A stretch of 64,000 nt of DNA from Acidimicrobiales bacterium. GTDB lineage: Bacteria; Actinomycetota; Acidimicrobiia; Acidimicrobiales; JBBSGY01. Position 1 is the first letter of the stretch; the number at the start of each line of letters is the position of its first letter. The notes under the pieces are model-generated. The model was not told the origin of the DNA. It saw only the letters and a list, made by a program, of their open reading frames with translations, and made no database searches. This document shows, piece after piece, positions 1-64,000 of the stretch. The translations under genes and the position numbers were made by a program. The DNA is taken from the NCBI GenBank assembly GCA_044220495.1, contig JBGAQY010000002.1:88966-152965 (forward strand), written 5' to 3'.

Positions 1-360
1 GTAGCAGTGCCAGCAGACTTCTTGCCCAAAGCCACCGGCACACCAAAACCAGCGACTTGGTCGACTTCGGGAATTGCAGCAGCGAGCTCTTCGCCGTAAC
101 GCTCAGCCATGCAACCAGTGACGACCAGTTGCGCATCGGGACGACGAATCTCTGACATCTGCAGCACAGTCTCGATCGACTCTTCGCGCGCAATGTCAAT
201 GAACGCGCACGTGTTGACGACAACGACATCGGCTTCGTCAACACTGTTTGCCGCGACCAAACCGTCGCGCTGAAACGACCCAATCAGTTTGTCTGAATCA
301 ACCTGATTTTTAGGGCAGCCGAGCGTCTCGACCCAGTATCGCTTGGCGCTATTGGACACC
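1..360 (-). CDS. rimO: Methylthiotransferase N-terminus (RimO-like, MiaB not excluded); 5' part only, gene runs off the window
   Basis: Not in the ORF track. My reverse-strand translation from GTG at 360 reads VSNSAKRYWVETLGCPKNQVDSDKLIGSFQRDGLVAANSVDEADVVVVNTCAFIDIAREESIETVLQM...VVTGCMAERYGEEL. This matches the MTTase N-terminal domain, with an LGCPKNxVDS / NTCxFI / VTGC pattern. Confidence 0.65.
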
Positions 361-414
361 CGACAACTCTAGTGGCATTGGCCCGCAACCTTTCATGCAG
401 GACAAACGTCGCTT

Positions 415-1266
415 CTAATCGATCTGGAGACCCGCCATATCGGGCTCGATGACGAGTGCTTGGCCATCGATACCAGCCTCTTTCATGGCAAGTTCACCAG
501 CGCTACGCACACGCTCGCCGCGATCGGCGCCGATGCACAACCCAAGAAGAGTCGGACCCGCACCTGACCAGCAAGCAGCCGACGCGCCTGCTCCGACGAG
601 CGCCGACATCAGGTCTTTGGATTCGGGAAACAATGCAGCAGCCCGGTGGTCTTGGTGCAAACGGTCGCCCATTACTTCAGGCTTCATGCCCGACGCATCA
701 CCGAGGGCAGCAATAAGCCACCCAAGGCGACCGAGGTTGAAGGCAGCATCGCTCAGCGGAACCTGCGACGGAAGTGCCTCGCGAGCGACTTTTGTCGACA
801 AAGTGCGGTCAGGAACGAGCACGACAAAGGCAAGATCGGGATCCAAAAACAACGGCGTGGCAACAGGTTTGTCGTCGACCATCGTGGCCGTGATCAATCC
901 ACCCATTACCGACGCGGCCGCATTTTCTGGATGGCCTTCAAACCGCGTGGCCAACGCAAGAGGGTCGTCGACACCGGCGGCGGCCGCGGTTGCGACGGCG
1001 AGAGCGGCCGACGAGCCGAGACCCCGCGCCAGCGGAATGTCTGATTTCACGCTGATGGCGAGACGGTCATGCCCCACGACATCTTTCGCAACTCGCGCAG
1101 CGAGGTGTTCTGCATTTGACGGGATGTCTGAACCTTCGCCAGAGCTGGTGATCGTCAAAGCGCCTGCGGGTTCGATTTCGACCTCGACGTAAACCGACAA
1201 TGCCAATGCCAGAGTGTCAAAACCTGGACCCAAATTGGCGGCTGAACCGGGTACTCGTGCTCGCAT
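415..1266 (-). CDS. thrB: Homoserine kinase
   Basis: GHMP-kinase motifs are present: SAANLGPGFD, PLARGLGSSAA, EGHPENAAASVMGG. The start at ATG 1266 (MRARVPGSAANLGPGFD) fits ThrB N-termini better than the track start at 1308. Confidence 0.9.
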   Translation of the reverse strand: MRARVPGSAANLGPGFDTLALALSVYVEVEIEPAGALTITSSGEGSDIPSNAEHLAARVAKDVVGHDRLAISVKSDIPLARGLGSSAALAVATAAAAGVDDPLALATRFEGHPENAAASVMGGLITATMVDDKPVATPLFLDPDLAFVVLVPDRTLSTKVAREALPSQVPLSDAAFNLGRLGWLIAALGDASGMKPEVMGDRLHQDHRAAALFPESKDLMSALVGAGASAACWSGAGPTLLGLCIGADRGERVRSAGELAMKEAGIDGQALVIEPDMAGLQID

Positions 1267-1390
1267 GCCGAGGCAGCGTAGAGGCAACTGAGAGCTTTCC
1301 AGAAACACGACTTATCGGACGTAACGAAACTACATGAGGGCGCCGACAAAATCTTCCGTACAGGCATTATGATGCGATATTCTTTGACGT

Positions 1391-2770
1391 ATGGCTGTTC
1401 CGGTTATCGCAAAAGTCGCACTCAATCGCAAGGTGCGAAAAGCGGTCATTCGAGTCGCAATCATTTTGATTGCTGTCATTTGCTTAATTCTTGCTTACCT
1501 CTTCGGCAGTCTTTTCGGTCTCGCCAACGAGGCGTTCGCCAAAAGCTCGAGCAACTACAACCAAGGCTCGTGTTCGGCCCCCACCGGCGCTTGGGTGCCA
1601 GCCGGCCCCGACGCAACCGGATACAACCAGAGCATCGTCAACATTGCTTACGAAGTCGCTGTGCAGCGCGGCGCCAGCGACCGTGTCGTTCTTGCACTGA
1701 TTGAAACCGGCATTGTTGAAACGGGCATGCGCAACCTCGCCAACGACGGCATCGACCACAACGGTGAGGACTACACCGGCACCCCCGTTACACCGGCGTC
1801 GATTGCTGCAGCCAAACTGTCGATGGATCTGCCCCACGACTGGTGGCGTCCAGATCGTGAGTTTGGTTCCGACCACGCATCAGTCAACTTCCTCCAACAA
1901 CAACCATGGTGGGCCGGCCCAGACTGGGAAACCGATCCCCTTGCGGCCATCAAGCGTTTGATGGACCCTGCTTTTGCAACGGGCAAATTCCTCGACAGCG
2001 CTATCGACGTTGATGGACAGTACGGTCCCGAAGTTGCCGCCGGAACGTTGGCGCAAAAGGTTCAGCAATCAAACCGTCCTGACGCTTACAACCAACACGA
2101 AGGTGAAGCACAGGAACTGTTGGCCGTTGCAAAGACTGCTTACGCAAATCGTCCAACCACGACGACGACAACCACTGCTGCACCCGGTGGCACACCTGGT
2201 TCGTCAACAACAACTACAGCTGCACCCGCCGGCGGCGTGTCGTGCAACGGCGGCGACGGCAACTGGTCGGGTCAAACAAAAGACTTCACTAACGTCGACG
2301 GTGAGTTCCCTGACAACGGCCAGACATACACAGTCAAGGTTCCTGATGGGCCTGCCGGTATTGCGGTATCAGCCGCACTAAGCCAATTGGGCGTGCGTTA
2401 TAGCTGGGGCGGTGGAAACATGAGCGGGCCCACGGTGGGCATTCGCGATGGTGCCAACGGCGACGCACATAACGACTACGCAACCCCTGGCTTCGACTGT
2501 TCAGGTCTGATGGAATACGCGTGGGGCAAAGCGCTCAACCGCAGCATCGGTGATTACACCGGGTCGCAGGTTGCAATGAACCCCGAAGTCACCGGCGACA
2601 AACTGCCGGGCGATCTCGTGTTCTGGGCGGCAGGAGATCTGCACCACGTTGCTATGTACCTCGGCGACGGTCTCATCGTTGAGGCACCACAAAGCGGTAC
2701 GGTCGTTCACATTCGCCCGATCACTTCACACTCAGAGGAGATCCACAGTTGGCACCGTCCTCAGTACTGA
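1391..2770 (+). CDS. Secreted or membrane-anchored peptidoglycan hydrolase: N-terminal TM, uncharacterised N-domain, Thr-rich linker, C-terminal NlpC/P60 endopeptidase
   Basis: The C-terminus GFDCSGLMEYAWG...GDLVFW...HHVAMYLGDGLIVEAPQSG gives the NlpC/P60 Cys and His motifs. The N-terminal hydrophobic segment is RVAIILIAVICLILAYLFGSLFG. The linker is a poly-Thr run, TTTTTTTAAPGGTPGSSTTTTAAP. Confidence 0.85.
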   Translation: MAVPVIAKVALNRKVRKAVIRVAIILIAVICLILAYLFGSLFGLANEAFAKSSSNYNQGSCSAPTGAWVPAGPDATGYNQSIVNIAYEVAVQRGASDRVVLALIETGIVETGMRNLANDGIDHNGEDYTGTPVTPASIAAAKLSMDLPHDWWRPDREFGSDHASVNFLQQQPWWAGPDWETDPLAAIKRLMDPAFATGKFLDSAIDVDGQYGPEVAAGTLAQKVQQSNRPDAYNQHEGEAQELLAVAKTAYANRPTTTTTTTAAPGGTPGSSTTTTAAPAGGVSCNGGDGNWSGQTKDFTNVDGEFPDNGQTYTVKVPDGPAGIAVSAALSQLGVRYSWGGGNMSGPTVGIRDGANGDAHNDYATPGFDCSGLMEYAWGKALNRSIGDYTGSQVAMNPEVTGDKLPGDLVFWAAGDLHHVAMYLGDGLIVEAPQSGTVVHIRPITSHSEEIHSWHRPQY

Positions 2771-2774
2771 TCCG

Positions 2775-3503
2775 ATGAGTAACTGGCAAAATCAGTCGGG
2801 CCTCAATGGCGAACCAAAGACGAAGCTCTACATCGCTGCGGCTTTGATGACCGTGCTTGTCATCGTCCTGGCTGTCGTTCTCCTGAAAGTTGCCGAGTCG
2901 AATCAGAACGACAACAAGCAGAACGCGGCAGCCCAAGGTCAAGCGAGCGGCAAGACCGCGACAACTCTCGCTGACGGGGCGACGACAACAACTGATCCAG
3001 AAACCAAGGTTCCGCGCGACAAGACAACAACGACCACGGCTTATCGAGGCAAGAAGTTTCTCGACCCCAACAAAGCCGAGAGCGCGCAAGGCCTGTATCT
3101 TTCGCCCGCTCAGCTCGCTGACCGCTACCCCGAGTCGAGCTCAGGCCTGAGCCCCAAAGACTTCGATGCGTCGGTTGAGATTGCCAAAGCATTCGTATTG
3201 GCCGACACGACAGGACAAGGCGCGACACGATTCTCGCAATACTTCGAAGTCGCCGGCGGCCCGACCCCATGGGTCAGGGGCTACCAGTTCCAGTTTGCTA
3301 CAGCCATGAAGACGACCGACTCGAACATCACCAAGACGATCGTCTACTTCTCAGGCACGAAGGAAAGTGGCAGCTCGTTCTCGCAAGCTCGCGAAGTGAT
3401 CTACTTCCAAAAGACCGACAACGGCGTAACACCAATGTTGCGTAACGACGTGTTTGCACGCGGGTTTGAATCGCCAGGATACGACCTCACGATTTACGAC
3501 TGA
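2775..3503 (+). CDS. Membrane-anchored hypothetical protein with a Thr-rich linker, coupled to the upstream P60 gene
   Basis: ATG at 2775 lies 5 nt after the P60 stop. The product MSNWQNQ...KLYIAAALMTVLVIVLAVVLLKV has a single TM followed by a T-rich region. No family recognised. Confidence 0.5.
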   Translation: MSNWQNQSGLNGEPKTKLYIAAALMTVLVIVLAVVLLKVAESNQNDNKQNAAAQGQASGKTATTLADGATTTTDPETKVPRDKTTTTTAYRGKKFLDPNKAESAQGLYLSPAQLADRYPESSSGLSPKDFDASVEIAKAFVLADTTGQGATRFSQYFEVAGGPTPWVRGYQFQFATAMKTTDSNITKTIVYFSGTKESGSSFSQAREVIYFQKTDNGVTPMLRNDVFARGFESPGYDLTIYD

Positions 3504-3566
3504 GTCGACTAGTCGTTGATCGCTAACGCAAGCAGCCCCCGGAGGGCCAACGCACGATTCGACGTG

Positions 3567-5939
3567 TCAGCCGACGCGCTCTTCGAGTTCTTCCACGGTC
3601 ATCAACACGGCGCGCGCCTTCGAGCCTTCTGACGGACCAACAACCCCGCGCTCTTCGAGCAGATCCATCAATCGACCAGCTCGTGCGAAACCTACGCGCA
3701 ACTTGCGTTGCAACATCGATGTCGAACCCAGTTTCGAGCGCACAACAAGCTCCATCGCCTGTTCTAGAAGCTCATCGTCGTCACTGTCGCCGCCAGCAAA
3801 CATGCCGTCGCCACCGCCTGTGATGACATCGCCGCCTTTGTCTTCGACGCCCTCGACATACTCGGCACCGCCCTGACGCTTCCAGTGCGCAGCGACACGC
3901 TTCACTTCATCTTCGCCAACCCACGCACCTTGAATGCGTCGCGCAACGCTCGAACTCGCACCAAGCAACAACATGTCGCCTTGCCCGATCAAACGCTCGG
4001 CGCCTGGCTGATCAAGGATGACCCGACTGTCGGCCAGCGACGACACTGCAAAAGCTAAGCGTGACGGCACGTTGGCCTTGATGACACCGGTGATGACGTT
4101 GACCGACGGACGCTGCGTTGCCAACACAAGGTGGATGCCAACAGCGCGAGCCATCTGCGCAATGCGGGTGATCGATGCCTCGACATCGCGGGCAGCCACC
4201 ATCATCAAGTCATTCAGCTCGTCGACGACAACAAGGATGAATGCCAGTCGCGGATATTGCTTGGGCTCGCCGCCGGGCACTTCGGGCTCGACAGTTAAAT
4301 CGCCGCGGTCATAAGCCTGGTTGTAACCGGTGATGTCACGTACACCCACTTCGGCCAGCAAGTCGTAGCGACGCTCCATCTCAGTGACAGCCCATTGCAG
4401 CGCGTTGGCAGCCTTCTTGGGATTGGTGACAACTTGCGTGAGCAAGTGAGGCAGACCGTTGTATTGACCGAGCTCGACACGCTTAGGGTCGATGAGGATC
4501 ATGCGCACTTGATCGGGCGTGTTGCGCATTAGTACTGACGTAATGAGCGAATTGATGCAGCTCGACTTACCGGCGCCCGTCGCACCAGCAATCAAAATGT
4601 GGGGCATCGTCGCCAAGTTGGCCAGCACCGACCGACCAGCGATATCGCGGCCGATGCCAACTTCGAGCGGATGCGTGGCGCGGTGCGCTTCTTCTGACGC
4701 CAAGATGTCGCCAAGAGCAACCAGCGAGCGATCACGGTTGGGCACCTCGATGCCGATCGCCGAACGCCCGGGGATCGGCGCCAAAATGCGCACATCAGCT
4801 GCAGCCATTGCGTAGGCAATGTCTTTGTGCAGGTTGGTGACCTTCGACACTTTCACACCAGGGCCGAGTTCGAGTTCGTAACGCGTAATCGACGGGCCAA
4901 CCGTCATGCCGACCAAGCGCGTTTCAACGCCATGAGAGGCCAGCGCGAGTTCAAGACTTCGCCCGCCTGCTTCGAGCAGACGTCGATCAACCGATTGCGC
5001 CTTGGCGCGCTTCAAAAGACTGAGCGGAGGTAACTTCCAGTTTGTGGGCTCAGCCAATGGGCCAAGGCCGATCGCCAGCTGCTTGGCCGAAGTCGCTTGC
5101 GCTTCAGCGGGCACACGAATGACGACCTCTTTGGCTTCTTCTTCGTCGTCTTCGTCACCAAGGTCATCGAACTCTTCTTCTTCGTCGATGACTTCGATCT
5201 CGTCGTCGTGCTCGCCGGCCGGAAGTTCTTCAAGGTCGAGATCAACAATTTCTTCACTGTCGAGATCGAGAACCGTGTCGTCTTCATCGAGACGCTTCGC
5301 CATTGCTTCGTCGTTTCGTCGTTGCAAACGATCGGCAATCGCGTGACCAAAGTCAGACGCATACGCCGTCGTCACTTCAACAACCGTGCGCACCGACAAA
5401 CTGAGCAACACGAGAGCGCCCAGAACGAAAACCGTGCCAAAGATGATGCCGGCACCCCACGGCCCCAAGAAGCTGCGAAGCGAACCGGCGACAACAATGC
5501 CGACGTATCCGCCAGCGCCGCGCACGGCGTCGGCGGTGCTCTCGAAATCGGGGGCGCCGCCCCACAGGTGCGAGAAACCAATTACGGCAATCGTTATCAA
5601 GACAAGACCGATGGCGACGCGGTCGGGCTCGTTGCGCAAACGCTCACGCATAAGTGCGGTGCCAACGCCCGCGAAGATCACCGGCAGCATGAAACGCGCC
5701 CACCCGATTGCGTAGGCCGTGCCCGAGTCGAGGCCCCGACCCGCAGGCCCGAGGATGTCGACGTAGATACCGAGGGCGGCCAGCACGCCGGCCATCAACA
5801 GCACGATGCCCCAAACGTCGTCAGACTGACGCCCTAAGTGTTCGGCAATCGACTCTCGAAGACGGACCAATGCCGAAGGACGAGCGTTTTTGCGTCGTCT
5901 GCCTGCTGATTTTCTGGATCGTGATGCTGTTTTTGCCAC
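3567..5939 (-). CDS. ftsK: DNA translocase FtsK/SpoIIIE
   Basis: 790 aa with N-terminal TM segments and an acidic linker. Walker A is GATGAGKSS and Walker B is LVVVDELNDLMM. The C-terminal winged-helix gamma domain reads STSMLQRKLRVGFARAGRLMDLLE. Confidence 0.95.
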   Translation of the reverse strand: MAKTASRSRKSAGRRRKNARPSALVRLRESIAEHLGRQSDDVWGIVLLMAGVLAALGIYVDILGPAGRGLDSGTAYAIGWARFMLPVIFAGVGTALMRERLRNEPDRVAIGLVLITIAVIGFSHLWGGAPDFESTADAVRGAGGYVGIVVAGSLRSFLGPWGAGIIFGTVFVLGALVLLSLSVRTVVEVTTAYASDFGHAIADRLQRRNDEAMAKRLDEDDTVLDLDSEEIVDLDLEELPAGEHDDEIEVIDEEEEFDDLGDEDDEEEAKEVVIRVPAEAQATSAKQLAIGLGPLAEPTNWKLPPLSLLKRAKAQSVDRRLLEAGGRSLELALASHGVETRLVGMTVGPSITRYELELGPGVKVSKVTNLHKDIAYAMAAADVRILAPIPGRSAIGIEVPNRDRSLVALGDILASEEAHRATHPLEVGIGRDIAGRSVLANLATMPHILIAGATGAGKSSCINSLITSVLMRNTPDQVRMILIDPKRVELGQYNGLPHLLTQVVTNPKKAANALQWAVTEMERRYDLLAEVGVRDITGYNQAYDRGDLTVEPEVPGGEPKQYPRLAFILVVVDELNDLMMVAARDVEASITRIAQMARAVGIHLVLATQRPSVNVITGVIKANVPSRLAFAVSSLADSRVILDQPGAERLIGQGDMLLLGASSSVARRIQGAWVGEDEVKRVAAHWKRQGGAEYVEGVEDKGGDVITGGGDGMFAGGDSDDDELLEQAMELVVRSKLGSTSMLQRKLRVGFARAGRLMDLLEERGVVGPSEGSKARAVLMTVEELEERVG

Positions 5940-6051
5940 AGTGCGAAAAGGCTAGTTCCGGGTTGGGACAAAGGCGGGCACCTACGAGCGGGAACTTTGT
6001 CTGATTTTCGACCGTGACGCGCGAGCTCGTGCAGGGCTCTGTAGAGCCGTC

Positions 6052-6633
6052 ATGACAGTTCTCGCCGTGCCCTCCTCGGGGCATCCAACCATCAACAGGA
6101 TCCGTGCCATACCGTCGCCGATCGACGTGACCGAAGCACTGCATGATTTCGAGAGCTTCTATCGGCGTGAGTTTCCTCGTCTTGCCGGATCACTTCGGCT
6201 TGTGTGCGGCGATCAATCTCTAGCCGAAGAACTCGCACAAGAAGCCTTTGCTCGCGCGCTCAATCATTGGGAACGCCTCGAACGCTACGACCGCCCTGCT
6301 GGTTGGGCTTATCGCACAGGCTTCAACTTGCTACGACGTCACTGGCAACGCTCGAAGTTGGCCGACATCCCAATCGATGACGCGTCGATTCAGATCGCTG
6401 CACCGACACAACGAGATGCGCCGATCGATCTCGTACAGGTGCTGTCGATCCTCCCCTTGCAACAACGTCAAGCCGTTGTGTTGCGCCACGTTCTTGACTA
6501 CTCATCGGACGAAGCTGCGGAAATCCTCGAGGTGAGCACCGGCGCATTGCGAATGACGTTGCACCGCGCCATCGCAACGCTTCGCACAAAGGCCAATCTC
6601 GAATTAGAGGACGAAGAAAGGAGCGACTCGTGA
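6052..6633 (+). CDS. ECF-type sigma-70 family RNA polymerase sigma factor
   Basis: Region 2 is AEELAQEAFARALNHWERLERYDRPAGWAYRTGFNLLRRHWQR. Region 4 is LPLQQRQAVVLRHVLDYSSDEAAEILEVSTGALRMTLHRA. Confidence 0.85.
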   Translation: MTVLAVPSSGHPTINRIRAIPSPIDVTEALHDFESFYRREFPRLAGSLRLVCGDQSLAEELAQEAFARALNHWERLERYDRPAGWAYRTGFNLLRRHWQRSKLADIPIDDASIQIAAPTQRDAPIDLVQVLSILPLQQRQAVVLRHVLDYSSDEAAEILEVSTGALRMTLHRAIATLRTKANLELEDEERSDS

Positions 6634-7181
6634 ACAATCAATTGAGTTCGCTCTTCGAACCCATGGCGATACCACCAAATGGGCTCGAAGACGTACGCCG
6701 CAGGGCTCGCCGCCACGCCATCGTTCACCAATTACGCGTGACGATCGCCAGTGCAATCGCCGTTGTCATGACCGTTGTCGGCTTACTGTTCGCGTCGACT
6801 TCACCAAACTTCTCGATAGCGATGCAAGGCAACTCGGCCTCGGTAGCAGACTCGTCGGCTGAAGCACCAGCCAACCCTGCGGCCGACGCCGGCGTCGCAT
6901 CGAGCCCACAAGCAAAGTCGAATGACGCACTCTCGGCCCGACCTTCGACGACGGAACACACGGTCGAAGACGATCGCCACGACGTGTTATCGAGGCTCGG
7001 CTACTACTACCTGTTCTTGAGCCTGCCCCTTGCGATGTTGGCCGCAATCGTGGCGCTAGTCACGACCAAGCGAGCCTCAACACCTCAACGGCGGTTGCCT
7101 GTCGCGTCACGCGCACTGTTATTGATTGCGTTGATCGGCCCGCTCGTTGCTCAAGCTCTGCGTTGGATCAAACTTCCATAA
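6630..7181 (+). CDS. Putative membrane anti-sigma factor
   Basis: GTGA start/stop overlap with the ECF sigma gene. Short cytoplasmic N-terminus, then a TM (ASAIAVVMTVVGLLFAS) and C-terminal TMs. No recognisable zinc-binding anti-sigma motif, so the call rests on position. Confidence 0.45.
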   Translation: MNNQLSSLFEPMAIPPNGLEDVRRRARRHAIVHQLRVTIASAIAVVMTVVGLLFASTSPNFSIAMQGNSASVADSSAEAPANPAADAGVASSPQAKSNDALSARPSTTEHTVEDDRHDVLSRLGYYYLFLSLPLAMLAAIVALVTTKRASTPQRRLPVASRALLLIALIGPLVAQALRWIKLP

Positions 7182-8829
7182 CGACAGGAACGATCATCGG
7201 CTTGCGCCGTGTGCGCTCGCTGACAAACGATCCCAACGCCTTGCGCGCAACGCGCCTCACGTTTTCAAGATCTTTCATCGCGTCAGGGTCGAGTTGTTCG
7301 AGTCGCTCTTTGACAGTCGCTTCCGCTTCGCCCAACAGCTCTTCAGCCTCTGGCGCGTAAACCCAACCTCGCGTGAACACCTGTGGGCCGCTAATCACGC
7401 GTCCTTCAGCAACATCGACCGTGACGACAACCATCACCACGCCCTCTTGAGCAAGCACTTGGCGATCTCGCAGCACGCCTCGGCCAACATCTGATGTGCT
7501 TCCGTCGACGTACAAGTAACCGGCTGGCACTTGCCCCACAAAGTCGATTCCGTCGTCGGTTATCTCAACGACGTCGCCGTCTTCACACAACAACACGTTG
7601 TCGGGTGAGACGCCCATCTCTACGGCCAGACGGCTGTGATGAGTGAGATGACGGAACTCGCCGTGCACGGGGATGAAGTATTCAGGTTTGGCAACGTTGA
7701 GCATCACCTTCAACTCGTCTTGTCGAGCGTGCCCACTTGCATGGACGGGCTCAAGACCTGAGTGCACAACCTCAGCACCGCGCCGATAGAGACCGTCGAT
7801 GACTTTGCCAACACTTGTTTCATTGCCGGGGATCGGGTGCGAACTCAGAATGACAACATCGTCTTCACCGATGTCGAGCCACTTGCTCTGACCCGACGCC
7901 ATCAATGAAAGGGCCGACATTGGTTCGCCTTGTGAACCGGTCGAAATGATGCATAGCTTGCTGGGAGGGTAGTCCTTGGCTTTTTCGATCGGTATCAGCG
8001 CGTTCTCGTCAATGTGCAACAAGCCCATCTCGCGGGCCAATGCAACGTTCTTGCCCATCGAACGCCCGAGCGTTGCAATCATGCGTCCGCTAGCAATCGC
8101 TGCGTCAGCAACTTGTTGAACGCGGTGAATGTGACTCGCAAAGCAAGCAACAACAAGACGTTGATTGCGATGGCGAATGAACACCTCGCGCAACACATCA
8201 CCAATGCTCGACTCACTCGGCGTGTGACCGGGTTCTTCGGCATTGGTTGAATCGGAAAGCAACAAACGGATGCCGTCACTGCCCGCCAACGCACCAATGC
8301 GGGCAAGGTCGGCGCGGCGACCATCGATCGGTGTTAGATCGAGCTTGAAATCACCCGTGTGAAACACGACACCTTGAGGAGTGTGAAAAGCAAGTGCGAA
8401 CGCGTGTGGCACGGAGTGCGTTGTCGGCACGAACTCGACATCAAACGGACCAATCGTGCGCCGCTCACCGTCTTGCACAGACACAAACTGTGTGCGATCG
8501 AGCAGGCCGGCCTCTTCGATGCGATTGCGCGCAAGCCCGAGCGTGAGTTCGGAGCTGTAGATCGGAAAGCTCACATCTTTCAACAAGTACGACAACGCGC
8601 CCATGTGATCTTCGTGGCCGTGCGTGATGATTGCGGCTTCGACTCGATCAGCGTTCTCGTGCAGGTATGTGAAGTCAGGCAGCACCAAGTCGACACCGGG
8701 CATGTCGGTGTCGGGGAACATGAGGCCTACGTCGATCAACAACAAACGGTTGTCAATTTCGATAGCTGCGCAATTGCGCCCGATCTCACCGAGACCGCCG
8801 AAAAAATAGAGACGAACAGGATCAGCCAT
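7168..8829 (-). CDS. rnj: Ribonuclease J
   Basis: 553 aa. Metallo-beta-lactamase/beta-CASP motifs include ITHGHEDHMGAL. The length and the FFGGLGEIGRNC N-terminus are typical of RNase J. Confidence 0.95.
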   Translation of the reverse strand: MADPVRLYFFGGLGEIGRNCAAIEIDNRLLLIDVGLMFPDTDMPGVDLVLPDFTYLHENADRVEAAIITHGHEDHMGALSYLLKDVSFPIYSSELTLGLARNRIEEAGLLDRTQFVSVQDGERRTIGPFDVEFVPTTHSVPHAFALAFHTPQGVVFHTGDFKLDLTPIDGRRADLARIGALAGSDGIRLLLSDSTNAEEPGHTPSESSIGDVLREVFIRHRNQRLVVACFASHIHRVQQVADAAIASGRMIATLGRSMGKNVALAREMGLLHIDENALIPIEKAKDYPPSKLCIISTGSQGEPMSALSLMASGQSKWLDIGEDDVVILSSHPIPGNETSVGKVIDGLYRRGAEVVHSGLEPVHASGHARQDELKVMLNVAKPEYFIPVHGEFRHLTHHSRLAVEMGVSPDNVLLCEDGDVVEITDDGIDFVGQVPAGYLYVDGSTSDVGRGVLRDRQVLAQEGVVMVVVTVDVAEGRVISGPQVFTRGWVYAPEAEELLGEAEATVKERLEQLDPDAMKDLENVRRVARKALGSFVSERTRRKPMIVPVVMEV

Positions 8830-8894
8830 TTACCCGACAGACTAGAGGCTTTGGTGCGCCAACAACGGCCCAATGCGTTGATTAGGGTCTTGTC

Positions 8895-9761
8895 GTGGAA
8901 GACGGCCGACACAACGACGATTACGAGTCAGATGCCGACTCTTTCGACGATGCTGCCGAATCCGCCGACTCTGCAAACGACAGCCCCGAATCGAATCAGC
9001 TTCGAGCCAGTCGCCCAACGCCTAAGCGCCCAAGCAAGCTCATCGTCACGCTGACACTGACACCGATCATTGCACTGACGATTGCTGCGAATGTCGGCCA
9101 ACGAACGGCAACTGCACTAGTTGACAGCCATCCGCTGTTGTTGCTGTGGCTCAACCCGAGCAACCTGATCATGGCCGCAACAACGCCGGCCATCGCAGCA
9201 ACGGTCTTTTTCACAGTTGTGTTGGTCCGCCGGCTGATTTGCGACCCCCTCTACTTCTTGCTTGGTCGTTGGTATGGCGACGCCGCTGTGCGTTGGATCG
9301 AAAAGAAGTCGCCCGACATTGGTTCGATTCTCACCACGCTCGAAGAGTGGTTTCCGCGATGGGGTCGCGTGATCATCTTTTTCTACCCGCACGCGGCAGT
9401 GATCTTGATGGCCGGCGCTTCGTCAATGAGCCTTGCAACCTTCATGCTCTACGACTTCCTCGGAACCGTGGCCGTCATCATTGCGATCCGCTGGTTTGGT
9501 GACGTGGCCAAAGATCAGATCACAGGTGTCACAGGCTGGATGGGCGATCACCAGATTGCGTTCGGCATCTTGTCGGTCGTCTTGTTGGCGTACTACTTCT
9601 GGAGCTTCCGCAGCAAAGACACCGCCGCCGTGCCCGGGGTGCACCAGATGGAAGACGAACTCGAAGAAGAGAGCCGCCTCGACCCCGACCAAAGCGCGAG
9701 CGGCACCTCAAGACGGCCGCCACCGACAGGCTCAGCCGACGACGACACCGATTGGCGCTGA
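8895..9761 (+). CDS. Polytopic membrane protein, possibly DedA/VTT-like, with acidic termini
   Basis: Several hydrophobic segments and a CDPLYFLLGRWYG motif that weakly resembles the VTT/DedA core. Family assignment is tentative. Confidence 0.45.
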   Translation: MEDGRHNDDYESDADSFDDAAESADSANDSPESNQLRASRPTPKRPSKLIVTLTLTPIIALTIAANVGQRTATALVDSHPLLLLWLNPSNLIMAATTPAIAATVFFTVVLVRRLICDPLYFLLGRWYGDAAVRWIEKKSPDIGSILTTLEEWFPRWGRVIIFFYPHAAVILMAGASSMSLATFMLYDFLGTVAVIIAIRWFGDVAKDQITGVTGWMGDHQIAFGILSVVLLAYYFWSFRSKDTAAVPGVHQMEDELEEESRLDPDQSASGTSRRPPPTGSADDDTDWR

Positions 9762-9855
9762 CCAGGGAAAACGCCTCTGCGGGCGTTGGCGAGCAGGCAC
9801 AAGATCCCTGCCAGAGGCCTTTTTTCGGCCGTTTTGGTTGCCGATATAGAGAGAG

Positions 9856-12800
9856 ATGGCCGACGAGCACGAAATTCAGCTGACGCTTCGCGTCTCGCGC
9901 TCGGCCCCCGGTATCGATGCGCTGCTGACGAGCGACCCCAACGCGCCAATGAGTCAGGTGCTCGAACAGTTCGCGAAAGCTCACCCCGGCCCCTACTTTC
10001 TCGACGGCCGGGAACTCACCCCCGTTGGTCGTCTCGCTGACAGCGCGCTACGCAATGGAGCTGTTGTCTACGCCGGACAACCCGGCCCGCGCGCAGCAAC
10101 GCCAAAGCTCGAGCTCGTCGTCGTTGGTGGTGCTGATGCCGGGCGACGCTTTGCACTCACACCCGGAGTGTTTGCCGTTGGTTCTAGCGACGAAGCCGAC
10201 ATCGTGTTGCACGGCCACCGTCTTGCGCCTGTCCACTTCTCGGTTTCGATCTCGGGCAAGCAGATCTTTCTCGACAACTTCCGCAAACCTCAATCAATCT
10301 TGCTCGAAGGTAAACCAGTCGACGGCGAGTGCACGATCGAGCTCGACCAGCTCTTTCGAGTCGGCGACACGCTGTTTGAGATTCGTCGCGCTCTCAAGTC
10401 TGACGTCGACACCGATGCAGACGTAACCGTCGACGGCAACGGACGTTTGGTGTTCAACCGACCGGCGCGCATCCCCGTTCGCCGAACACGGTCGAACTTC
10501 GAATCACCCAAGAAACCGCAAGCGCCAACAAAACAAGGTTTTCCGTGGGCCCAAGTTTTCATTCCGCTCGTGTTCTCAGTCGGTGCTGCCTACTTGTTTC
10601 ACTCGCCAGCGTTCTTGATGCTCGGCTTGATGGGCCCGGCCCTAGGTCTTGCCAGCGCCTTCTCAAACAAGCGTCAGTCGAAGAAAGATCATGCCAAGGC
10701 AACGGCCGACTTTGGCAACGCAATGGTGCGGTTGCGTCAAGCAGCCACCGATGCGGCCCAAGCCGAGAGCAAGGGCCTGCGTGCACGACGATGCGACGCC
10801 GCGATGGTTGCCGACATTGCCATGCTCCCTCGTCGCCGCCTGTGGGAACGGCGCGTTAGCGACAAAGACTTTCTGACCCTTCGACTGGGTTCAGCAGACA
10901 TGTTCTCAAGTGTTGAGGTCGTAAAGTCGTTTGACGCCGAGAACTTTGAAGCGCCAGTGATGTTTCAAGCGCCCGTCTCGGTCAACCTACGCAAGGTACG
11001 CAATCTTGGTGTTGCGGGCCCAATGAACGCCGTGCACTCAGCGGCTCGTTGGCTGGTTACTCAACTCACGACGCTTCACTCACCGAGCGACGTTCGCTTG
11101 TTTCTGCTGGCGAGCTCCGACAGCAAGAACGAGTGGTCGTGGATGCGTTGGCTTCCGCACACTGCAACAAGCCACGAGCCGGGAGAGCCTTTCTGCACGA
11201 TCGCAACTGACCGTTACGCGCGTGACGAGCACATCAAGGCGTTGCTGCAAATTCTCGACCTTCGCCAGCAAGCAAAAGAACGACGCGAAGAGATCGTGTG
11301 GCAGTCAGTCGTCGTGGTCTACGACGGCATTCGCGACCTTCGTGAGTTGCCCGGGGTCGCCCGCTTGTTGCGGGAGGGCCCTGAACACTCGATCTATTCA
11401 ATCGGCCTCGACTCTGCCACCAGTCGACTTGCTCAAGAGACTGCCGCCGAGATCGCCATCGAGCCGCAGTACGCAAGCACCGCTCGCCTGCGTGTTGCCG
11501 GACAAGAAACCGTCGAACGGTTCATCGTCGACCAAGTGTCGAGCACGTGGTCAGAAGACATCGCCCGTTCGATTGCCCCGTACATAGAGGCCGGTCGCGA
11601 AGTCGAGGGCGAGATGCTCCCCGCCGCGCTGAATTTCGTCGAGATGACCGGCGTAAATCTCGACAACCCTGACTCAGTGCTGGCTCGTTGGTCATACGGC
11701 GACGGGCGCACAACGCGCTTTCCGATTGGCAAGTCACTCGACGGTGAATTCAGCCTCGACCTCAAACACGATGGTCCGCATGGGCTTGTCGCCGGAACAA
11801 CAGGCGCCGGCAAGAGTGAGTTCCTACAAACGCTGGTTGCATCACTCGCTCTCGCGAATCGACCAGACGCGCTCAACTTCTTGCTGATTGACTACAAGGG
11901 CGCCAGTGCGTTCTCGAGCTGTGAAGACTTGCCGCACACAGTTGGTCTCGTCACCAACCTTGACGGACATCTCACCAAGCGCGCGCTCGTTGCCCTCGAA
12001 GCAGAACTGCACCGACGCGAGCAGCTTCTGAAAGACATGCACGCAAGTGACGTAGATGCTGCGTGGCTTGCCGACCCCGAGTTCTCTGCCGAGAACGGTC
12101 TTGCTCGTCTCGTGATCGTGATCGACGAGTTCGCAGAGCTCAATCAAGAGCTTCCCGACTTCATACAAGGCCTCATTCGCGTTGCGCGCATCGGTCGATC
12201 ACTCGGCGTGCATTTGATCTTGGGAACGCAACGGCCCGCTGGTGTCGTATCGCCTGAAATGCGTGCCAACACGGGCTTGCGTATTGCCTTGCGCATGGAA
12301 GACCGAAACGACAGCACCGAGGTACTCGAATCACCAGAGGCAGCAACTATCTCTCGCCGCACGCCAGGCCGCGCTTACGCGCGACTGGGCGGCGCGTCGT
12401 CAATCGTGCCTTTCCAGACTGCGCGAGTCGCTGGCCGCCGTCGCGACATCGTCCAAACGGTCACTCCCCCGCGTCTCGTGCAGTTCAGTTGGGAGCAAGT
12501 TGGTCGGCCGCTGTTCAAGACGAAGACCGACGACGTTGTCGAGAGTGAAACAACAGACCTGCACGCCCTGGTGACGTTGATCAACAAGGCGGCCGAACTA
12601 TCGGCTATCCCTGAAGCGCGTTCACCCTGGCTGCCGCCGTTGCCAAAGGCTTACGTCGTGCCACTCGACGATGAAGTTGTTTTTGGTCTGATCGACGAGC
12701 CGAAGAAGCAAACCCAACCCTTCGCGGTCTACGACCTCGAAACCTCTGGGCACTTGCTGTTCGCTGGCTCAGCACGATCAGGACGTTCAACAGCCCTTCG

Positions 12801-14172
12801 CACTCTCGCCGGCGCTATCGCAAACACGTGGTCACCAAGCGACTGTCACATTGTCGGTCTCGACTTTGGTAACGGTGCATTGCAATCACTGACGGCGCTG
12901 CCGCACTGCGGTGTGGTTACCGGACGTTCCGAGAACGAACGCATCGGGCGCGTCATCTCGCGCCTTCGTGACGAGGTGACATTGCGCCAAGGGCTCTTTG
13001 CCCGTGCGGGATTCGGCGACATCAAAGAACAACGACAACACTCAGTGCCCGACGAGAAACTGCCATACATCGTGGTCTTCTTGGATCGATGGGAGGGCTT
13101 TCTCAGTGAGTTCTCGGTCGACATTGCATCAGAAATGCCCGACGAAGTGATGCGACTATTGCGCGAAGGTCCTGGTGTTGGATTGCGCTTCGTGATCACG
13201 GGCGACAACGCAATCTTGTCTGACCGCGTCTCCGCCCAGATCGACGAGAAGATCGTGCTGCGCCTCAACAACAAAGACAGCTACGCAATTGCAGGTATTG
13301 CGGCCAAGTCGATTCCTGACGACATGCCCGACGGCCGAGGAATTCAAGTCGACACGCATGCCGATATTCAGATCGGCCTTCTCGCCGAAGACTCATCGAC
13401 CATCGAGCAAAACAGGGCGCTCGCCAACATCGCTGAGCTCGCCCGCAATCGCTGGCCCGAAGCTTCGGGTGAACAAGCACCGCTACGAGTCGACGCCTTG
13501 CCCGAAGTGACAACACTCGAGAACGCTCAACAGTTGCCAATCGTTGGCAACCACCGGAGCGCCCTGTCAGTGCTGGTCGGAGTCGGAGGCGACCGTCTTT
13601 CGACGTTCTACGTAGACATGCTCGAAGAAGGCCCATTCTTTGTCGTTGCTGGTCAAGCACGATCGGGTCGCAGCACGGCTGCTCTAGTGATGGCTGAGTC
13701 AGTACTGGCCAATGGTGGTGCCGTAGTTGCGGTGTGCCCTCGTCGATCACCGCTCGAAGGCCTCGCCGGAATGGCAAACGCTGCGGTGTTCCATGGGAAC
13801 GACAACGAACTAGAGGCTCTGGTTGAAACACTCAATTCATTTGAGCAACCAGTACTCATCATCGTCGACGACAGTCATGTCATTGCCGGCAACACCTTTG
13901 ACATCGCGCTGCGCGACGTAGTGAAGAAACACTCCGACGAAGTTGCTGCCGTCGTGATCGGATCAATCGACGACATGCGCTCACAACTACAAGGCATCGC
14001 CGTTGACGCGCGCCGTTCAAAACTTGGTCTGCTGTTCTCGCCCGAGATCGCCCTCGACGGCGAGCTCGTCGGCATGCGCTTGCCGCGCAACAAACTTGGT
14101 CGCACGGCTGCCGGTCGCGCCGTGTTCTGTGATCACGGAAACGCGACAGTCGTGCAGATCCCACTTGCGTAG
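9856..14172 (+). CDS. T7SS-type EssC/EccC-like ATPase: N-terminal beta-grasp-like region, one FHA domain, two TMs, three FtsK/SpoIIIE P-loop domains
   Basis: 1438 aa. The FHA-like stretch (about aa 85-177) reads LELVVVGGADAGRRFALTPG...VGSS.EADIVL...VHFSVSISGKQIFLDN...LLEGKPV...GDTLFEIR. The TM pair is FPWAQVFIPLVFSVGAAYLF / AFLMLGLMGPALGLASAF (nt 10540-10665). Domain 1 Walker A is AGTTGAGKS (nt 11791-11817) with Walker B LVIVIDEFAEL. Domains 2 and 3 have degenerate P-loops, GSARSGRST (12766-12792) and GQARSGRST (13651-13677). Confidence 0.85.
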   Translation: MADEHEIQLTLRVSRSAPGIDALLTSDPNAPMSQVLEQFAKAHPGPYFLDGRELTPVGRLADSALRNGAVVYAGQPGPRAATPKLELVVVGGADAGRRFALTPGVFAVGSSDEADIVLHGHRLAPVHFSVSISGKQIFLDNFRKPQSILLEGKPVDGECTIELDQLFRVGDTLFEIRRALKSDVDTDADVTVDGNGRLVFNRPARIPVRRTRSNFESPKKPQAPTKQGFPWAQVFIPLVFSVGAAYLFHSPAFLMLGLMGPALGLASAFSNKRQSKKDHAKATADFGNAMVRLRQAATDAAQAESKGLRARRCDAAMVADIAMLPRRRLWERRVSDKDFLTLRLGSADMFSSVEVVKSFDAENFEAPVMFQAPVSVNLRKVRNLGVAGPMNAVHSAARWLVTQLTTLHSPSDVRLFLLASSDSKNEWSWMRWLPHTATSHEPGEPFCTIATDRYARDEHIKALLQILDLRQQAKERREEIVWQSVVVVYDGIRDLRELPGVARLLREGPEHSIYSIGLDSATSRLAQETAAEIAIEPQYASTARLRVAGQETVERFIVDQVSSTWSEDIARSIAPYIEAGREVEGEMLPAALNFVEMTGVNLDNPDSVLARWSYGDGRTTRFPIGKSLDGEFSLDLKHDGPHGLVAGTTGAGKSEFLQTLVASLALANRPDALNFLLIDYKGASAFSSCEDLPHTVGLVTNLDGHLTKRALVALEAELHRREQLLKDMHASDVDAAWLADPEFSAENGLARLVIVIDEFAELNQELPDFIQGLIRVARIGRSLGVHLILGTQRPAGVVSPEMRANTGLRIALRMEDRNDSTEVLESPEAATISRRTPGRAYARLGGASSIVPFQTARVAGRRRDIVQTVTPPRLVQFSWEQVGRPLFKTKTDDVVESETTDLHALVTLINKAAELSAIPEARSPWLPPLPKAYVVPLDDEVVFGLIDEPKKQTQPFAVYDLETSGHLLFAGSARSGRSTALRTLAGAIANTWSPSDCHIVGLDFGNGALQSLTALPHCGVVTGRSENERIGRVISRLRDEVTLRQGLFARAGFGDIKEQRQHSVPDEKLPYIVVFLDRWEGFLSEFSVDIASEMPDEVMRLLREGPGVGLRFVITGDNAILSDRVSAQIDEKIVLRLNNKDSYAIAGIAAKSIPDDMPDGRGIQVDTHADIQIGLLAEDSSTIEQNRALANIAELARNRWPEASGEQAPLRVDALPEVTTLENAQQLPIVGNHRSALSVLVGVGGDRLSTFYVDMLEEGPFFVVAGQARSGRSTAALVMAESVLANGGAVVAVCPRRSPLEGLAGMANAAVFHGNDNELEALVETLNSFEQPVLIIVDDSHVIAGNTFDIALRDVVKKHSDEVAAVVIGSIDDMRSQLQGIAVDARRSKLGLLFSPEIALDGELVGMRLPRNKLGRTAAGRAVFCDHGNATVVQIPLA

Positions 14173-14208
14173 AACCTGCACGACTTAGGGAGTTACTAGA
14201 AGTCGTTC

Positions 14209-14493
14209 TTAGTGAACGGTGCTGGCGGTGTCGGCCGAAGCGAAGTTGGTGCTGGCCGTGTTGACTGCCGCCGAAATTTCCTGAAGAGCGGTGGTCATTT
14301 GGTTGGCCGCTGCGTGCCATGAGCTGTAGGCGGCGTCGAATGCGCTACCCGATGGGGCAACCCAGCCTTCGGCCAACAGGTCACTCACGAGGCCACGAAA
14401 TGTCGTGATGTCGGTGAGCAGGTTGGCGGCACCAGTGCGCAATTGCGAGCTGGTGGTGGCCATGTGCTCGGTGTTGATGGTCATCTTGGGCAT
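14209..14493 (-). CDS. WXG100 (ESAT-6-like) family small secreted protein
   Basis: 94 aa, a predicted two-helix hairpin. The central turn is EGWVAPSGSAF (nt 14347-14364), a W...G variant with an expanded loop. The C-terminal motif is NFASAD (FxxxD, nt 14230-14244). An SD-like GAAGGGA lies 7 nt upstream of the ATG at 14493. Confidence 0.75.
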   Translation of the reverse strand: MPKMTINTEHMATTSSQLRTGAANLLTDITTFRGLVSDLLAEGWVAPSGSAFDAAYSSWHAAANQMTTALQEISAAVNTASTNFASADTASTVH

Positions 14494-14629
14494 GAAAACG
14501 TCCCTTCAAAAGGTAAGTGTCAGGACGGTCCCCCCGTCCAAAAATCCCTGGGTCAAACGACCGGGTGAAAACCGAGGGTGGCGAACTTCTGAGGACTTGG
14601 CAAGGGTTCGAGGCGAGAAATATTTTTCC

Positions 14630-14659
14630 TAGACAAGAATCATGATACGTAGGCATACT
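14630..14659 (+). promoter_or_regulatory. Candidate sigma-70-like promoter for the toxin operon, inside the 204-bp divergent intergenic region
   Basis: TAGACA (14630-14635), an 18-nt spacer, then CATACT (14654-14659). GGAG lies 7 nt before the GTG at 14698. This is a pattern match only. Confidence 0.2.
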
Positions 14660-14697
14660 CGGCTTCAGGCCTATTTCCCGCCTTTTGGAGCCTTTGC

Positions 14698-14982
14698 GTG
14701 CCGCGTTTTTCTGTTGATACAGCCGAAGTCCAAGCCGCTGCGTCGGGCGTTGCTTCCGTCGCTGACCAGATCGCTTCGTTGAATCCTGCGCTTGCGTACA
14801 TAGAGCAGGCATGCGTTGCCATGAATGGCGGCCTCGTGGCGTCGAGAGCAGGTTCCTTTTCCGGATCCCTTTATTCACTTCTCAGCCGAACACGGACGAA
14901 CGTGAATTCGCTGCAGACTTCTCTGGGCCTCGCGGTGACCAATTACGACATGGCCGACGCCGCTTCTAACGGTGGCGGTTAA
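14698..14982 (+). CDS. WXG100-superfamily-like helical hairpin partner or adaptor protein (no Trp in the turn) with a C-terminal YxxxD export-type motif
   Basis: 94 aa. The N-terminus FSVDTAEVQAAASGVASVADQI is typical of ESAT-6-like helices. The C-terminal NYDMAD (YxxxD) is at nt 14944-14958. Its stop overlaps the next start (TAATG at 14980-14984). Confidence 0.6.
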   Translation: MPRFSVDTAEVQAAASGVASVADQIASLNPALAYIEQACVAMNGGLVASRAGSFSGSLYSLLSRTRTNVNSLQTSLGLAVTNYDMADAASNGGG

Positions 14983-16712
14983 TGGCCTTTACGCTCTCAC
15001 AAATTCTTGCCTGGCGCGCCGGAGAGATGTTTCGGTCATCCACCAACTTGCGCAACATGAGTTCGAACGTCGACGGGCTTGTTGTTCAATTCACCAACGC
15101 GTCTGACCTTGGTGGTGCCTGGACTGGCGCCGCGGGGCAATCAGCGCAAAACGCTGCAACACAGGTCGGCCACGGCGTGCAGGCCCTTAGCCGATCACTA
15201 AATAACGCCGCGGGAATTATGTCGTCATGCGCAATGCAGATGGAGTGGATTCAAGCGCAGGTGCATAACGCGCAGATGTTTGCGGCGCGTGCAAACGCGA
15301 CGCTCGACAACGCGACGGGAGCTTGTAGGGTCAACCAGATCTTTGAGGCTGGACCCGACCCCACCACCGGATTGATCGATCCGGCAGTGCAGGCGTCCGT
15401 TGACAAGACAAATGCCGACAATGCCTCCAATGCCGCCAACGCTCAGCGCACGGCACAAGATGCAATCCGTCGTGCGACGCAGCTCGATAACGAAACCGCT
15501 GGGCGCCTCATGAACGCGTTTGTATTCGATGGCGCATCGCGCGCCTGGATCAACTACGAAGCTGGCCGCCTCACAGGCCACCTCGATGCCACGATTGACA
15601 AGGCTCTTCAGCTCTCCGACCGTTTGCTACGGCTTTCAAATCAATCGCCCGGCACCCTCAACGAGCTGTACGCGCTGCTTAGTTCAATGAGTCCCGGACA
15701 GCTCGCTGTGTACTACGAGCAACTGCCCCAGTCACAAGCCGATGCTTGGGCCTACCTCGTGAGCCGCCAGCTCTACCCCAATGGTCAAAACGGCGACAGG
15801 CCGATACCACCGTCAACGGACTTCGTGAATTTTGTAAGCCACAGCGCCAAGACACTTCAGTCTGGCGAATGGATCGACGCCGCTAACAAGTTGCCCTTCT
15901 TAGAACCGCAGCTTTACAAAAGCACCGATGGATCGGTCGCTTATCAGTACTACTACGGCCTCCCTGGCACCGATCCCAATCTCGACACCGCATACGACAT
16001 CAATCAAGGCGCAGTCGGTGACTGTTACTTACTCGGTACCATCATCGCGTTTGCCAATCGCGATCCCGACTTCCTCAGTCGAAACATGGTGCTAAACGCA
16101 AACGGCACAGTAACAATCACTCTCTATCGAGATGGTGTGGCTATCCCAGTGACTGTTACGAACGACGTTCCAGTGAACGTAAATGACCCGGGCGACATCA
16201 TTTATGCCCATCCAACGACTCGCGACTACGACGTAAATATGACAGCCGCGCTTTACGAAAAGGCTTTTGCTCAGCTCAACGGCGGTTACGCAGCACTTCA
16301 CGGGGGCAGGCCATCAGACGTAATGGTCGCGCTCACTGGGCTAAACAATGAGCCCATCTGGGCGCCTTCTCTGATGACTGGAGAGCCGCTACCCGACTAC
16401 GTCGCACCCGACGGGCCCATCTGGGTTTCGACACTATCGGCGAACTTTGAAACGATCGCAGGGGTGTTCGAGGCAGGTCAGCCGGTGACACTGGGCTCGA
16501 TTGGAGAGTCTGACACGTTGTTCGTGAATGACGCGCAAACAATCGTCGGAAATCACGTATACGCCGTCATAGACGTGAATCGAGAGACGCAAATGGTGAC
16601 AATCCAAAACCCCTGGGGAGCCAATGTGGGTGCACCCGAGTTTCAAGAAGTGAGCATTGACGACATAAGAGACTACTTCACCGTCGTGAGCACGACTCAG
16701 ATTCCCAAATGA
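14982..16712 (+). CDS. Putative T7SS substrate or polymorphic toxin: WXG/LXG-like N-terminal domain fused to a calpain-like (peptidase family C2) cysteine protease domain
   Basis: The N-terminus has LGGAWTGAAGQSAQNAA (WxG at nt 15120-15128). The C-terminal domain aligns by eye to the calpain core in four blocks: DINQGAVGDCYLLGTIIAFA (Cys codon 16023-16025), AALYEKAFAQLNGGYAALHGG, IVGNHVYAVIDV (His codon 16554-16556) and VTIQNPWGANVG (Asn codon 16608-16610). Confidence 0.85.
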   Translation: MAFTLSQILAWRAGEMFRSSTNLRNMSSNVDGLVVQFTNASDLGGAWTGAAGQSAQNAATQVGHGVQALSRSLNNAAGIMSSCAMQMEWIQAQVHNAQMFAARANATLDNATGACRVNQIFEAGPDPTTGLIDPAVQASVDKTNADNASNAANAQRTAQDAIRRATQLDNETAGRLMNAFVFDGASRAWINYEAGRLTGHLDATIDKALQLSDRLLRLSNQSPGTLNELYALLSSMSPGQLAVYYEQLPQSQADAWAYLVSRQLYPNGQNGDRPIPPSTDFVNFVSHSAKTLQSGEWIDAANKLPFLEPQLYKSTDGSVAYQYYYGLPGTDPNLDTAYDINQGAVGDCYLLGTIIAFANRDPDFLSRNMVLNANGTVTITLYRDGVAIPVTVTNDVPVNVNDPGDIIYAHPTTRDYDVNMTAALYEKAFAQLNGGYAALHGGRPSDVMVALTGLNNEPIWAPSLMTGEPLPDYVAPDGPIWVSTLSANFETIAGVFEAGQPVTLGSIGESDTLFVNDAQTIVGNHVYAVIDVNRETQMVTIQNPWGANVGAPEFQEVSIDDIRDYFTVVSTTQIPK

Positions 16713-17275
16713 AACGCAGCGTCACCCCTCTCGTCGCCGCCGTCATGGCGCTCGTCGCAGCATGTTCACCCAGTCGCTCGGCTGACGGCCAAGCAACTGA
16801 CCTCATGCCGCCAAACACGCAGGCGCAAACACGTGAGCCCGTTGTCGCTCAACCAAACACAGCCGAACACCTTTCGGCACACTTCTCGAACGGAATGCCC
16901 AACGGCGCCGATCTTTCGGTCGATGTGAATGGCGAGACGATGTCTGTCACGGTGTCGGGCATCCGTAGCGGAGTTGCTCCAAGCATCAACGTCATCGACG
17001 GCATGACCGGCGAAGCACTCACAGCGACTACACCACTCGAACAGACATATTTGTGGAACACAGATACTCCAGGTCCACCGCCACAACAGTGGGAGCGGGG
17101 CTTTCACTTTTCTCACACCCCAGTGCGCATTGAGCTCGCTGTATCACCCAACTACACAGCGACGTTCGACATCGATCGCAACGAAACTGGCGTCTTGACT
17201 AGCAATCAGTTGCTTCCGGAACGTCCCGTTCAGTCAACCGAACGAGTCTCGCAAGACATGACACCGACGCGCTGA
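16709..17275 (+). CDS. Lipoprotein, a putative cognate immunity or inhibitor protein for the upstream protease
   Basis: ATGA overlap with the toxin stop. The signal peptide and lipobox read MKRSVTPLVAAVMALVAAC|S (Cys codon 16763-16765). No family recognised for the mature part. The immunity role is inferred from position only. Confidence 0.6.
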   Translation: MKRSVTPLVAAVMALVAACSPSRSADGQATDLMPPNTQAQTREPVVAQPNTAEHLSAHFSNGMPNGADLSVDVNGETMSVTVSGIRSGVAPSINVIDGMTGEALTATTPLEQTYLWNTDTPGPPPQQWERGFHFSHTPVRIELAVSPNYTATFDIDRNETGVLTSNQLLPERPVQSTERVSQDMTPTR

Positions 17276-17281
17276 CATTCG

Positions 17282-18028
17282 CTAGTCAGCGTCGTTGAGC
17301 ACACTTTCGAGCCCAGTTGTCACACCTGGGGCAAGCGAGTCAAGAGACTTCGCCGCCAGCAGCGCGCCGGGCATGAACGACGACCGATCGAAGCTGTCAT
17401 GACGAAGCGTGAGCGTCTGTCCTGTGGCGCCAAAAATTACCTCTTCGTGCGCCAACAATCCCGGCAGGCGAACGGAGTGAATGTGAATGCCGTTTTGCTC
17501 AGCACCACGCGCGCCTTCAAGTGAAACGTGTTCGGTGGCGTCGGGGGCCCAGGGCTCTGTGCGGTGCTTCGAAATTTGCTCAGCCGTGAGTCGAGCGGTG
17601 CCCGACGGTGCGTCTTTCTTCTTCTCGTGATGAAGTTCGACGATCTCGACGGCGTCGAAGTATCGCGCGGCCATGCCGGCAAAGCGCATCAACAACACAG
17701 CACCGATCGAAAAATTCGGAACCAAAAAACAGCGCAAGTTCGCGACGCGAAACGCCGTATCGAATTGCTTGACTTCAGCGTCGGAGAAACCAGTGGTGCC
17801 AACAACAGCGTTGATGTTGTTGTCAGCCAACCAAAGCAGGTTGGCCGCAGCCGCTTCGTGATTGGTGACATCGATCACCAAGTCGATCGAACGACCCAAC
17901 AGTGACTCCAACGAATCAGCCGAACCTATCCTCGACACGAGCTCGAGCGACTCGTCAGACTGCACGGCGGCGCTGATGGCTGAGCCCATTCGTCCGTATG
18001 CACCTACAACTGCTACGCGCTTCATCAA
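17282..18028 (-). CDS. dapB: 4-hydroxy-tetrahydrodipicolinate reductase
   Basis: 248 aa. N-terminal Rossmann motif VAVVGAYGRMG, an internal ELHHEKKKDAPSGTA motif, and typical DapB length. Confidence 0.9.
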   Translation of the reverse strand: MMKRVAVVGAYGRMGSAISAAVQSDESLELVSRIGSADSLESLLGRSIDLVIDVTNHEAAAANLLWLADNNINAVVGTTGFSDAEVKQFDTAFRVANLRCFLVPNFSIGAVLLMRFAGMAARYFDAVEIVELHHEKKKDAPSGTARLTAEQISKHRTEPWAPDATEHVSLEGARGAEQNGIHIHSVRLPGLLAHEEVIFGATGQTLTLRHDSFDRSSFMPGALLAAKSLDSLAPGVTTGLESVLNDAD

Positions 18029-19272
18029 GCCACCTTTGCGGGTTTCAGATTGTCATCAACTGGACCAACAGCGACTACGACGGGTTCGACGTCGAACAAG
18101 TTCTGTGCCACCGATGCAACATCATCGAGCGTGACGCTATTGATGCGCGCCATTACTTCGTCAGTTGTCAAGACGTCACCGTGCAACAGCAGGCTGCGAC
18201 CAATGCGGCTCATGCGCGCGCCACTGTCTTCAAGATTGAGCGCAGTAGTCGTGCGCAAATGTTGTTTGGCACGATCGAGTTCGGCCTGAGTTATGCCTTT
18301 TGCTTTGATTGCTGCGAGCTCGGTCTGCACGACGTCGAGCACTTCGTTGGCTCGACGAGGCGCCGTGCCGACATAGACAACAAACTCGCCAACGTCGTGA
18401 TACGGGGTGTAAGACGAGTAGACGGTGTAGGCCAGGCCGCGCCGCTCACGAACTTCTTGAAACAACCGGCTCGACATGCCGCCACCCACAACAACATCGA
18501 GAAGCGACGTTGCATAACGCAGATTGCTATGCCGATCAGGGGCCGGCACCCCTACAACGAGGTGGGCTTGATCAGACGGTCGACGGTTAACCACTCGTGC
18601 TCCGCTCGCAACCGTCGGCGCCGTGCGCTGCGGTCGCGCACCGCCGTTGCGTTGTTGCCACCGGTCGCCAACGCGACGAACGATGTCGTCGTGATCGAGT
18701 GCGCCCGCAGCGGCAAACACCATGTTGTTAGAGCGATAGTGGTGATCGAAGAAACTGCGAATGCTTTCGCGATTCATCGCCGTAATGCGTTCTTCATCGC
18801 CAAGCACTTCACGACCCAGTGTGTGTCCTTTGAACATCGCTGCGCTCAAGTACTCGTGAGCGAGGTCAGCGGGCTCGTCGCCACGCATCAAGATCTCTTC
18901 GAGTACCACTTGTCGCTCACATTCGATCTCATCGACATCGAACGCCGGCGCACACATGATGTCGCACAAGATGTCGAGCGCGATTTCGCAGTCTTCCGCC
19001 AACACGCGCACATAGAACGCCGTGCACTCTTTGGTCGTGAAAGCGTTCATGTCTCCGCCAACACCATCAATGGCTTCGGCAATCTCGAGCGCACTACGAG
19101 AGTCGCTGCCTTTGAACAACAAGTGCTCCAAGAAATGCGACATGCCCCATTCAGCAGCTTGCTCGTCGCGCGAACCAGTGCCGACCCAGAAGCTGAGTGC
19201 AACAGAACGAACGTCGGCCATACGTTCGGTTACTACCTGAAGGCCGCTGTCGAGAGAAGTTGTGCGAATCAT
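18025..19272 (-). CDS. pepR: M16 family zinc peptidase (PepR-like)
   Basis: Inverted zincin motif HFLEHLLFKG. The start at ATG 19272 (MIRTTSLDSGLQVVTE) is preferred over the track start at 19323. Overlaps the dapB start. Confidence 0.9.
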   Translation of the reverse strand: MIRTTSLDSGLQVVTERMADVRSVALSFWVGTGSRDEQAAEWGMSHFLEHLLFKGSDSRSALEIAEAIDGVGGDMNAFTTKECTAFYVRVLAEDCEIALDILCDIMCAPAFDVDEIECERQVVLEEILMRGDEPADLAHEYLSAAMFKGHTLGREVLGDEERITAMNRESIRSFFDHHYRSNNMVFAAAGALDHDDIVRRVGDRWQQRNGGARPQRTAPTVASGARVVNRRPSDQAHLVVGVPAPDRHSNLRYATSLLDVVVGGGMSSRLFQEVRERRGLAYTVYSSYTPYHDVGEFVVYVGTAPRRANEVLDVVQTELAAIKAKGITQAELDRAKQHLRTTTALNLEDSGARMSRIGRSLLLHGDVLTTDEVMARINSVTLDDVASVAQNLFDVEPVVVAVGPVDDNLKPAKVA

Positions 19273-19371
19273 CCGGCCACAGAGGCTAGTGCGGCCGCTC
19301 TGGGCCCAAACGAAAGTTGGCACCCAAAGTTGCGCTATCGCGCGACCTTGGGTGCCAACTACGAGCCTTTG

Positions 19372-21768
19372 TTAACGGCGGTTGTTGCGGCGTGGGCCTC
19401 GGCGAGGACCACCCTCAGGACGACCGGCAGGACCAAGGTCGCCAAACTCACGTTGGGCTTCTTCTTCCCACGAGTCTTCAAACGAGACGACTTCGCCGTC
19501 GCCGTTTGCAGCCGGAGCGCTGGCCACCGGTGATTCGCCACCCGATTCACCCGAGGCACCAGATGTTCCTGTTGCGGAAGCCTCTTTGGCCGCAAAGCCC
19601 TCGCCCACCGGCGTGAGAACAACCTTGCCAGCGGGGTCGATCTCGTCGACACGCACTTCGATGGCTTGACCCACTTCGAGAACGTCTTCAACGCGATCGA
19701 TGCGCTTGCCACTGCCGAGTTTCGAGATGTGAACAAGGCCGTCACGACCCGGAAGGATGTTGACGAATGCACCGAACTTGGTGATGGTCACAACCTTGCC
19801 GCTGTAAACCTTGCCTTCTTCGGCAACTGGCGGGTTGAGAATCTGCTCGATGCGAGTGCGGGCCTCGGTAACAGCAGCACCGTCGGACGAACCAATGGTG
19901 ACCGTGCCTTGCTCGCCGTCGTCGTCAACCGAGATTTCAGCACCGGTGTCGGCCTGCAGTTGGTTGATGACCTTGCCCTTGGGTCCGATGATCTCGCCGA
20001 TGCGGTCGATCGGAATGTTGAAGCTGACAATCTTTGGCGCAGTGCCCTGCACGTCATCGCGTGGCTTGGCAATCGCTGCGTTCATTACTTCGAGGATCTT
20101 GAGACGAGCTTCTTTTGCTTGGTCGAGAGCGCTGGCAAGAACGTCGGCAGGAATGCCGTCGATCTTGGTGTCGAGCTGCAATGCAGTTACGACCTCGCTC
20201 GTACCGGCAACTTTGAAGTCCATATCGCCGAAGGCGTCTTCGTCGCCGAGGATGTCGGTAAGCGTTGTGTACTTGCCGTCGACATAAACAAGGCCCATGG
20301 CAATACCGGCAACGGCAGCCTTGAGCGGCACGCCAGCATCCATCAACGAAAGTGACGAACCACAAACCGAAGCCATGGAAGTCGAACCGTTCGAGCTCAT
20401 CACATCACTGACAACACGCAATGCGTAGGGGAACTCTTCGGGCAGCGGAACAACTGGGAACAACGCGCGCTCAGCCAACAAACCGTGACCAATTTCACGA
20501 CGCTTGGGACCGCGCATGAAACCGGGCTCACCCGTTGAGAACGGCGGGAAGTTGTAGTGATGCATGTAACGCTTGTTGGTGCCCGGCGTGATTGTGTCAA
20601 TCAACTGATCCATCTTCGGCATGCCCAAGGTTGAAACGTTGAACACTTGGGTTTCACCGCGAGTGAAAATCGCCGAACCATGTGCGGTCGGGATGACGCC
20701 GACTTCGGCCGTCAACTGACGGATGTCGCGCGGACCACGCCCATCGATGCGAGCACCTTCCTCAACGATGCGCTTGCGGACGATCTTCTTGGCAAGGCTT
20801 CGTGCGGCCGCTTTGATTTGCTTGCCATCTTCAGGGAAGCGTTCGGCCAACGAATCGGCGATGTGAGTCATTGCTGCGTCCATCGCTTCGTTGCGACGAG
20901 CCTTCTCAGTCGTCGTCACGGCGTCGGTCAACGCGTCGGTGCCGACTTCAGAAACAGCGGCAAAGATTTCGTCGGTGTAATCAACTTGCGGCTCGAACGC
21001 CATTGCTGGCTTCTTGCCGACTTCTTTCACCAACTGCATCTGTAGTTCGATCGCTTCGCGAATCCATTGCTTCGATGCTTCAAGACCTTCGGCGAGTGCG
21101 CCTTCGTCGAGCTTGGCTGCGCCCTCGGCGTAAAGACCAAACGACTTCTCAGTGCCACCGGCCTCAACCATCATGATTGCAATGTCGCCGTCGGGCAGAG
21201 CGCGACCGGCAACGACTAACTCGAATGTCGAGTTGTCGCCCTCGTCGAAAGTGGGGTGAGGAATCCACTGACCGTCGGTGCTGTAGGCAATGCGCACCGC
21301 ACCGATCGGACCTTGGAACGGAATGCTCGACAGCATCAACGCTGCTGACGCTGAGTTGATTGCCAACACATCGTGCGGGTTTGACTGGTCAGCACCGAGC
21401 ACGGTGACAACGATGTGGACCTCATTGCGGAAACCGTCGGGGAACGACGGACGCAGTGGACGGTCGATCAAACGAGCAGTCAAGACCGCCTCGTCTGATG
21501 CCTTACCTTCACGGCGGAAGAACGAGCCGGGAATGCGACCAGCGGCATATGTGCGCTCTTCGACGTCAACGGTCAGCGGGAAGAAGTCGATGCCTTCTTT
21601 TACTGACCTCGACGCGACGGCGGTGGCCAACACAACTGAATCGCCAATGCGACCAACGACAGCACCGTCGGCCAACTTGGCCAACTTGCCGGTTTCAAAC
21701 GAAAGGTTTCGGTCGGTCTTTGAAATTGGACCGGAAACACCAACGGTGCCCAGGGGGGACTGCGTCAT
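19372..21768 (-). CDS. pnp: Polyribonucleotide nucleotidyltransferase (PNPase)
   Basis: 798 aa with two RNase PH domains, then KH and S1 domains (GKVYSGKVVTITKFGAFVNILPGRDGLVHIS). There is a G/P/R-rich C-terminal tail. Confidence 0.97.
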   Translation of the reverse strand: MTQSPLGTVGVSGPISKTDRNLSFETGKLAKLADGAVVGRIGDSVVLATAVASRSVKEGIDFFPLTVDVEERTYAAGRIPGSFFRREGKASDEAVLTARLIDRPLRPSFPDGFRNEVHIVVTVLGADQSNPHDVLAINSASAALMLSSIPFQGPIGAVRIAYSTDGQWIPHPTFDEGDNSTFELVVAGRALPDGDIAIMMVEAGGTEKSFGLYAEGAAKLDEGALAEGLEASKQWIREAIELQMQLVKEVGKKPAMAFEPQVDYTDEIFAAVSEVGTDALTDAVTTTEKARRNEAMDAAMTHIADSLAERFPEDGKQIKAAARSLAKKIVRKRIVEEGARIDGRGPRDIRQLTAEVGVIPTAHGSAIFTRGETQVFNVSTLGMPKMDQLIDTITPGTNKRYMHHYNFPPFSTGEPGFMRGPKRREIGHGLLAERALFPVVPLPEEFPYALRVVSDVMSSNGSTSMASVCGSSLSLMDAGVPLKAAVAGIAMGLVYVDGKYTTLTDILGDEDAFGDMDFKVAGTSEVVTALQLDTKIDGIPADVLASALDQAKEARLKILEVMNAAIAKPRDDVQGTAPKIVSFNIPIDRIGEIIGPKGKVINQLQADTGAEISVDDDGEQGTVTIGSSDGAAVTEARTRIEQILNPPVAEEGKVYSGKVVTITKFGAFVNILPGRDGLVHISKLGSGKRIDRVEDVLEVGQAIEVRVDEIDPAGKVVLTPVGEGFAAKEASATGTSGASGESGGESPVASAPAANGDGEVVSFEDSWEEEAQREFGDLGPAGRPEGGPRRGPRRNNRR

Positions 21769-22056
21769 TCGACGCTCCTTTCACTCGCCCATGACAGGCG
21801 AAGTGCTTGAGGGGCAGCGAGTTGCAGTTTCCAGTTGACGGCCTCTGGTCTCTCGGGCGGATCAATTCTCCGACGTGACGACCAAGGAGCCCTCGACTGG
21901 CAGCTACTTCTCGTTGCTGCCCGAGTTTGTCTTGTTACTTGTGAGCTTGTGACTCGCTAATTGCTACTTGCCGCTTATTGCTACTTACTCGGTGTCCAGC
22001 TACTGGCTTGCTTTAGGAATGTCCGGCGGAACTTCGCAAAGTCGGCCGAACAGCAA

Positions 22057-22084
22057 ACAAGCCGCCCACGATGGGCAGCTTGTT
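22057..22084 (-). terminator. rpsO-distal hairpin (leaky terminator or processing hairpin ahead of the pnp leader)
   Basis: The plus strand reads aacaagccgccca-cga-tgggcagcttgtt, a 13-bp stem with one G-U position. It lies 13 nt downstream of the rpsO stop on the minus strand, followed by a U-containing but not U-rich tract. Confidence 0.45.
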
Positions 22085-22096
22085 CAACAGAACTGT

Positions 22097-22396
22097 TTAA
22101 CGACGCAGGCCGAGGCGAGCAATCAAACCTCGGTAACGCTCAACGTCGTTTTCGCGCACGTAAGTTAGAAGGCGACGGCGACGACCGATGAGACGCATGA
22201 GACCACGACGGGTGTGGTGATCTGCTTTATGCATCTTTAGATGATCGGTGAGGTGGTTGATGCGCTCGGTGAGCAGAGCGATTTGTACCTCAGACGACCC
22301 GGTGTCGGAGTCGTGCAGCTTGTACTCGCTGATTGTGGCGGACTTTTCTTGCATATCGGCAGAGAGGCTAGCAGGCAACGGAGACTTGCCGGGCAA
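22097..22396 (-). CDS. rpsO: 30S ribosomal protein S15
   Basis: [50 protein letters not shown]. The start is uncertain: TTG at 22396 or ATG at 22354. Confidence 0.95.
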
Positions 22397-22422
22397 GAGC
22401 GCTGTGCCGACCGTGGCTGCGT

Positions 22423-23346
22423 TTAGCTCGCCACCAGTCGGCGGACCTCATCGATGTCGGCATCCATCTGGACAATCAGATCATCCATCGAGTCGAAGCG
22501 CTCCTGGCCACGAATGCGGTGCTCAAAGCGCACTTGAGCGTGCTGGCCGTAGAGATCGCCGCTGAAATCCAACACATTGGCTTCGAGCAGTCGGGCGCCG
22601 GAGTCGTAGAACGTGGGCCGAGTGCCGACGGAGATCGCTGCTGTGCGGACCGTGCCATCAGGAAAAACATAGCTACCTGCATAAACGCCATTGTCGGGTA
22701 AAAGGATCTCGGGGGCCACGTTGACGTTCGCCGTCGGATAACCCATCTCTCGGCCACGACCGTCGCCCATCACCACCAATCCCCTAGCTTCGTGAGGCCG
22801 GCCCAAGAGGCGCTGAGCGCCAGCCACATCGCCATCGCCCACCAGCTTGCGCACTGCGGTGGATGAAACGGTGATCTCGCCCTCGGCGACGGGCGGAATC
22901 TCGATGACCTCAAAGCCGAGAGCGCTGCCCATCTCGGTCAACAACGCTGCGTTACCGGCCCTTGCCTTGCCGAAGTGGAAGTCGTGCCCGATCACCACCG
23001 AACGGGCATTGAGGCGCTCGATAAGAGTGCTGTTCACAAAGTCTTCGGCCCGTTCGGCCGCCCGGTCGATGTCAAAGGTGATGACAAGCGTGTAGTCGAC
23101 GCCCGTGGCCGCCAACAGTTCGAGCTTCTGGTCGAGATCGGTGAGCAGCTTGGGCGCCGACTCGGGGCGAACAATCGACGCCGGATGGCGGTCAAACGTA
23201 ACGATCGCCGAGGCGCAGCCCAGTGCGTCGGCGCGGTCTCGTACCTGTCGAATCAGAGCTTGATGACCAACGTGAACGCCGTCGAAGGCTCCAATGGTGA
23301 TGGCACAACCGCGCTCGGGTCGCCCTCCACTATCCAGAACCTTCAT
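22423..23346 (-). CDS. ribF: Bifunctional riboflavin kinase / FMN adenylyltransferase
   Basis: 307 aa. The N-terminus reads [17 protein letters not shown]. The C-terminal kinase domain contains GYPTANV. Confidence 0.92.
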
Positions 23347-23422
23347 CCAAGAACCTTCATCTCACGACCCTCACCAACCAGCGTCTGCCGACGCATCCAT
23401 CGTTCATGCTCTCGATACAAAG

Positions 23423-24316
23423 CTACTGAGCGGCAAGAACTACTTGCGCACGGAGCTGGCCCCGATCGCTTTGGTACAGCGCAAGCAAGTCGCCGCCCTC
23501 ATCGACAATCGCCCATCGCCCATCGCCGCTAGCGCCGAGTTGGTCGTGTGTGAGCTTGCGTCCGTATCGAATTGCCGTTTGCACCTCATCGCTCGCCACT
23601 ACGTGCGGGATATGCCCCACCATTGTTGCCGGCGTCAGCAAATGTGAACGCCAGTCTTTCTCGAGTATTTCGAGATCGGTTGCATCGTGTTCGGTGAACT
23701 GGCCAATCGCAGTGCGTCGCAAACGACGCAAGTGTGCTCCCCCGCCGAGCGCGGTGCCGACGTCGGCCGCAAGCGTGCGCACGTAAGTACCCGACGAGCA
23801 ATCGACCTCGATGCGAAACACATGCGGCTCATCGGTGCTCGAAACTTCCAATCGATATACGTGGACCTGGCGCGCCTTGCGTTCGATCTCGATGCCTTCG
23901 CGCGCCAGTTCGTGCAAGCGTTTGCCTCCGACTTTGATTGCGCTGACCATTGGCGGAATCTGTTCTATTGCTCCAACGAACTTCTGCGCGGCGTTGCGTA
24001 CGTCGTCGACAGTTGTTCCATCCATGTTCCACGACTCGGTCACTTCGCCTTCGTCGTCGAGTGTGTTTGTCGCAGTACCCAACACAACCTCGCCGACGTA
24101 TGACTTTTGCAACTCAGACACGAAGGTCATCAGTCGCGTTGCACGGCCGAGTCCGACCAACAAAACACCCGTCGCACCGGGATCAAGCGTGCCGGCGTGA
24201 CCGACGCGCTTTTGCCCGACAATGCGACGACACTTGCCGACAACGTCATGACTTGTCCACCCAGATGGTTTGTCGACGACCAGTAAGCCGTCAGTGTGGG
24301 AGTTAGTTCGCGCCAA
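23423..24316 (-). CDS. truB: tRNA pseudouridine(55) synthase
   Basis: GLLVVDKPSGWTSHDVV and VGHAGTLDPGATGVLLVGLG, which includes the catalytic Asp motif. Confidence 0.93.
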   Translation of the reverse strand: MARTNSHTDGLLVVDKPSGWTSHDVVGKCRRIVGQKRVGHAGTLDPGATGVLLVGLGRATRLMTFVSELQKSYVGEVVLGTATNTLDDEGEVTESWNMDGTTVDDVRNAAQKFVGAIEQIPPMVSAIKVGGKRLHELAREGIEIERKARQVHVYRLEVSSTDEPHVFRIEVDCSSGTYVRTLAADVGTALGGGAHLRRLRRTAIGQFTEHDATDLEILEKDWRSHLLTPATMVGHIPHVVASDEVQTAIRYGRKLTHDQLGASGDGRWAIVDEGGDLLALYQSDRGQLRAQVVLAAQ

Positions 24317-24317
24317 A

Positions 24318-24752
24318 TCAAATGTCTTTGTGGGTGACTGCGTCGATCTCTTCGAGGTCGGGTTGATCGACCGGCTCAGGAACGGTGCGCAACAGCGTCT
24401 CTATCTTTTGCCCTTCGAGCACGCCTGGGTCGGGAACGAAACGCAACAGCGGAGTGCGCTTCATTCGCACGCTCTTGCCAATCGCGCCTTGCATAGGAAC
24501 GCGAAGTTCGTCGAGAGCAATCACAACCTCGTCAAGCGTTGCCGCCGTACCCAGCGCGCTGAAGAACACCGTTGCGTGACGTAAGTCTGACTCTGTCTCA
24601 ACGCCAGTGACGGTCACGAGTTCGAGGCGCGGGTCTTCGTCGGCACTGCGCTCTAGTACTTCGGCAATGACTTCTCTAAGCGTCTCGTTGATGCGAGCGG
24701 TACGCGGGTAGCGCGACTGCGTAGCCCAGCGACGCGAGTTGTCTCTAGTCAT
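24318..24752 (-). CDS. rbfA: Ribosome-binding factor A
   Basis: RINETLREVIAEVLE...DPRLELVTVTGVETESDLRHATVFF. Sits next to truB, as expected. Confidence 0.9.
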   Translation of the reverse strand: MTRDNSRRWATQSRYPRTARINETLREVIAEVLERSADEDPRLELVTVTGVETESDLRHATVFFSALGTAATLDEVVIALDELRVPMQGAIGKSVRMKRTPLLRFVPDPGVLEGQKIETLLRTVPEPVDQPDLEEIDAVTHKDI

Positions 24753-24826
24753 GATGACCTCCCTGTCTTAACTGCTCCAGGGTAGCTAGCCCAGCGTCGG
24801 GTCTGATCAGGCCCCGTATTGGCTGG

Positions 24827-25684
24827 TCAAGAGACGGTTGAGGGCTCTTCGTGCAGTGGTGCGTTCTCGTCGACTTCAGGCACGACTTCACCGCGAGCGG
24901 CACGCTTGATCGCTCGCCAGAAACCCGCGCGCGACGCGTACTTCGTGTCGCGATCGAGAACGTTCTCACCCAACAAGCGTTGCGTTGTGATCAGCAACTG
25001 CACGTCGAGTTCCTTGGGAATGCGCGGTGCCATCTGCGCCAGTTCCATCAACTCTTCTTGGCTGGAGCGACCGGCCCACGACAAAGCGAACTGTTCGCCC
25101 GCTGCTTCTCCGTCGGCGGCCGTGTCAGCAAGTTCCATTTCAGGGGTCACTGGCGCAAGCGAGATGTACTGCTCCCAAAACTCTTTCTTCAACACGATGT
25201 GATCATCAGCTTCGCGAATCATGGTGCCTGACTGATTGCGTCCGTTGACCGCCTCGACGCCAATCACTGTCACTTGCACACCAAGGTCTTGCGCGCCTAG
25301 CAATCCGTCGAGCAGGTCGTCGTCGCCACCGAGCAGGTACATGCTGGCAACCGCGCGCTCGCGAGCGAGATTCAACATGTCGCGGTAGATCAGCGAGTCG
25401 ACACCCTTTTGTTGCCCACGACTCAGGCGGCCCAGTCTTACTTTCACGCCAGTGAGATCAGCAATGCGCAACTGCTCAAAAGTTGGCACGGCATCGGTCG
25501 ACGCGTCATACCAATAAGTACGCAATAGCGGAAGGTCGGCGTCGTCTTCAACCATGCTGGCAATTTCACTGAGCATGCCGGCGTAATCGCATTGCAGAAG
25601 GGCTCGGTTCTTGGTGCCGCAAACCAACTTGCCGGCCTCGGCAAGCAAGTGCCCAGCGTCGATCAAAATCGTGCAGCGGTCCAA
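24827..25684 (-). CDS. NYN/LabA-like (DUF88) domain protein with an uncharacterised C-terminal half
   Basis: The N-terminal half reads ILIDAGHLL...YWYDAS...VRLGRL...QKGVDSLIYRDML...YLLGGDDDLLDGLLGAQDLGVQVTVIG. This fits a PIN-like NYN fold with Asp clusters. The C-terminal roughly 110 aa have no recognisable family. Confidence 0.65.
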   Translation of the reverse strand: MDRCTILIDAGHLLAEAGKLVCGTKNRALLQCDYAGMLSEIASMVEDDADLPLLRTYWYDASTDAVPTFEQLRIADLTGVKVRLGRLSRGQQKGVDSLIYRDMLNLARERAVASMYLLGGDDDLLDGLLGAQDLGVQVTVIGVEAVNGRNQSGTMIREADDHIVLKKEFWEQYISLAPVTPEMELADTAADGEAAGEQFALSWAGRSSQEELMELAQMAPRIPKELDVQLLITTQRLLGENVLDRDTKYASRAGFWRAIKRAARGEVVPEVDENAPLHEEPSTVS

Positions 25685-25782
25685 GACAAAATCCCCCTAA
25701 ATCTGTTGGCGACACCGTAGTCGTTGGTCGCCCATTTGGCTCGGAGTATCCATCGACCAGCGAGGATTTATTCTTTAGAGCC

Positions 25783-26376
25783 TCATTGAACCGGGGAGAA
25801 ACGCTGCTCGCTTGCGCGACCGCCTAGACCTACTCGACGCTCGACTCGTCGAAACACTCTCCAACAGAGCGCAAGCCAAACCGCTCCGACGATCCATCCA
25901 CCCAGAACATCTGTCGGCCAATGAACACCGAGATACACCCTCGACACGCCAGCGCCCAGACTCACGAGCGCAACTGCAGCTGTGGCCGCCGGGACCGATC
26001 TAACGACGCGCCACCGCAACAACATGAGTGCCGTCAGTCCGTAAGCAACGACGGCCTTCATGGCGTGACCCGAGGGAAATGCAAACCCGCCCGCTTGCAC
26101 TAGGAAATCAGCAGAATCAGGACGTGCCCGCGCGAACAACAACTTCAAGCATGTGTTAACAACCTGCGCGCTCGATGCTGCCAGCAACAAGAAAGCGCCA
26201 TCTAGGAAACGACGTTTGGTCAACGCATAAACGATCAACGCTGCGATGACGACTGTAGTTACAAGTCCGCCCGCCAGATTGGTCAAAACTCGAAACCCCT
26301 CCGTCAGCCACGCAACGCGATGTGAGATCACCCACTGATGAATCTCCGAGTCGAAAGCCTGCACTGCTTCAATCAT
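25783..26376 (-). CDS. PAP2-family phosphatase (undecaprenyl-diphosphate / lipid phosphatase type)
   Basis: Acid-phosphatase motifs KLLFARARP, PSGHAM and SRVYLGVHWPTDVLGG, on a polytopic protein. Confidence 0.85.
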   Translation of the reverse strand: MIEAVQAFDSEIHQWVISHRVAWLTEGFRVLTNLAGGLVTTVVIAALIVYALTKRRFLDGAFLLLAASSAQVVNTCLKLLFARARPDSADFLVQAGGFAFPSGHAMKAVVAYGLTALMLLRWRVVRSVPAATAAVALVSLGAGVSRVYLGVHWPTDVLGGWIVGAVWLALCWRVFRRVERRVGLGGRASEQRFSPVQ

Positions 26377-27046
26377 GAGAGGTCGACCCTTGCACGTCTA
26401 GTAACGGCGAAACAGGAGTAGGGCGCTCGTGGTTCCGGTGCACGACATGTCGAAGCCCAATCAGCACAACCACGAAAAGCAGGAGTAAGAAACTTGCTCG
26501 TCCGAGCGCGTGTTCAACACGGTGATAGGTGTCGCCCAACAAGAAGCCGAGCATCACGAATCCGACGGCCCAACACGTACCACCAAGTACGTTCCAAAAA
26601 AGGAACTTCCGATAAGGAACGCGAGCCGTGCCGGCCGATGCTGGCACCAAGGCGCGCAAGATAGCCGTGAATCGCCCGAAGAAAACCGCAGGGGCACTCC
26701 TGCGATGTACGAAGGCTTCGGCTTGCCTCCAACGCTGTTCGCCAACCAGTTGGCCCAACCGCGTTGCCTTCAGGCGATGGCCGTATCGCGCGCCAACCTC
26801 ATAGCCAACAGAGTCACCGATGATTGCTCCGGCAATCGCCAACAACAAGACAACGGCGAGGTTGGCGTGATGCTGCGAAGCGAGTACTCCGCCAAAGATG
26901 ATCGCCGTTTCTCCTGGAATCACAAAGCCGGCAAACACTGAAGCTTCGAGCGCTGGCAGCGCAAACACTGCTGCATAAGCCAACTGGATAGGCACGACAC
27001 TGAGCGTGTGGTCGATGACGTTGCTGAGACTCATGAAGCAGATCAT
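26369..27046 (-). CDS. DedA family membrane protein
   Basis: Contains FAGFVIPGETAIIFGGVLA and GRFTAILRALVPASAG, both DedA/VTT signatures. Its 3' end overlaps the PAP2 start by 8 nt. Confidence 0.85.
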   Translation of the reverse strand: MICFMSLSNVIDHTLSVVPIQLAYAAVFALPALEASVFAGFVIPGETAIIFGGVLASQHHANLAVVLLLAIAGAIIGDSVGYEVGARYGHRLKATRLGQLVGEQRWRQAEAFVHRRSAPAVFFGRFTAILRALVPASAGTARVPYRKFLFWNVLGGTCWAVGFVMLGFLLGDTYHRVEHALGRASFLLLLFVVVLIGLRHVVHRNHERPTPVSPLLDVQGSTSHD

Positions 27047-27150
27047 CTCTGTCTTGAACTGAATGCCACCTGAAGCGCCACTGTGCCTTAAGCGTTGGTT
27101 CAGTGAGCAAAGTCGATGCTGTTGATAGTCCAGTCATCCGACTGGACTAG

Positions 27151-27579
27151 ATGTGGAGCATGAACATGAAAGTCAAGACGAATCGCAAGACGCTGGGTAC
27201 AGCGGCGCTGCTTTTTGGCCTCGTGATTGGTGGGGCGGGCATCAGCGCGGCAGCAACAGGCAACCTGCCTTCAGGAAAGGAAAGTAACGATGGCCCAGAG
27301 CAGACCTACGTGTCGTCAGTAAAGGCCGACAAAGGATCCAGCCTTGACGGGCTTGCCAAGTTGTCAGCGGACCAAGCAGCAACGGCCGCTAGTTCTATCG
27401 GTGGCACAGCAGGAACTGCCGTACTGGAAAACGAAGACGGCAACGTTGTGTACGTAGTCGAAGTGACAAAGACATCAGGTGAGAAGGTCGATGTTGCGAT
27501 CGACGCCGGCAACGGCGCTGTGCTCGGACAAGAGGCAGGAGACAACGAGACCAACGACGGTCCCGATGGACAGAACTAA
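27151..27579 (+). CDS. Secreted PepSY-domain protein
   Basis: Signal or TM segment LGTAALLFGLVIGGAGISAAA. The PepSY-like core is GTAVLENEDGNVVYVVEVTKTSGEKVDVAIDAGNGAVL. Confidence 0.7.
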   Translation: MWSMNMKVKTNRKTLGTAALLFGLVIGGAGISAAATGNLPSGKESNDGPEQTYVSSVKADKGSSLDGLAKLSADQAATAASSIGGTAGTAVLENEDGNVVYVVEVTKTSGEKVDVAIDAGNGAVLGQEAGDNETNDGPDGQN

Positions 27580-27622
27580 GCCAGCAGAACCTCGGGCGTG
27601 ATCAACTACATATTCCAATCCA

Positions 27623-28717
27623 TCAACAAGGCAATCCGGCTTTCTCGCCTGGTTGCCTTGTTGTCTTTGACGGTTGCACAGTTTGAAAAAGTTCTCGCTC
27701 GACCGCTGGCGTGCTCGGCAGCAGATTGCACGCGAAGCCGAACAACAACGGAGCCCAGAAGTCGAACAGGCGAAAACTCATCGTGATGCTCATAGCTAGC
27801 TCGTGTTGAACCCCAAAGCCCACAAGAATTGCTGCAAGCGATGCTTCGGTGGCTCCGAGACCGCCCGGCAAGGGACCTATATGCGACGTCAAGATCGACA
27901 ACACATAGGCAACAAGCAACTGCGCGACAGACAGGTGAGCGCCGAAGCCGTAGACGACCACAGCAAGGGTCGTCAGCCCGAGTAGCTTCCCGCCGACTGA
28001 CGTAAGCAATAAGCGCAACGCTGCAACGGGCTCGTGCCTCATCCACGTGATTGCACGAGTGAGCTCGGCGGTGACGATCGCTCTATCGGCTCGCGCTATG
28101 CGCTTGAGTCGTCGACGGAACAAACGCTCGATTGATTCGATTGCGTTCACAACCCTCATGGTGCTTTGGTGGCGCCATACGGCCAAGCCCAACGCACCAA
28201 CCACCACCATGGCGTACACACTCGCCACTGACATCGCTAACAACATGCCCCCGGTCAACGTCTGTGTAGCCAAACCAATTAACAACGTCGCGAGGATGGC
28301 GACACAAAGAGAGATTGTTTCGTCAACACGCACCGACACGTACGCGGCGACGACCGCGATAGCTTCGTGCCCGCGGCTTTTCGCAAAACGTAAATGACGC
28401 ACTAGACCTGCTGCCCCTCCGCTCTTGATTGCCTTTGTCGCTGCGAAGGACGCCGACGTGACCGGTATGAGCGCCAAGACACTCGCTCGCACACCCACAG
28501 ACCGGTACGCGGCAACCGATTGAACCGAGCGCAAGACGATGCCCGCCGCAGCCAGAACGACACCACCCGCCAACACCGGTGGTTGAGCCCACGCCACGGC
28601 CCATGCGGCGAGGAACTGCTTGCGCTCGATCACTACGAATGTTGTTACCGCCAGAGCTACCGCAAGGTTGACATAGCTGGGCGCGCTTAGGCGCTTGCGT
28701 AAGTTGCTATTTCCCAT
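27623..28717 (-). CDS. Flippase-like membrane protein (lysylphosphatidylglycerol-synthase TM-region / UPF0104 family)
   Basis: 364 aa and polytopic. The characteristic C-terminal motif is HIGPLPGGLGATEASLAAILVGFGV. Confidence 0.65.
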   Translation of the reverse strand: MGNSNLRKRLSAPSYVNLAVALAVTTFVVIERKQFLAAWAVAWAQPPVLAGGVVLAAAGIVLRSVQSVAAYRSVGVRASVLALIPVTSASFAATKAIKSGGAAGLVRHLRFAKSRGHEAIAVVAAYVSVRVDETISLCVAILATLLIGLATQTLTGGMLLAMSVASVYAMVVVGALGLAVWRHQSTMRVVNAIESIERLFRRRLKRIARADRAIVTAELTRAITWMRHEPVAALRLLLTSVGGKLLGLTTLAVVVYGFGAHLSVAQLLVAYVLSILTSHIGPLPGGLGATEASLAAILVGFGVQHELAMSITMSFRLFDFWAPLLFGFACNLLPSTPAVERELFQTVQPSKTTRQPGEKAGLPC

Positions 28718-28825
28718 GACCCAAGAATTCGTCGTCGAACCTGACGACAGTCTGAAAGCCTCTGCCAGCGTTCAGCCGCCGTTCAGGATCTAAGTGGCAG
28801 ACTTCGAGCGAGCCATGGAGATGTC

Positions 28826-29506
28826 ATGCGAGTACTCCTTGTAGAGGATGAGCCCAAGATCGTTGCTGCGCTTCGACGCGGCCTTGAAACAGAAGGGTTC
28901 GTTGTCGACGTCTCAAATAACGGCGACGACGGCCTCGAAATGGCAACACACAACGACTACGACGTGATTGTGCTCGACATCATGCTGCCGGGCATGAACG
29001 GCTATCTGATCTGCCGGACTCTTCGCGACAATCAGATCTGGACCCCGATACTCATGCTTACCGCCAAGGACGGCGAGTACGACCAGGCGGAAGCACTTGA
29101 TACCGGAGCCGATGACTACCTCACAAAGCCGTTCTCGTTCGTGGTGCTTCTCGCTCGCATTCGAGCGCTCATAAGGCGAAGCGGTCAAGGCGAGCCGGTC
29201 AGTAAATACACCGCCGGCGACCTGTCGCTCGATCCGCTTTCACATCGGTGCGCTCGAGGAAGTGTGCCGATCGACCTGACCTCGCGCGAGTTTGCGGTTC
29301 TGGAGTTCATGATGAGACGCGTGGATACGGTCGTGACTAAAACCGAGATACTCGACAACGTGTGGGACTTCGCCTTTGACGGTGATGTCAATATCGTCGA
29401 GGTTTACATCCGACATCTGCGCAAGAAAATTGACGAGCCATTTGACAAGAAGGCGATCGAGACAGTCCGCGGCGTCGGCTATCGAATTGCTAGAACCGGC
29501 GGATGA
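28826..29506 (+). CDS. OmpR/PhoB-family response regulator
   Basis: Receiver domain MRVLLVEDEPKI...DVIVLDIMLPGMNG...LTAKD. The winged-helix output domain is LTSREFAVLEFMMRR...VEVYIRHLRKKID...IETVRGVGYR. Confidence 0.93.
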   Translation: MRVLLVEDEPKIVAALRRGLETEGFVVDVSNNGDDGLEMATHNDYDVIVLDIMLPGMNGYLICRTLRDNQIWTPILMLTAKDGEYDQAEALDTGADDYLTKPFSFVVLLARIRALIRRSGQGEPVSKYTAGDLSLDPLSHRCARGSVPIDLTSREFAVLEFMMRRVDTVVTKTEILDNVWDFAFDGDVNIVEVYIRHLRKKIDEPFDKKAIETVRGVGYRIARTGG

Positions 29507-30882
29507 AGAAGCGTCTCTTCAACTCGGTTCGCTTTCGAACGACATTGGCAGCGACGGTCGCTGTCGCTGTCGCCCTTACCGTGAGTGCCTTCGGCGTGGT
29601 GCTCATCCAGCGTCACACACTCACGAACGGCATTCAGACCACGGCGCGCGAACAAGCCGAAAGCATTGCGCTCAGCATCGGTCGCGGCGACGCCAACATC
29701 ACACTTCCTGTGCAATCCAACGAAGACAGCATCACTCAGGTTGTCGACGCATCGAGTGGGGCCGTCGTTGCCGGCTCTGTGGCAGCACCCGACGAACCGG
29801 TAAGCAAAATGCGCCCTGCCCCGGGGGTATTTGCACACCAATCCGTTGAGCACTTCGGAACAGAAGGTCAGTCAGATTTTTTGATCGTTGCGTATGGCGC
29901 CGCTGGCCCAAACGGCAACTACGTCATTTTGATTGGCGACAGTCTCGAATCAGTGACCAACGCAACGGTTGTGCTGATTGCGCTATTTGGCATAGCGGTT
30001 CCCGCTCTCATTGTCTTCGTGGGGATCGTAACCTGGACGGTGAGCGGCAAGGCGCTGCGGCCGGTGCAAGAAATCCGCACCCAAGTCGAGCGCATTGAGT
30101 CAACTGATCTGAGTCAGCGCGTGCCCGAGCCCGAAGCCCAAGACGAAATTGGTCAACTGGCGCGAACCATGAATCTCATGCTTGCGCGACTCGAAGCATC
30201 AACCGACAAGCAGAGGCGCTTTGTGGCTGACGCCAGCCATGAACTTCGCAGTCCCCTTGCGGGCATACAGGCTCGCCTCGAGGTTGATTTGGCCTATCCC
30301 GACGGCGCCGATTGGCGAACCACCGGAAAGGATGTGCTGGACGAGACGCACCGCCTTGCTCGCTTGGTTGAAGACTTGCTGACGCTGGCGCGCCTCGACG
30401 AGAACAGCCGCGCATTGCCGGCTTTCATCGCAGTAGACCTTGACGAAGTTGTTCTGGCCGAGACCGCGCAACTGAAAGCGTTGTCGATCAACACGGTCGA
30501 CACATCGCGCGTGTCAGGTGCACAAGTTCGCGGAAATCGGGACGCCCTTCGCCGAGTGGTCCGCAACCTCCTAGACAACGCAGATCGCCACGCCACAAGC
30601 ACCGTGTCGATTGCGCTTGAAGAAAACGACTCTGAGATAGTGCTTACGATTACTGACGACGGACCTGGAATCCCGCTTGACAAACAAGCAGCAATCTTCG
30701 AGCGATTCACGCGTCTCGACGAGGGCCGCACTCGCGATGCCGGTGGTACAGGCCTCGGCCTTGCCATCGTGCGGGAAATTGCTACTGCACACGGTGCAGT
30801 CGTTACCGTTGCCAACACGCCCGGGGCTGCGTTTACCATTACCTTCCCCGTGCCTACGGCACTCGCTCCAGCCGTCATCTAG
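29503..30882 (+). CDS. Sensor histidine kinase (2 TM, HAMP, HisKA, HATPase_c)
   Basis: ATGA overlap with the response regulator gene. The H-box is FVADASHELRSPLAGI, the N-box is LLDNADRHA, and the G-boxes are DDGPGIP and GGTGLGLAIV. Confidence 0.92.
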   Translation: MKKRLFNSVRFRTTLAATVAVAVALTVSAFGVVLIQRHTLTNGIQTTAREQAESIALSIGRGDANITLPVQSNEDSITQVVDASSGAVVAGSVAAPDEPVSKMRPAPGVFAHQSVEHFGTEGQSDFLIVAYGAAGPNGNYVILIGDSLESVTNATVVLIALFGIAVPALIVFVGIVTWTVSGKALRPVQEIRTQVERIESTDLSQRVPEPEAQDEIGQLARTMNLMLARLEASTDKQRRFVADASHELRSPLAGIQARLEVDLAYPDGADWRTTGKDVLDETHRLARLVEDLLTLARLDENSRALPAFIAVDLDEVVLAETAQLKALSINTVDTSRVSGAQVRGNRDALRRVVRNLLDNADRHATSTVSIALEENDSEIVLTITDDGPGIPLDKQAAIFERFTRLDEGRTRDAGGTGLGLAIVREIATAHGAVVTVANTPGAAFTITFPVPTALAPAVI

Positions 30883-31727
30883 TCGACAACGCTCAAGGCG
30901 ATCTGGTCTCGCTTCGACCGAGTGAGATACATCACAAGACCCAAGATCGTGATCAGGAACAGAGCGCTTGTGCCGGTCGTCGTCAGACCGAGGCCACCAT
31001 CGGCGGAAGGCTGCGACAGCAAGTCGCCAAGCGATGCGCCCAGGGGACGGGTGAGCACGTAGGCAACCCAGAACGTTGCGACCGCTCGTGTTGCTTTCTG
31101 GGCCGGGCGCCCAGGTTGCTTCTGCCAGACATAGTGAACGACAACCACAAGACCAATTAGCAGGGCATAGATGGCGGCAGACGGCCCGAAGCCGAGGGCC
31201 AGACCTTCGGCCGTCCAGTCTCCGGCTGCCGTCCCAAGAGCAAAGGTGAACAAGATCGCCAGCCAGTAATAAGCCTCTCGCTTTGTACTCCGGATGCTGT
31301 GAATGGAAAGTGTCTTCTCGCTCCGATACCAAGCCACGAATACGCCGACTAGCAACACGGCAAACACTCCCGTGCTGAGTGCCAATGGAACGCCAAATCG
31401 GTCTGTGAGGTTGTCTGTGATCAAGGTGCCAGCGACGCTTATCAGCGTGACGGCAAGCCAGTAGAGCCTGGGAACGTAGCGATCCGCCTTGAACTGAAAG
31501 AAGAGTGCAACAGCGAGTGCACCCACCATCACAATCGTTGTGAGAGTGAGGCCAAATCCGAGATCGACATTGAGGAAGTCAGCAAAGGTTTCCCCAACCG
31601 TGGTCGCGAGAATTTTGATGATCCAGAAATAGATCGTTACCTCAGGAACTTTGCTCAACATCTGTCGGGCGCCCGTGCGACTGTTGCCGTCTACTTCGCT
31701 TTGATCTGTCATGGGCACAACGTTCAC
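30879..31727 (-). CDS. Membrane protein with four DUF347-type repeats (COG4705-like)
   Basis: Four internal repeats are visible, each a TM pair with a conserved W and G..D: IYFWIIKILATTVGETFADFL, LYWLAVTLISVAGTLITDNL, AYYWLAILFTFALGTAAGDW, ATFWVAYVLTRPLGASLGDLL. Convergent with the HK gene, and the two stop codons share a CTAG. Confidence 0.6.
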   Translation of the reverse strand: MNVVPMTDQSEVDGNSRTGARQMLSKVPEVTIYFWIIKILATTVGETFADFLNVDLGFGLTLTTIVMVGALAVALFFQFKADRYVPRLYWLAVTLISVAGTLITDNLTDRFGVPLALSTGVFAVLLVGVFVAWYRSEKTLSIHSIRSTKREAYYWLAILFTFALGTAAGDWTAEGLALGFGPSAAIYALLIGLVVVVHYVWQKQPGRPAQKATRAVATFWVAYVLTRPLGASLGDLLSQPSADGGLGLTTTGTSALFLITILGLVMYLTRSKRDQIALSVVD

Positions 31728-31778
31728 AGATTGCGGCTGAACGCAGACTGAAAACGCGCCCTAAAGACTTGGGCCGAT

Positions 31779-32423
31779 CTACGGCTGCGGCAGATCGGCC
31801 ACGCGCCGAGCGCGAATGATCTCGACCACGGCTGGCATCAGAGACAGGGCAACAATTCCAAGAATCACAGGTGTAAGCACGTGTTCGAGACCAGGGAACC
31901 GCTTGCCGAGCACATATCCGAGCAACGAGATCACGACCGCCCACGCGCAGGCACCAACAAAGTTGTAGGTGACAAAAGTCCGATAACGCATACGCGACAC
32001 ACCGGCGACTACAGGCGTAAAAGTGCGCACGACCGGGACAAAACGCGCCAACACGATGGCTCGACCACCGTGGCGTTCGAAAAACAGCCGACTGCGCTCG
32101 AGGTACTCGCGGCGATACAGCCGACCGTCGGCGCGCTTGTAGAGCGTCGGGCCGACCCGATGTCCTATGCCATAACCAACTTGATCGCCAGCAAAAGCAG
32201 CAACAAACACGACAGCTGCGAGCACCATCGGGTGCGGCGAGCCGGCTAGCGCTGCCACTAGCCCGGCACTAAACAACAGTGAGTCACCAGGGAGAAAGAA
32301 ACCGAAAAGCAAACCGGATTCGGCAAAAATCATCCCACCTATCACCAGCAAGAATATGACTTGCCCATGGCCGAGCAGCGGCGCCAGGTCTGGGTGAAGT
32401 AACCACTGCAATGCTGATCTCAC
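31779..32423 (-). CDS. DedA family membrane protein (second copy)
   Basis: Contains FGFFLPGDSLLFSAGLVAA and ARFVPVVRTFTPVVAGVSRM. Confidence 0.85.
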   Translation of the reverse strand: MRSALQWLLHPDLAPLLGHGQVIFLLVIGGMIFAESGLLFGFFLPGDSLLFSAGLVAALAGSPHPMVLAAVVFVAAFAGDQVGYGIGHRVGPTLYKRADGRLYRREYLERSRLFFERHGGRAIVLARFVPVVRTFTPVVAGVSRMRYRTFVTYNFVGACAWAVVISLLGYVLGKRFPGLEHVLTPVILGIVALSLMPAVVEIIRARRVADLPQP

Positions 32424-32637
32424 TAACTACTCCGATACCTTGCGCGCGCATCTGCGCCCGAACCACTGCAACGTAGAAGGTCGTGCCTGAACGCCGCCTG
32501 AAGGCCAAGGCACCGCTGTCGAAGTTCAAGCACCTCACTCCGCGGTGCCCGTCGCGATCAGTATGTCCAACCGTTTCACGTCGCTTACACGAGTCCGGGT
32601 GTCAAGTCTTTGCAATGTGAGCGGGCAGTATTAGGGC

Positions 32638-33153
32638 ATGGCGATCACGGTTCACTCCCCCAGCCCCGCCGACGCTGCCGAGTTCGTTGAAGCAGTCCGT
32701 CGCAGCCGCGATCTGCATCGACCGTGGGTGCGTCCCGCTAGCACCGTTGAGCTTTTCGACGCCTATCTCGAACGAGCGGCTCGCGATGATCAGCGCTCCT
32801 TTTTGATTCGCGATGCGTCGTCGGGACAATTGGCGGGTTTCATCAATGCCAACAACATCGTGTTCGGTGCGCTGCAGTCTGCGTATCTTGGCTACGCCGC
32901 CTTCGAGGGCACGCAGCGCAAGGGCCTAATGACGGCGGGGCTTCGGGCGGCCATCACCAGTCTTTTCGTTGACGATCGCTTGCATCGCGTCGAGGCGAAC
33001 ATCCAGCCGGGCAACGTAGCGTCGCTCGCGTTGGTACGGCGACTGGGCTTTAGCAAAGAAGGCTTCTCGCCTAAGTACCTATTCATCGAAGGCGAGTGGA
33101 GAGACCACGAGCGTTGGGCTCTGACAGCCGAAAGCTGGCACCCGACCAACTAA
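32638..33153 (+). CDS. GNAT N-acetyltransferase (RimJ/RimL-like)
   Basis: 171 aa. Contains GYAAFEGTQRKGLMTAGLRAAITSLF...LHRVEANIQPGNVASLALVRRLGFSKEG. Confidence 0.8.
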   Translation: MAITVHSPSPADAAEFVEAVRRSRDLHRPWVRPASTVELFDAYLERAARDDQRSFLIRDASSGQLAGFINANNIVFGALQSAYLGYAAFEGTQRKGLMTAGLRAAITSLFVDDRLHRVEANIQPGNVASLALVRRLGFSKEGFSPKYLFIEGEWRDHERWALTAESWHPTN

Positions 33154-33269
33154 TTGGGATAGCTCGCCCGTCTTCTACCCGCCATTACTCGCAGCGAACG
33201 ACTCACGCCCAGCCTGTTTTGACACTTTCAGCCGTTGTGAACGCCGACAGTGCCACTGATAATTGAAAT

Positions 33270-34418
33270 GTGGACAAATCTCCCGCCCAGGCGTATGAGC
33301 TGACGAACAGGCTGCACCCCGCAGTTACGCAGACACTTCTGACCTACCTGCCGTTTACCGAGAATGAAGCTCTCGCAACCTCCGTTTACAAGTTCACTCC
33401 CTCTGCACTACGAAGCCAGGCGGCAGAACATCGGAACCGAGCCCGAGAGTATTGGGCTACCAATCCCACCAACTACGGCCAGCAGTCACTTGAGGCCGAT
33501 GGACACGCCCGTCGCTTCAGTGCCGAGGCGGAGAGCTTGACGCATGCGACGACCTTTTTGAAAGAGAAGGTCCGTCCACTGCTCGAGGATCGACCACGCT
33601 TTGCATCTCCAAACGGAGAAGCCCTACGCGATCGCGTCATCACGATCATCGACAATGAGATCAATCGACTCGTGCCACCAAACCCGTTTGGCGAACAACG
33701 CGATTCCGTTGGTATTCGTGTTCTGCGCGATACCCGCCAAGCACTTGTCGACGCCACTCACAATCGACAACCCAAGCTCAAGGCTCAGCCGCCACCAGTC
33801 ACTCGGCCGACACAAATCGCCAACAACTATCCCCTGTCGTTCTACACACCGCATGAATATGTCCGCCCCGGCGGCGCGCCACAGATGAGTCAACCCGGCA
33901 GCGACGACTGGTCAACGCCTCCGCAAAACACAACTCCACTGTGGGTGCAGGAACTGCAAGCACAGCAACTAGCAAAACGCGAAGCAGCAATGCGTGGTGG
34001 ACTCGAGAACCCAGACGTCATCAGTGATGTCACGCCACGATCAGCGCGTCGCTACGGAAACCAGATCGCTTTGCCAATCGTCGATCGAGCAATTTTCGAC
34101 GCCGAACAACTGTTTACGCACTTTGACCTCGGCGCAAGAAATCAAGCCCAGGCAGCACAAGACATGAGCCGAAACACCGCCGTGTTTCAAATGGCCACCG
34201 AACAAGGTCAGATGGCTTACGCAAAAGAGCAAGCGGCCGACGACATCGCCAACGCTTGGGAAACGGGCTTTCGAAACAACGGCGAGCTTGCCTTCTACGA
34301 GCAAGTAACCCCAGAGCAGCTCGACGCGATGATCCAAGAGACCATCGAATCCGCCACGCAAACCCGGGCCTACCAACAACTGATCGCCAACAAATCTCGA
34401 ACCGTCGGCGACGGCTAA
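33270..34418 (+). CDS. Hypothetical protein, 382 aa, no family recognised
   Basis: Long ORF with a GTG start and no competing long ORF on either strand. It looks helical and Q/A/E-rich, with no TM or signal peptide and no obvious SD. The coding call rests on length only. Confidence 0.5.
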   Translation: MDKSPAQAYELTNRLHPAVTQTLLTYLPFTENEALATSVYKFTPSALRSQAAEHRNRAREYWATNPTNYGQQSLEADGHARRFSAEAESLTHATTFLKEKVRPLLEDRPRFASPNGEALRDRVITIIDNEINRLVPPNPFGEQRDSVGIRVLRDTRQALVDATHNRQPKLKAQPPPVTRPTQIANNYPLSFYTPHEYVRPGGAPQMSQPGSDDWSTPPQNTTPLWVQELQAQQLAKREAAMRGGLENPDVISDVTPRSARRYGNQIALPIVDRAIFDAEQLFTHFDLGARNQAQAAQDMSRNTAVFQMATEQGQMAYAKEQAADDIANAWETGFRNNGELAFYEQVTPEQLDAMIQETIESATQTRAYQQLIANKSRTVGDG

Positions 34419-34431
34419 TTGCAGGTGACGC

Positions 34432-34710
34432 GTGGAGCGTCTAGATCAGGTTGTCTGCGGCAAGGACGCTGGCAAAGGACTCCGACCCGGTGGCGGCCGT
34501 GATCTCGGCCACCACCTACGCGAAAAGCCCAAAAGCAGCCCGAATTTCGCCAGAATGTGGGCGTTTCGCGCAGGTGAAAGCGATGTGGCGGGACCGCAGG
34601 CGAGAACGCCGCCCTTCGCGAGTGGAGCGTCTAGATCAGGTTGTCTGTGGCAAGGCCGCAGGTGAGGACGCTGGCAAAGGCCAGCGACGAGCCGAGAACG
34701 CCGCCACAGG
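34432..34710. repeat. Imperfect tandem duplication (period about 190 bp), second unit shortened
   Basis: gtggagcgtctagatcaggttgtctg[c/t]ggcaagg occurs at 34432-34466 and 34622-34656. gacgctggcaaagg occurs at 34465-34478 and 34667-34680. g[c/g]cgagaacgccgcc occurs at about 34599 and 34691. Unit 2 lacks the roughly 120-bp segment that carries the hairpin element. Confidence 0.85.
34513..34576. repeat. Dispersed palindromic element, copy A (19-bp arms, 26-nt spacer)
   Basis: Left arm cacctacgcgaaaagccca (34513-34531) and right arm tgggcgtttcgcgcaggtg (34558-34576), with 2 mismatches. Same family as 50769-50832. Confidence 0.85.
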
Positions 34711-34718
34711 CAAGCTGA

Positions 34719-37652
34719 TCAGACGCGAGCGATTTCGCGTTCGTCGAAGGTTTCTATTACATCCCCAGGCTTGAGGTCTTGGAAGTCGCTGAGCCCGATA
34801 CCGCACTCGAAGCCCGACTGAACTTCTTTTGCGTCGTCTTTGAAGCGGCGCAGCGAAGTGATGCTGCCCTTCCAAATAACGACACCCTCGCGGAGGAAAC
34901 GCACTTTGGAGCCGCGAGTAATGACGCCGTTGGTCACGTAACAACCAGCAATGGCACCGATCTTTGGCACACGGAAGATCTCGCGCACTTCGGCATCGCC
35001 AGTGACGACTTCTTCGAACTCTGGCGCCAACAAACCGAGCATGGCCTTCTGCATGTCTTCGATAACGCGGTAGATGATTTCGTAGGTGCGGATCTGCACA
35101 CCCTCACGCTCAGCCGACTCACGAGCCTTGCGGTCAGGACGCACATTGAAACCAATAATCGTTGCGCCCGACGCCGATGCAAGATCGACATCAGCCTGCG
35201 TGATTCCACCAACTGAGCGCTGCACGAACGCAACTTTGACCTCGTCGCGTTCGAGCTTGCGCAAGCTTTCGGTGAGCGCTTCGAGTGAACCTTGTACGTC
35301 GGCTCGCAGGATTAGACCAAGCGTTGCCGTCTCGCCGCGTTGAATCTGGTCGAAGAGGTCTTCGAGCTTCGCTCCGCCACCAGCGAGAGCAACGTGTGCG
35401 GTCGTGGTGCGCTGTCCGGCGATGTTGCTGACTCGCGCACGATGATGACGAGTCTCTCCGATCGTGCGCGCGGTGCGCTCGTCGGGCGTTGCTCGCAATT
35501 CATCACCAGCGTTAGGCACATCTGACAAGCCGAGCACCAGCACCGGCATCGACGGAGGTGCTTCTTTGACGTTGTCGCCGTTGTGATCAATGAGCGCACG
35601 AACCTTGCCCCAGGCAGCGCCGGCAACAACAGGATCGCCAACGCGCAACGTGCCGCGCTCAACAACAACGGTCGCCACAGGTCCGCGACCAACATCGAGG
35701 TTGCCTTCGAGAACGAAACCACGAGCACGACCTTCAGGATTGGCGGTCAGCTCTTCGAGGTCGGCAACCAACAACAATTGCTCGAGCAAGTCGTCGATGC
35801 CCGTGTTTTGCAACGCAGACACCGGCACCATGATCGTGTCGCCACCCCACGCCTCAGGCACCAAACCCTCTTCAGAGAGTTGCTGCATGATGCGGTCGGT
35901 GTTGGCGTCAGGACGGTCGATCTTGTTGATAGCTACAACAATCGGAACCTCAGCTGCCTTCGCGTGCGCGATGGCCTCTTTGGTCTGCGGCATAACACCA
36001 TCGTCAGCAGCAACGACGAGTACGACGATGTCGGTTACGTCAGCACCGCGTGCACGCATGGCCGTGAATGCTTCGTGACCTGGCGTGTCAATGAACGTGA
36101 TTTCGCGGTCGTCTTTGACGACTTGGTAAGCACCGATGTGTTGCGTAATACCGCCGGCCTCACCCGACACAACGTTGCTGGAACGGATGCGATCGAGCAA
36201 AGAAGTCTTGCCATGGTCGACGTGACCCATCACCGTGATGACAGGCGGGCGTGGACGTTGCGTTTCTTCGTCATCGTCGTCATCGTCGGCGAAATACTTC
36301 AAAGCCATCTCGGCTTCTTTTTCTTCACCTGGATCAACCAAACGAACGCTCGCGCCGATCTCGGCTGCGAAGAGTTCGATCGCGTCGTCTGACAACGTCA
36401 TCGTCGCCGTCACCATTTCGCCCTGCTGCAACAAGAAGCGGACTACGTCGGCAACAGAACGGTTGAGTTTGGGGGCAAGGTCTTGCGCGGTTGAACCGCG
36501 CTCGACAATGACTTCGCCTTCGGGAACCGGAGCCGTCGACGGAACGTATTGCATGTTCTGGATTGGCTCGAGCTCTTCGATATTGCGCCGACGCTTCTTC
36601 TTGCGTCCGCCCGGGGGTCGACCACGACCACCAAAGCCACCGCCTGGACCAGGACGACCGCCGCCGCCAAAAGCACCACCGGGGCCACCGCCACCAGGAC
36701 CAGGACGACCACCGCCGCCATAGCCACCACCGCCGGGGCCACCTGGACGGCCACCAGGACCACCCATGCCGGGCGCACCAGTGCGCTGACCGCCATAGCC
36801 ACCGCCACCGCCAGCTGGACGGCCGGAAGGAGGACCGCCAGGACGGCCACCACCAGGAGCTGGACGCGCGCCAGCACCACCAGGACCACCGGGACGCTGT
36901 TGGAACGGACGGCCACCCGAACCGGGAGGAGGCGGAATCGGCTTACCACTCATTGAGCGCGGCGGACCGGGAGGAGGCGGAATCGGCTTACCCGAAGCCG
37001 AGCGAGCAGGACGTGGCGGCGGAGGCGGCGGAGTTTTCGCGCCTGGACCGCTCGGACCACTTGAACCACCCGGGCCACCCGCCGGCGCGGGACCACGCCC
37101 CTCAGGACGAGGAGGAGCTGGCGCTGCCTTGTGCGGAGGCGTTGGAGCGGCCGGAGGGCCAGTTGGAGAAGTAGCGGGAGAAGCAGGCGGAGTCGCCTTG
37201 GCCGCCGGCGCCACAGGAGTTTCAGTCGCAGGCGTCGCCGCGGGTGCGGCGGGAGTCGCAGGAGAAGGGGCGGCCGCTGCCGGCCGAGCAGCAGGGCGCG
37301 GCGGGGTTGCCAAGGGTGAATCGCTGGCGGGGCGCGAGCTCTGCGTGCTGCGAACAGTTGACGAGCGACTTACCTCGCCCCCACCCGCTGAGCTCGAAGA
37401 CGCACCAGTAGAGGGCGCGGCGGCAGTCTTCTTGGCGGCAGCTTTCTTGGCAGGCGCAGGCTCTTCGGGGGCGACCTCTCGCCGCATGCCTTCTTGGTCG
37501 GCCTTTCGGCGAACACGGTCTGCCTGTGCGTCTTCAATGCTCGACGACGGGCTCTTGACCCCAATACCGAGCGCGATCGCGACATCGAGAGCCTCTTTGC
37601 TCGTGAGGCCCAGCTCACGAGCGAGCTCGTATACGCGAATCTTCTTTGCCAA
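34719..37652 (-). CDS. infB: Translation initiation factor IF-2
   Basis: The GTPase domain has GHVDHGKTSLLD, DTPGHEAF and NKID, preceded by a long P/G/A-rich N-terminus. I prefer the TTG at 37652, which gives MAKKIRVYELARELG with GAAGGGG 9 nt upstream, over the track start at 37661. Confidence 0.97.
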   Translation of the reverse strand: MAKKIRVYELARELGLTSKEALDVAIALGIGVKSPSSSIEDAQADRVRRKADQEGMRREVAPEEPAPAKKAAAKKTAAAPSTGASSSSAGGGEVSRSSTVRSTQSSRPASDSPLATPPRPAARPAAAAPSPATPAAPAATPATETPVAPAAKATPPASPATSPTGPPAAPTPPHKAAPAPPRPEGRGPAPAGGPGGSSGPSGPGAKTPPPPPPRPARSASGKPIPPPPGPPRSMSGKPIPPPPGSGGRPFQQRPGGPGGAGARPAPGGGRPGGPPSGRPAGGGGGYGGQRTGAPGMGGPGGRPGGPGGGGYGGGGRPGPGGGGPGGAFGGGGRPGPGGGFGGRGRPPGGRKKKRRRNIEELEPIQNMQYVPSTAPVPEGEVIVERGSTAQDLAPKLNRSVADVVRFLLQQGEMVTATMTLSDDAIELFAAEIGASVRLVDPGEEKEAEMALKYFADDDDDDEETQRPRPPVITVMGHVDHGKTSLLDRIRSSNVVSGEAGGITQHIGAYQVVKDDREITFIDTPGHEAFTAMRARGADVTDIVVLVVAADDGVMPQTKEAIAHAKAAEVPIVVAINKIDRPDANTDRIMQQLSEEGLVPEAWGGDTIMVPVSALQNTGIDDLLEQLLLVADLEELTANPEGRARGFVLEGNLDVGRGPVATVVVERGTLRVGDPVVAGAAWGKVRALIDHNGDNVKEAPPSMPVLVLGLSDVPNAGDELRATPDERTARTIGETRHHRARVSNIAGQRTTTAHVALAGGGAKLEDLFDQIQRGETATLGLILRADVQGSLEALTESLRKLERDEVKVAFVQRSVGGITQADVDLASASGATIIGFNVRPDRKARESAEREGVQIRTYEIIYRVIEDMQKAMLGLLAPEFEEVVTGDAEVREIFRVPKIGAIAGCYVTNGVITRGSKVRFLREGVVIWKGSITSLRRFKDDAKEVQSGFECGIGLSDFQDLKPGDVIETFDEREIARV

Positions 37653-37790
37653 GTCTTGCAACCCCTTCAGCGGCTCTCGCCTTTAAAAAAACAAACGGTG
37701 CCAGGCACCAGGACGCGTTGGCCAATGGCCACGGCCCGAGCCATCTTCCCACATCCCTGGTCAGCCCGGGCACTAACGCATTTGCGCTGG

Positions 37791-38060
37791 TTACAACAGC
37801 AAATGCAGGCGGTCGAATTCCCCATCATCGATCGACATCCGCAGTGCACGCGCCAACGACCGAGTTTTGGCGCACCGGTCGAGGCATTCGTGCGAAGCAC
37901 GACACAGCCACGCTCCCCGCCCATTCGATGGACCGTCGAGCGCTAGTGCGCCATCACGATCACCCTCGCCCGATCTGCAGATTCGCACCAGCTCGGTCGC
38001 CGGACGCAAAGACCGACAACCAACACACGTGCGCTGAGAAACGTGTCGAACGCGCGCTAT
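37791..38060 (-). CDS. ylxR: YlxR/DUF448 family RNA-binding protein (start codon unresolved)
   Basis: The track ORF (37791-38009) has GRGAWLC...C...A.K...LARAL. Extending upstream in frame gives ...[20 protein letters not shown], which is the hallmark RxCxGCR motif (nt 38013-38033). That motif lies upstream of the first canonical start codon. Confidence 0.75.
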
Positions 38061-39305
38061 TTACTTCTCCTCAGCGCCGACCTCAGCCGGCTCATCGGTG
38101 GAAACGACGTCGTCATCAGCAGGCGCGGCGTCAGCAGCCTCGGCGTCGGCCGGAGCATCACTCGCGGCTGCATCGGTGGCTGCGTCAGCGTCTTCGGGTG
38201 TGCCGGTCTGCCACTCTTCGGCGGAGATTGCGTCGCCGCCGTCGGCTGGCTTCCACACCATCTCGCCGTTTTCGTCTTCGACCCACTCGCCTTCGGCCCA
38301 CTCGACACCGATGCCGGCTTCTTCGTCAGCGACCATTTGCTCACTCTTGATGTCGATGCGCCACCCGGTGAGGCGCGCAGCAAGACGCGCGTTCTGCCCT
38401 TCTTTACCAATGGCCGAGCTAAGTGAGAAGTCGTTGACAATCACAGTCGCCGTGCCGGTCTCTTCATCGAGGCGAACCTCTTTGGGCTTGGCCGGTGCCA
38501 TTGCTTCGCGCACGTAGTCGACGGGGTCGTCACGGAAGTAAACGATGTCGATCTTCTCGCCGTGCAACTCATTGCTGACCATGCGAACACGAGCTCCGCG
38601 CGCTCCGATGCAAGCACCGGCCGGATCAACATTGGAGTCGTTCGACCACACCGCCATCTTCGTGCGGTAGCCAGGTTCGCGCGCAATGGCTTTGATCTCG
38701 ACAACACCTGATTCGATTTCAGGCACTTCGAGTTGGAACAAACGCTTGAGCAAGCTCGGATGCGTGCGACTCACGATGATCTGCGGACCTTTAGCGGTCT
38801 TGCGAACCTCGACGATGTAAGCCTTGAGGCGGTCGCCGTTCTTGTAAATCTCGTGCGGAACTTGCTCAGCCTTGGGCAAAAGCGCTTCGACTTTGCCAAG
38901 GTCGAGCAGCGTGTAACGACCGTCGCTTTGCTGGACAATGCCCGTAACGATGTCGCCCTCGCGGCCCGCATAGTCTTTGTAGGACTGCTCGCGCACAAAG
39001 TCTTGAATCGATTGGAAGATGACTTGCTTCGCTTTTTGTGCAGCGATACGACCGAAGTCGGCAGGAGTGTCATCCCACTCGCGGATGACATTGCCGTCGT
39101 CATCGAGTTCTTGACCGATGACCCGAATTTCACCCGACACTTTGTCGATTTCAACAAGTGCCTCTTCAGCTGATGTCGGCATGCGCTTGTACGCGGTGAG
39201 AAGCGCGTTGGCCAGCGCGTCTAAGAGCACGTCGATCGAAACGCCCTTCTCGCGTCCCAAGTTCTCGAGTGCCTCGATGAAAGCCGGATTTGCGTTTGTC
39301 GTCAT
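38061..39305 (-). CDS. nusA: Transcription termination/antitermination factor NusA
   Basis: Has an S1 domain ([21 protein letters not shown]) and KH domains ([37 protein letters not shown]), followed by an acidic C-terminal tail. Confidence 0.97.
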
Positions 39306-39880
39306 CGGTTAGAGGCCTCTTTTTTAGTTGTAGTAGATGAGTCGTTCTTCGCAGCCTTGCCAGGCACATTGCCAGACAAGGACTTTTTGCGCGAACGCTT
39401 TGGTTCGGGTTGCGTCTGCTCGCCCCAGTGGAACACCGTGCGTGCTGCCTCGATGTCGGTGTACGCCAACCGGCGCGTCGTCGGATCGCTGTCGTTTGTC
39501 GCAACAGAAATGTCAATGCCACTGTCGTCAGCACCATCGAGTCGCGCTTCAAATCGTCGCGGTCCATCAACACCTGCTGCGACTTTGAGATTGACCTGCT
39601 CGCCGAGCTGCGCCTTGTAGTGCTCAGGCAAGCGCAGCTTGCGCTCAATGCCCGGGCTGCTGACTTCAAGCAGGTAGCGCGAATCGGGAAGCGGATCGTC
39701 TTCGTCGAGTGCTGTCGAAATGTCTTTCGACAGGTCGCCAACGGTGTCGACGTCGATGCCGCCAGGGCGGTCGACCATGATGCGCAGGATGCCTGACTCG
39801 TGCTCAACGTCATAGAGCTCGACACCAAAAGAGGCGACGATGGGCTCGACCAACGCACGTACTCGCTCGACTGCTTGCAT
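39302..39880 (-). CDS. rimP: Ribosome maturation factor RimP
   Basis: Contains LVEPIVASFGVELYDVE...LRIMVDRPGGIDVD and LEVSSPGIERKL. The ATG at 39880 lies 7 nt downstream of GGGAGGTG. The track start is the GTG at 39883. Confidence 0.9.
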   Translation of the reverse strand: MQAVERVRALVEPIVASFGVELYDVEHESGILRIMVDRPGGIDVDTVGDLSKDISTALDEDDPLPDSRYLLEVSSPGIERKLRLPEHYKAQLGEQVNLKVAAGVDGPRRFEARLDGADDSGIDISVATNDSDPTTRRLAYTDIEAARTVFHWGEQTQPEPKRSRKKSLSGNVPGKAAKNDSSTTTKKEASNR

Positions 39881-39950
39881 CACCGCTCACCTCCCGTTAG
39901 ATCTCGACGCTCCTCTTCGTTGAGCTCAGGCCCAGGTCAGCAAGGCCGGA

Positions 39951-39980
39951 ACAAAGAAAAACGTGGGCGAATTGCCCACG
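39951..39980 (-). terminator. Rho-independent terminator after the 748-aa gene, upstream of the rimP-nusA operon
   Basis: The minus strand reads cgtgggc-aattc-gcccacg followed by tttttctttgtt. Stem at 39962-39980, T-tract at 39951-39961. Confidence 0.6.
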
Positions 39981-40055
39981 CATCCAGCTAACTTATTGGA
40001 CCGCAGTACAGCATACCGCTAACTGCAGATTGAGCTCTGCGAGAGAGAACTTACC

Positions 40056-42302
40056 TCAGACGAGCAGGCCCCACTGGACCTGTGCCTGCGTAATTAGCGT
40101 CGACAGACTCGACGGTTGGTCGCCCGAGCCGGCCGCCGGGGTCAAGGTGAGTGTCATGACTCGGTTTTCGCGAGCGGCTCGAGCCACCCACGTCTTCGTT
40201 CCTGAAATCGGCTGGACAGAACCGACCGAGCCTGGAACCTGAGTCACATCGAAGGTCGATGTTGCTTGGTCTTGTTCCTTGTGAAGTTGCACGTAGTTGG
40301 TGGCGCAGACGGCAGCGGGAAATTCGTAGATCGAAACCGTGATCTTCGCTCCGCTTGGACCCTCGTAAGCACGGCTGTAGCCACGCAGGTAACGAGACTG
40401 GTCAAGAACTGAGAGTGCCGTTGCTGCGTTTGACTCTGACTTCAGGGCCTTGGCGAAGTCGACAACACCGGTTTGCGCGCTCACGTCAGGCATGACTTGC
40501 CATTGCGGCCAGGCGGGCATGAATTTGCGCTCGAGTGTGGCCGCTTTGTTCCATTTTGCTGAGGTCGACTTGGCTTCGGCGCAGGTCTTCGGTTCTGCCT
40601 GTCCGTCACCGGGTGCAGCAGCAACACGATCAAACACGTCGTGACCAACAACCGAAAGCAGCGCAATGACAACGAGGGCCGCGACAATCGCAATGAGGCG
40701 CGATCGGCTTTGGCTACCGTCGCCGCTTCCGCCACTTTTGCGTCGTGGTGCCGGACGACCAACGTCAGGATCGCGATTCGAATGACGGTCTGACCAGTCG
40801 TCGTCTTCATCCGCCAAGTCGACTTGCCAATCAGTATCTTCGACTTCATGTTCTTCGGGCTCGTCGACATCAGCGTCGTCGTTGAACAAATGTGCAACCG
40901 ACTCAGCCGGACTCATTACCGCCGCTGACGGCTCATCATCTTTGGGCGCCAAGGCAGTGAAGTCGAAGGGCGTCGAACCCGAACCCAACCACCACGGTGG
41001 CGAAGCGTCATTCTGGCCTGACAATGCGCGAACTGAAGATACGCCCGATTGCGGCTGACTTTGATTGAACCACGAAGGGTCTTCGTCCTCGACGAAGTCG
41101 TCTCGCTCGACAAAGTTGTCTTCCTCGTCAACTTCATGCGAGTACGGAGCGTCGAACGATGCAAACGCTTGCGCCGCAGGCTCCTCATATTCGACGTGCC
41201 CGTTGTTCTCGTGCGGTTCGTCGAAGACGTCAGGTGTCGGCTCATCGTTGGTCGACGCAGCGGAGAACCAGGTGTCGTCTGCGTATTGTGCCGGGACATC
41301 AGCCGACTCGCCTTGCACTGCCGGAATCGACCACGGTGACGGGAACATCGCGTCGAAGTCAAAAACCTCTTCATTGTTGACAGCCGGAGCTGCCTCGACA
41401 GCCTCGGCTACCTGAGCCGCCTGAGCAGCCTCGTCAGCAATTCGCTGCTGTTCGGCCAGCTCTGCAGCGCGCGCCTGTTCTGCGCGCTCGCGTTCTACAC
41501 GTTCGGCTTCGACACGTTCGGCTTCTGCGCGCTCGGCTGCTGCGCGTTCGGCTTCCGCACGTTCGTGTTCGAGACGTTCGCGCTCGAGACGCTCGTGTTC
41601 GGCTTGCTCTAGAGCTACGCGCTCGGCTTCCGCTCGCTCAAAGGCAAGGCGCTCAGCCTCGATACGCGCTTGTTCCGCACGTTCGGCCTCAAGTCTTGCG
41701 ACTTCGGCGCGCTCATTCTCTGCGCGCTCGCGTTCGGCGCGCTCAAACTCTGCACGCTCAAACTCTGCACGCTCGCGTTCGATGCGTTCTGTTTCCAGAC
41801 GCTCGCGCTCGATACGTTCTGCAGCTAGGCGTTGCTGCTCGACGCGCTCAGCAATGATGCGTTCTTGTTCCAAACGCTCGTGTTCGGCGCGTTCACGAGC
41901 AAGGCGTTCGTCCTCGATACGACGCTCTTGCGCGCGACGTTCGACCACGCGACGTTCCTCTTGTTCGCGTGCTTCGATCTCAGCAAGCTCTTCGGGCGAT
42001 TCACGGAATCGGTGTCCGGCCGGCGCAGGTGCCGACGGAGCCGTTGCGTATTGCTGGGGGGCGGGAGGGTCTTCGCGAAAGCGCGATCCGCCAGCAGGTT
42101 TTTCCTCTACGGCAGCATCAGACCGAAAACGCGATCCGCTAGCACTGGCGACTTCATGCGCTTTGGTTTTGGCAGCGTCGAGCGAGGTGACGCGATCGCA
42201 GGCAAGGCAAGGTAGCCCCTCAACGATATTTCGTTGCCCGCATTCGCAGATCCAGGCCATGCGCCATTCCTCTTGTGCCGATAGGTCGGAGCCGTACGTC
42301 AA
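40056..42302 (-). CDS. Membrane-anchored protein: N-terminal zinc ribbon, three SRFR-type motifs, an E/R/A repeat region of about 200 aa, an acidic disordered region, one TM, and a C-terminal extracytoplasmic domain
   Basis: The zinc ribbon is [20 protein letters not shown]. Three motifs follow: GSRFRSD, GSRFRED, GHRFRES. The repeats run [36 protein letters not shown].... The TM is [18 protein letters not shown]. The start is either TTG 42302 or ATG 42260 (MAWICECG). Confidence 0.6.
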
Positions 42303-42367
42303 TGTGACTAAACAGCAAACGTCTCCTGGCGTTTATCGGCGCCAATCGGAATGATCTGTGCGAAAGA

Positions 42368-43591
42368 TCAGGAAAAACCGTTGACGGTCTTGCGGATGTC
42401 GTCGATGCGCTCACCGGCATGGTTGGCATCGGCGCCTTTTTCTCCCAAAAGCGCGTTTCGGTCTTTTTCGGCCTCTTCGGCAGCTCGCTGATCCGCGGCG
42501 GCCAAGCGGGCCTCAACACCCTCTTCGACCAGGCGTTCTGCCTCTTCCACAAGAGCCGACACCATTTCGTCTTCGGGAACGACCCGCACGACTTTGCCCT
42601 TCACGAACAAGTGACCCCGGCCGCGGCCAGCAGCAATGCCCAAGTCGGCTTCACGAGCCTCGCCCGGACCGTTGACCACACAGCCCATGACAGCCACCTG
42701 AATATTCAGACTGCGCTCTTCGAGGGCAGCTTGTGCATCTTTGGCGACCTTGATCACGTCGATCTCAGCCCGGCCGCAACTCGGACAAGCAATGAGGTCG
42801 AGCCCGGTGCGCTCACGCAGCCCCAGCGCTTCAAGCAGCTGGCGCCCAGCGCGCGCTTCTTCAACGGGGTCGGCCGTGAGTGAGTAACGCAACGTGTCGC
42901 CAATGCCCTCAGACAGAAGCGTTGCTATGCCCGCGGTGCACTTGATGAGACCGGCCGGCGGTGGCCCCGCTTCGGTGACTCCGAGGTGGAGCGGATAGTC
43001 GACTGTGTCGGCAAGTAGACGATAGGCGTCGATCATCAATGCAACGTTGGAAGCCTTCACTGAAATCTTCACGTCGTCGAAGTCGACTTCATGGAAGTAA
43101 TTGAGCTCGCGTTTTACTGACTCAACCAACGCCTCTGGCGTTGCACCGCCGTACTTGTCGTAGAGCTCGGGATCGAGCGACCCACCATTGACACCTATGC
43201 GAATGGGCACTCCACGATCTTTTGCCTCGCGCGCAACCGCCTTGATGTGTTCAGGCCGACGGATGTTGCCGGGGTTCAAGCGCAAACAGGCAACGCCAGC
43301 TTCAAGAGCAGCCAGGCCCATCTTGTATTGGTTGTGAACGTCAGCAACGATCGGCACTGGCGAACGCGGAACAATCTGCGCCAAACCTTCGGCCGCCTCT
43401 ATTTCATTACACGTGCAACGAACAAGGTCGGCACCGGCGCCAAAGAGCGCGTAGATCTGCGCAATGGTTCCCTCGACGTCTGCCGTCTTCGTGGTCGTCA
43501 TTGACTGGACGCTGATTGGAGCGTCACCACCGACGGGCACCTTGCCCACCATGACCTGGCGAGTGCGGCGTCTTTGGAAGGGCTGAGTCAA
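42368..43591 (-). CDS. ispG: 4-hydroxy-3-methylbut-2-en-1-yl diphosphate synthase (flavodoxin)
   Basis: 407 aa. Contains QSMTTTKTADVEGT, IACPSCGRAEIDV and VMGCVVNGPGEA, the last two being Fe-S Cys motifs. Confidence 0.95.
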   Translation of the reverse strand: MTQPFQRRRTRQVMVGKVPVGGDAPISVQSMTTTKTADVEGTIAQIYALFGAGADLVRCTCNEIEAAEGLAQIVPRSPVPIVADVHNQYKMGLAALEAGVACLRLNPGNIRRPEHIKAVAREAKDRGVPIRIGVNGGSLDPELYDKYGGATPEALVESVKRELNYFHEVDFDDVKISVKASNVALMIDAYRLLADTVDYPLHLGVTEAGPPPAGLIKCTAGIATLLSEGIGDTLRYSLTADPVEEARAGRQLLEALGLRERTGLDLIACPSCGRAEIDVIKVAKDAQAALEERSLNIQVAVMGCVVNGPGEAREADLGIAAGRGRGHLFVKGKVVRVVPEDEMVSALVEEAERLVEEGVEARLAAADQRAAEEAEKDRNALLGEKGADANHAGERIDDIRKTVNGFS

Positions 43592-43633
43592 TGGAGTCGG
43601 CTTTCGAGTGATGACCTTGCTATGCCTAACAAC

Positions 43634-45040
43634 CTATTGGAAAGGGTTGGCTAGTGGATCCAAAATATCGAGCCACAACGCCGAAAGACCCACAACCACC
43701 AGGATGAACAACACGGCGTAGCTCACTGGCAACAACTTGGCGAAGTCGACCATGTGCTGCTTGCCCTTACGAGACCGAATTCGCTCATAGGTAGCAACGG
43801 CCACATGTCCGCCGTCAAAAGGCAGCAACGGAACCATGTTGAAGATGCCGACGAACAAGTTGATGCTGAACAGCAAAGCCAGCACCGGACGAATGCCAGA
43901 GTCAGCTGCGTGGTTCGCAAAGTTCACCAAGCCAACGGGCGAAACCAAGCGATTGTCGTCTTGTTGAGCAGAAGCGGGAACTGGTTGATTGGTTGCTTCG
44001 GCTTGCTGAACCGCTTCTTTGCGCTCTTCTTGAGCACCGGGCGCATCGACTACTTGTTCAAACCAGTTCGAGATGCCAGACGGCGAGAAGCGTTGACCCA
44101 ACAACTGCAACACTTGCCACGAATCGGTGCCCATCTGTTTGGTTGATGTCGTAAGTGCTTCGACGAAACCAACGGTTTGGTAATCAACCTTGGGACCAAC
44201 ACCAATGAAGCCGGTGCCCGATCCCGACAACTTGGTGCCATCGGGCAAAACAACGGTGGAACGGTCGATTGGCGTCACTGACAAGTCAACGCGTTGGCCG
44301 TTGCGCTCGACGGTGATCGGAATGGCAACACCGACCTTGCTTGCAAACGCAGCCGAAACGTCATCCCACTTGTCGATACTTGTGCCGTCAACACTGATGA
44401 TCTTGTCGCCTGCTTGAAGACCGGCGATCTCTGCGGGCCCACTACCCGCCTGCAACTTCGGCAACGTACCAACGGTCGTTGTCGGGCCAGCCAAACCAAC
44501 AAAGCCGTATAGCGCAATCAAAATCGCGAACGCCATAACGAAGTGCATGAACGAACCGGCAACAGCAACAAGTAAACGGTGACGGTAAGGCTGACGTCGG
44601 TAAGTGCGAGGCTCGTCTTCGGGATCAACCTCTTCGAGGTTGTTCATGCCGATGATCTTCACGTAACCACCGGCGGGAATTGCTTTGATGCCGTATTCGG
44701 TTTCACCGCGCTTGATCGACCAAACGCGCGGACCAAATCCAAGGAAGTATTCGGTCACTTTCATGCCCGACCACTTCGCGGTCGCGAAGTGTCCGAGCTC
44801 GTGGATCATGATCATCAACACCACGCACAACACAACAAGCACGGTGTTAGTCGTGCCGGTTGCGACGGCGGCGGCAAAGCCAGCGAAGACGACAGCCAAC
44901 AGACGAACTACTTCGCCAACATTGCCTTCGGCTTCGGCAGTCTCTTTCGTGATGATTTCGTTCTTGCCGCTTGACTCGGTTTCGGTCGGGGAAGTTGGTT
45001 CGACAGACGAGCTGTCGGGGGTGTCGCTGCTCTCGGTCAT
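43634..45040 (-). CDS. rseP: M50 family site-2 protease (RseP/Rip1-like) with a PDZ domain
   Basis: HELGHFATAK gives the HExxH motif and NMVPLLPFDGGH gives the NxxPxxxLDG-type motif. A PDZ-like segment (AGLQAGDKIISVDG) lies between them. Confidence 0.9.
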   Translation of the reverse strand: MTESSDTPDSSSVEPTSPTETESSGKNEIITKETAEAEGNVGEVVRLLAVVFAGFAAAVATGTTNTVLVVLCVVLMIMIHELGHFATAKWSGMKVTEYFLGFGPRVWSIKRGETEYGIKAIPAGGYVKIIGMNNLEEVDPEDEPRTYRRQPYRHRLLVAVAGSFMHFVMAFAILIALYGFVGLAGPTTTVGTLPKLQAGSGPAEIAGLQAGDKIISVDGTSIDKWDDVSAAFASKVGVAIPITVERNGQRVDLSVTPIDRSTVVLPDGTKLSGSGTGFIGVGPKVDYQTVGFVEALTTSTKQMGTDSWQVLQLLGQRFSPSGISNWFEQVVDAPGAQEERKEAVQQAEATNQPVPASAQQDDNRLVSPVGLVNFANHAADSGIRPVLALLFSINLFVGIFNMVPLLPFDGGHVAVATYERIRSRKGKQHMVDFAKLLPVSYAVLFILVVVGLSALWLDILDPLANPFQ

Positions 45041-46206
45041 GTTGCTTTCTGCTCTACTGCCTGACGGGCAACCTGACGGGCTCGAAGGTCGGCTTCAAGA
45101 ACCACTTCGATCGAATCAGGGCTTTGTCGGTCGTGACTTTGCAAGGTTTCTTCAATGATGGACGAGATTCGATTCCAAGTCACACGGCGATCGAGAAAAG
45201 CGGCCACGGCAACCTCATTGGCCGCGTTAAGCCAGGTCGGGGCAGTACCACCGGTTCGTCCGGCAGCAAAGGCAAGCTCGAGACAGCGGAAGGTCTCACG
45301 GTCAGGCTCCTCGAATGTCAGCTGGCCCAACGCCGCCCAATCGATCGCGCCAAACGGCGTTTGCAAGCGTTCGGGGTGACCCATTGCGTAACCAATGGGC
45401 AATCGCATATCGGGGCGAGAGAGCTGCCCGATGGTCGAGCCGTCGGTGAATTCAACCGCCGAGTGCAAGATCGACTGCGGATGCACCACCACTTCGATGT
45501 CGTCGTAGGAAGTTCCAAACAGTTCGTGCGCTTCGATGACTTCGAGACCCTTGTTGAACAGCGTCGACGAATCGATGGTGATCTTTGGGCCCATGCTCCA
45601 CGTTGGGTGCGCGAGCGCGTCTTCGACGGAAACGTATTCGAGTTCGTCGCGCGTTCGTCCTCTGAACGGCCCACCGCTCGCCGTTACGACAAGCTTGCGA
45701 ATCGTGCGCCCTTGACCTGGCCCGCGATCTGTTTCTGCCCGGAGACATTGATGCAACGCACCGTGTTCTGAATCAACGGGCAGCAATTCAGCACCAGGCG
45801 TGTTGCGCACAGCCTGCACAAGCGGACCAGCAGCAATCAACGACTCTTTGTTGGCCAAGGCCAAGCGACGTCCGGCCGACAATGCTCCGAGCGTTACCGA
45901 CAGCCCAGCAAAACCAACGACCGCGTTGACAATGGTGTCGGCTTCACTCGCGAGCGACGCGAGCGCTTCGTCACCGACGCGCAGTTCAGTATTGGCGGGC
46001 AGGCGCGACTCAAGTTCTTTGGCGCGTTCAGCATCAACTACCGCAACGATGCGCGGGCGAAACTCGTGCGCTTGGGCAACAAGTGTGTCAACCGAAGAAC
46101 GCGCACCAATTGCCGTAATGGTAAAGCGATCGGGGTTCGCTCGAACAACGTCAGCAGCTTGGGTGCCAATGGATCCGGTAGACCCGACAAGGCTTACGGT
46201 GCGCAC
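45037..46206 (-). CDS. dxr: 1-deoxy-D-xylulose 5-phosphate reductoisomerase
   Basis: Contains LVGSTGSIGTQA, LANKESLI, VDSEH and HPQSI. Confidence 0.95.
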   Translation of the reverse strand: MRTVSLVGSTGSIGTQAADVVRANPDRFTITAIGARSSVDTLVAQAHEFRPRIVAVVDAERAKELESRLPANTELRVGDEALASLASEADTIVNAVVGFAGLSVTLGALSAGRRLALANKESLIAAGPLVQAVRNTPGAELLPVDSEHGALHQCLRAETDRGPGQGRTIRKLVVTASGGPFRGRTRDELEYVSVEDALAHPTWSMGPKITIDSSTLFNKGLEVIEAHELFGTSYDDIEVVVHPQSILHSAVEFTDGSTIGQLSRPDMRLPIGYAMGHPERLQTPFGAIDWAALGQLTFEEPDRETFRCLELAFAAGRTGGTAPTWLNAANEVAVAAFLDRRVTWNRISSIIEETLQSHDRQSPDSIEVVLEADLRARQVARQAVEQKAT

Positions 46207-46218
46207 GGTTGTTGCGAC

Positions 46219-47928
46219 TTACGGAACCAGGTCGAACAGATGAACCAGGTAGTAAGTCACTGGCAGCACTAACAACAGCGCGTCGAATCGGTCGAGCAAA
46301 CCGCCATGACCCGGAAGCAGGCGACCCATGTCTTTGATACCCAAGTCGCGCTTGACCATCGACTCGGCCAAGTCACCCAGCGGAGCAACCGCTGAAACCA
46401 CTAAGCCAAGACAAAGTCCACTCACAAAACCCCACGGCGAGATCAAAGAAACGAGAAGACCACCGACAACGACGGCGCAGATGGTGCCGGCCATCAGGCC
46501 CTCCCAAGTTTTGTTGGGGCTGATCGACGGAGCCAACAGACGCTTACCGATCGTGTTGCCACCAACGTAGGCACCGGTGTCGTAAGCAATCGTGACAAGC
46601 ACAGCACCAAGCAAAAAGGCCATGCCCGTGCGGTCGGGCATGCGAAGTAACAGTGGAGCAAAAGAGCCAAGCACGCCTACCCACACGTAACCGAGCACGG
46701 TTACTGCGACATTCGTCGTGGGCGGAGCTTTTGACACTCCAATCAAGAACCACAAGAAGCAGAACGCGATCAGCATCACCGTTATCAGCGGCAACGCAGT
46801 TTCGCCCCGGGTGTACGCGCCGATGAGCGTGCCTACGACGGCGAGCAAACCAAGCAACGTGGCCGGGCGGTATCCCGCGCGACGCAAGCCATCGAAGAGT
46901 TCGATCGCGCACGCGAACACCACAACTGATGCGAGAGCGAGGGCCCATGCGGGGCCGGCGCTGAATGCCGCAAACGCTGCAGCGGCAAAAACCGCTGCGG
47001 TGAGCACACGCTCACGAAACGATGGGGTGCGAAATGCCTTCGTTTTGTCTTTCGCAATCGCAGCTGCACTTGCCGTTCGAAAGCGATTGCCAGACGGTGA
47101 GCCTTTGTCAGAGCTTTTAGCCGCTGACTCGCTATCTGTCGTCTCACGACGTTCATGCGACTGCTCAGCTGTGGGCGTTGGCTCTGCAACTGATGCTGTC
47201 GGTGCAACTGATGTTGCTGTTGCGGACGATTCTGAAAAGGGCGGACGCTGCATGACTTCCTCAGTGGGTACTTCTAGTTCTTCGGGCAACGGATCTGACA
47301 ATTCGTCAGGCTCGTTTAAATGGTGAGCTTCGATAACGGTCTCATTGTCGACAGCACCTTTACCGGCAAACAATTCGTCTTGTTCGACGGATCGTTGTTC
47401 GACTGGTGATTGTTCAGCTGGTGGTTGTTCGCCGAGCACGTATTGCTCGGGCATCTCGTCGTCAATCTCGTCGACGAGCTCGTGCCGTTCACTTGATTCG
47501 TCGACGACATCGTCAGACTCGAGCCAATACGGGGTGGGCTCAAACGGAAGATCGTCAGGTACGACATGGTCGTCGCTGTCACCATGGTTGCGAGGGTCGT
47601 CGTGCGGCTCGTCGACGTCATTGTCGTCAGGCACCTGCGCGCTCGGCGACTCAGGCTCTTCTGGTGCATTCATCGTGAACAACGTCTGCGCTGGCGCACT
47701 CGACGTTGGTAGCGGAAAACTTGCAACAGGCGTTGCCGACGGCGAAGCATCATTTGCTGATGCGTTGGCCATCGTCGGCGAATCGTGGCGAGGTTGGCTG
47801 CCTAGTGGCTGGCGGCGCGTGACGACCTCGCCGGCCGAGATCGCTGCTTCGGCCTCGGCGCGCCCGACCAAACGCACGCCCTCGTCGGATGACTCTTCTG
47901 TATCGCGCTTGGGTTGCTCATCGTCCAT
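46219..47928 (-). CDS. cdsA: Phosphatidate cytidylyltransferase with a long acidic N-terminal extension
   Basis: The C-terminal roughly 280 aa are polytopic and carry the CdsA signature SMVKRDLGIKDMGRLLPGHGGLLDRFD. The N-terminal roughly 290 aa are D/E/P/S-rich with no TM. The true start is uncertain. Confidence 0.85.
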   Translation of the reverse strand: MDDEQPKRDTEESSDEGVRLVGRAEAEAAISAGEVVTRRQPLGSQPRHDSPTMANASANDASPSATPVASFPLPTSSAPAQTLFTMNAPEEPESPSAQVPDDNDVDEPHDDPRNHGDSDDHVVPDDLPFEPTPYWLESDDVVDESSERHELVDEIDDEMPEQYVLGEQPPAEQSPVEQRSVEQDELFAGKGAVDNETVIEAHHLNEPDELSDPLPEELEVPTEEVMQRPPFSESSATATSVAPTASVAEPTPTAEQSHERRETTDSESAAKSSDKGSPSGNRFRTASAAAIAKDKTKAFRTPSFRERVLTAAVFAAAAFAAFSAGPAWALALASVVVFACAIELFDGLRRAGYRPATLLGLLAVVGTLIGAYTRGETALPLITVMLIAFCFLWFLIGVSKAPPTTNVAVTVLGYVWVGVLGSFAPLLLRMPDRTGMAFLLGAVLVTIAYDTGAYVGGNTIGKRLLAPSISPNKTWEGLMAGTICAVVVGGLLVSLISPWGFVSGLCLGLVVSAVAPLGDLAESMVKRDLGIKDMGRLLPGHGGLLDRFDALLLVLPVTYYLVHLFDLVP

Positions 47929-48036
47929 TGCTGGCTGCGCCCTTTCGGGCTGACTCCCCCGTTCAGTGAATGTCGATATCGGCTCGGGCCAATTCGGAAC
48001 AATATCGAAGCCCCGATATGAACCCGCACCTGCGCC

Positions 48037-48606
48037 TCAAACGTCGAGAAGCTCCTGCTCTTTGTGAGCCAAGTGGCGATCAATCTCAGTCACGTAATCT
48101 TTCGTGATGCGATCGAGTTCTTTCTCGCCGCGCTCTAACTCGTCTGACGAAATATCACCGTCTTTTTCGAGGCCTTCGAGATCTTGTCGCGCCGAACGCC
48201 GCGCGTTTCTTACGGCAACGCGGCCGTCTTCGGCCTTCTGCTTCACAACTTTGACCAGCTCCTTACGACGTTCTGCCGTGAGTTGCGGAAAGTTCAGACG
48301 GATGACAGTGCCATCGTTGGAGGGGTTGATGCCAAGGTCAGAGTTTTGAATGGCTCGCTCGATATCAGTTAACGCGCCCTTGTCGTAGGGAGTGATTACC
48401 AGAAGGCGAGCTTCGGGAACGCTCATGCCCGCGATCTGCTGCAGAGGCACCTGACTGCCGTAGTACTCCACACGCAAACGCTCGACTAGCGCTGGAGAAG
48501 CACGGCCCGTACGAACGGTGCTGAACTCTGACTGCGTGTGTGCAACCGCTTTGCGCATGCTGTCGTGACACTCAGACAGGATTGCGTCATAAAGAGAATC
48601 ATCCAT
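48037..48606 (-). CDS. frr: Ribosome recycling factor
   Basis: 189 aa. Contains [13 protein letters not shown]...[14 protein letters not shown]...[25 protein letters not shown]. Confidence 0.95.
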   Translation of the reverse strand: [189 protein letters not shown]

Positions 48607-48649
48607 TGGTAATCAACCTAGTGCCGTATCACGAGACGAACAGACCGAT

Positions 48650-48690
48650 AAACAAAAGAAGCGGCACCGGTGAAGTTCACTCGGTGCCGC
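48650..48690 (-). terminator. Rho-independent terminator after tsf
   Basis: Stem gcggcaccg (48661-48669) pairs with cggtgccgc (48682-48690). On the minus strand it is followed by ttcttttgttt (48650-48660). Confidence 0.6.
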
Positions 48691-48705
48691 TCCAAAAATT
48701 GCCGA

Positions 48706-49500
48706 CTATTTGCCGACTTCGATTTGAGCAAACCGTGTGATCACGGCCGACCCGAGAAGCTGCGAAATCGTTTGCTTCTCATCTTTGGCGTAAGCCTGCT
48801 CGACCAAGACCACGTCTTTGAAGAAACCGTTGAGGCGACCGTCGATGATCTTGGGCAACGCCGCTTCGGGCTTGCCTTCGTTGCGGCTGATCGCTTCGAA
48901 GGTCTTGCGCTGTTGCTCGATTTCTTCAGCGGGAACTTCTTCACGCTTCAGATATTGCGGACGAGCAAAGGCAATGTGCACAGCGATGTCGTGCGCAAGT
49001 TCTTGCGTGCCGCCTTCGAGTTCGACCAAAACACCGTTGATGCCGCGGTCTGACTGAACGTGCAGGTATGAGTCGACAGCGCGACCAGGCTGCGCATCGA
49101 ACCGGACGACGCGACCAAGAGCGATGTTTTCTTTGAGCGCGATGTTGAGCTCTTCGATTTCACCCTGACGCTCGCTTGCTGCCGCTTCACCTTTAGAAGC
49201 GACGATGTTGGCGAGTTCGTTGACGAGGTTGACGAAATCTTCGTTCTTGGCGACGAAGTCGGTCTCGCATTTGAGCTCGACAACAGCAGCACCGGCATCG
49301 GTGATCGAAACCGCAACTGCGCCTTCAGCGTTCTCGCGATCAGCGCGCTTGGCCTGAGCAGAGAAGCCTTTTTCTTTAAGCCACTGCAGCGCAGCGTCGA
49401 AGTCGCCACTCGTTTCAACGAGCGCCTTCTTTGCATCCATCATGCCGGCGCCGCTGGTCTTGCGGAGCGCCTGCACGTCTTTTGCAGAAATCTCAGCCAT
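48706..49500 (-). CDS. tsf: Elongation factor Ts
   Basis: The N-terminal UBA-like segment is ISAKDVQALRKTSGAGMMDAKKALVETSGDFDAALQWLKEKG. 264 aa. Confidence 0.95.
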   Translation of the reverse strand: MAEISAKDVQALRKTSGAGMMDAKKALVETSGDFDAALQWLKEKGFSAQAKRADRENAEGAVAVSITDAGAAVVELKCETDFVAKNEDFVNLVNELANIVASKGEAAASERQGEIEELNIALKENIALGRVVRFDAQPGRAVDSYLHVQSDRGINGVLVELEGGTQELAHDIAVHIAFARPQYLKREEVPAEEIEQQRKTFEAISRNEGKPEAALPKIIDGRLNGFFKDVVLVEQAYAKDEKQTISQLLGSAVITRFAQIEVGK

Positions 49501-49506
49501 CTGTTC

Positions 49507-50367
49507 TTACTCCTCGTTGCTTGCTGTCGTCGCCGTTGCTTGCTTGGCAGCAGCCAAACGAGCCTCACGTTCGGCCTGTGCTTGGGCGGCCTCGTTGCGA
49601 GCCTTTGCTTGCTCGGCAGCCTTGCGCGCTTCGGCTTCTGGGTCGGGCGGGGTGGGTGGTTGCGGTGCACCAGGACGCTGCGCCGCCATCAAACGACCTT
49701 CTTCTACTGCGTCGGCAATCACGCGGCACATAAGCGTGCCCGAACGAATCGCGTCGTCGTTGCCGGGAATTACGTATTGGATGACATCGGGATCGCAGTT
49801 GGTGTCGACGACTGCGACGATTGGCATGCCGAGCTTGTTGGCCTCAGTGACGGCGATGTGTTCTTTCTTGGTGTCGATGATGAAGACCGCGTTAGGAGTC
49901 TTCTCGAGACCGCGAATACCGCCGAGGTTGCGCTGCAGTTTCGTGAGTTCACGGCGCAACAACAACGCTTCTTTCTTTGGCATGTTTTCGAAGTCGCCAG
50001 CAGCGAGCATGCGCTCGTACTCTTGCATCTTCTTCACGCGCGCACTCATCGTCGAAAAGTTGGTGAGCATGCCGCCGAGCCAACGTTCGTTGACGTAGGG
50101 CATGCCGCACTTTGCTGCGAAGTCGGCAACTGGATCTTGCGTTTGCTTCTTGGTTCCGACGAACAAGATTGTTCCGCCGCCGGCAACCAAGTCACGCACG
50201 AACTTGTACGCACTGTCGACGCGGTTGAGCGTCTGGTTGAGATCAATGATGTAAATGCCGTTGCGCTCACCAAAGATGAAACGCTTCATCTTGGGGTTCC
50301 AACGGCGGGTTTGGTGCCCGAAATGAACACCGGCGTCTAGCAATTGACGCATCGTTACGACGGCCAT
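49507..50367 (-). CDS. rpsB: 30S ribosomal protein S2
   Basis: [27 protein letters not shown]... The start at ATG 50367 is preferred to the track start at 50406. There is an A/E/Q-rich C-terminal tail. Confidence 0.97.
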
Positions 50368-50443
50368 GATTGTCCTTCCATAAGTTGATGAACCGAAGCG
50401 ACACACCTGAACTCAGGCGACCTTGGACGACATCACGCTCGAT

Positions 50444-50466
50444 GCAGCTCGTGCTACACGAGCTGC
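50444..50466. other. Perfect 10-bp-stem inverted repeat in the rpsB upstream or leader region (function unknown)
   Basis: gcagctcgtg-cta-cacgagctgc, about 80-100 nt upstream of the rpsB start on the minus strand. Confidence 0.4.
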
Positions 50467-50768
50467 GACGCCGAATCGCTACGGGGATTTACTCGGGCCC
50501 GGGCCGGTTGCCCAGGGATTCGACCGACACACTAGTCGCTCCACCAGGGCCGTTGTCTCTGCTGTATGACCCGCTCTAGCGGTCTGGTCCGCCCCTGCTC
50601 CAACGGCCTGACTGCCGCCCGGCCCGACCCGAAGCCGCCGGGCGTCTCTGCTGTATGACCCAACCCCGCAGGCTCGGCGCACTGGGCGCAGCCCGACCTG
50701 CGCATCCGCCTCACGACGGCCGGGCGCTAGGCGCCAGCTCTACCCGCCAGGCTCGGCGCACGCCCTTT

Positions 50769-50832
50769 CACCTACGCGAAAAGCCCAGATTTGGCCTCCG
50801 CGAGCGTCATTTTTGGGCTTTTTGCGTAGGTG
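50769..50832. repeat. Dispersed palindromic element, copy B (19-bp arms, 26-nt spacer)
   Basis: Left arm cacctacgcgaaaagccca (50769-50787) and right arm tgggctttttgcgtaggtg (50814-50832), with 1 mismatch. The left arm is identical to copy A. Lies directly downstream of the GNAT stop. Confidence 0.85.
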
Positions 50833-50855
50833 AAACGCAGCAGGGCGGCTCGAGC

Positions 50856-51380
50856 TCAGAGCCTTTTGACCAATACGGCAAACTCGAGGTCGTCTCGCTT
50901 GGGCAAGCCGAATCGCTCATCGCCATACGGAAACGGCTCGAACTCGCCGGTCGCTTGGTAACCAAGGCGCTCGTACCAGGCAATGAGGTCTTTTCTTTGT
51001 CGGATGACGGTCATTTTCACCTGTGTCACGCCGGCGGCCTGAGCTCGGATTTCGGCTTCTGTGATGAGCGCTCGCCCGATCCCCTGCCCTTGACGGGCCG
51101 GGTCGACGGCGAACATGCCGAAGTACAAGGTGTCACCCGGCGTGCTGACCGTCTTTGCGCAACCGACTAGATCGTCGCCCAACTCAGCGAGCAACACGTC
51201 ACTTGCGGCATCTTCGATGATGTCAATAACGGCCTGGGCGTCAGTACGTTGCCCATCGAGAAGGTCGGCTTCGGTCGTCCAACCCGCTCGACTCGAGTCG
51301 CCACGATATGCAGACTCGACAAGCGGCACGATGCGCGCAACATCGGTGGTGCTCGCCAGGCGAAACGCGATCGGTTCCAT
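50856..51380 (-). CDS. GNAT family N-acetyltransferase
   Basis: 174 aa. Contains FAVDPARQGQGIGRALITEAE, a Q/RxxGxG acetyl-CoA motif. Confidence 0.75.
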   Translation of the reverse strand: MEPIAFRLASTTDVARIVPLVESAYRGDSSRAGWTTEADLLDGQRTDAQAVIDIIEDAASDVLLAELGDDLVGCAKTVSTPGDTLYFGMFAVDPARQGQGIGRALITEAEIRAQAAGVTQVKMTVIRQRKDLIAWYERLGYQATGEFEPFPYGDERFGLPKRDDLEFAVLVKRL

Positions 51381-51883
51381 CAGCGCTCGACTCTAGGTGG
51401 CACAGGAACAAGGCGGGCCCGCCCAAAGAGCAACGCCGGATTCAGATAGTCGTCGTTGCGCCGAAGCCCAAAGTGAAGTCGATTGCCTGCCGCTCCGACG
51501 ACGTCGCCTTCGTTGACAACATCACCTTGGCGAACGGTTGTCTCGGCAAGTCCGCCGTAAGTGGTGCGCAAGTTGCGGCCGTGCGACACAACTACGTAAA
51601 GCGTGCCGGCTACTGATCCCGCAAAACTGACCACTCCCCCAAGTGCAGCGCGCACATCAGAGTCGGGCGATGTTGCGAAGTCGACACCACGATTGCCAGC
51701 CCCGTAACGATTAACCGGCGGTCGATATGGATCAACAACGGACCCACTCACCGGAGGCGTAACGGCCTCAGCCTGAGGCGCTCCGGCAATCGATGCGCAC
51801 TGTAGGCAAACAATGAACGCGACAAACAACACCCGAGATAGTTTGAAAACCAACACTTCTTGAACCCCACGTTTGGCCGGCAT
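51380..51883 (-). CDS. Secreted M23 (LytM-type) peptidase
   Basis: Contains NRGVDFAT...V.AALGGVVSFAG.....LYVVVSHGRNLRTTYGGL and HFGLRRNDDYLNP. Has an N-terminal signal or TM segment. TGATG overlap with the GNAT gene. Confidence 0.85.
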   Translation of the reverse strand: MPAKRGVQEVLVFKLSRVLFVAFIVCLQCASIAGAPQAEAVTPPVSGSVVDPYRPPVNRYGAGNRGVDFATSPDSDVRAALGGVVSFAGSVAGTLYVVVSHGRNLRTTYGGLAETTVRQGDVVNEGDVVGAAGNRLHFGLRRNDDYLNPALLFGRARLVPVPPRVER

Positions 51884-51987
51884 TTATGCCAGGCAACTGA
51901 TTGGGGGAAGGCGTTAACAGGCGAAGCTAGCACCGGCTCGCCGCAGTGACGCCACGGTTCAACCAAACCCTAGGGCGGTCGAGCGGT

Positions 51988-52776
51988 TTACGAGCTGGCT
52001 TCGCGAGTTGGCTCAGCCAGGCGACCACGCAACTGGAACACGGCCTTTGTGTGGATCTGGCACACGCGACTTTCGGTGACGCCCAACACTTCGCCGATCT
52101 CAGCAAGCGTGAGACCTTCGTAGTAGTAGAGCGTCAACACGATCTTTTCGCGATCACCCAAGCGGTTGATGGCACGAGCGAGGATCTGCTTCATCTCTTC
52201 GACTTCGTATGCAGCAACCGGGCCATCGGTGCGATCAGGAAGACTTTCGCCAAGTGTTGCAACTTCACCGCGCTCGCCGCTTACGGCCAGCATCTCGTCG
52301 AGAGCAACGATGCCGACGAACGACACTTGGTTGAAGATGGCGTGCAACTCAGCCTCGCTGATGCCCATCTCTTTTGCGATCTCTTCATCAGTCGGAGTGC
52401 GAAGCAGCTTCGACTCAAGCTTTGAGTAAGCCTTTTCGACTGAACGAGCCTTTGCGCGAACTGAACGCGGCACCCAGTCAATCGAACGGAGCTCATCGAT
52501 GATGGCGCCCTTGATGCGCGCGATTGCGTATGTCTCGAATTTGATGTTTCGGCTGGTGTCGAACTTTTGAATTGCGTCGATGAGACCGAACATTCCGTAG
52601 CTAACGAGGTCTGACTGCTCGATGTTCTGCGGGAGACCGACGGCGACACGACCGGCGACGTACTTCACCAGTGGCGAGTAGTGAACGATCAGGCGATCGC
52701 GCGACTCGCGCGACCTATCAGCCTCAAAGGCGGCCCACAGTTGGGCAATACCGGTGATCTCCTCGTCAGTTTGCAC
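51988..52776 (-). CDS. whiG: FliA/WhiG-type (sigma-28 family) RNA polymerase sigma factor
   Basis: Region 2 is [18 protein letters not shown]...[18 protein letters not shown]. Region 4 is [23 protein letters not shown]. The position near rpsB and dprA matches the actinobacterial whiG locus. Confidence 0.85.
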
Positions 52777-53067
52777 GAAGCTCTCAATTTCCGGGCCCCG
52801 GGCCCCTCATGGCGATTACGTACGAATTGCACATCGGCACATTTGAGCTGGTTATGAGCCGCGACCCACGCCTACGGCGAGGTTAGTGGCCCGGCAAGCC
52901 CCCTGCACGGACGACAGTTGAACACCAAAACCGCCCGCCGTAATCCCGCCGGACACCCTGGAGAGTGACCCAGAACCATTACCGGGTGAGTTCGTTCGCC
53001 AGGGGCGCGCCACGACGTCATCAGTTCGTCGGACTCACATAGGGCTAAGTCAGTTCTTTCACAACAG

Positions 53068-53295
53068 ATGAGCGGTCGGCCTCGAGAGCACTGGCTTTGC
53101 ATCGGTGCTGGCCCACGTGAGCGCTGGCTTCACGTCGACCCTTGCCTCGCATCGGTGCTGGCCCGCATGAGCGGTGGCCCGCATGAGCGCCGGCTTCGCA
53201 TCGACCCTTGCTTCGCATCGGTGCTGGCCCGCATGAGCGCTGGCTTCGCCCGAGCGCTTGCCTCACGTCGGCGCTGGCTTCACGTCGGCGCTCGC
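53068..53295. repeat. Imperfect tandem repeat array (units about 50-66 bp) abutting and overlapping the dprA 3' end
   Basis: gcatcggtgctggccc starts at 53099, 53149 and 53215. Units have the form gcatcggtgctggccc[a/g]c[g/a]tgagcg[c/g]tggcttc[a/g]c[g/a]tcgacccttgc[c/t]tc. Unit 2 has an internal 16-nt duplication (gcccgcatgagcg). tcacgtcggcgct is repeated at about 53264 and 53279, the second copy covering the dprA stop. Confidence 0.85.
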
Positions 53296-54416
53296 CTCCA
53301 CCAACCGCCGTCGTCGAACAGCCAGCCTCCTTCGCGTAACCGATGCAACGCTGCCGCCACCTGACCCAGAGACTGCCCCGTCTTGAGCAAGATGTCGTCG
53401 GTGCTCGTCGGCGACCAATCAACAGCATCGAGGACGATCTGATCGTCGTCGAAGAGTTGCTGTTGTTCGATCACATCAACGGGCCATGGATTAGGACATG
53501 TCTGCCAAGACAGCGCAGTCAAGATGTCGTCTGTCGAACACACCGGCGCACACCCCTCAGCAAGCAGTGCGTTGGTGCCACGCGAGGCCGGCGCGTTTAT
53601 GGAGCCAGGAACGGCAAGTACGGTCACATCACGACGCACTGCCTCTTCGACAGTCAGAAGAGAACCGCCTCGCTCGTGCGACTCGACAACGACTACTGCC
53701 CTCGAAAGCCCGGCGATGATTCGGTTGCGCGCCGGGAACCTCCACCGATCGGGCTTTGCACCAAGGGGCGACTCGCTGACGAGCAGGCCGCGCTCGATCA
53801 CCTCACGCCACAAATGTGCGTTGCGTCGCGGATAGATCGAGTCGAGCCCGTTGCCAACAACCGCAATTGGCGCAGCGCCATTGTGCGCTTCAAGAGCCCC
53901 CGTGTGAGCTGCGCCATCGATACCCAACGCAAGGCCCGACACGACTGCGATTCCCGCCTCGGAAAGTTCGCGTGCAAAGCGACGAGCGGTCTCACGCCCC
54001 TCGTTGCTGCAATGTCGCGTGCCGATGATTGCCACCGCCGGCTTGTCGAGCGCGCGTGCGTCACCTTGCCAAAACAAGACGCCTGGAGCCCACGGATCAT
54101 TCATCAAAGCAGCCGGATAATCGTCGAGTTGTGACCACACAGAAATGTTGCGTGCGTGATAGCGCTCGAGAACATCGAGGGGCTCGATGTGCCGCATTTC
54201 GCGTCGCCAGCTCTTGATTAAGTCTTCGAATTCTTTGCCGCAAACCGCACGCAATGCAGCCGACATCGGTCGACCGCTAGCGATGTTCGACCATGCAACC
54301 TCGGGCGGAGCGTCAGCTAGCAATGCCGCCAAACGAGAAGGGCCCATGCCTGGCAACCCAGCGAGCGACGCAACGCAGGCTTGGCGCCATGCGATTTCTG
54401 AACTTTCGATACTCAT
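53280..54416 (-). CDS. dprA: DNA-processing protein DprA
   Basis: Contains AIIGTRHCSNEGRETARRFARELSEAGIAVVSGLALGIDGAAHTGAL. Confidence 0.9.
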   Translation of the reverse strand: MSIESSEIAWRQACVASLAGLPGMGPSRLAALLADAPPEVAWSNIASGRPMSAALRAVCGKEFEDLIKSWRREMRHIEPLDVLERYHARNISVWSQLDDYPAALMNDPWAPGVLFWQGDARALDKPAVAIIGTRHCSNEGRETARRFARELSEAGIAVVSGLALGIDGAAHTGALEAHNGAAPIAVVGNGLDSIYPRRNAHLWREVIERGLLVSESPLGAKPDRWRFPARNRIIAGLSRAVVVVESHERGGSLLTVEEAVRRDVTVLAVPGSINAPASRGTNALLAEGCAPVCSTDDILTALSWQTCPNPWPVDVIEQQQLFDDDQIVLDAVDWSPTSTDDILLKTGQSLGQVAAALHRLREGGWLFDDGGWWRRAPT

Positions 54417-55924
54417 GACGCGTACTCAAAACACGACGTGTCAGGACGCAACTCAAGCGCTGCGCTGATGTGATTATCACTAACGCCAGAACACCCCTCG
54501 AGGTCGGCCAGTGTCAAAGCAACGCGCCGCACTCGATGCATTCCGCGCGCCGTCAGTCGCCCGGCCCGCATGCGTGATTTCAGCAGCGACGACGCTGCAC
54601 GATCAAGATTGTCGTAACGCTCAATGTCGTGCGCCGACAAGTGGGCGTTGGCCACCACTCCCCTGAGCGTCGCTCGATCACGCGCCTCGACCACACGCTC
54701 GGCCACGGCGGCCGAACTCTCGCCCGGCTGCGAATCGAAGAACTGATCGACCCGCGGCCGCTGCACGGGGATGCGTATGTCAAACCGATCGCGCAGCGGG
54801 CCCGATATGCGAGCGTCGTATCGCTGGCGAACTGACAGCGGACACCGACACGCACCCGGAATTAGACCCTCACCGCACGGGCACGGGTTGTTTGCACCCA
54901 ACAACAAGAACTGCGCAGGAAACGTCACGGTGGCCTTGGCACGACTCACCCGCACCACACCCTCTTCAAGCGGCTGTCGCAGAGTGTCAAGAACAGCAGG
55001 AGGAAACTCGTTGAGCTCGTCAAGAAACAGAACCCCACCGTGAGCAAGACTGATTTCGCCGGGCCGCATGACACTGGCACCGCCGCCGATAATCGACACC
55101 ATCGACGCCGTGTGATGCGGTGCACGAATGGGCGGCCTAAACATCAGCCCGTGATCGCGCGCCAGAGTCGCCGCGGCCGAATGAATCTTGGTCGCTGTCA
55201 GCGCAGTTGTCGGGTCGAGTTGAGGCAATATGCTCGGCAAACGTTGAGCGAGCATCGTTTTGCCAGAGCCAGGCGGCCCCGTCATCAACATGTTGTGGCC
55301 ACCGGCTGCAGCAACTTCAAGAGCCCAGCGCGCCAGCGGCTGACCCCGCACGTCAGCAAGGTCTAAAGGATCTGATGCGCGCGGCAGGGCCTGCATGTTT
55401 GACACCGGCCACGGCTCGTCGCCTTTGAGTGCTGCGATCAACTCGCCAAGCGTCGACGCCGAACGCACCTTGTGGCGCCCTACAAGCGACGCTTGCCCTT
55501 CAAGACTTGCAGGCACGACGACACACGGGTCATCGATTGCATCAACAAGTGGAACGATGCCATCAACAGCGCGCAATGACCCGTCGAGGCCAAGCTCGCC
55601 GATGAACGCCATGCCTTCAACGACTTGCGACGCCAACTGCTCGCCTGCAATCAAGTAGCCAACGGCAATTGCAAGGTCGAGCCCAGCACCAACCTTGCGC
55701 AGGCTCGACGGAGCAAGATTTACCGTCACTCGTTTTTGAACCCAATTGAGCCCACTCGATAACAAAGCGGCACGAACCCGGTCGCGCGCCTCGCGACATG
55801 CAGCGTCAGGCAGGCCCACAATCGTGAACCCCGGCATGCCTTGTGAAACGTGAACCTCAACCACTACTGGATGACCGTCGACACCCAACAAGGTGGCCGA
55901 CGAAATTGCGGCAAGCATCAACAA
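54413..55924 (-). CDS. comM: YifB/ComM family Mg-chelatase-like ATPase
   Basis: 503 aa with an N-terminal Lon-protease-like domain. Walker A is GPPGSGKTMLA and Walker B is GVLFLDELNEF. Confidence 0.92.
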   Translation of the reverse strand: MLMLAAISSATLLGVDGHPVVVEVHVSQGMPGFTIVGLPDAACREARDRVRAALLSSGLNWVQKRVTVNLAPSSLRKVGAGLDLAIAVGYLIAGEQLASQVVEGMAFIGELGLDGSLRAVDGIVPLVDAIDDPCVVVPASLEGQASLVGRHKVRSASTLGELIAALKGDEPWPVSNMQALPRASDPLDLADVRGQPLARWALEVAAAGGHNMLMTGPPGSGKTMLAQRLPSILPQLDPTTALTATKIHSAAATLARDHGLMFRPPIRAPHHTASMVSIIGGGASVMRPGEISLAHGGVLFLDELNEFPPAVLDTLRQPLEEGVVRVSRAKATVTFPAQFLLLGANNPCPCGEGLIPGACRCPLSVRQRYDARISGPLRDRFDIRIPVQRPRVDQFFDSQPGESSAAVAERVVEARDRATLRGVVANAHLSAHDIERYDNLDRAASSLLKSRMRAGRLTARGMHRVRRVALTLADLEGCSGVSDNHISAALELRPDTSCFEYAS

Positions 55925-56112
55925 CCCTCATTGCTCTTGCGGCACTGCGCATGCATTTGCGAAGTGCCAAATGAATGAAGAGAGCCGTTAAGTACCCAAG
56001 GGCGTACGTCGGCTTTCGAGACGTGGGAGAAACAGTAATTAGGGGGTGTGACAATGGCGACGGCGCGACGCTCCCGATTCACTATGGAAACGCCTCAGTC
56101 GCGGTTCGGGCG

Positions 56113-56988
56113 TCAGCGAGTTCCCTGTGCCGCGTTGATGGCAAGTTCTTCGGCGCCGGTGACATCCATTGGGCTTGCGCGATAGCGACGGCGTTGACGA
56201 ACTTCGAGCCGGCGAGCGATCCGACTCAACGTGAAGTTGACCAAGAAATACAAGAACGCTGCCGCCAAGAATGCTTGCAGCAACGGATAAGGCGGATACA
56301 AACCCAAGCTCTGCGAGCGACGCAGCAATTCGTCGTACGTGACGACATAACCAAGCGCCGTGTCTTTCAACAACGCAACGAGTTGGCTGATGATGCCGGG
56401 GATCATGCGTCGACCAGCTTGTGGGATGACCACGTAGATCATCGACTGCCAGTAGCTCAGCCCGATCGACGACGCCGCTTCACTTTGACCACGATCGAGC
56501 GACAAAATTCCGGCGCGAAAGATCTCTCCCAACATCGCCCCGTTGTAGAGCGTTAGGCCCAACACCAAAGCAAAGAACGGTGAAATATCGATGCCGTACT
56601 TGGGCAGCGCGAGATACGCAAACAAGATGAGCAACAAGAGCGGTACGGCGCGGAACGTTTCGACGTAGATGCCAGCGGACCAACGAACGATCCGGCCTCT
56701 GGCTAGACGTCCGAGCGCCATCAGCGCGCCGACGATCAAAGCCAACAGCATGGCAAGGGCAGCCGCTTGAAGCGTGTGAAGCGCGCCGAGCAACAAGAAC
56801 CTGATGTTGGGCCACTTCGTCAGTGTCTCCCAGAGGTCTTGGCGAAGTTGGCCGTTGTCACCGAAGCGTCTGATCGCGACAAAGGCACAAACGGCAATAA
56901 GAATCGACACCAGCACAGAAACCACTTGCACCTGACGGCGCCCACGCGGGCCGAGATCATCGAATAGGACGGATGTACTGGTGCTCAT
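56113..56988 (-). CDS. gluD: Amino-acid ABC transporter permease (GluD-like)
   Basis: Polar-amino-acid permease signature: EIFRAGILSLDRGQSEAASSIGLSYWQSMIYVVIPQA. Confidence 0.8.
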   Translation of the reverse strand: MSTSTSVLFDDLGPRGRRQVQVVSVLVSILIAVCAFVAIRRFGDNGQLRQDLWETLTKWPNIRFLLLGALHTLQAAALAMLLALIVGALMALGRLARGRIVRWSAGIYVETFRAVPLLLLILFAYLALPKYGIDISPFFALVLGLTLYNGAMLGEIFRAGILSLDRGQSEAASSIGLSYWQSMIYVVIPQAGRRMIPGIISQLVALLKDTALGYVVTYDELLRRSQSLGLYPPYPLLQAFLAAAFLYFLVNFTLSRIARRLEVRQRRRYRASPMDVTGAEELAINAAQGTR

Positions 56989-57593
56989 CGTCTAATCGCG
57001 ATCTTGCGTTCAAGCATCCCAACGGCAATGCCAGCCGGATAAGTGATGAGCAAATAACAAACAGCAACGCCCATGAACGCGACAACCGGCTGCGCTGTGT
57101 TGGTGATGATCTGCCCGGTTTCAAACATCAGCTCGTGCAGGCTGATGACCGAGGCGATCGAGGTGTTCTTGGTGTGCGCGATGAACAAACTGCCGAGCGG
57201 CGCTGTCACCGTGCGAAACGATTGCGGAAGGATGATCAACGAAAGCGTTTGCGTAAAACCGAGACCAACCGATCGTGCTGCTTCGGCTTGTCCAGCAGAA
57301 ACAGAATTGATGCCAGAGCGAACAGTCTCGGCAACGAATGCGCCGGTATAGATCGACATCACAATCAGTGCGCTTACAAAAACGTCGTATTTGACGCCGA
57401 TCTTGGGAAACCCGAAATAGAAGATCAGGAACGACAGCGTCAGCGGAACGTTCCTGAACACTTCTACATAGACAGTTCCTGCGATCCGGAGCGGAACAAC
57501 AGGACTCACCCTGCACGTCGCCACCACAGTGCCGATCACCAGTGCGGCAATAAATGCCAGCACCGATAACTCGAGCGTGGTGCGAAACCCCAA
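56985..57593 (-). CDS. gluC: Amino-acid ABC transporter permease (GluC-like)
   Basis: Contains ETVRSGINSVSAGQAEAARSVGLGFTQTLSLIILPQS. Overlaps the next permease gene. Confidence 0.8.
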   Translation of the reverse strand: MGFRTTLELSVLAFIAALVIGTVVATCRVSPVVPLRIAGTVYVEVFRNVPLTLSFLIFYFGFPKIGVKYDVFVSALIVMSIYTGAFVAETVRSGINSVSAGQAEAARSVGLGFTQTLSLIILPQSFRTVTAPLGSLFIAHTKNTSIASVISLHELMFETGQIITNTAQPVVAFMGVAVCYLLITYPAGIAVGMLERKIAIRR

Positions 57594-57650
57594 CCAATAG
57601 AGGTCGAGATTGTCGGTTATGACGTGCAGGGCAATGTCCTTTCGCTCGTA

Positions 57651-58685
57651 CTAAGGAGCAGCCGTTGTGGTGGTCGCTGCCGTTGCTGCAGTTGTGGTTG
57701 TCGATGCGCCACCAGCAGCTGTTGTTGTGCTTGAACCACTTGCAGCTGTTGTTGCGGTGGTACCTGCGGCCGAGCCAGTGCTCGTGTAACGGTCAACCTT
57801 TGGTGGTTCTGGCGTGGAAAGACCGATCTTGCCGAGCGTGTCTTCGTAAGCCTTCTTCCATTGACCATTGCCGTAGATGGTGTCGAGTCGGTCATTGATG
57901 AAGCTGCGCAGCGTGTCGTCGCCCTTCTTCAAACCAATGCCGTACGGCTCGTCGGTGTATGCAGTGTTAACCAACTTGAACGCACCTGCGTTGGCTTGAA
58001 CAATGCCAGCGAGGATTACGTTGTCGGTCGTGACGGCTTCGACGCGACCATCGCGCAACGCTTCGGTGCACAACGCGTAAGTGTCGAACTGCGTCACGGT
58101 TGCTTGTGGCGCTTTCGTCTTTAGCGTTGCTGGATAAGTCGAACCCTGCACTGCGCAGACGTTCTTGCCATTGAGGTCGGTCACCGACTTGATGGTCGTG
58201 TTGTCGTTCTTGACCATGATGTCGCCGTGCGCCACGTAGTACGGGCCGGCAAAGTCAATGACTTGCTTGCGCGTGTCGTTGATGGTGTAAGTCGCAACGA
58301 CGATGTCAACCTTGCCATCTTGAATGAATGGCTCGCGATTCTTCGAGACTGACTCAACGAAGTCGACCTTGTTGGCCGCCTCAGCTTTGGTTCCACCAAA
58401 AATGCCTTGCGCCATCAAGTCAGCAATCTCGACGTCAAAACCTTCGACCTTGCCTGTCGTTGGGTTCTTCAAGCCGAAACCGTTTTGATCAAACTTCACG
58501 CCAACAGTGATGCGGCCCTTCTTTTGAATTGCTTCGAGCGAACTCCCGGCAGGAAATGTCGGAGCCGCAATCGACTCATCAGCCGCTGTTGTCTTGGTGT
58601 CGTCGTCATCCTTGCTGCTACAACCAGCGACGGCGAGCGACAACGCCAAAGCAATTGACGATCCCATCAGTAGATGTTTCTTCAT
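57651..58685 (-). CDS. gluB: Amino-acid ABC transporter substrate-binding lipoprotein (GluB-like) with a C-terminal Thr/Ala-rich tail
   Basis: Lipobox LAVAGCS. Family-3 SBP core: GRITVGVKFDQNGFG...GFDVEIA. The tail is GTTATTAASGSSTTTAAGGASTTTTAATAATTTTAAP. Confidence 0.8.
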   Translation of the reverse strand: MKKHLLMGSSIALALSLAVAGCSSKDDDDTKTTAADESIAAPTFPAGSSLEAIQKKGRITVGVKFDQNGFGLKNPTTGKVEGFDVEIADLMAQGIFGGTKAEAANKVDFVESVSKNREPFIQDGKVDIVVATYTINDTRKQVIDFAGPYYVAHGDIMVKNDNTTIKSVTDLNGKNVCAVQGSTYPATLKTKAPQATVTQFDTYALCTEALRDGRVEAVTTDNVILAGIVQANAGAFKLVNTAYTDEPYGIGLKKGDDTLRSFINDRLDTIYGNGQWKKAYEDTLGKIGLSTPEPPKVDRYTSTGSAAGTTATTAASGSSTTTAAGGASTTTTAATAATTTTAAP

Positions 58686-58722
58686 ATCTTCCCCTTGTTA
58701 GTGAAGTTGATGTGCCTGGAAG

Positions 58723-59466
58723 TTAGTGAGCGAGGATTTTCGACAAGAAGTCTTTCGCTCGATCGGTTTGCGGACTGCTGAAAAACTGCTCTGGCGGTGA
58801 CTGCTCGATGATGCGTCCGCCATCCATGAACACAACTCGTTGTGCGGCCTGACGAGCGAAACCCATTTCGTGCGTTACGACAACCATCGTTGTTCCTTCG
58901 TTGGCAAGTTCGACCATCACGTCAACGACCTCTTTGATCATCTCGGGGTCGAGGGCCGACGTCGGTTCGTCAAACAGCATGACTTTGGGTTCCATTGCGA
59001 GTGCACGAGCAATCGCCGCTCGCTGTTGTTGTCCGCCTGAAAGCTCTGCTGGGTAGGCATCAGCCTTGTGGGCAATGCCGACGCGCGTCAGCAGCTTCAT
59101 TGCGAGGTCGCGCGCGTCGCTCTTCGACTTCTTGCGGACTTTGATGGGCCCGAGCGTGACGTTCTCAAGAATGGTTTTGTGCGGAAACAGATTGAACGAC
59201 TGAAACACCATGCCAACGTCGGCTCGCAACTTCGCGAGCGCTTTACCTTCAGCCGGAAGCGGCACGCCGTCGATCAAGACACGTCCGCTATCGATGTGCT
59301 CGAGACGGTTAATGCATCGACACAACGTCGACTTGCCCGAACCCGACGGGCCGATGACAACTACGACCTCGCCGTGATCAACCGTAAGGTCGATGTCGTG
59401 CAGCGCTTGAAAGTCGCCAAAGAACTTGTTGACTTGCTCGACCGAAACGATCGGCTGGGCGCTCAT
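58723..59466 (-). CDS. gluA: Amino-acid ABC transporter ATP-binding protein (GluA/GlnQ-like)
   Basis: Walker A is GPSGSGKST, the signature is [15 protein letters not shown], and Walker B is [12 protein letters not shown]. The start at ATG 59466 ([12 protein letters not shown]) is preferred to the track start at 59622. Confidence 0.9.
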
Positions 59467-59539
59467 GCGACCAACCGTAGTTCGCACGACCCCAGAAAGA
59501 TGGGAATCAAGAGCCAAGCGCGGTCGGTCATACTGAGGC

Positions 59540-59800
59540 ATGACCCCCGATGACGAGCTAATCGACCCCTTTCTGGGCATGCCCGTCACGACGCGTGTGG
59601 TGCACCCATTCCAAGCAACCAAGCCCTACGTGTGCCCCGGTTGCAACACCGACATCCCGGTCGGCACGGGCCACCTGGTCGTTGTTCCAAAAGACGCCGC
59701 AGAGCTGCGTCGGCATTGGCATCGTGACTGTTGGTCACGTCGTGACCACTTGACGCGCAATGACAAGAAAAAGTCGGGAGCTAAAAAGCGCCCTCGATAA
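59540..59800 (+). CDS. Small conserved Cys/His-containing hypothetical protein with a basic tail
   Basis: 86 aa. Contains [23 protein letters not shown]...RRHWHRDCW, which looks like a CxxC...H/C metal-binding pattern. The 3' end overlaps the convergent yraN gene by 20 nt. The family name is not recalled with confidence. Confidence 0.5.
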
Positions 59801-60167
59801 CTTCAACATCGCGTCCGCAGATGCTGGCAATGTCGAAGCGAATTTCGGGGATGAACCCGTGGTCGCTGTCGGCGAGATACAGCATTGCGAGCTTGCGAAT
59901 GCGGGCCTGCTTCGTCGCCGTCACCGCTTCGACGGGAAATCCGTAAGCAGCGTTGACACGAGTCTTGACTTCACTGAACACGATTGTTTGGCCGTTACGA
60001 CAGATGAGATCGATCTCGCCAGCACGGCAGCGCCAGTTACGTTCGACAATCTCAAAACCGTGGAGCTCATACCACCGAGCCGCAAGCCCCTCGCCGTATT
60101 GACCAAGTGCCCGCTTACTTAAGTCAGGACTATTGCTGGAGCTCTTGCTCGGGAACTTCCTCGACAT
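59781..60167 (-). CDS. yraN: YraN family (UPF0102) endonuclease-like protein
   Basis: Contains GEGLAARWYELHGFEIVERNWRCRAGEIDLICRNGQTIVFSEVKTR. The track start overlaps DUF2469 by 38 nt, so the true start may be further downstream. Confidence 0.85.
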   Translation of the reverse strand: MSRKFPSKSSSNSPDLSKRALGQYGEGLAARWYELHGFEIVERNWRCRAGEIDLICRNGQTIVFSEVKTRVNAAYGFPVEAVTATKQARIRKLAMLYLADSDHGFIPEIRFDIASICGRDVEVIEGAF

Positions 60168-60432
60168 TGACGTCCTTGTAAGTCACGACATGTACAGAGG
60201 AAACAAAGCGGGCGGAACGATACATGTCCCAAACCCACGAGTCTCGAAGTTGTAGCTCGAAGTAGACGTGGCCGTCTGCGTCGTTCTTGGGCGTCAGGTC
60301 GACGCTGTTGGCCAGGTAAAAGCGGCGCTCAGTCTCAATGACGTAACGAAACATCGGAAGCACCGCGCGGTACTCCTGATAGAGCTGAAGCTCGATTTCG
60401 GTCTCGTACCGCTCTAGATCGTCAGCGCTCAT
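60130..60432 (-). CDS. DUF2469 family protein (actinobacterial, Rv2901c-like)
   Basis: 100 aa: MSADDLERYETEIELQLYQEYRAVLPMFRYVIETERRFYLAN... Conserved position beside yraN. Confidence 0.8.
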   Translation of the reverse strand: MSADDLERYETEIELQLYQEYRAVLPMFRYVIETERRFYLANSVDLTPKNDADGHVYFELQLRDSWVWDMYRSARFVSSVHVVTYKDVNVEEVPEQELQQ

Positions 60433-60471
60433 GTTGGTTGATCATATGAGAGCAAGGTGGCTTGCTCAGTT

Positions 60472-60813
60472 TCAACGCTTCTCGCGGATCTTCGCGGCCT
60501 TACCAACGCGATCACGCAGGTAGTAAAGCTTTGCCCGACGAACATCACCGCGCTGAACGACTTCGATCTTCGCGAGGACCGGCGAGTGAACTGGGAAGGT
60601 GCGTTCTACGCCTACGCCAAAGCTGACTTTTCGGACAGAGAACGTCTCACGAACGCCCGAGCCCTGACGGCGGATGACGTCACCTTGGAACACCTGGACA
60701 CGCTCACGGGTGCCTTCAACGACCCTGACGTGCACTTTTAGCGTGTCACCGGGAGCAAATTCAGGGATGTCATCGCGAATGCTCTCGCGATCGACCAAGT
60801 CGGTCGGGTTCAT
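60472..60813 (-). CDS. rplS: 50S ribosomal protein L19
   Basis: Contains [57 protein letters not shown]. Confidence 0.97.
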
Positions 60814-60870
60814 GGCAGTTCCTTACGTGATCGGAGCGGTAGAGATACTAGTGGAGGTTGAGGCGGCGAT

Positions 60871-61569
60871 TTACGCCTCTGGCGGGCGGTCTGATTCACC
60901 CTCGCTCAGGAGGTCGGGGCGGGCTTGGCGGGTGCGTTCGAGAGAGGCCTGGTGACGCCACTCGGCGATGCGGCCGTGGTCGCCGCTCTGCAGCACGTGA
61001 GGCACGGCCCAGTCTCTGAACACCGCCGGCCGCGTGTATTGCGGGTACTCCAACAAGCCATCAGAGAAACTCTCGAACTTCGACGAGTCGGAATTGCCCA
61101 TCACTCCGGGCAGTAAGCGCGTGACTGCTTCAATGATCGCAAGGGCAGCGACTTCTCCCCCGCCCAAAACAAAATCACCAAGCGAGATCTCGCCGTCGCA
61201 AAGATGATCGACAACTCGCTGATCTACACCTTCGTAACGTCCGCATAAAAGCGAGAAACCATCCGTGCGCGACAACTCCCACGCGTAGGCCTGATCAAAA
61301 CGACGACCGCCCGGACTCAACAGCAACAACGGTCTTGGCGGATCAACCGATTCGACGACGTTGAACACCGGCTCGGGCGACAAGACCATGCCGGGGCCTC
61401 CGCCAAATGGAGTGTCATCAACTGAACGGTGCACGTCTTGTTTTGCCCCGTCGCGCAAGTCGTGCGCGTTGAGCTCGAGCAACTGGTTGCGCTGCGCTCG
61501 TCCGAGCAGGGCCTCGTCAGCAAATCCCTCGATCAACTTGGGGAAAATCGTGAACACATCAATCCGCAC
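60871..61569 (-). CDS. trmD: tRNA (guanine37-N1)-methyltransferase
   Basis: Contains MRIDVFTIFP, DDTPFGGGPGMV, LLCGRYEGVDQRV and SLGDFVLGGGEVAA. GTG start at 61569. Confidence 0.95.
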   Translation of the reverse strand: MRIDVFTIFPKLIEGFADEALLGRAQRNQLLELNAHDLRDGAKQDVHRSVDDTPFGGGPGMVLSPEPVFNVVESVDPPRPLLLLSPGGRRFDQAYAWELSRTDGFSLLCGRYEGVDQRVVDHLCDGEISLGDFVLGGGEVAALAIIEAVTRLLPGVMGNSDSSKFESFSDGLLEYPQYTRPAVFRDWAVPHVLQSGDHGRIAEWRHQASLERTRQARPDLLSEGESDRPPEA

Positions 61570-61593
61570 CCCGCCAACCTATCTGCCTTACTC

Positions 61594-61630
61594 AGCACCC
61601 TAAGTCGCGTCATACGCGACTTAGGGTGCT
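61594..61630. repeat. Palindromic element, copy 1 (17-bp stem, 3-nt loop) between the DUF559 stop and the trmD start
   Basis: agcaccctaagtcgcgt-cat-acgcgacttagggtgct. It overlaps the DUF559 stop codon (61629-61631). The core is related to 62614-62676. Confidence 0.85.
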
Positions 61631-62525
61631 AAGTAGTGCGGCGGATAGCGCTTTTGAGTGCGGAAGCAATGTCGGCAGTCGAGCTACGGGCGGTGAAATG
61701 GAGAATCGTCCAGCCAGCGAGCGCCAACGCGTTGTTGCGGTCACGATCATCCTCGAAACGCTTTCTAGAGCGTCCGTGCACGCTGAAGCCATCAGACTCA
61801 ACGCCAACCTTGTAATCGGGCCACGCTGCATCGAGACGTCGGCGTCGCCCGTGAATACGCAGTGGGTACTGACAAACGGGTCGAGGTACGCCAGCAAGAC
61901 GGGCCGCACGCAACACTTTCAACTCGATGCTGCTCTCAGAGCCGCTCGGCAATTCAAGACGTTCGACAAGCAGCACACGCAGATTCTTTGCCCCCTTGCG
62001 TCCTCTAGTTCCTGCGTCGGCAAGTACGTTCGCAATCTGCTGGAACGATGTCTTGCCAGCAACCACGGCGTCGTCGATCACTCGTGCGAGCAGGCCGAGG
62101 GAGAGAAAACCAGCACAGTCAACGACAGTCCTTTCAACTGTCGTAACAGGAATGCCGTTGAGTGTCGTGACGTGTGACCTCTTGAGCGGCGATCTATGCA
62201 CGACAGTTTTCTGCCGCTTGTTCGAAGACTCGCGATCAACGGTGACATCGCAGAATGCCGGCGGCGGCAACAGTCCGTGCAGATAGGCAGCGCTTGCATG
62301 TGACGCGAAAGCTCGCCCAGGCGATGCCAGCACGGCGGCGAGTATGCACTGCTCAGGCGTCGTGGGTGCACCAGCTACGCGGTACACCCCTACGTGAACG
62401 GCACAAAGCCGCTCTCGTTGCAAGAGCCACTCGAGACTTCTCTCACTCATGATCGCCAGTGCCTGCGCTCGTGTGATCAATCCGAACTGCTTGCGACCAA
62501 TGCGGTCAATGCTTGCTGCTGCCAT
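61629..62525 (-). CDS. DUF559 (Vsr/endonuclease-like fold) protein with an AbiEi-like N-terminal domain
   Basis: The C-terminus reads RRLDAAWPDYKVGVESDGFSVHGRSRKRFEDDRDRNNALALAGWTILHFTA, which fits the D..WP....E.DG..H....D..R...L...GW pattern. The N-terminus GRKQFGLITRAQAL...GVYRVAG resembles AbiEi_4-type domains. Confidence 0.75.
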   Translation of the reverse strand: MAAASIDRIGRKQFGLITRAQALAIMSERSLEWLLQRERLCAVHVGVYRVAGAPTTPEQCILAAVLASPGRAFASHASAAYLHGLLPPPAFCDVTVDRESSNKRQKTVVHRSPLKRSHVTTLNGIPVTTVERTVVDCAGFLSLGLLARVIDDAVVAGKTSFQQIANVLADAGTRGRKGAKNLRVLLVERLELPSGSESSIELKVLRAARLAGVPRPVCQYPLRIHGRRRRLDAAWPDYKVGVESDGFSVHGRSRKRFEDDRDRNNALALAGWTILHFTARSSTADIASALKSAIRRTT

Positions 62526-62613
62526 CTGTGGTTCCCAGACCTGAGGTGAAGAGGCAGGCGCGAGGCCGCAAGGTCGCCAAAGCCGACGACTGATTTAATC
62601 TAGCTACGCAAGA

Positions 62614-62676
62614 CTCCTTCGAAGTTGGCACCCCCGGTCGCGTAATACGCGACTTGGGGTGCCAACTTCGAAGGAG
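62614..62676. repeat. Palindromic element, copy 2 (63 nt, nearly perfect long hairpin) between the rimM stop and the DUF559 start
   Basis: Outer arms ctccttcgaagttggcacccc (62614-62634) and ggggtgccaacttcgaaggag (62656-62676) form a perfect 21 bp. The inner part ggtcgcgt-aat-acgcgac(t) shares its core with copy 1 (gtcgcgtNatacgcgactt.gggtgc). Confidence 0.85.
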
Positions 62677-62682
62677 AGAGTG

Positions 62683-63144
62683 CTAATCGTTTATTTCGAG
62701 CAGGCCGGCGGGCGGGTCGACCCGCACAAACCCGGGGCCGTGCTCGACCACAAAACGCAACGGTATGAGGATCTTTTGATTCACCTCGAGGATGTCGCCG
62801 GCCGGATTGGCAACGACGCCAGTGATGACTCCGATTTTGTCTCCGCCAACGTCGAGCACCTCAGCATCGTTGAGTTCATGAACCCAAAGCGCGTCAGGAT
62901 CTTCTAGCGGCTCGGCCAGCAGTGCCGTGCCGTGCAATGCCTCTGCGTCTTCGCGCGAATCAACTCCCGCGAAAGCAACAATCCACCGGTGTTGATGGGG
63001 CTTTGCATAACGAACAACGAGCGACCCACCCGGAGCAACAAGTACTGATCCGGGAGCGAGTCGCTCGTCTCGATTGGTAAACAACTCAACGACAACCTCG
63101 CCGCGCAGGCCATGAGCCTTCACGATGCGGCCGACTTCGAGCAT
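62683..63144 (-). CDS. rimM: 16S rRNA processing protein RimM
   Basis: Contains LEVGRIVKAHGLRGEVVVELFT and the C-terminal PRC-barrel segment IPLRFVVEHGPGFVRVDPPAGLLE. Confidence 0.9.
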   Translation of the reverse strand: MLEVGRIVKAHGLRGEVVVELFTNRDERLAPGSVLVAPGGSLVVRYAKPHQHRWIVAFAGVDSREDAEALHGTALLAEPLEDPDALWVHELNDAEVLDVGGDKIGVITGVVANPAGDILEVNQKILIPLRFVVEHGPGFVRVDPPAGLLEIND

Positions 63145-63161
63145 TGAGAGTGCGTCGATGG

Positions 63162-63467
63162 TCAGTCGTCGGCGATGTCGACGGTGATGTTCTGACCGTC
63201 GCGCGCACCGATCGCACGAATAACGGTGCGAACAGCAATGGCAACGCGGCCACGCTTACCGATGATCTTGCCTTTGTCATCAATCGACACATGCACGCTC
63301 AAGGTTGTGCCTTGGGGTGTATCGATTGACTCAACAACGACGGACTCAGGGTCGTCGACGATCGACTTGGTGAGGTATTCGAGAACGGCGCGTGCTGAAC
63401 CACCAGAGATGGTGTTGCCTGCGTTGTCGTCGACTACCTCGTCAGCAACATTTCCGAAGTGGCTCAC
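63162..63467 (-). CDS. KH-domain RNA-binding protein (YlqC-like)
   Basis: Contains LSVHVSIDDKGKIIGKRGRVAIAVRTVI, with a GxxG KH motif. Sits between rpsP and rimM as expected. The N-terminal extent is uncertain. Confidence 0.8.
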   Translation of the reverse strand: MSHFGNVADEVVDDNAGNTISGGSARAVLEYLTKSIVDDPESVVVESIDTPQGTTLSVHVSIDDKGKIIGKRGRVAIAVRTVIRAIGARDGQNITVDIADD

Positions 63468-63907
63468 GCTTCGCCAGCTTCTGCGTCAGCAACCGGTTCG
63501 GCCTCAGCAGCGGCCTCGGCGGCTGGTTCGGCGGCTGGTTCGGCTTCGGGCTCAGAAGAAGCAGCAGCAGGCGCGGCTGCGGCGGGCTCTTCCTTCGTCT
63601 TAGGTGCCTTGGCTGGACGAGCCTTGGCCTTCTTCGCGGCAGCAGTCTTGGCGGCGGCTTCGCCGGTGAGAATGCCCGAAAGCTCGAGAAGCTTCTGCAC
63701 TCGCGGCGTCGGCTGCGCGCCATTGGCAATCCACTTCAATGCTTTCTCGCCATCGATGTTTACGCCCGAAGGCTCGAGACGCGGCTCATAGGTGCCGAGT
63801 TGGTCGATGAAACGACCGTTGCGCGGTGAACGCGAATCTGAAGCAACAACGCGGTAGGTCGGTTGCTTGGTCTTGCCCATTCGCATGAGGCGAAGTTTTA
63901 CGGCCAC
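63464..63907 (-). CDS. rpsP: 30S ribosomal protein S16 with an A/E/P-rich C-terminal extension
   Basis: Starts MAVKLRLMRMGKTKQPTYRVVASDSRSPRNGRFIDQLGTYEP. The tail is AAKKAKARPAKAPKTKEEPAAAAPAAASSEPEAEPAAE.... Confidence 0.95.
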   Translation of the reverse strand: MAVKLRLMRMGKTKQPTYRVVASDSRSPRNGRFIDQLGTYEPRLEPSGVNIDGEKALKWIANGAQPTPRVQKLLELSGILTGEAAAKTAAAKKAKARPAKAPKTKEEPAAAAPAAASSEPEAEPAAEPAAEAAAEAEPVADAEAGEA

Positions 63908-64000
63908 TTACTTAACTCCTGTTTGTTTGAGAAGGCTTCTCGTAGAAGTACAACTGAGCGCCCACCGACATCTAGTGCTTGGCACCAGCCGACGGCGGAA

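Follow-up and report, generated by a model that had tools for sequence, protein, structure and literature searches.

Between rnj and dapB of an Acidimicrobiia MAG lies a block of genes in which a membrane ATPase and a WXG100 protein are encoded next to a calpain-like protein, raising the question whether this block is a type VII secretion system (T7SS), to which subtype such a system would belong and what it would export. We analysed a window of 64 kb, which is the whole stretch of DNA considered here and part of a 162-kb contig.

Gene layout and the ATPase

All five open reading frames of the original prediction were recovered with the same coordinates and strands (Table 1), and the TAATG (14980-14984) and ATGA (16709-16712) overlaps proposed to link the last three of them could be read straight off the sequence. 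The proposed position between rnj and dapB is correct for both flanks, but a DedA/VTT gene that had not been listed is also located between rnj and the ATPase gene. Relatives lack this gene beside rnj, and among the neighbours of ATPase homologues it forms a singleton cluster and is not conserved. Like the island it is non-syntenic, and its membership in the module is uncertain. The WXG100 gene lies 36 bp from the ATPase stop in convergent orientation, and the inverted repeat across this stop codon (17-nt arms, 4-nt loop) is possibly a bidirectional terminator; a terminator scan did not include it among its predictions. In the divergent intergenic region sigma-70-like hexamers face the toxin operon, being consensus matches whose count is not above that of shuffled sequence, and the GTG start of the partner gene is preceded at 8 nt by GGAG. 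At the far end the stop codons of the lipoprotein gene and dapB are convergent and 6 bp apart.

Table 1: Features of the block and its surroundings, with positions counted from the first nucleotide of the window.
Feature	Position	Strand	Basis
True FtsK (alpha, gamma and 4TM domains present)	3567-5939		
rnj, flank of the block	7168-8829	-	
DedA/VTT-domain membrane protein, 288 aa	8895..9761	+	VTT_dom E 3.7e-6, below Pfam cutoff (weak)
EssC/EccC-class T7SS ATPase, 1438 aa	9856..14172	+	NCBIfam and PDB matches
Predicted ubiquitin-like (beta-grasp) domain, ATPase residues 7-73	9874..10074	+	AlphaFold and profile
FHA domain, ATPase residues 85-178	10108..10389	+	Foldseek, Pfam
Two TM helices, ATPase residues 231-279	10546..10692	+	AlphaFold, hydrophobic sequence
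P-loop D1, canonical; Walker A GTTGAGKS (K653), Walker B D757-E758	11725..12435	+	
P-loop D2, Walker A with Arg977 replacing Lys	12673..13395	+	
P-loop D3, Walker A GQARSGRS	13498..14169	+	
Inverted repeat at the convergent gene ends, spanning the ATPase stop codon	14148..14185	.	
Core WXG100 protein, 94 aa, convergent with ATPase	14209..14493	-	Pfam WXG100, TIGR03930
Divergent intergenic region, WXG100 gene/toxin operon	14494..14697	.	Consensus matches
WXG100-like candidate export partner, 94 aa	14698..14982	+	hhalign, YxxxD motif
WXG-headed calpain-like protein, 576 aa	14982..16712	+	Pfam, AlphaFold, Foldseek
N-terminal helical putative targeting domain, residues 1-180	14982..15521	+	AlphaFold, hhalign
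Helical middle domain, residues 187-303	15540..15890	+	AlphaFold
Calpain (peptidase C2) core, residues 319-571; triad Cys348, His525, Asn543	15936..16694	+	
Lipoprotein, 188 aa	16709..17275	+	Lipobox read from sequence
dapB, flank of the block	17282-18028	-	

In profile and PDB searches the ATPase scored with the EssC/EccC-class T7SS ATPases, as had been predicted. The best NCBIfam profile was EssC TIGR03928 with 575.7 bits (2e-172), which is below the EssC cutoff of 778.4, followed by EccCa (374) and EccCb (307); Pfam reported FtsK_SpoIIIE (5e-55) and Yop-YscD_cpl/FHA (3e-12), and the best PDB matches were EccC from T. curvata (261 bits) and YukB from B. subtilis (235 bits). Homologues are annotated as ‘DNA segregation ATPase FtsK/SpoIIIE’, which would fit a DNA translocase of the FtsK/TraB type acting in segregation or conjugation and standing beside a WXG100 gene by coincidence. 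However, these names are automatic and such a function is highly implausible, given that FtsK and TraB reached only about 54-60 and 25 bits, respectively, that the protein consists of three tandem P-loop domains with no gamma domain, that a true FtsK is encoded separately in the window, and that a WXG100 gene is found within 1 kb of the ATPase gene in 35 of 54 homologous loci.

The FHA domain and triple P-loop architecture expected for the 1438-aa protein were both found, along with two TM helices and three Walker A motifs. In the AlphaFold model a single FHA domain is preceded by a beta-grasp domain of beta-beta-alpha-beta-beta topology (pLDDT 70-94). A profile of residues 1-78 matched ubiquitin-fold PDB chains (2mlb, E 4e-6; TINCR Ubl, 0.003) and, weakly, FAT10, RAD23, ISG15 and NEDD8 (E 0.016-1.3), with no match of Pfam YukD in this region, and we predict from the model and this moderate profile match that the ATPase N-terminus carries a fused ubiquitin-like (Ubl) domain. 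The FHA domain closely resembles that of CT664 (Foldseek TM 0.89, rmsd 1.0 A). Its phosphothreonine-binding residues are lost, with GR changed to GS, SxxH to APVH and NG being absent; the relatives P0002-4, P0027 and P0118 retain all three motifs. Both TM helices (231-248 and 252-279) are modelled with pLDDT >90. Within D1 the Pfam FtsK_SpoIIIE match spans residues 629-820 and the Walker residues are invariant in 12 family members, as are G971, S975, G976, R977 and S978 of D2, where an EccCb-type match extends over 914-1326. For D3, G1266, G1271 and R1272 are invariant and S1273 nearly so. D2-D3 are homologous to the EccC structures 4lya, 4n1a and 5fv0, and the arginine in the Walker A motifs of D2 and D3 next to a canonical D1 is also found in EccC.

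The convergent 94-aa protein on the minus strand belongs to the WXG100 family as predicted, scoring above the cutoffs of Pfam PF06013 (54.5 bits, 1.5e-14, cutoff 27.3) and TIGR03930 (52 bits, cutoff 44.85), but its motif reads W-V-A and not W-x-G. It ends with an FxxxD motif (F84-D88), and the best matches of its family profile are Firmicutes EsxA structures. This is the one core WXG100 gene at the locus, which has no EsxA/EsxB pair. A search for ATPase homologues gave 358 proteins at E<=1e-10, mostly from Actinomycetota, and among 84 ATPase loci WXG100 is the only recurrent neighbour family-wide. The ATPase family is large, actinobacterial and undescribed.

The calpain-like protein and its neighbours

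The partner and the N-terminus of the calpain-like protein both stay below the Pfam WXG100 cutoff. Their assignment as helical WXG-type proteins is nevertheless borne out by hhalign, in which the WXG100 profile matched the partner with 85% probability (E 6e-6, besides a weak EspC match) and toxin residues 20-97 with 82% probability (E 1e-5, two tryptophans aligned), and by AlphaFold, which places long helices (13-38, 50-103 and 134-179) in the toxin N-terminus with a W47-T-G49 turn between the first two. W47 and G49 are invariant across four full-length homologues, and the motif is of the WxG type, LXG (PF04740) being absent from the Pfam matches of the toxin at E<=0.1. The partner carries a YxxxD motif (NYDMAD, Y83-xxx-D87) with an invariant Tyr83. 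Homologues of it are encoded directly upstream of the toxin in three other loci (L086, L170 and L171).

While the helical middle domain is common to bacterial calpain-like homologues with other N-termini, the C-terminal part is a calpain-like protease domain, as had been proposed. It matches Peptidase_C2 (PF00648, 74.8 bits, 8e-21, cutoff 23.8), its core resembles calpain-1/3/5/9 (Foldseek E 2e-9, TM about 0.6), and the catalytic triad C348/H525/N543 is invariant in 32 homologues. In a polymorphic toxin system one trafficking domain would be expected on different toxin domains; all four full-length toxin relatives carry the calpain domain, and a search for the N-terminal domain on other toxin domains found nothing. 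The third gene of the operon encodes a lipoprotein, again as predicted, with a signal peptide and the lipobox MKRSVTPLVAAVMALVAA-C19 (LVAA-C19), judged by eye against [LVI][ASTVI][GAS]C. Profile and PDB searches gave no family or PDB match for it, and in L086 the membrane-anchored protein that follows the toxin is homologous to it (39% over 57 aa). It is translationally coupled to the toxin and may serve as its inhibitor or as an immunity protein.

An independent contig (L170) repeats the C-terminal half of the ATPase, the convergent WXG100 gene, partner, toxin and a small downstream gene, with identities of 55% for the ATPase over this half, 56% for WXG100 and 28% for the toxin. In L086, L088 and L171 cassettes of partner, toxin and downstream gene occur with no ATPase gene nearby. 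All five toxin cassettes end with a tightly coupled downstream gene, and in four of them its product carries a lipobox or is anchored by an N-terminal TM segment; those of L171 (a lipoprotein) and L088 (a TM anchor) are both extracytoplasmic. An extracytoplasmic immunity protein is not a general feature, however, since the 114-aa protein of L170 shows neither signal peptide nor TM segment. Most of the downstream proteins have no detectable homology to one another. The cassettes are rare and patchily distributed, and one exact copy was found among 15 billion proteins.

Since the candidate immunity protein is extracytoplasmic (a lipoprotein or TM-anchored), the predicted site of toxin action is the outer face of the membrane. 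This would resemble TelC-TipC from Streptococcus intermedius, where a T7SSb toxin acts outside the membrane and immunity is surface-exposed. TelC has an LXG head and acts as a lipid II phosphatase, whereas the enzyme described here is predicted to be a calpain-type protease and the immunity role of the lipoprotein is putative.

The original prediction knew of no characterised system that combines such an ATPase with a calpain-fold effector. The fusion as such had been noted before: in 2015 domain scans yielded a list of WXG100-calpain fusions from Herpetosiphon aurantiacus and Segniliparus rugosus (Rawlings 2015, PMC4631099), and a reviewer in the same publication called them likely T7SS toxins. 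They share with our protein a WXG-type N-terminus, the peptidase C2 domain and the lack of calcium-binding domains, but they were listed without gene context and none has been characterised, whereas the fusion described here, on whose N-terminus Pfam makes no WXG100 call, is linked to an ATPase, WXG100, a partner and a lipoprotein. The linkage to the ATPase recurs in L170.

Comparison with known T7SS subtypes and a model for export

The general hallmarks of a T7SS, an EssC/EccC-class membrane ATPase and a WXG100 gene with it, are both found, and the locus probably encodes a T7SS, one that fits none of the tested subtypes T7SSa, T7SSb and T7SSd. With T7SSd (TsdA/C/D/H/I; Olsenella, Bifidobacterium; Garrett, Higginson & Palmer 2024, PMC11217815) it shares the phylum Actinomycetota, an ATPase with N-terminal FHA, a single WXG100 gene with no separate ubiquitin-like protein, and candidate toxins with small WXG100-like partner genes nearby. 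In contrast, neither the kinase TsdD nor TsdH nor the large Ig-like TsdI was found in the 64 kb, which contain no Pkinase protein and no large Ig-like protein with a signal peptide, and tblastn of the window with the kinases of loci L003 and L005 found nothing. Furthermore, the ATPase has a fused Ubl domain and has lost all three FHA motifs that TsdC keeps (GR/SxxH/NG in 100/98/90% of members; Table S1, PMC11217815). Compared with the reference types over D1/D2 it scored 153 bits against TsdC and 172-201 against the other non-EccC types, and D1 showed no greater similarity to TsdC than to any of the Bacillota types in this comparison, whose reference rows were machine-read from Fig. S2 and noisy.

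The likeness to T7SSb from Bacillota includes an ATPase with FHA, two TM helices and P-loops and EssC as best NCBIfam profile, a single WXG100 with homodimeric Firmicutes EsxA as best profile match, a ubiquitin-fold element tied to the FHA region, and a helical-headed effector with a Lap-like partner (aromatic-xxx-D) and a downstream immunity-like gene. However, there is one FHA domain and not two, the Ubl domain is fused and not a separate protein, the EssB/YukC pseudokinase, EsaA/YueB and EssA are absent, the ATPase is below the TIGR03928 cutoff, and the effector has a WxG instead of an LxG head with one partner gene and not two or three. T7SSa of the ESX-4 type comes from the same phylum, its T. 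curvata EccC is the best PDB match, and a partner with a YxxxD motif is a shared feature. A small WXG-type gene upstream of the toxin is also known from esxEF-cpnT, where CpnT occurs with EsxE/F. T7SSa differs in that EccC has neither FHA nor Ubl domain and in that the locus has no EccB/D/E or MycP and one WXG100 gene instead of an EsxA/EsxB pair; with the mycobacterial EccC reference D1 shares only 31% identity.

Taken together, the block is probably a T7SS export module of an undescribed subtype with one effector cassette, for which we propose the following mechanism by analogy to the characterised systems. As in T7SSa and T7SSb, the ATPase would form an oligomer in the membrane, probably a hexamer, whose channel is lined by the paired TM helices. 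The fused Ubl and FHA domains may serve assembly in cis, as YukD/EsaB or the Ubl domain of EccD do in trans; YukD, which assembly requires, binds YukB at its FHA and DUF regions (PMC12637312). Assembly would be kinase-independent because the phosphothreonine pocket of the FHA domain is lost. The WXG100 protein would be exported as a homodimer and act as a cofactor. The 94-aa partner is expected to pair with the N-terminal hairpin of the toxin, which would set its YxxxD ‘export arm’ beside the W-x-G turn and let this bipartite signal dock on the ATPase; export signals of YxxxD/FxxxD plus WxG/LxG are established, and the third P-loop domain of EccC docks the substrate signal (PMC10765036). Once exported, the protease may cleave proteins on the outer membrane face or in the wall of neighbouring cells, with the lipoprotein presumably blocking it on the outer membrane face of the producer.

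Completeness, function and origin of the block

The five-gene block may be an unusually stripped-down T7SS, machine genes having been searched within 64 kb. That other known core genes are absent nearby, as originally stated, holds over the whole window, since Pfam found none of EccB/D/E, MycP, EssA/B, EsaA and EsaB/YukD among its about 50 genes, and EccB/D/E and MycP are not recurrent neighbours among the 84 homologous ATPase loci either. It is quite possible, if short of probable, that the module is incomplete and that ATPase and WXG100 rely on a membrane core encoded elsewhere (EccB/D/E/MycP-like, EssB/EsaA-like or TsdD/H/I-like proteins), the island being an ATPase-plus-effector outpost. 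Every T7SS characterised so far depends on additional membrane proteins (PMC11217815, PMC12637312), the window covers only 64 kb of the genome, and lineage-specific neighbours do exist, namely a Ser/Thr kinase directly upstream of the ATPase homologue in Nocardioides (L005) and a 667-aa protein of the TM plus BTAD-like type, which occupies position -1 in 20 loci. Against this stand the lack of any candidate membrane component within the window, WXG100 as the sole neighbour recurring family-wide, the same compact layout of L170 in another genomic context and the fusion to the ATPase of a Ubl element that is provided in trans elsewhere. Pushed to its end, a stripped-down system would mean that the ATPase family is a two-gene, self-sufficient T7SS in which ATPase and WXG100 suffice for export across a monoderm envelope, a tentative idea that we consider rather unlikely. 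If true, one polypeptide would combine the Ubl assembly element, FHA, channel helices and three ATPase domains, the five-gene block would unite machine, effector and immunity in a portable form, and an unrecognised T7SS subtype would be widespread in Streptomyces, Actinomadura, Nocardioides and Acidimicrobiia.

The cargo could also be exported without being an interbacterial toxin, as a secreted or surface protease for own use in nutrient acquisition, surface-protein processing or MycP-like maturation, the lipoprotein then being a substrate, anchor or maturation factor. Literature searches aimed at a calpain-family T7SS effector with antibacterial action found none, T7SSa sets a precedent with MycP, a dedicated protease that is a machine component (PMC11217815), and the downstream proteins are poorly conserved with that of L170 looking cytoplasmic. 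We still regard own use as unlikely, because a WXG-like partner, a WXG-headed enzyme and a coupled small gene are the standard T7SS toxin-immunity layout (PMC11217815, PMC10765036) and orphan, rare and patchy cassettes fit accessory effectors better than housekeeping enzymes. A toxin cassette remains our preferred assignment. Regarding its origin, the block had been proposed to occupy the dapA/rnj junction. Relatives indeed have dapA directly upstream of rnj (five of six), and two of these five lack the island and have dapB together with a di-iron protein, dapA and rnj, but the closest relative L006 also has no dapA next to rnj, so this junction was rearranged in the sublineage regardless of the island. 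This would suit an old resident of the lineage whose dapA-rnj junction changed for unrelated reasons, as would the composition of the island (GC 0.579 compared to 0.582 for the window, GC3 similar), the lack of a tRNA, integrase, flanking repeat or other mobility signature at it, and a sigma/anti-sigma pair between rnj and ftsK that is likewise specific to this genome. Given the conserved dapA-rnj order in five relatives and the two examples running from dapB to rnj with no island, long residence appears doubtful to us. In addition, the L170 module is flanked by an ABC-2-type permease and not by dapB, showing that the module moved at least once.

The island and its insertion site

All five open reading frames of the original prediction were found at the coordinates and on the strands claimed for them, making up an island of 7.4 kb, and the TAATG and ATGA overlaps said to link the last three genes are both present in the sequence. 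The island lies within a run of minus-strand housekeeping genes including ftsK, rnj, dapB, an M16 peptidase gene, pnp, ribF and truB, and a DedA/VTT gene missing from the earlier list was located between rnj and the ATPase gene. All five island proteins are singletons in a collection of 15 billion proteins, and promoter and terminator scans returned no more sites than shuffled sequence.

Genes of the island and of its immediate flanks
Feature	Position	Strand
RNase J (rnj), flanking gene	7168-8829	-
DedA/VTT membrane protein	8895-9761	+
EssC/EccC-class ATPase, 1438 aa	9856-14172	+
WXG100 protein, 94 aa	14209-14493	-
WXG100-like partner, 94 aa	14698-14982	+
Calpain-like toxin, 576 aa	14982-16712	+
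Lipoprotein, 188 aa	16709-17275	+
DapB, flanking gene	17282-18028	-

The proposed comparison with relatives was made using Acidimicrobiales/Acidimicrobiia MAGs, whose RNase J is 64–75% identical to that of the window, a similarity that assigns the window to an uncultured member of the Acidimicrobiia. In the five with enough upstream sequence (L007, L008, L009, L011 and L012) dapA is directly upstream of rnj, and in L008 and L009 dapB, a di-iron protein gene, dapA and rnj lie within about 2 kb with no island, while no dapA exists anywhere in the 64 kb of the window. In L006, the nearest relative (rnj 75% identical, GC similar), a PspA-like ORF takes the place of dapA, and the dapA–rnj junction is therefore fluid in this sublineage. 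The GC content of the island (0.579) equals nearly that of the window (0.582) with GC3 likewise unshifted, and neither tRNA genes (1–30 kb) nor an integrase or meaningful flanking repeats were detected. Thus, no support exists for recent acquisition from a distant donor, and synteny backs the claimed insertion between rnj and dapB only in a sense that does not imply newly acquired foreign DNA.

Between rnj and ftsK (6052–7181) are genes for an ECF-type sigma factor of 193 aa and for a membrane protein of 183 aa, which could be its anti-sigma factor. As rnj and ftsK are adjacent in L006 (gap of about 250 bp), the two intervening genes represent a second lineage-specific insertion beside the island. 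Two further DedA/VTT-domain paralogues (26369–27046 and 31779–32423), bringing their number in the 64 kb to three, are clustered with a PAP2 phosphatase, a lysyl-phosphatidylglycerol-synthase-like TM protein, a DUF347 membrane protein and a two-component system in what looks like an envelope-lipid remodelling cluster (25.7–32.4 kb). At 1391–3503 the gene of a 459-aa NlpC/P60 cell-wall hydrolase overlaps the next ORF, whose 284-aa product is mucin-like and rich in Thr and Pro, and a 298-aa protein (61629–62525, minus strand) has a weak C-terminal REase_MTES_1575 (restriction-endonuclease-like) domain below the Pfam cutoff. Two family-less proteins of 748 aa (40056–42302, minus strand) and 382 aa (33270–34418) were considered as parts of the machine and dismissed, with no link to T7SS found. 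In the former, a zinc-ribbon-like CxxC pair at the N-terminus precedes a long region of Glu/Arg-rich repeats (ERAE/ERLE) and an acidic stretch, there is a single TM helix, and the C-terminal domain is extracytoplasmic.

The ATPase and its family

The ATPase had been predicted to be EssC/EccC-like rather than an FtsK-like translocase, and scores against NCBIfam and the PDB agree with this. Pfam recognizes FtsK_SpoIIIE and an FHA-type domain, the NCBIfam models of EssC (575.7 bits, below the cutoff of 778.4), EccCa (374) and EccCb (307) stand against FtsK (54) and TraB (25), and the solved structures of T. curvata EccC and B. subtilis YukB gave 261 and 235 bits in comparison to 60 bits for FtsK. 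The window also encodes a separate, true FtsK with alpha, gamma and 4TM domains (3567–5939), and on all these grounds we rejected the reading of the island ATPase as a DNA translocase. Among its P-loop domains, Walker A and B are canonical in D1 (K653, D757-E758), an arginine is found in Walker A of D2 and D3, and the Walker residues of all three are invariant or nearly so across the family.

The AlphaFold model of residues 1–280 (pLDDT 82.9) shows three parts, the last being two TM helices (231–279). Residues 7–73 form a beta-beta-alpha-beta-beta unit whose profile matched 2mlb (E 4e-6) and the ubiquitin-like (Ubl) domain of TINCR (0.003) in the PDB, followed by weaker matches to FAT10, RAD23, ISG15 and NEDD8 (E 0.016–1.3). 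From the model topology and this profile search we assign them with moderate confidence as a fused Ubl domain; Pfam YukD did not match the ATPase, and in a fold search with the N-terminal model FHA matches dominated and the Ubl domain was not displayed. The FHA domain (residues 85–178) reaches a TM score of 0.89 to solved FHA domains and is devoid of all three phosphothreonine-binding motifs, which the nearest relatives retain.

Homologues of about 1450–1500 aa and 35–47% identity occur in Streptomyces, Actinomadura, Nocardioides, Mycobacteriales and soil metagenomes (358 of the scored candidates reach E ≤ 1e-10), where databases name them only 'FtsK/SpoIIIE domain-containing protein'. After calling genes in 84 ATPase loci and clustering the neighbours, the WXG100 gene emerged as the sole recurrent neighbour, being located within 1 kb of the ATPase in 35 of the 54 loci for which both flanks are available, with another seven loci having it within 10 kb. 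All others are lineage-specific. A 667-aa protein with TM and BTAD-like parts is encoded at 20 loci, 480-aa proteins that combine a helical head with a tail rich in TM segments at 26 and small WXG-like proteins at 17, and in Nocardioides a Ser/Thr kinase gene lies directly upstream of the ATPase gene. A divergent operon with a TadA-like ATPase among its conserved members was found in about 20 metagenomic loci (L102, L117, L122 and L130 among them) and in Streptomyces (L003). The T2SSE and T2SSF domains of its counterparts in L003 suggest a Tad-like pilus locus, much as T7SSg and T7SSh of Bacillota have been reported to lie beside Tad genes (PMC11217815). No cluster of EccB/D/E, MycP, EssB or EsaA was present among the neighbours at the 84 loci, and a tblastn search of the window with all neighbours from L002, L003 and L005 (kinases, a T7SS_signal protein, a ThiS-domain protein and others) gave zero matches. 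Beside the closest ATPase homologue (47% identical, L002) a 561-aa protein with a match to a ThiS/beta-grasp domain, a transglutaminase-core protein and a T6SS_Tdi1_C immunity-like protein are encoded (3563–9851), and in this lineage the first of the three could serve as a Ubl acting in trans or as a component resembling EccD.

Subtypes T7SSa–j have been defined by Garrett, Higginson & Palmer in 2024, with T7SSd as the only other actinobacterial type, comprising TsdA, TsdC with a phosphothreonine-competent FHA domain, the kinase TsdD, TsdH and TsdI but no Ubl (PMC11217815). The window differs from T7SSd in gene content as well as in the FHA motifs, and from T7SSa and T7SSb in gene content. D1 and D2 show 43–49% identity to EssC and TscC–TsjC, TsdC being the lowest of these, and 31% to mycobacterial EccC, but these values, with reference rows machine-read from Fig. 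S2 of the supplementary PDF, are indicative only and not a phylogeny. Every characterised T7SS requires several membrane proteins beside the ATPase (PMC11217815, PMC12637312). The lack of EccB/D/E, MycP, EssA/B and EsaA noticed near the island extends to the whole 64-kb window, outside which further membrane components may be encoded. T7SS, WXG100 partners and toxin–immunity cassettes are already known, but we found no description in the literature of this ATPase family as a T7SS subtype, of a Ubl domain fused to such an ATPase or of a consistent lack of linked core genes except WXG100. Members of the family are common among soil Actinomycetota, Streptomyces included. As the main text of the survey mentions neither Streptomyces nor Acidimicrobiia and its supplementary files contain no mention of Streptomyces (PMC11217815), a substantial share of the T7SS diversity in Actinomycetota may lie outside the current classification.

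The effector cassette and a proposed mechanism

The profile of the core WXG100 protein gave homodimeric EsxA structures from Firmicutes as best matches. It reads W-V-A-P-S-G instead of W-x-G, a change shared with its orthologue in L170, a locus from another sample, whereas other family members keep W-x-G or have Y/F-V-T. The helical partner and the WXG-domain head proposed for the toxin both matched the WXG100 profile (85% and 82% probability, the latter with aligned tryptophans). In the AlphaFold model of the toxin (pLDDT 84.8) helices 13–38, 50–103 and 134–179 surround W47-T-G49, followed by a helical middle domain (187–303) and a core (319–571) that superposes on calpain protease cores (Foldseek E 2e-9, TM about 0.6). 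Together with Cys348, His525 and Asn543, which are invariant in 32 homologues, this confirms the predicted calpain-like protease core. A search of a 5.8-billion-protein index with the alignment of the toxin N-terminal domain returned nothing and missed even the query, the Ala/Gln-rich sequence having probably swamped the word index. In the partner, the Tyr of the YxxxD motif (NYxxAD) is invariant; the bipartite secretion signal of T7SSa and T7SSb consists of an aromatic-xxx-D/E 'export arm' beside a WxG/LxG turn (PMC10765036). The downstream protein is a lipoprotein (lipobox LVAA-C19) with no detectable relatives in Pfam, NCBIfam or PDB.

WXG100–calpain fusions were listed in 2015, when a reviewer flagged them as probable T7SS toxins (PMC4631099). 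We found neither a characterised calpain-family T7SS effector nor a calpain effector cassette physically linked to its machine in the literature, in line with the earlier view that the combination with this ATPase architecture is uncharacterised.

Domain identities, gene order, conservation and catalytic residues are established; beyond them we infer a mechanism in which the ATPase would oligomerise and form a channel. Its fused Ubl and FHA domains might stand in for trans-acting Ubl proteins such as YukD, a protein required for assembly that binds YukB at its FHA and DUF regions (PMC12637312), and assembly would need no kinase. With a WXG100 homodimer as putative cofactor, the partner–toxin pre-secretion complex would dock onto the ATPase, and the exported protease might act on envelope proteins of neighbouring cells while the lipoprotein would protect the producer.

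Recurrence of the module and its cassette

An exhaustive HMMER scan of 1.84 billion representatives yielded three full-length toxin relatives, along with calpain-like actinobacterial proteins, numbering in the hundreds, whose N-termini differ. Decisive is L170 (GC 0.58), in which the layout of the island from the ATPase onward recurs in another context. Its ATPase C-terminal half is 55% and its convergent WXG100 protein 56% identical. The cassette that follows consists of a partner of 92 aa containing NYRNAD, a calpain protein of 555 aa with 28% identity and a coupled gene for 114 aa, and in place of dapB an ABC-2-type permease is encoded downstream. Only function would hold the genes together at such divergence. 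The machine is packaged with a single effector cassette in at least two lineages. The family bears on the questions of the irreducible translocon and of the roles of Ubl and FHA domains, and with both domains fused in cis, WXG100 as the sole constant neighbour and single-cassette packaging it offers a small, clonable test case.

The cassette also occurs apart from an adjacent ATPase gene. In locus L086 the partner gene is followed by that of a toxin, 43% identical according to the HMMER scan and 37% in a full-length tblastn alignment, and by one for a TM-anchored lipoprotein homologue. The calpain protein of Cellulomonas L088 is encoded between a small helical protein and a TM-anchored one. 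Partner, toxin and lipoprotein genes make up L171, with no ATPase gene within 10 kb of them; this locus and the ATPase homologue P0010 probably share a contig, as both records give a contig of 236,159 bp. In four of the five cassettes the downstream protein is extracytoplasmic, the exception being L170, and such an apparent location of the candidate immunity partner suggests that the calpain effector acts on the cell envelope.

A diverged second partner–toxin–anchored-protein cassette (L086/L087) originates from sequencing run SRR28480386, as does the contig of the window, and may represent either a paralogue within one genome or a copy from a co-resident relative. Downstream of the calpain cassette of L088 (Cellulomonas sp. 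URHE0023, 14450–18699) pairs of a small helical and a large protein (88/280 aa and 94/434 aa) precede two 240-aa paralogues that are almost identical, together forming what looks like a further effector–immunity array.

Follow-up and report, generated by a model that had tools for sequence, protein, structure and literature searches.

In E. coli the genes rimP-nusA-infB-rbfA-truB-rpsO-pnp form one string, and in the B. subtilis version ylxP (DUF503) lies between infB and rbfA. Integration hot spots and genomic islets are known in which the same intergenic position carries different accessory genes in different strains, and regulons of the OmpR/PhoB family use direct-repeat operators with a spacing of one helical turn (pho-box type). 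A survey covering over 1800 genomes found the nusA-infB cassette in 877, and rbfA was rarer in such cassettes (441–494 occurrences, depending on the counting method; PMC9514032), so that the infB-rbfA junction is not 'universally conserved', as a preliminary description of the present locus had called it.

The window is a 64,000 nt stretch of DNA from an uncultured Acidimicrobiales bacterium (Acidimicrobiia). The backbone genes of the locus are all on the minus strand; nusA and rimP lie upstream of infB, and rbfA is followed by truB, ribF, rpsO and pnp. The stop of infB (IF-2; nt 34719–37661, minus; Pfam IF-2, GTP_EFTU and IF2_N) is at nt 34719 and the start of rbfA (24318–24752, minus; Pfam RBFA) is at nt 24752, and between them the ORF list and Pfam searches reproduced the 11 ORFs of mixed orientation already described. 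The infB gene is 80–87% identical to those of relatives. The gene next to rbfA (24827–25684, minus; Pfam NYN) encodes a NYN/LabA-like protein; its C-terminal helical domain is conserved, and the structure model of the protein matches a LabA-like structure (2qip). It had been counted as accessory, but it lies between infB and rbfA in every sampled relative, is more conserved among them than rbfA (73–83% versus 45–66% identity), and has 26 orthologues at 70–84% identity. As it belongs to the conserved string, the insert comprises 10 genes and about 9 kb (25685–34718), rather than 11, and is bordered upstream by infB and downstream by the NYN gene. The window is collinear with locus L009 from rseP to dapB, including the order rbfA-truB-ribF-rpsO-pnp, and the block is the sole difference between infB and NYN. 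The ancestral layout of the clade would have been rimP-nusA-infB | NYN-rbfA-truB-ribF-rpsO-pnp.

Twelve related lineages, this window included, were compared at the infB|NYN joint. In half of them the two genes are 94–236 bp apart (L003, 236 bp; L019, 94; L020, 207; L007, 177; L009, 130; L023, 187), and the other six carry unrelated cargo of 1.6–9 kb: the 9.0 kb and 10 genes of the window, 3.9 kb with an ECF sigma factor and a DAO oxidoreductase (L011), 2.8 kb with HSP20, a luciferase-like protein and an FMN reductase (contig ERZ1305449), 4.2 kb with a beta-lactamase-domain protein (L024), 2.6 kb with an amylase-like protein (L025), and 1.6 kb (L006). None of the window's 10 block genes was found at the loci of the relatives. 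In a neighbour-joining tree of NYN (a rough, single-protein tree without support values) the nearest neighbour of each filled lineage is a compact one, and in L020 compared with L024 homology breaks off at the infB stop and sets in again 106 nt ahead of NYN. The suggestion of a hot spot was borne out by these unrelated inserts at one joint. The short infB-NYN stretch would be a permissive slot, filled independently by different lineages with unrelated DNA, and the block after infB is ordinary genome plasticity at such a site. The relatives are too distant (rbfA 45–66%, DNA about 80% at best) to date the insertion or to locate its exact point.

This distance, which leaves the history poorly resolved, and the backbone-like composition of the block would also suit an ancestral 10-gene block at infB|NYN that was lost in the compact relatives. 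Such a history is very improbable, since the six compact lineages are spread across the whole NYN tree, from the nearest to the window (L003, L019) to the most distant (L009, L023), the five other filled lineages hold entirely unrelated genes with no block remnant, and no remnant of a block gene or regulator box was seen in the compact spacers.

The 300 bp region 3′ of infB (34419–34718, minus) is indeed repeat-rich, with a 44 nt direct repeat (91% identical; 34429–34472 and 34619–34662) and several inverted repeats around it; the 26 nt core of the repeat has two exact occurrences in the window (none expected). The motif copy closer to infB pairs with the region of the infB stop (34703–34720 with 34634–34651), the fold z-scores of the spacer are −4.4 and −3.7, and an Rfam search of it matched no family. 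These repeats had been taken as a possible insertion scar, which they are not. The first 90 nt or so of the spacer are homologous to the infB-NYN spacer of L003, which has no block and yet carries the motif twice, with the pairing to the infB stop preserved through three compensatory changes. Compact relatives have strong hairpins directly after infB, some with T-runs, as well as a conserved region of about 100 nt upstream of NYN, so the uncoupling of rbfA-truB from infB, which had been attributed to the insertion, is probably older than it. In the clade, infB would end in a hairpin of its own, and NYN would be preceded by about 100 nt that belong to it. In the window, the PAP2-to-NYN spacer (25685–25782, minus) is homologous to the NYN leader of relatives from about nt 25698; no terminator-like site or structure was found in this spacer (fold z-score −0.23).

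The 44 nt repeat also bears on the assembly. For the same organism there are two independent short-read assemblies (L001 and L002), which confirm contiguity from the orphan ORF to truB. Both end before or inside the repeat, so that the infB-repeat-orphan joint is spanned by the source contig only, as it would be if infB and the block had been falsely joined at the repeat. We regard this artefact as extremely unlikely: both assemblies place the block directly upstream of NYN-rbfA-truB, the position of infB in relatives, which separates infB from NYN whatever the join at the repeat; the two repeat copies are separated by 146 nt of unique sequence, and collinearity of the backbone holds on either side of the block.

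The GC content, GC3 and codon scores of the block are indistinguishable from those of the backbone. Three observations had been named in advance as speaking against an insertion; the backbone-like composition was found, while a shared 11-gene arrangement and read-through from infB into rbfA were not. Searches of the block gave no integrase domain (Pfam), tRNA, Rfam family or plasmid match, and no direct or inverted repeats flank it; as to integrase, tRNA and direct repeats this agrees with the preliminary description. An old assembly or relocation from within the lineage is the most likely origin of the block, rather than recent delivery by a mobile element. The presence of the block in one lineage only would be in keeping with a classical genomic island, acquired by recent horizontal transfer through an integrative element, now decayed, and mobile elements do land in the neighbourhood, as in another lineage an rve integrase, Prim-Pol and a TrwC relaxase directly adjoin NYN. 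Against this, the composition, the lack of the above island hallmarks, and the origin of the nearest named kinase homologues (Acidimicrobiia) make a recent island improbable.

In the block, a PAP2 phosphatase gene (25783–26376, minus; Pfam PAP2) overlaps by 8 nt a DedA gene (DedA1; 26369–27046, minus; Pfam VTT_dom). The pair is a candidate undecaprenyl-phosphate flippase and undecaprenyl-diphosphate phosphatase; its top NCBIfam hits, to UptA/DedA, to the undecaprenyl-diphosphatases SepP and PRK11837, and to PgpB, all stay under the equivalog cut-offs. They are followed by genes for a PepSY-domain protein (27151–27579, plus; Pfam PepSY) and a flippase-like LPG_synthase_TM membrane protein (27623–28717, minus; Pfam LPG_synthase_TM). 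The latter exceeds the cut-off of the TIGR00374 flippase-like domain (49.7 versus 43.2 bits) and lacks the synthase domain (MprF model, 36 bits against 600). An OmpR-type response regulator (RR; 28826–29506, plus; Pfam) overlaps by 4 nt a HAMP-HisKA-HATPase kinase (HK; 29503–30882, plus; Pfam), and beyond these lie a DUF347 membrane protein with four repeats (30879–31727, minus; Pfam DUF347, E 2.6e-61) and a second VTT-domain membrane protein (DedA2; 31779–32423, minus; Pfam VTT_dom), which scores 175 bits against the NCBIfam DedA model PRK10847 (cut-off 236). A GNAT acetyltransferase of the RimJ/RimL-like family (32638–33153, plus; Pfam Acetyltransf_3; NCBIfam RimJ, 94.9 bits, cut-off 190) has no regulator box facing it. 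All enzyme assignments in the block are family-level, every NCBIfam equivalog score being under its cut-off. The last gene, an orphan ORF of 382 aa without a family (33270–34418, plus; ORF list), likewise has no regulator box upstream; a search of 1.84 billion representative proteins gave no homologue, and Pfam, PDB and PADLOC gave no match. It shows coding-like GC by codon position, its annotated frame has the best codon-usage score, and promoter-like hexamers end 7 nt ahead of the GTG start; it is probably a real, lineage-restricted gene.

The motif TTCAG-N6-TTCAG occurs in four exact copies in the 64 kb (0.14 expected), all four in block spacers, as are two further sites with one mismatch. 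All six boxes are intergenic and each faces the adjacent gene. The divergent spacer between DedA1 and PepSY holds box A (27059–27074, minus; exact), facing DedA1, and box A′ (27088–27103, plus; one mismatch), facing PepSY. Boxes B′ (28741–28756, minus; one mismatch) and B (28771–28786, plus; exact) form an inverted pair in the divergent spacer between the LPG_synthase_TM gene and RR, and face these genes, respectively. Box C (TTCAGTCTGCGTTCAG; 31737–31752, minus; exact) faces DUF347, 9–24 nt before its start, and box D (TTCAGGCGGCGTTCAG; 32487–32502, minus; exact) lies 63 nt ahead of the DedA2 start and faces this gene. The presence of boxes in the block is partly circular, because it was in the block spacers themselves that the motif was discovered, by inspection; the independent evidence is its absence elsewhere (none in the 54 kb outside the block, even allowing one mismatch, and one in 154 kb of other loci) and its recurrence at L015 and L016. 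The systems there are 71–72% (RR) and 50–56% (HK) identical to that of the window, an inverted box pair again lies upstream of RR, and there are two boxes in L015 and seven in L016, including one before BacA and others near PAP2 genes. The best HK homologue (63%) adjoins BacA, and HK homologues elsewhere adjoin BacA or PAP2 genes. The RR and its kinase are predicted to act by binding to boxes before their own operon and five other units (the LPG_synthase_TM protein, PepSY, DedA1-PAP2, DedA2 and DUF347), so that eight of the 10 genes would form one regulatory unit, with the GNAT and orphan genes as extra cargo outside the regulon. Several boxes are just 9–24 nt from annotated start codons, a distance that would suit repression or misannotated starts no less than activation. 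No description of the box sequence or of this Acidimicrobiia subfamily was found in the literature.

DedA proteins are C55-P flippases (PMC12893004, PMC11474028), and lead induces three UppP+DUF347 operons of Frankia (PMC4531530). The best reading of the block is a regulon of OmpR type concerned with undecaprenyl phosphate and envelope lipids, which would adjust the recycling and flipping of undecaprenyl phosphate, and envelope lipids generally, under envelope stress caused by cell-wall-active compounds or toxic metals. A metal may be the signal, as among NCBIfam models both RR and HK score highest with the heavy-metal CztRS/SilRS/CopRS subfamily (cztR_silR_copR, 253 bits; cztS_silS_copS, 203 bits), and the lead induction in Frankia points the same way. 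A response to metals of the lead, copper or zinc type, in place of cell-wall or lipid-carrier stress, would have the kinase sense the metal, PAP2 free phosphate from undecaprenyl diphosphate to trap the metal outside the cell, and DUF347 act as an exporter; it contests only the functional part of the explanation. This is possible though rather unlikely, as both scores are under the curated cut-offs (279 and 293), Pfam searches found no metal ATPase, CDF, CopC/D or metallochaperone in the block, DUF347 has only a proposed role in Frankia, and two DedA proteins with a flippase-like protein point to lipid handling. An old insert of within-lineage origin, about 9 kb and 10 genes in a slot after infB, serving as an OmpR-type undecaprenyl-phosphate and envelope regulon, is on the whole a reasonably probable account of the locus.

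Compared with the strings of E. coli and B. subtilis, the order of rimP, nusA, infB, rbfA, truB, ribF, rpsO and pnp is retained, but in this clade a NYN/LabA-like gene intervenes between infB and rbfA and infB is followed by a hairpin of its own, and here infB is separated from NYN by 9 kb of unrelated genes, part of which run in the opposite direction. As in hot spots and genomic islets, one position between core genes holds unrelated cargo (6 of 12 lineages), although the window has no integrase, tRNA or att-like repeats and the comparison is among genus- or family-level relatives rather than strains. The block differs from C55-P recycling and resistance modules (BcrC/UppP-type C55-PP phosphatases with UptA-type DedA flippases, and the Frankia UppP-DUF347 operons) in having no equivalog-level match and no Bce type ABC transporter, and in adding a PepSY protein and an LPG_synthase_TM-only protein. 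It resembles them in the overlap of PAP2 with DedA, in a second DedA and a DUF347 close by, and in the BacA and PAP2 genes adjoining homologous regulators. The regulatory part is like pho-box type regulons of the OmpR/PhoB family, with a receiver and winged-helix regulator, a HAMP-HisKA kinase, and operators of two 5 nt half-sites, 11 nt apart, in direct repeat.

The gene order of the region was reproduced by the ORF list and Pfam scans, with infB (34719–37661) and rbfA (24318–24752) separated by 11 ORFs as in the preliminary description. Both are on the minus strand, as are rimP (39302–39883) and nusA (38061–39305) on one side, and truB, ribF, rpsO and pnp, which follow rbfA on the other. Starting from the rbfA side, the intervening ORFs encode a NYN protein (24827–25684, minus), PAP2 (25783–26376, minus), DedA1 (26369–27046, minus), PepSY (27151–27579, plus), an LPG_synthase_TM-only protein (LPG_TM; 27623–28717, minus), an OmpR-type response regulator (RR; 28826–29506, plus) and its partner kinase (HK; 29503–30882, plus), DUF347 (30879–31727, minus), DedA2 (31779–32423, minus), GNAT (32638–33153, plus) and a family-less orphan ORF of 382 aa (33270–34418, plus). 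Identical proteins are also found on short-read contigs L001 (SRR28480390) and L002 (SRR28480386). The infB-side joint of the block rests on the source contig, as L001 stops within a repeat: nt 1–33 of L001 correspond to 34441–34472 of the window, and carry GCCACAG where the distal copy in the window has GCCGCAG, a difference attributable either to variation between strains or to an artefact of the graph at this repeat.

Relatives are sparse, and the top rbfA match (73% identical) lies on a 1 kb contig. A scan of the genome collection with rbfA retrieved no relative because this gene is too divergent, and an alignment of NYN returned four genome loci and six metagenome loci. The named relatives are MAGs of Acidimicrobiia/Acidimicrobiales. 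All related contigs of sufficient length place NYN between infB and rbfA. This gene is therefore a member of the conserved string and not, as described previously, part of the cargo, so that the accessory segment comprises ten genes and about 9.0 kb (25685–34718). Alignment with the relatives showed the order infB-NYN-rbfA without the block, the ten-gene block was found nowhere else at this joint, and the view of the infB-rbfA junction as universally conserved was not upheld.

The infB-NYN joint was surveyed in 12 lineages, including that of the window. The block is missing from all 11 related lineages, and six of these are compact, with a spacer of 94 bp (L019), 130 bp (L009/L010), 177 bp (L007/L008), 187 bp (L023), 207 bp (L020) or 236 bp (L003). 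In addition to the 9.0 kb of the window, the joint is filled by 3.9 kb in L011 (a hypothetical protein, an ECF sigma factor and a DAO oxidoreductase), 2.8 kb in the ERZ1305449 contig (HSP20, a luciferase-like protein and an FMN reductase), 4.2 kb in L024 (an 85 aa protein and a 1193 aa beta-lactamase-domain protein), 2.6 kb in L025 (an amylase-like protein) and 1.6 kb in L006. None of the window's block genes occurs in any other filled locus, and the earlier inference of a hot spot is supported by this filling with unrelated genes in lineage after lineage. In a rough neighbour-joining tree of NYN, from which L006 was omitted as its NYN gene is frameshifted, all five filled lineages placed have a compact lineage as partner (L003 for the window, L007 for ERZ1305449, L009 for L011, L020 for L024, and L023 for L025), a pattern in favour of five or more independent fillings.

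Two comparisons show the boundaries of these fillings. The window and L009 are collinear from rseP to dapB, with the block as the sole difference between infB and NYN. The L020 and L024 loci are homologous up to the infB stop codon and again from 106 nt upstream of NYN; in L024, 4.1 kb stand in place of about 105 nt of L020 that include the terminator hairpin, and no target duplication is seen. The repeated filling is most simply explained by a gap that can be interrupted without harm, and the same evidence would also fit a specific recombination site.

Interruptions were also seen at other joints. The NYN-rbfA joint is interrupted in L007, L024 and the ERZ1305449 contig. In the gene table of the latter (31 kb), NYN is directly followed by genes for an rve/HTH_38 integrase, a Prim-Pol protein and a TrwC relaxase and by a glycogen-debranching-type gene; this cargo looks like an integrative mobilisable element. 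A debranching-type gene is found at the same joint in L007 and L008, there without mobility genes. A kinase and a receiver split truB and ribF in L003 (3947–6072), while ribF and rpsO are split by 4.2 kb in L011 (9359–13612) and by a glycosyltransferase gene in L006 (12252–13956). The window itself carries a second segment without counterpart in L009 (about 9800–17300), between dapB and a hypothetical-protein/RNase J pair, which encodes a 1438 aa FtsK/SpoIIIE ATPase with an FHA-like (Yop-YscD_cpl) domain, a 576 aa calpain-family (Peptidase_C2) protein and two family-less ORFs.

When examined as a genomic island, the block showed presence and absence at the same site, and the other hallmarks were lacking. 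No integrase or recombinase domain was found by Pfam in the 11 ORFs between infB and rbfA, and no tRNA or tmRNA gene in the 64 kb. A transposon or att-site reading was dropped, as the direct and inverted repeats bracketing the block are short, chance-level matches. The comparison of the block with its flanks gave a backbone-like composition: GC is 0.55–0.60 both within and outside the block, GC3 is 0.57–0.70 within and 0.59–0.71 outside, and the codon scores of the block genes are host-like. A plasmid search with the whole block matched only a short piece of the response regulator gene. A defence island was also considered and rejected, with no PADLOC matches and with metabolic or regulatory cargo in the relatives. 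The block is best described as an islet of accessory genes that occupies a permissive gap of the core genome and carries a predicted OmpR-type regulon.

The 300 bp spacer on the infB side contains a 44 nt direct repeat and several inverted repeats, and folds far better than shuffled sequences (z −4.4). The first 90 nt or so downstream of infB share homology with the L003 spacer, and the motif CCTGCGGCCTTGCCAC..ACAACCTGATCTAG is present twice in L003, which has no insert. The proposal that the repeats at 34.43–34.71 kb are an insertion scar is rejected by this finding. The motif pairs with the surroundings of the infB stop codon in both the window and L003, forming a structure of about 90 nt (window 34625–34721, minus strand; L003 1378–1470) in which three pairs are kept through changes on both sides. 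This could be a 3′-end stability or attenuation element. Alternatively, this 5′ arm could be paired with the second copy of the motif, as happens in the minimum free energy fold of the whole spacer. No Rfam family was matched by the whole window, or by the repeat region at a permissive threshold, and the motif was not found in relatives other than L003.

Five other relatives (L007, L009, L020, L011 and L006) have strong hairpins of their own right after infB (z −2.2 to −7.3), some with T-runs behind them. Together with the conserved region upstream of NYN, these suggest that infB and NYN-rbfA were separate units before any insertion. A search for a shared promoter motif upstream of NYN in ten relatives showed the ribosome-binding site and a pairwise similarity between L020 and L024, with nothing else evident. 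In the window, infB and the orphan ORF are convergent, so that read-through from infB to rbfA is no longer plausible. The stated uncoupling of rbfA from infB is probably older than the insertion to which it was attributed. A scan of 24–35 kb for sigma-70 promoter and terminator consensus sequences gave no more sites than shuffled sequence, and cannot place promoters in this organism. No terminator-like structure was found between PAP2 and NYN, making read-through from DedA1-PAP2 into NYN-rbfA possible. It seems unlikely that the slot is a true recombination target without a nearby integrase and that, in addition, a regulator-controlled DedA1-PAP2 promoter reads into NYN-rbfA-truB and rewires their expression; if true, ribosome-maturation factors, including an uncharacterised putative NYN nuclease, would become envelope-stress-responsive.

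NYN has 26 orthologues at 70–84% identity, the next homologues reaching at most 51%, and is better conserved among the relatives (73–83%) than rbfA (45–66%) or truB (51–71%). Its Pfam match (PF01936) scores 37.6 bits against a threshold of 24.2. The NYN profile matched nothing among PDB sequences, and the LabA-like structure 2qip was recovered by fold search alone (probability 1.0, TM 0.67 over the target), using an AlphaFold model of modest confidence (pLDDT 66). Residues D9, D96, D102 and D121 are invariant across the 26 orthologues. The C-terminal helical domain is also highly conserved (MAPRIPKELDVQLL...LDRDTKYAARAGFW). Examples of the orthologues are at 1617–2453 of L003 and 10001–10837 of both L009 and L023; homologues of about 48% identity, on an Egibacteraceae contig (L013), do not adjoin rbfA. 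The constant place of NYN between infB and rbfA, and its conservation above that of rbfA and truB, make this protein a candidate factor in RNA processing or ribosome maturation.

An exhaustive search of 1.84 billion representatives with the orphan ORF returned itself alone, and nothing significant was found in Pfam, PDB sequences or PADLOC; a match to EccC3 (E about 0.1) was taken as chance. Its codon-position GC is normal, and codon usage favours the annotated frame over the others. The ORF is probably a genuine gene restricted to this lineage. Promoter-like hexamers (TTGTGA-17-GATAAT, in 33235–33270) stop 7 nt short of the GTG start, and the transcript is possibly leaderless.

Several of the remaining genes point to the cell envelope. 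Flipping of undecaprenyl phosphate is an established role of DedA proteins (PMC12893004, PMC11474028), and DedA1 overlaps PAP2 by 8 nt. The top specific models were UptA/DedA for the DedA proteins, and PgpB and the undecaprenyl-diphosphatases SepP and PRK11837 for PAP2, all below equivalog cut-offs. The UptA scores (DedA1, 68 bits; DedA2, 54 bits; cut-off 250) leave a family-level match to VTT_dom, and PAP2 (domain, 75 bits; SepP, 52 against 250; PRK11837, 38 against 229) is likewise assigned at family level. LPG_TM (364 aa) consists of the transmembrane domain alone and passes the TIGR00374 flippase-like model (49.7 against 43.2). It was rejected as MprF (36 bits against 600), which carries a C-terminal aminoacyl-PG synthase domain behind its flippase domain, whereas LPG_TM has no synthase domain. 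The gene for the nearest HK homologue (63%) is followed by BacA, and another homologous two-component system has BacA and two PAP2 genes on its flanks. The best-supported reading makes the block a two-component regulon for the handling of undecaprenyl phosphate and envelope lipids, with cell-wall stress or toxic metals as candidate triggers. A metal signal for RR-HK would fit their top-scoring subfamily, the heavy-metal CztRS/SilRS/CopRS systems, and the induction of UppP-DUF347 operons by lead in Frankia (PMC4531530), but neither protein reaches the curated cut-offs (TIGR01387/TIGR01386; RR 253.1 against 279.2 bits, HK 202.6 against 292.55).

The block spacers share the sequence TTCAG-N6-TTCAG. 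Four exact copies of this box occur in the 64 kb window (0.14 expected), all in block spacers (27059–27074, minus; 28771–28786, plus; 31737–31752, minus; 32487–32502, minus), where two more have one mismatch (27088–27103, plus; 28741–28756, minus). None was found in the 54 kb outside the block, even allowing one mismatch. All six face the adjoining gene, 9–63 nt from its annotated start, and the genes that bear them are DedA1(-PAP2), PepSY, LPG_TM, RR-HK, DUF347 and DedA2; GNAT and the orphan ORF lack one. As the box was discovered in the block's own spacers, its presence there is partly circular, but this circularity does not touch its absence elsewhere or its recurrence alongside homologous regulators. 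Two contigs from elsewhere (L015 and L016) encode a regulator 71–72% identical to RR, and both have an inverted box pair upstream of its gene, just upstream in L015. L016 carries seven exact boxes around its two-component system (4913–16915), including one before BacA (UppP) and others near PAP2_3/GT87 and PAP2, suggesting that this regulator family controls a larger envelope regulon in another organism. The GT87 gene encodes a GT87/MptA-type glycosyltransferase. The other loci (154 kb) gave one exact match.

Current understanding is not overturned by these results, and their main value lies in the operator and regulon prediction and the NYN lead. The box sequence and its six sites provide a testable predicted regulon for an unstudied two-component family of Acidimicrobiia, with a recurring link to undecaprenyl-phosphate enzymes, and a conserved NYN-domain gene in a ribosome-maturation string is flagged as a candidate for RNA processing. 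In this clade, the textbook "conserved" translation string is probably a series of separate units whose permissive gap has been filled repeatedly, a point useful to synteny-based annotation of uncultured Actinomycetota.

The usual operator of the OmpR/PhoB family consists of two half-sites one helical turn apart. The spacing of the TTCAG box matches this form, and eight of the ten block genes are read as one self-regulated regulon of RR-HK with TTCAG-N6-TTCAG as the predicted operator. RR (Response_reg and Trans_reg_C) and HK (HisKA and HATPase_c) have the domain pair of OmpR/PhoB-type systems, all four domains exceeding Pfam gathering scores, and a putative direct-repeat operator before their own operon and the predicted target genes is present as a sequence pattern.
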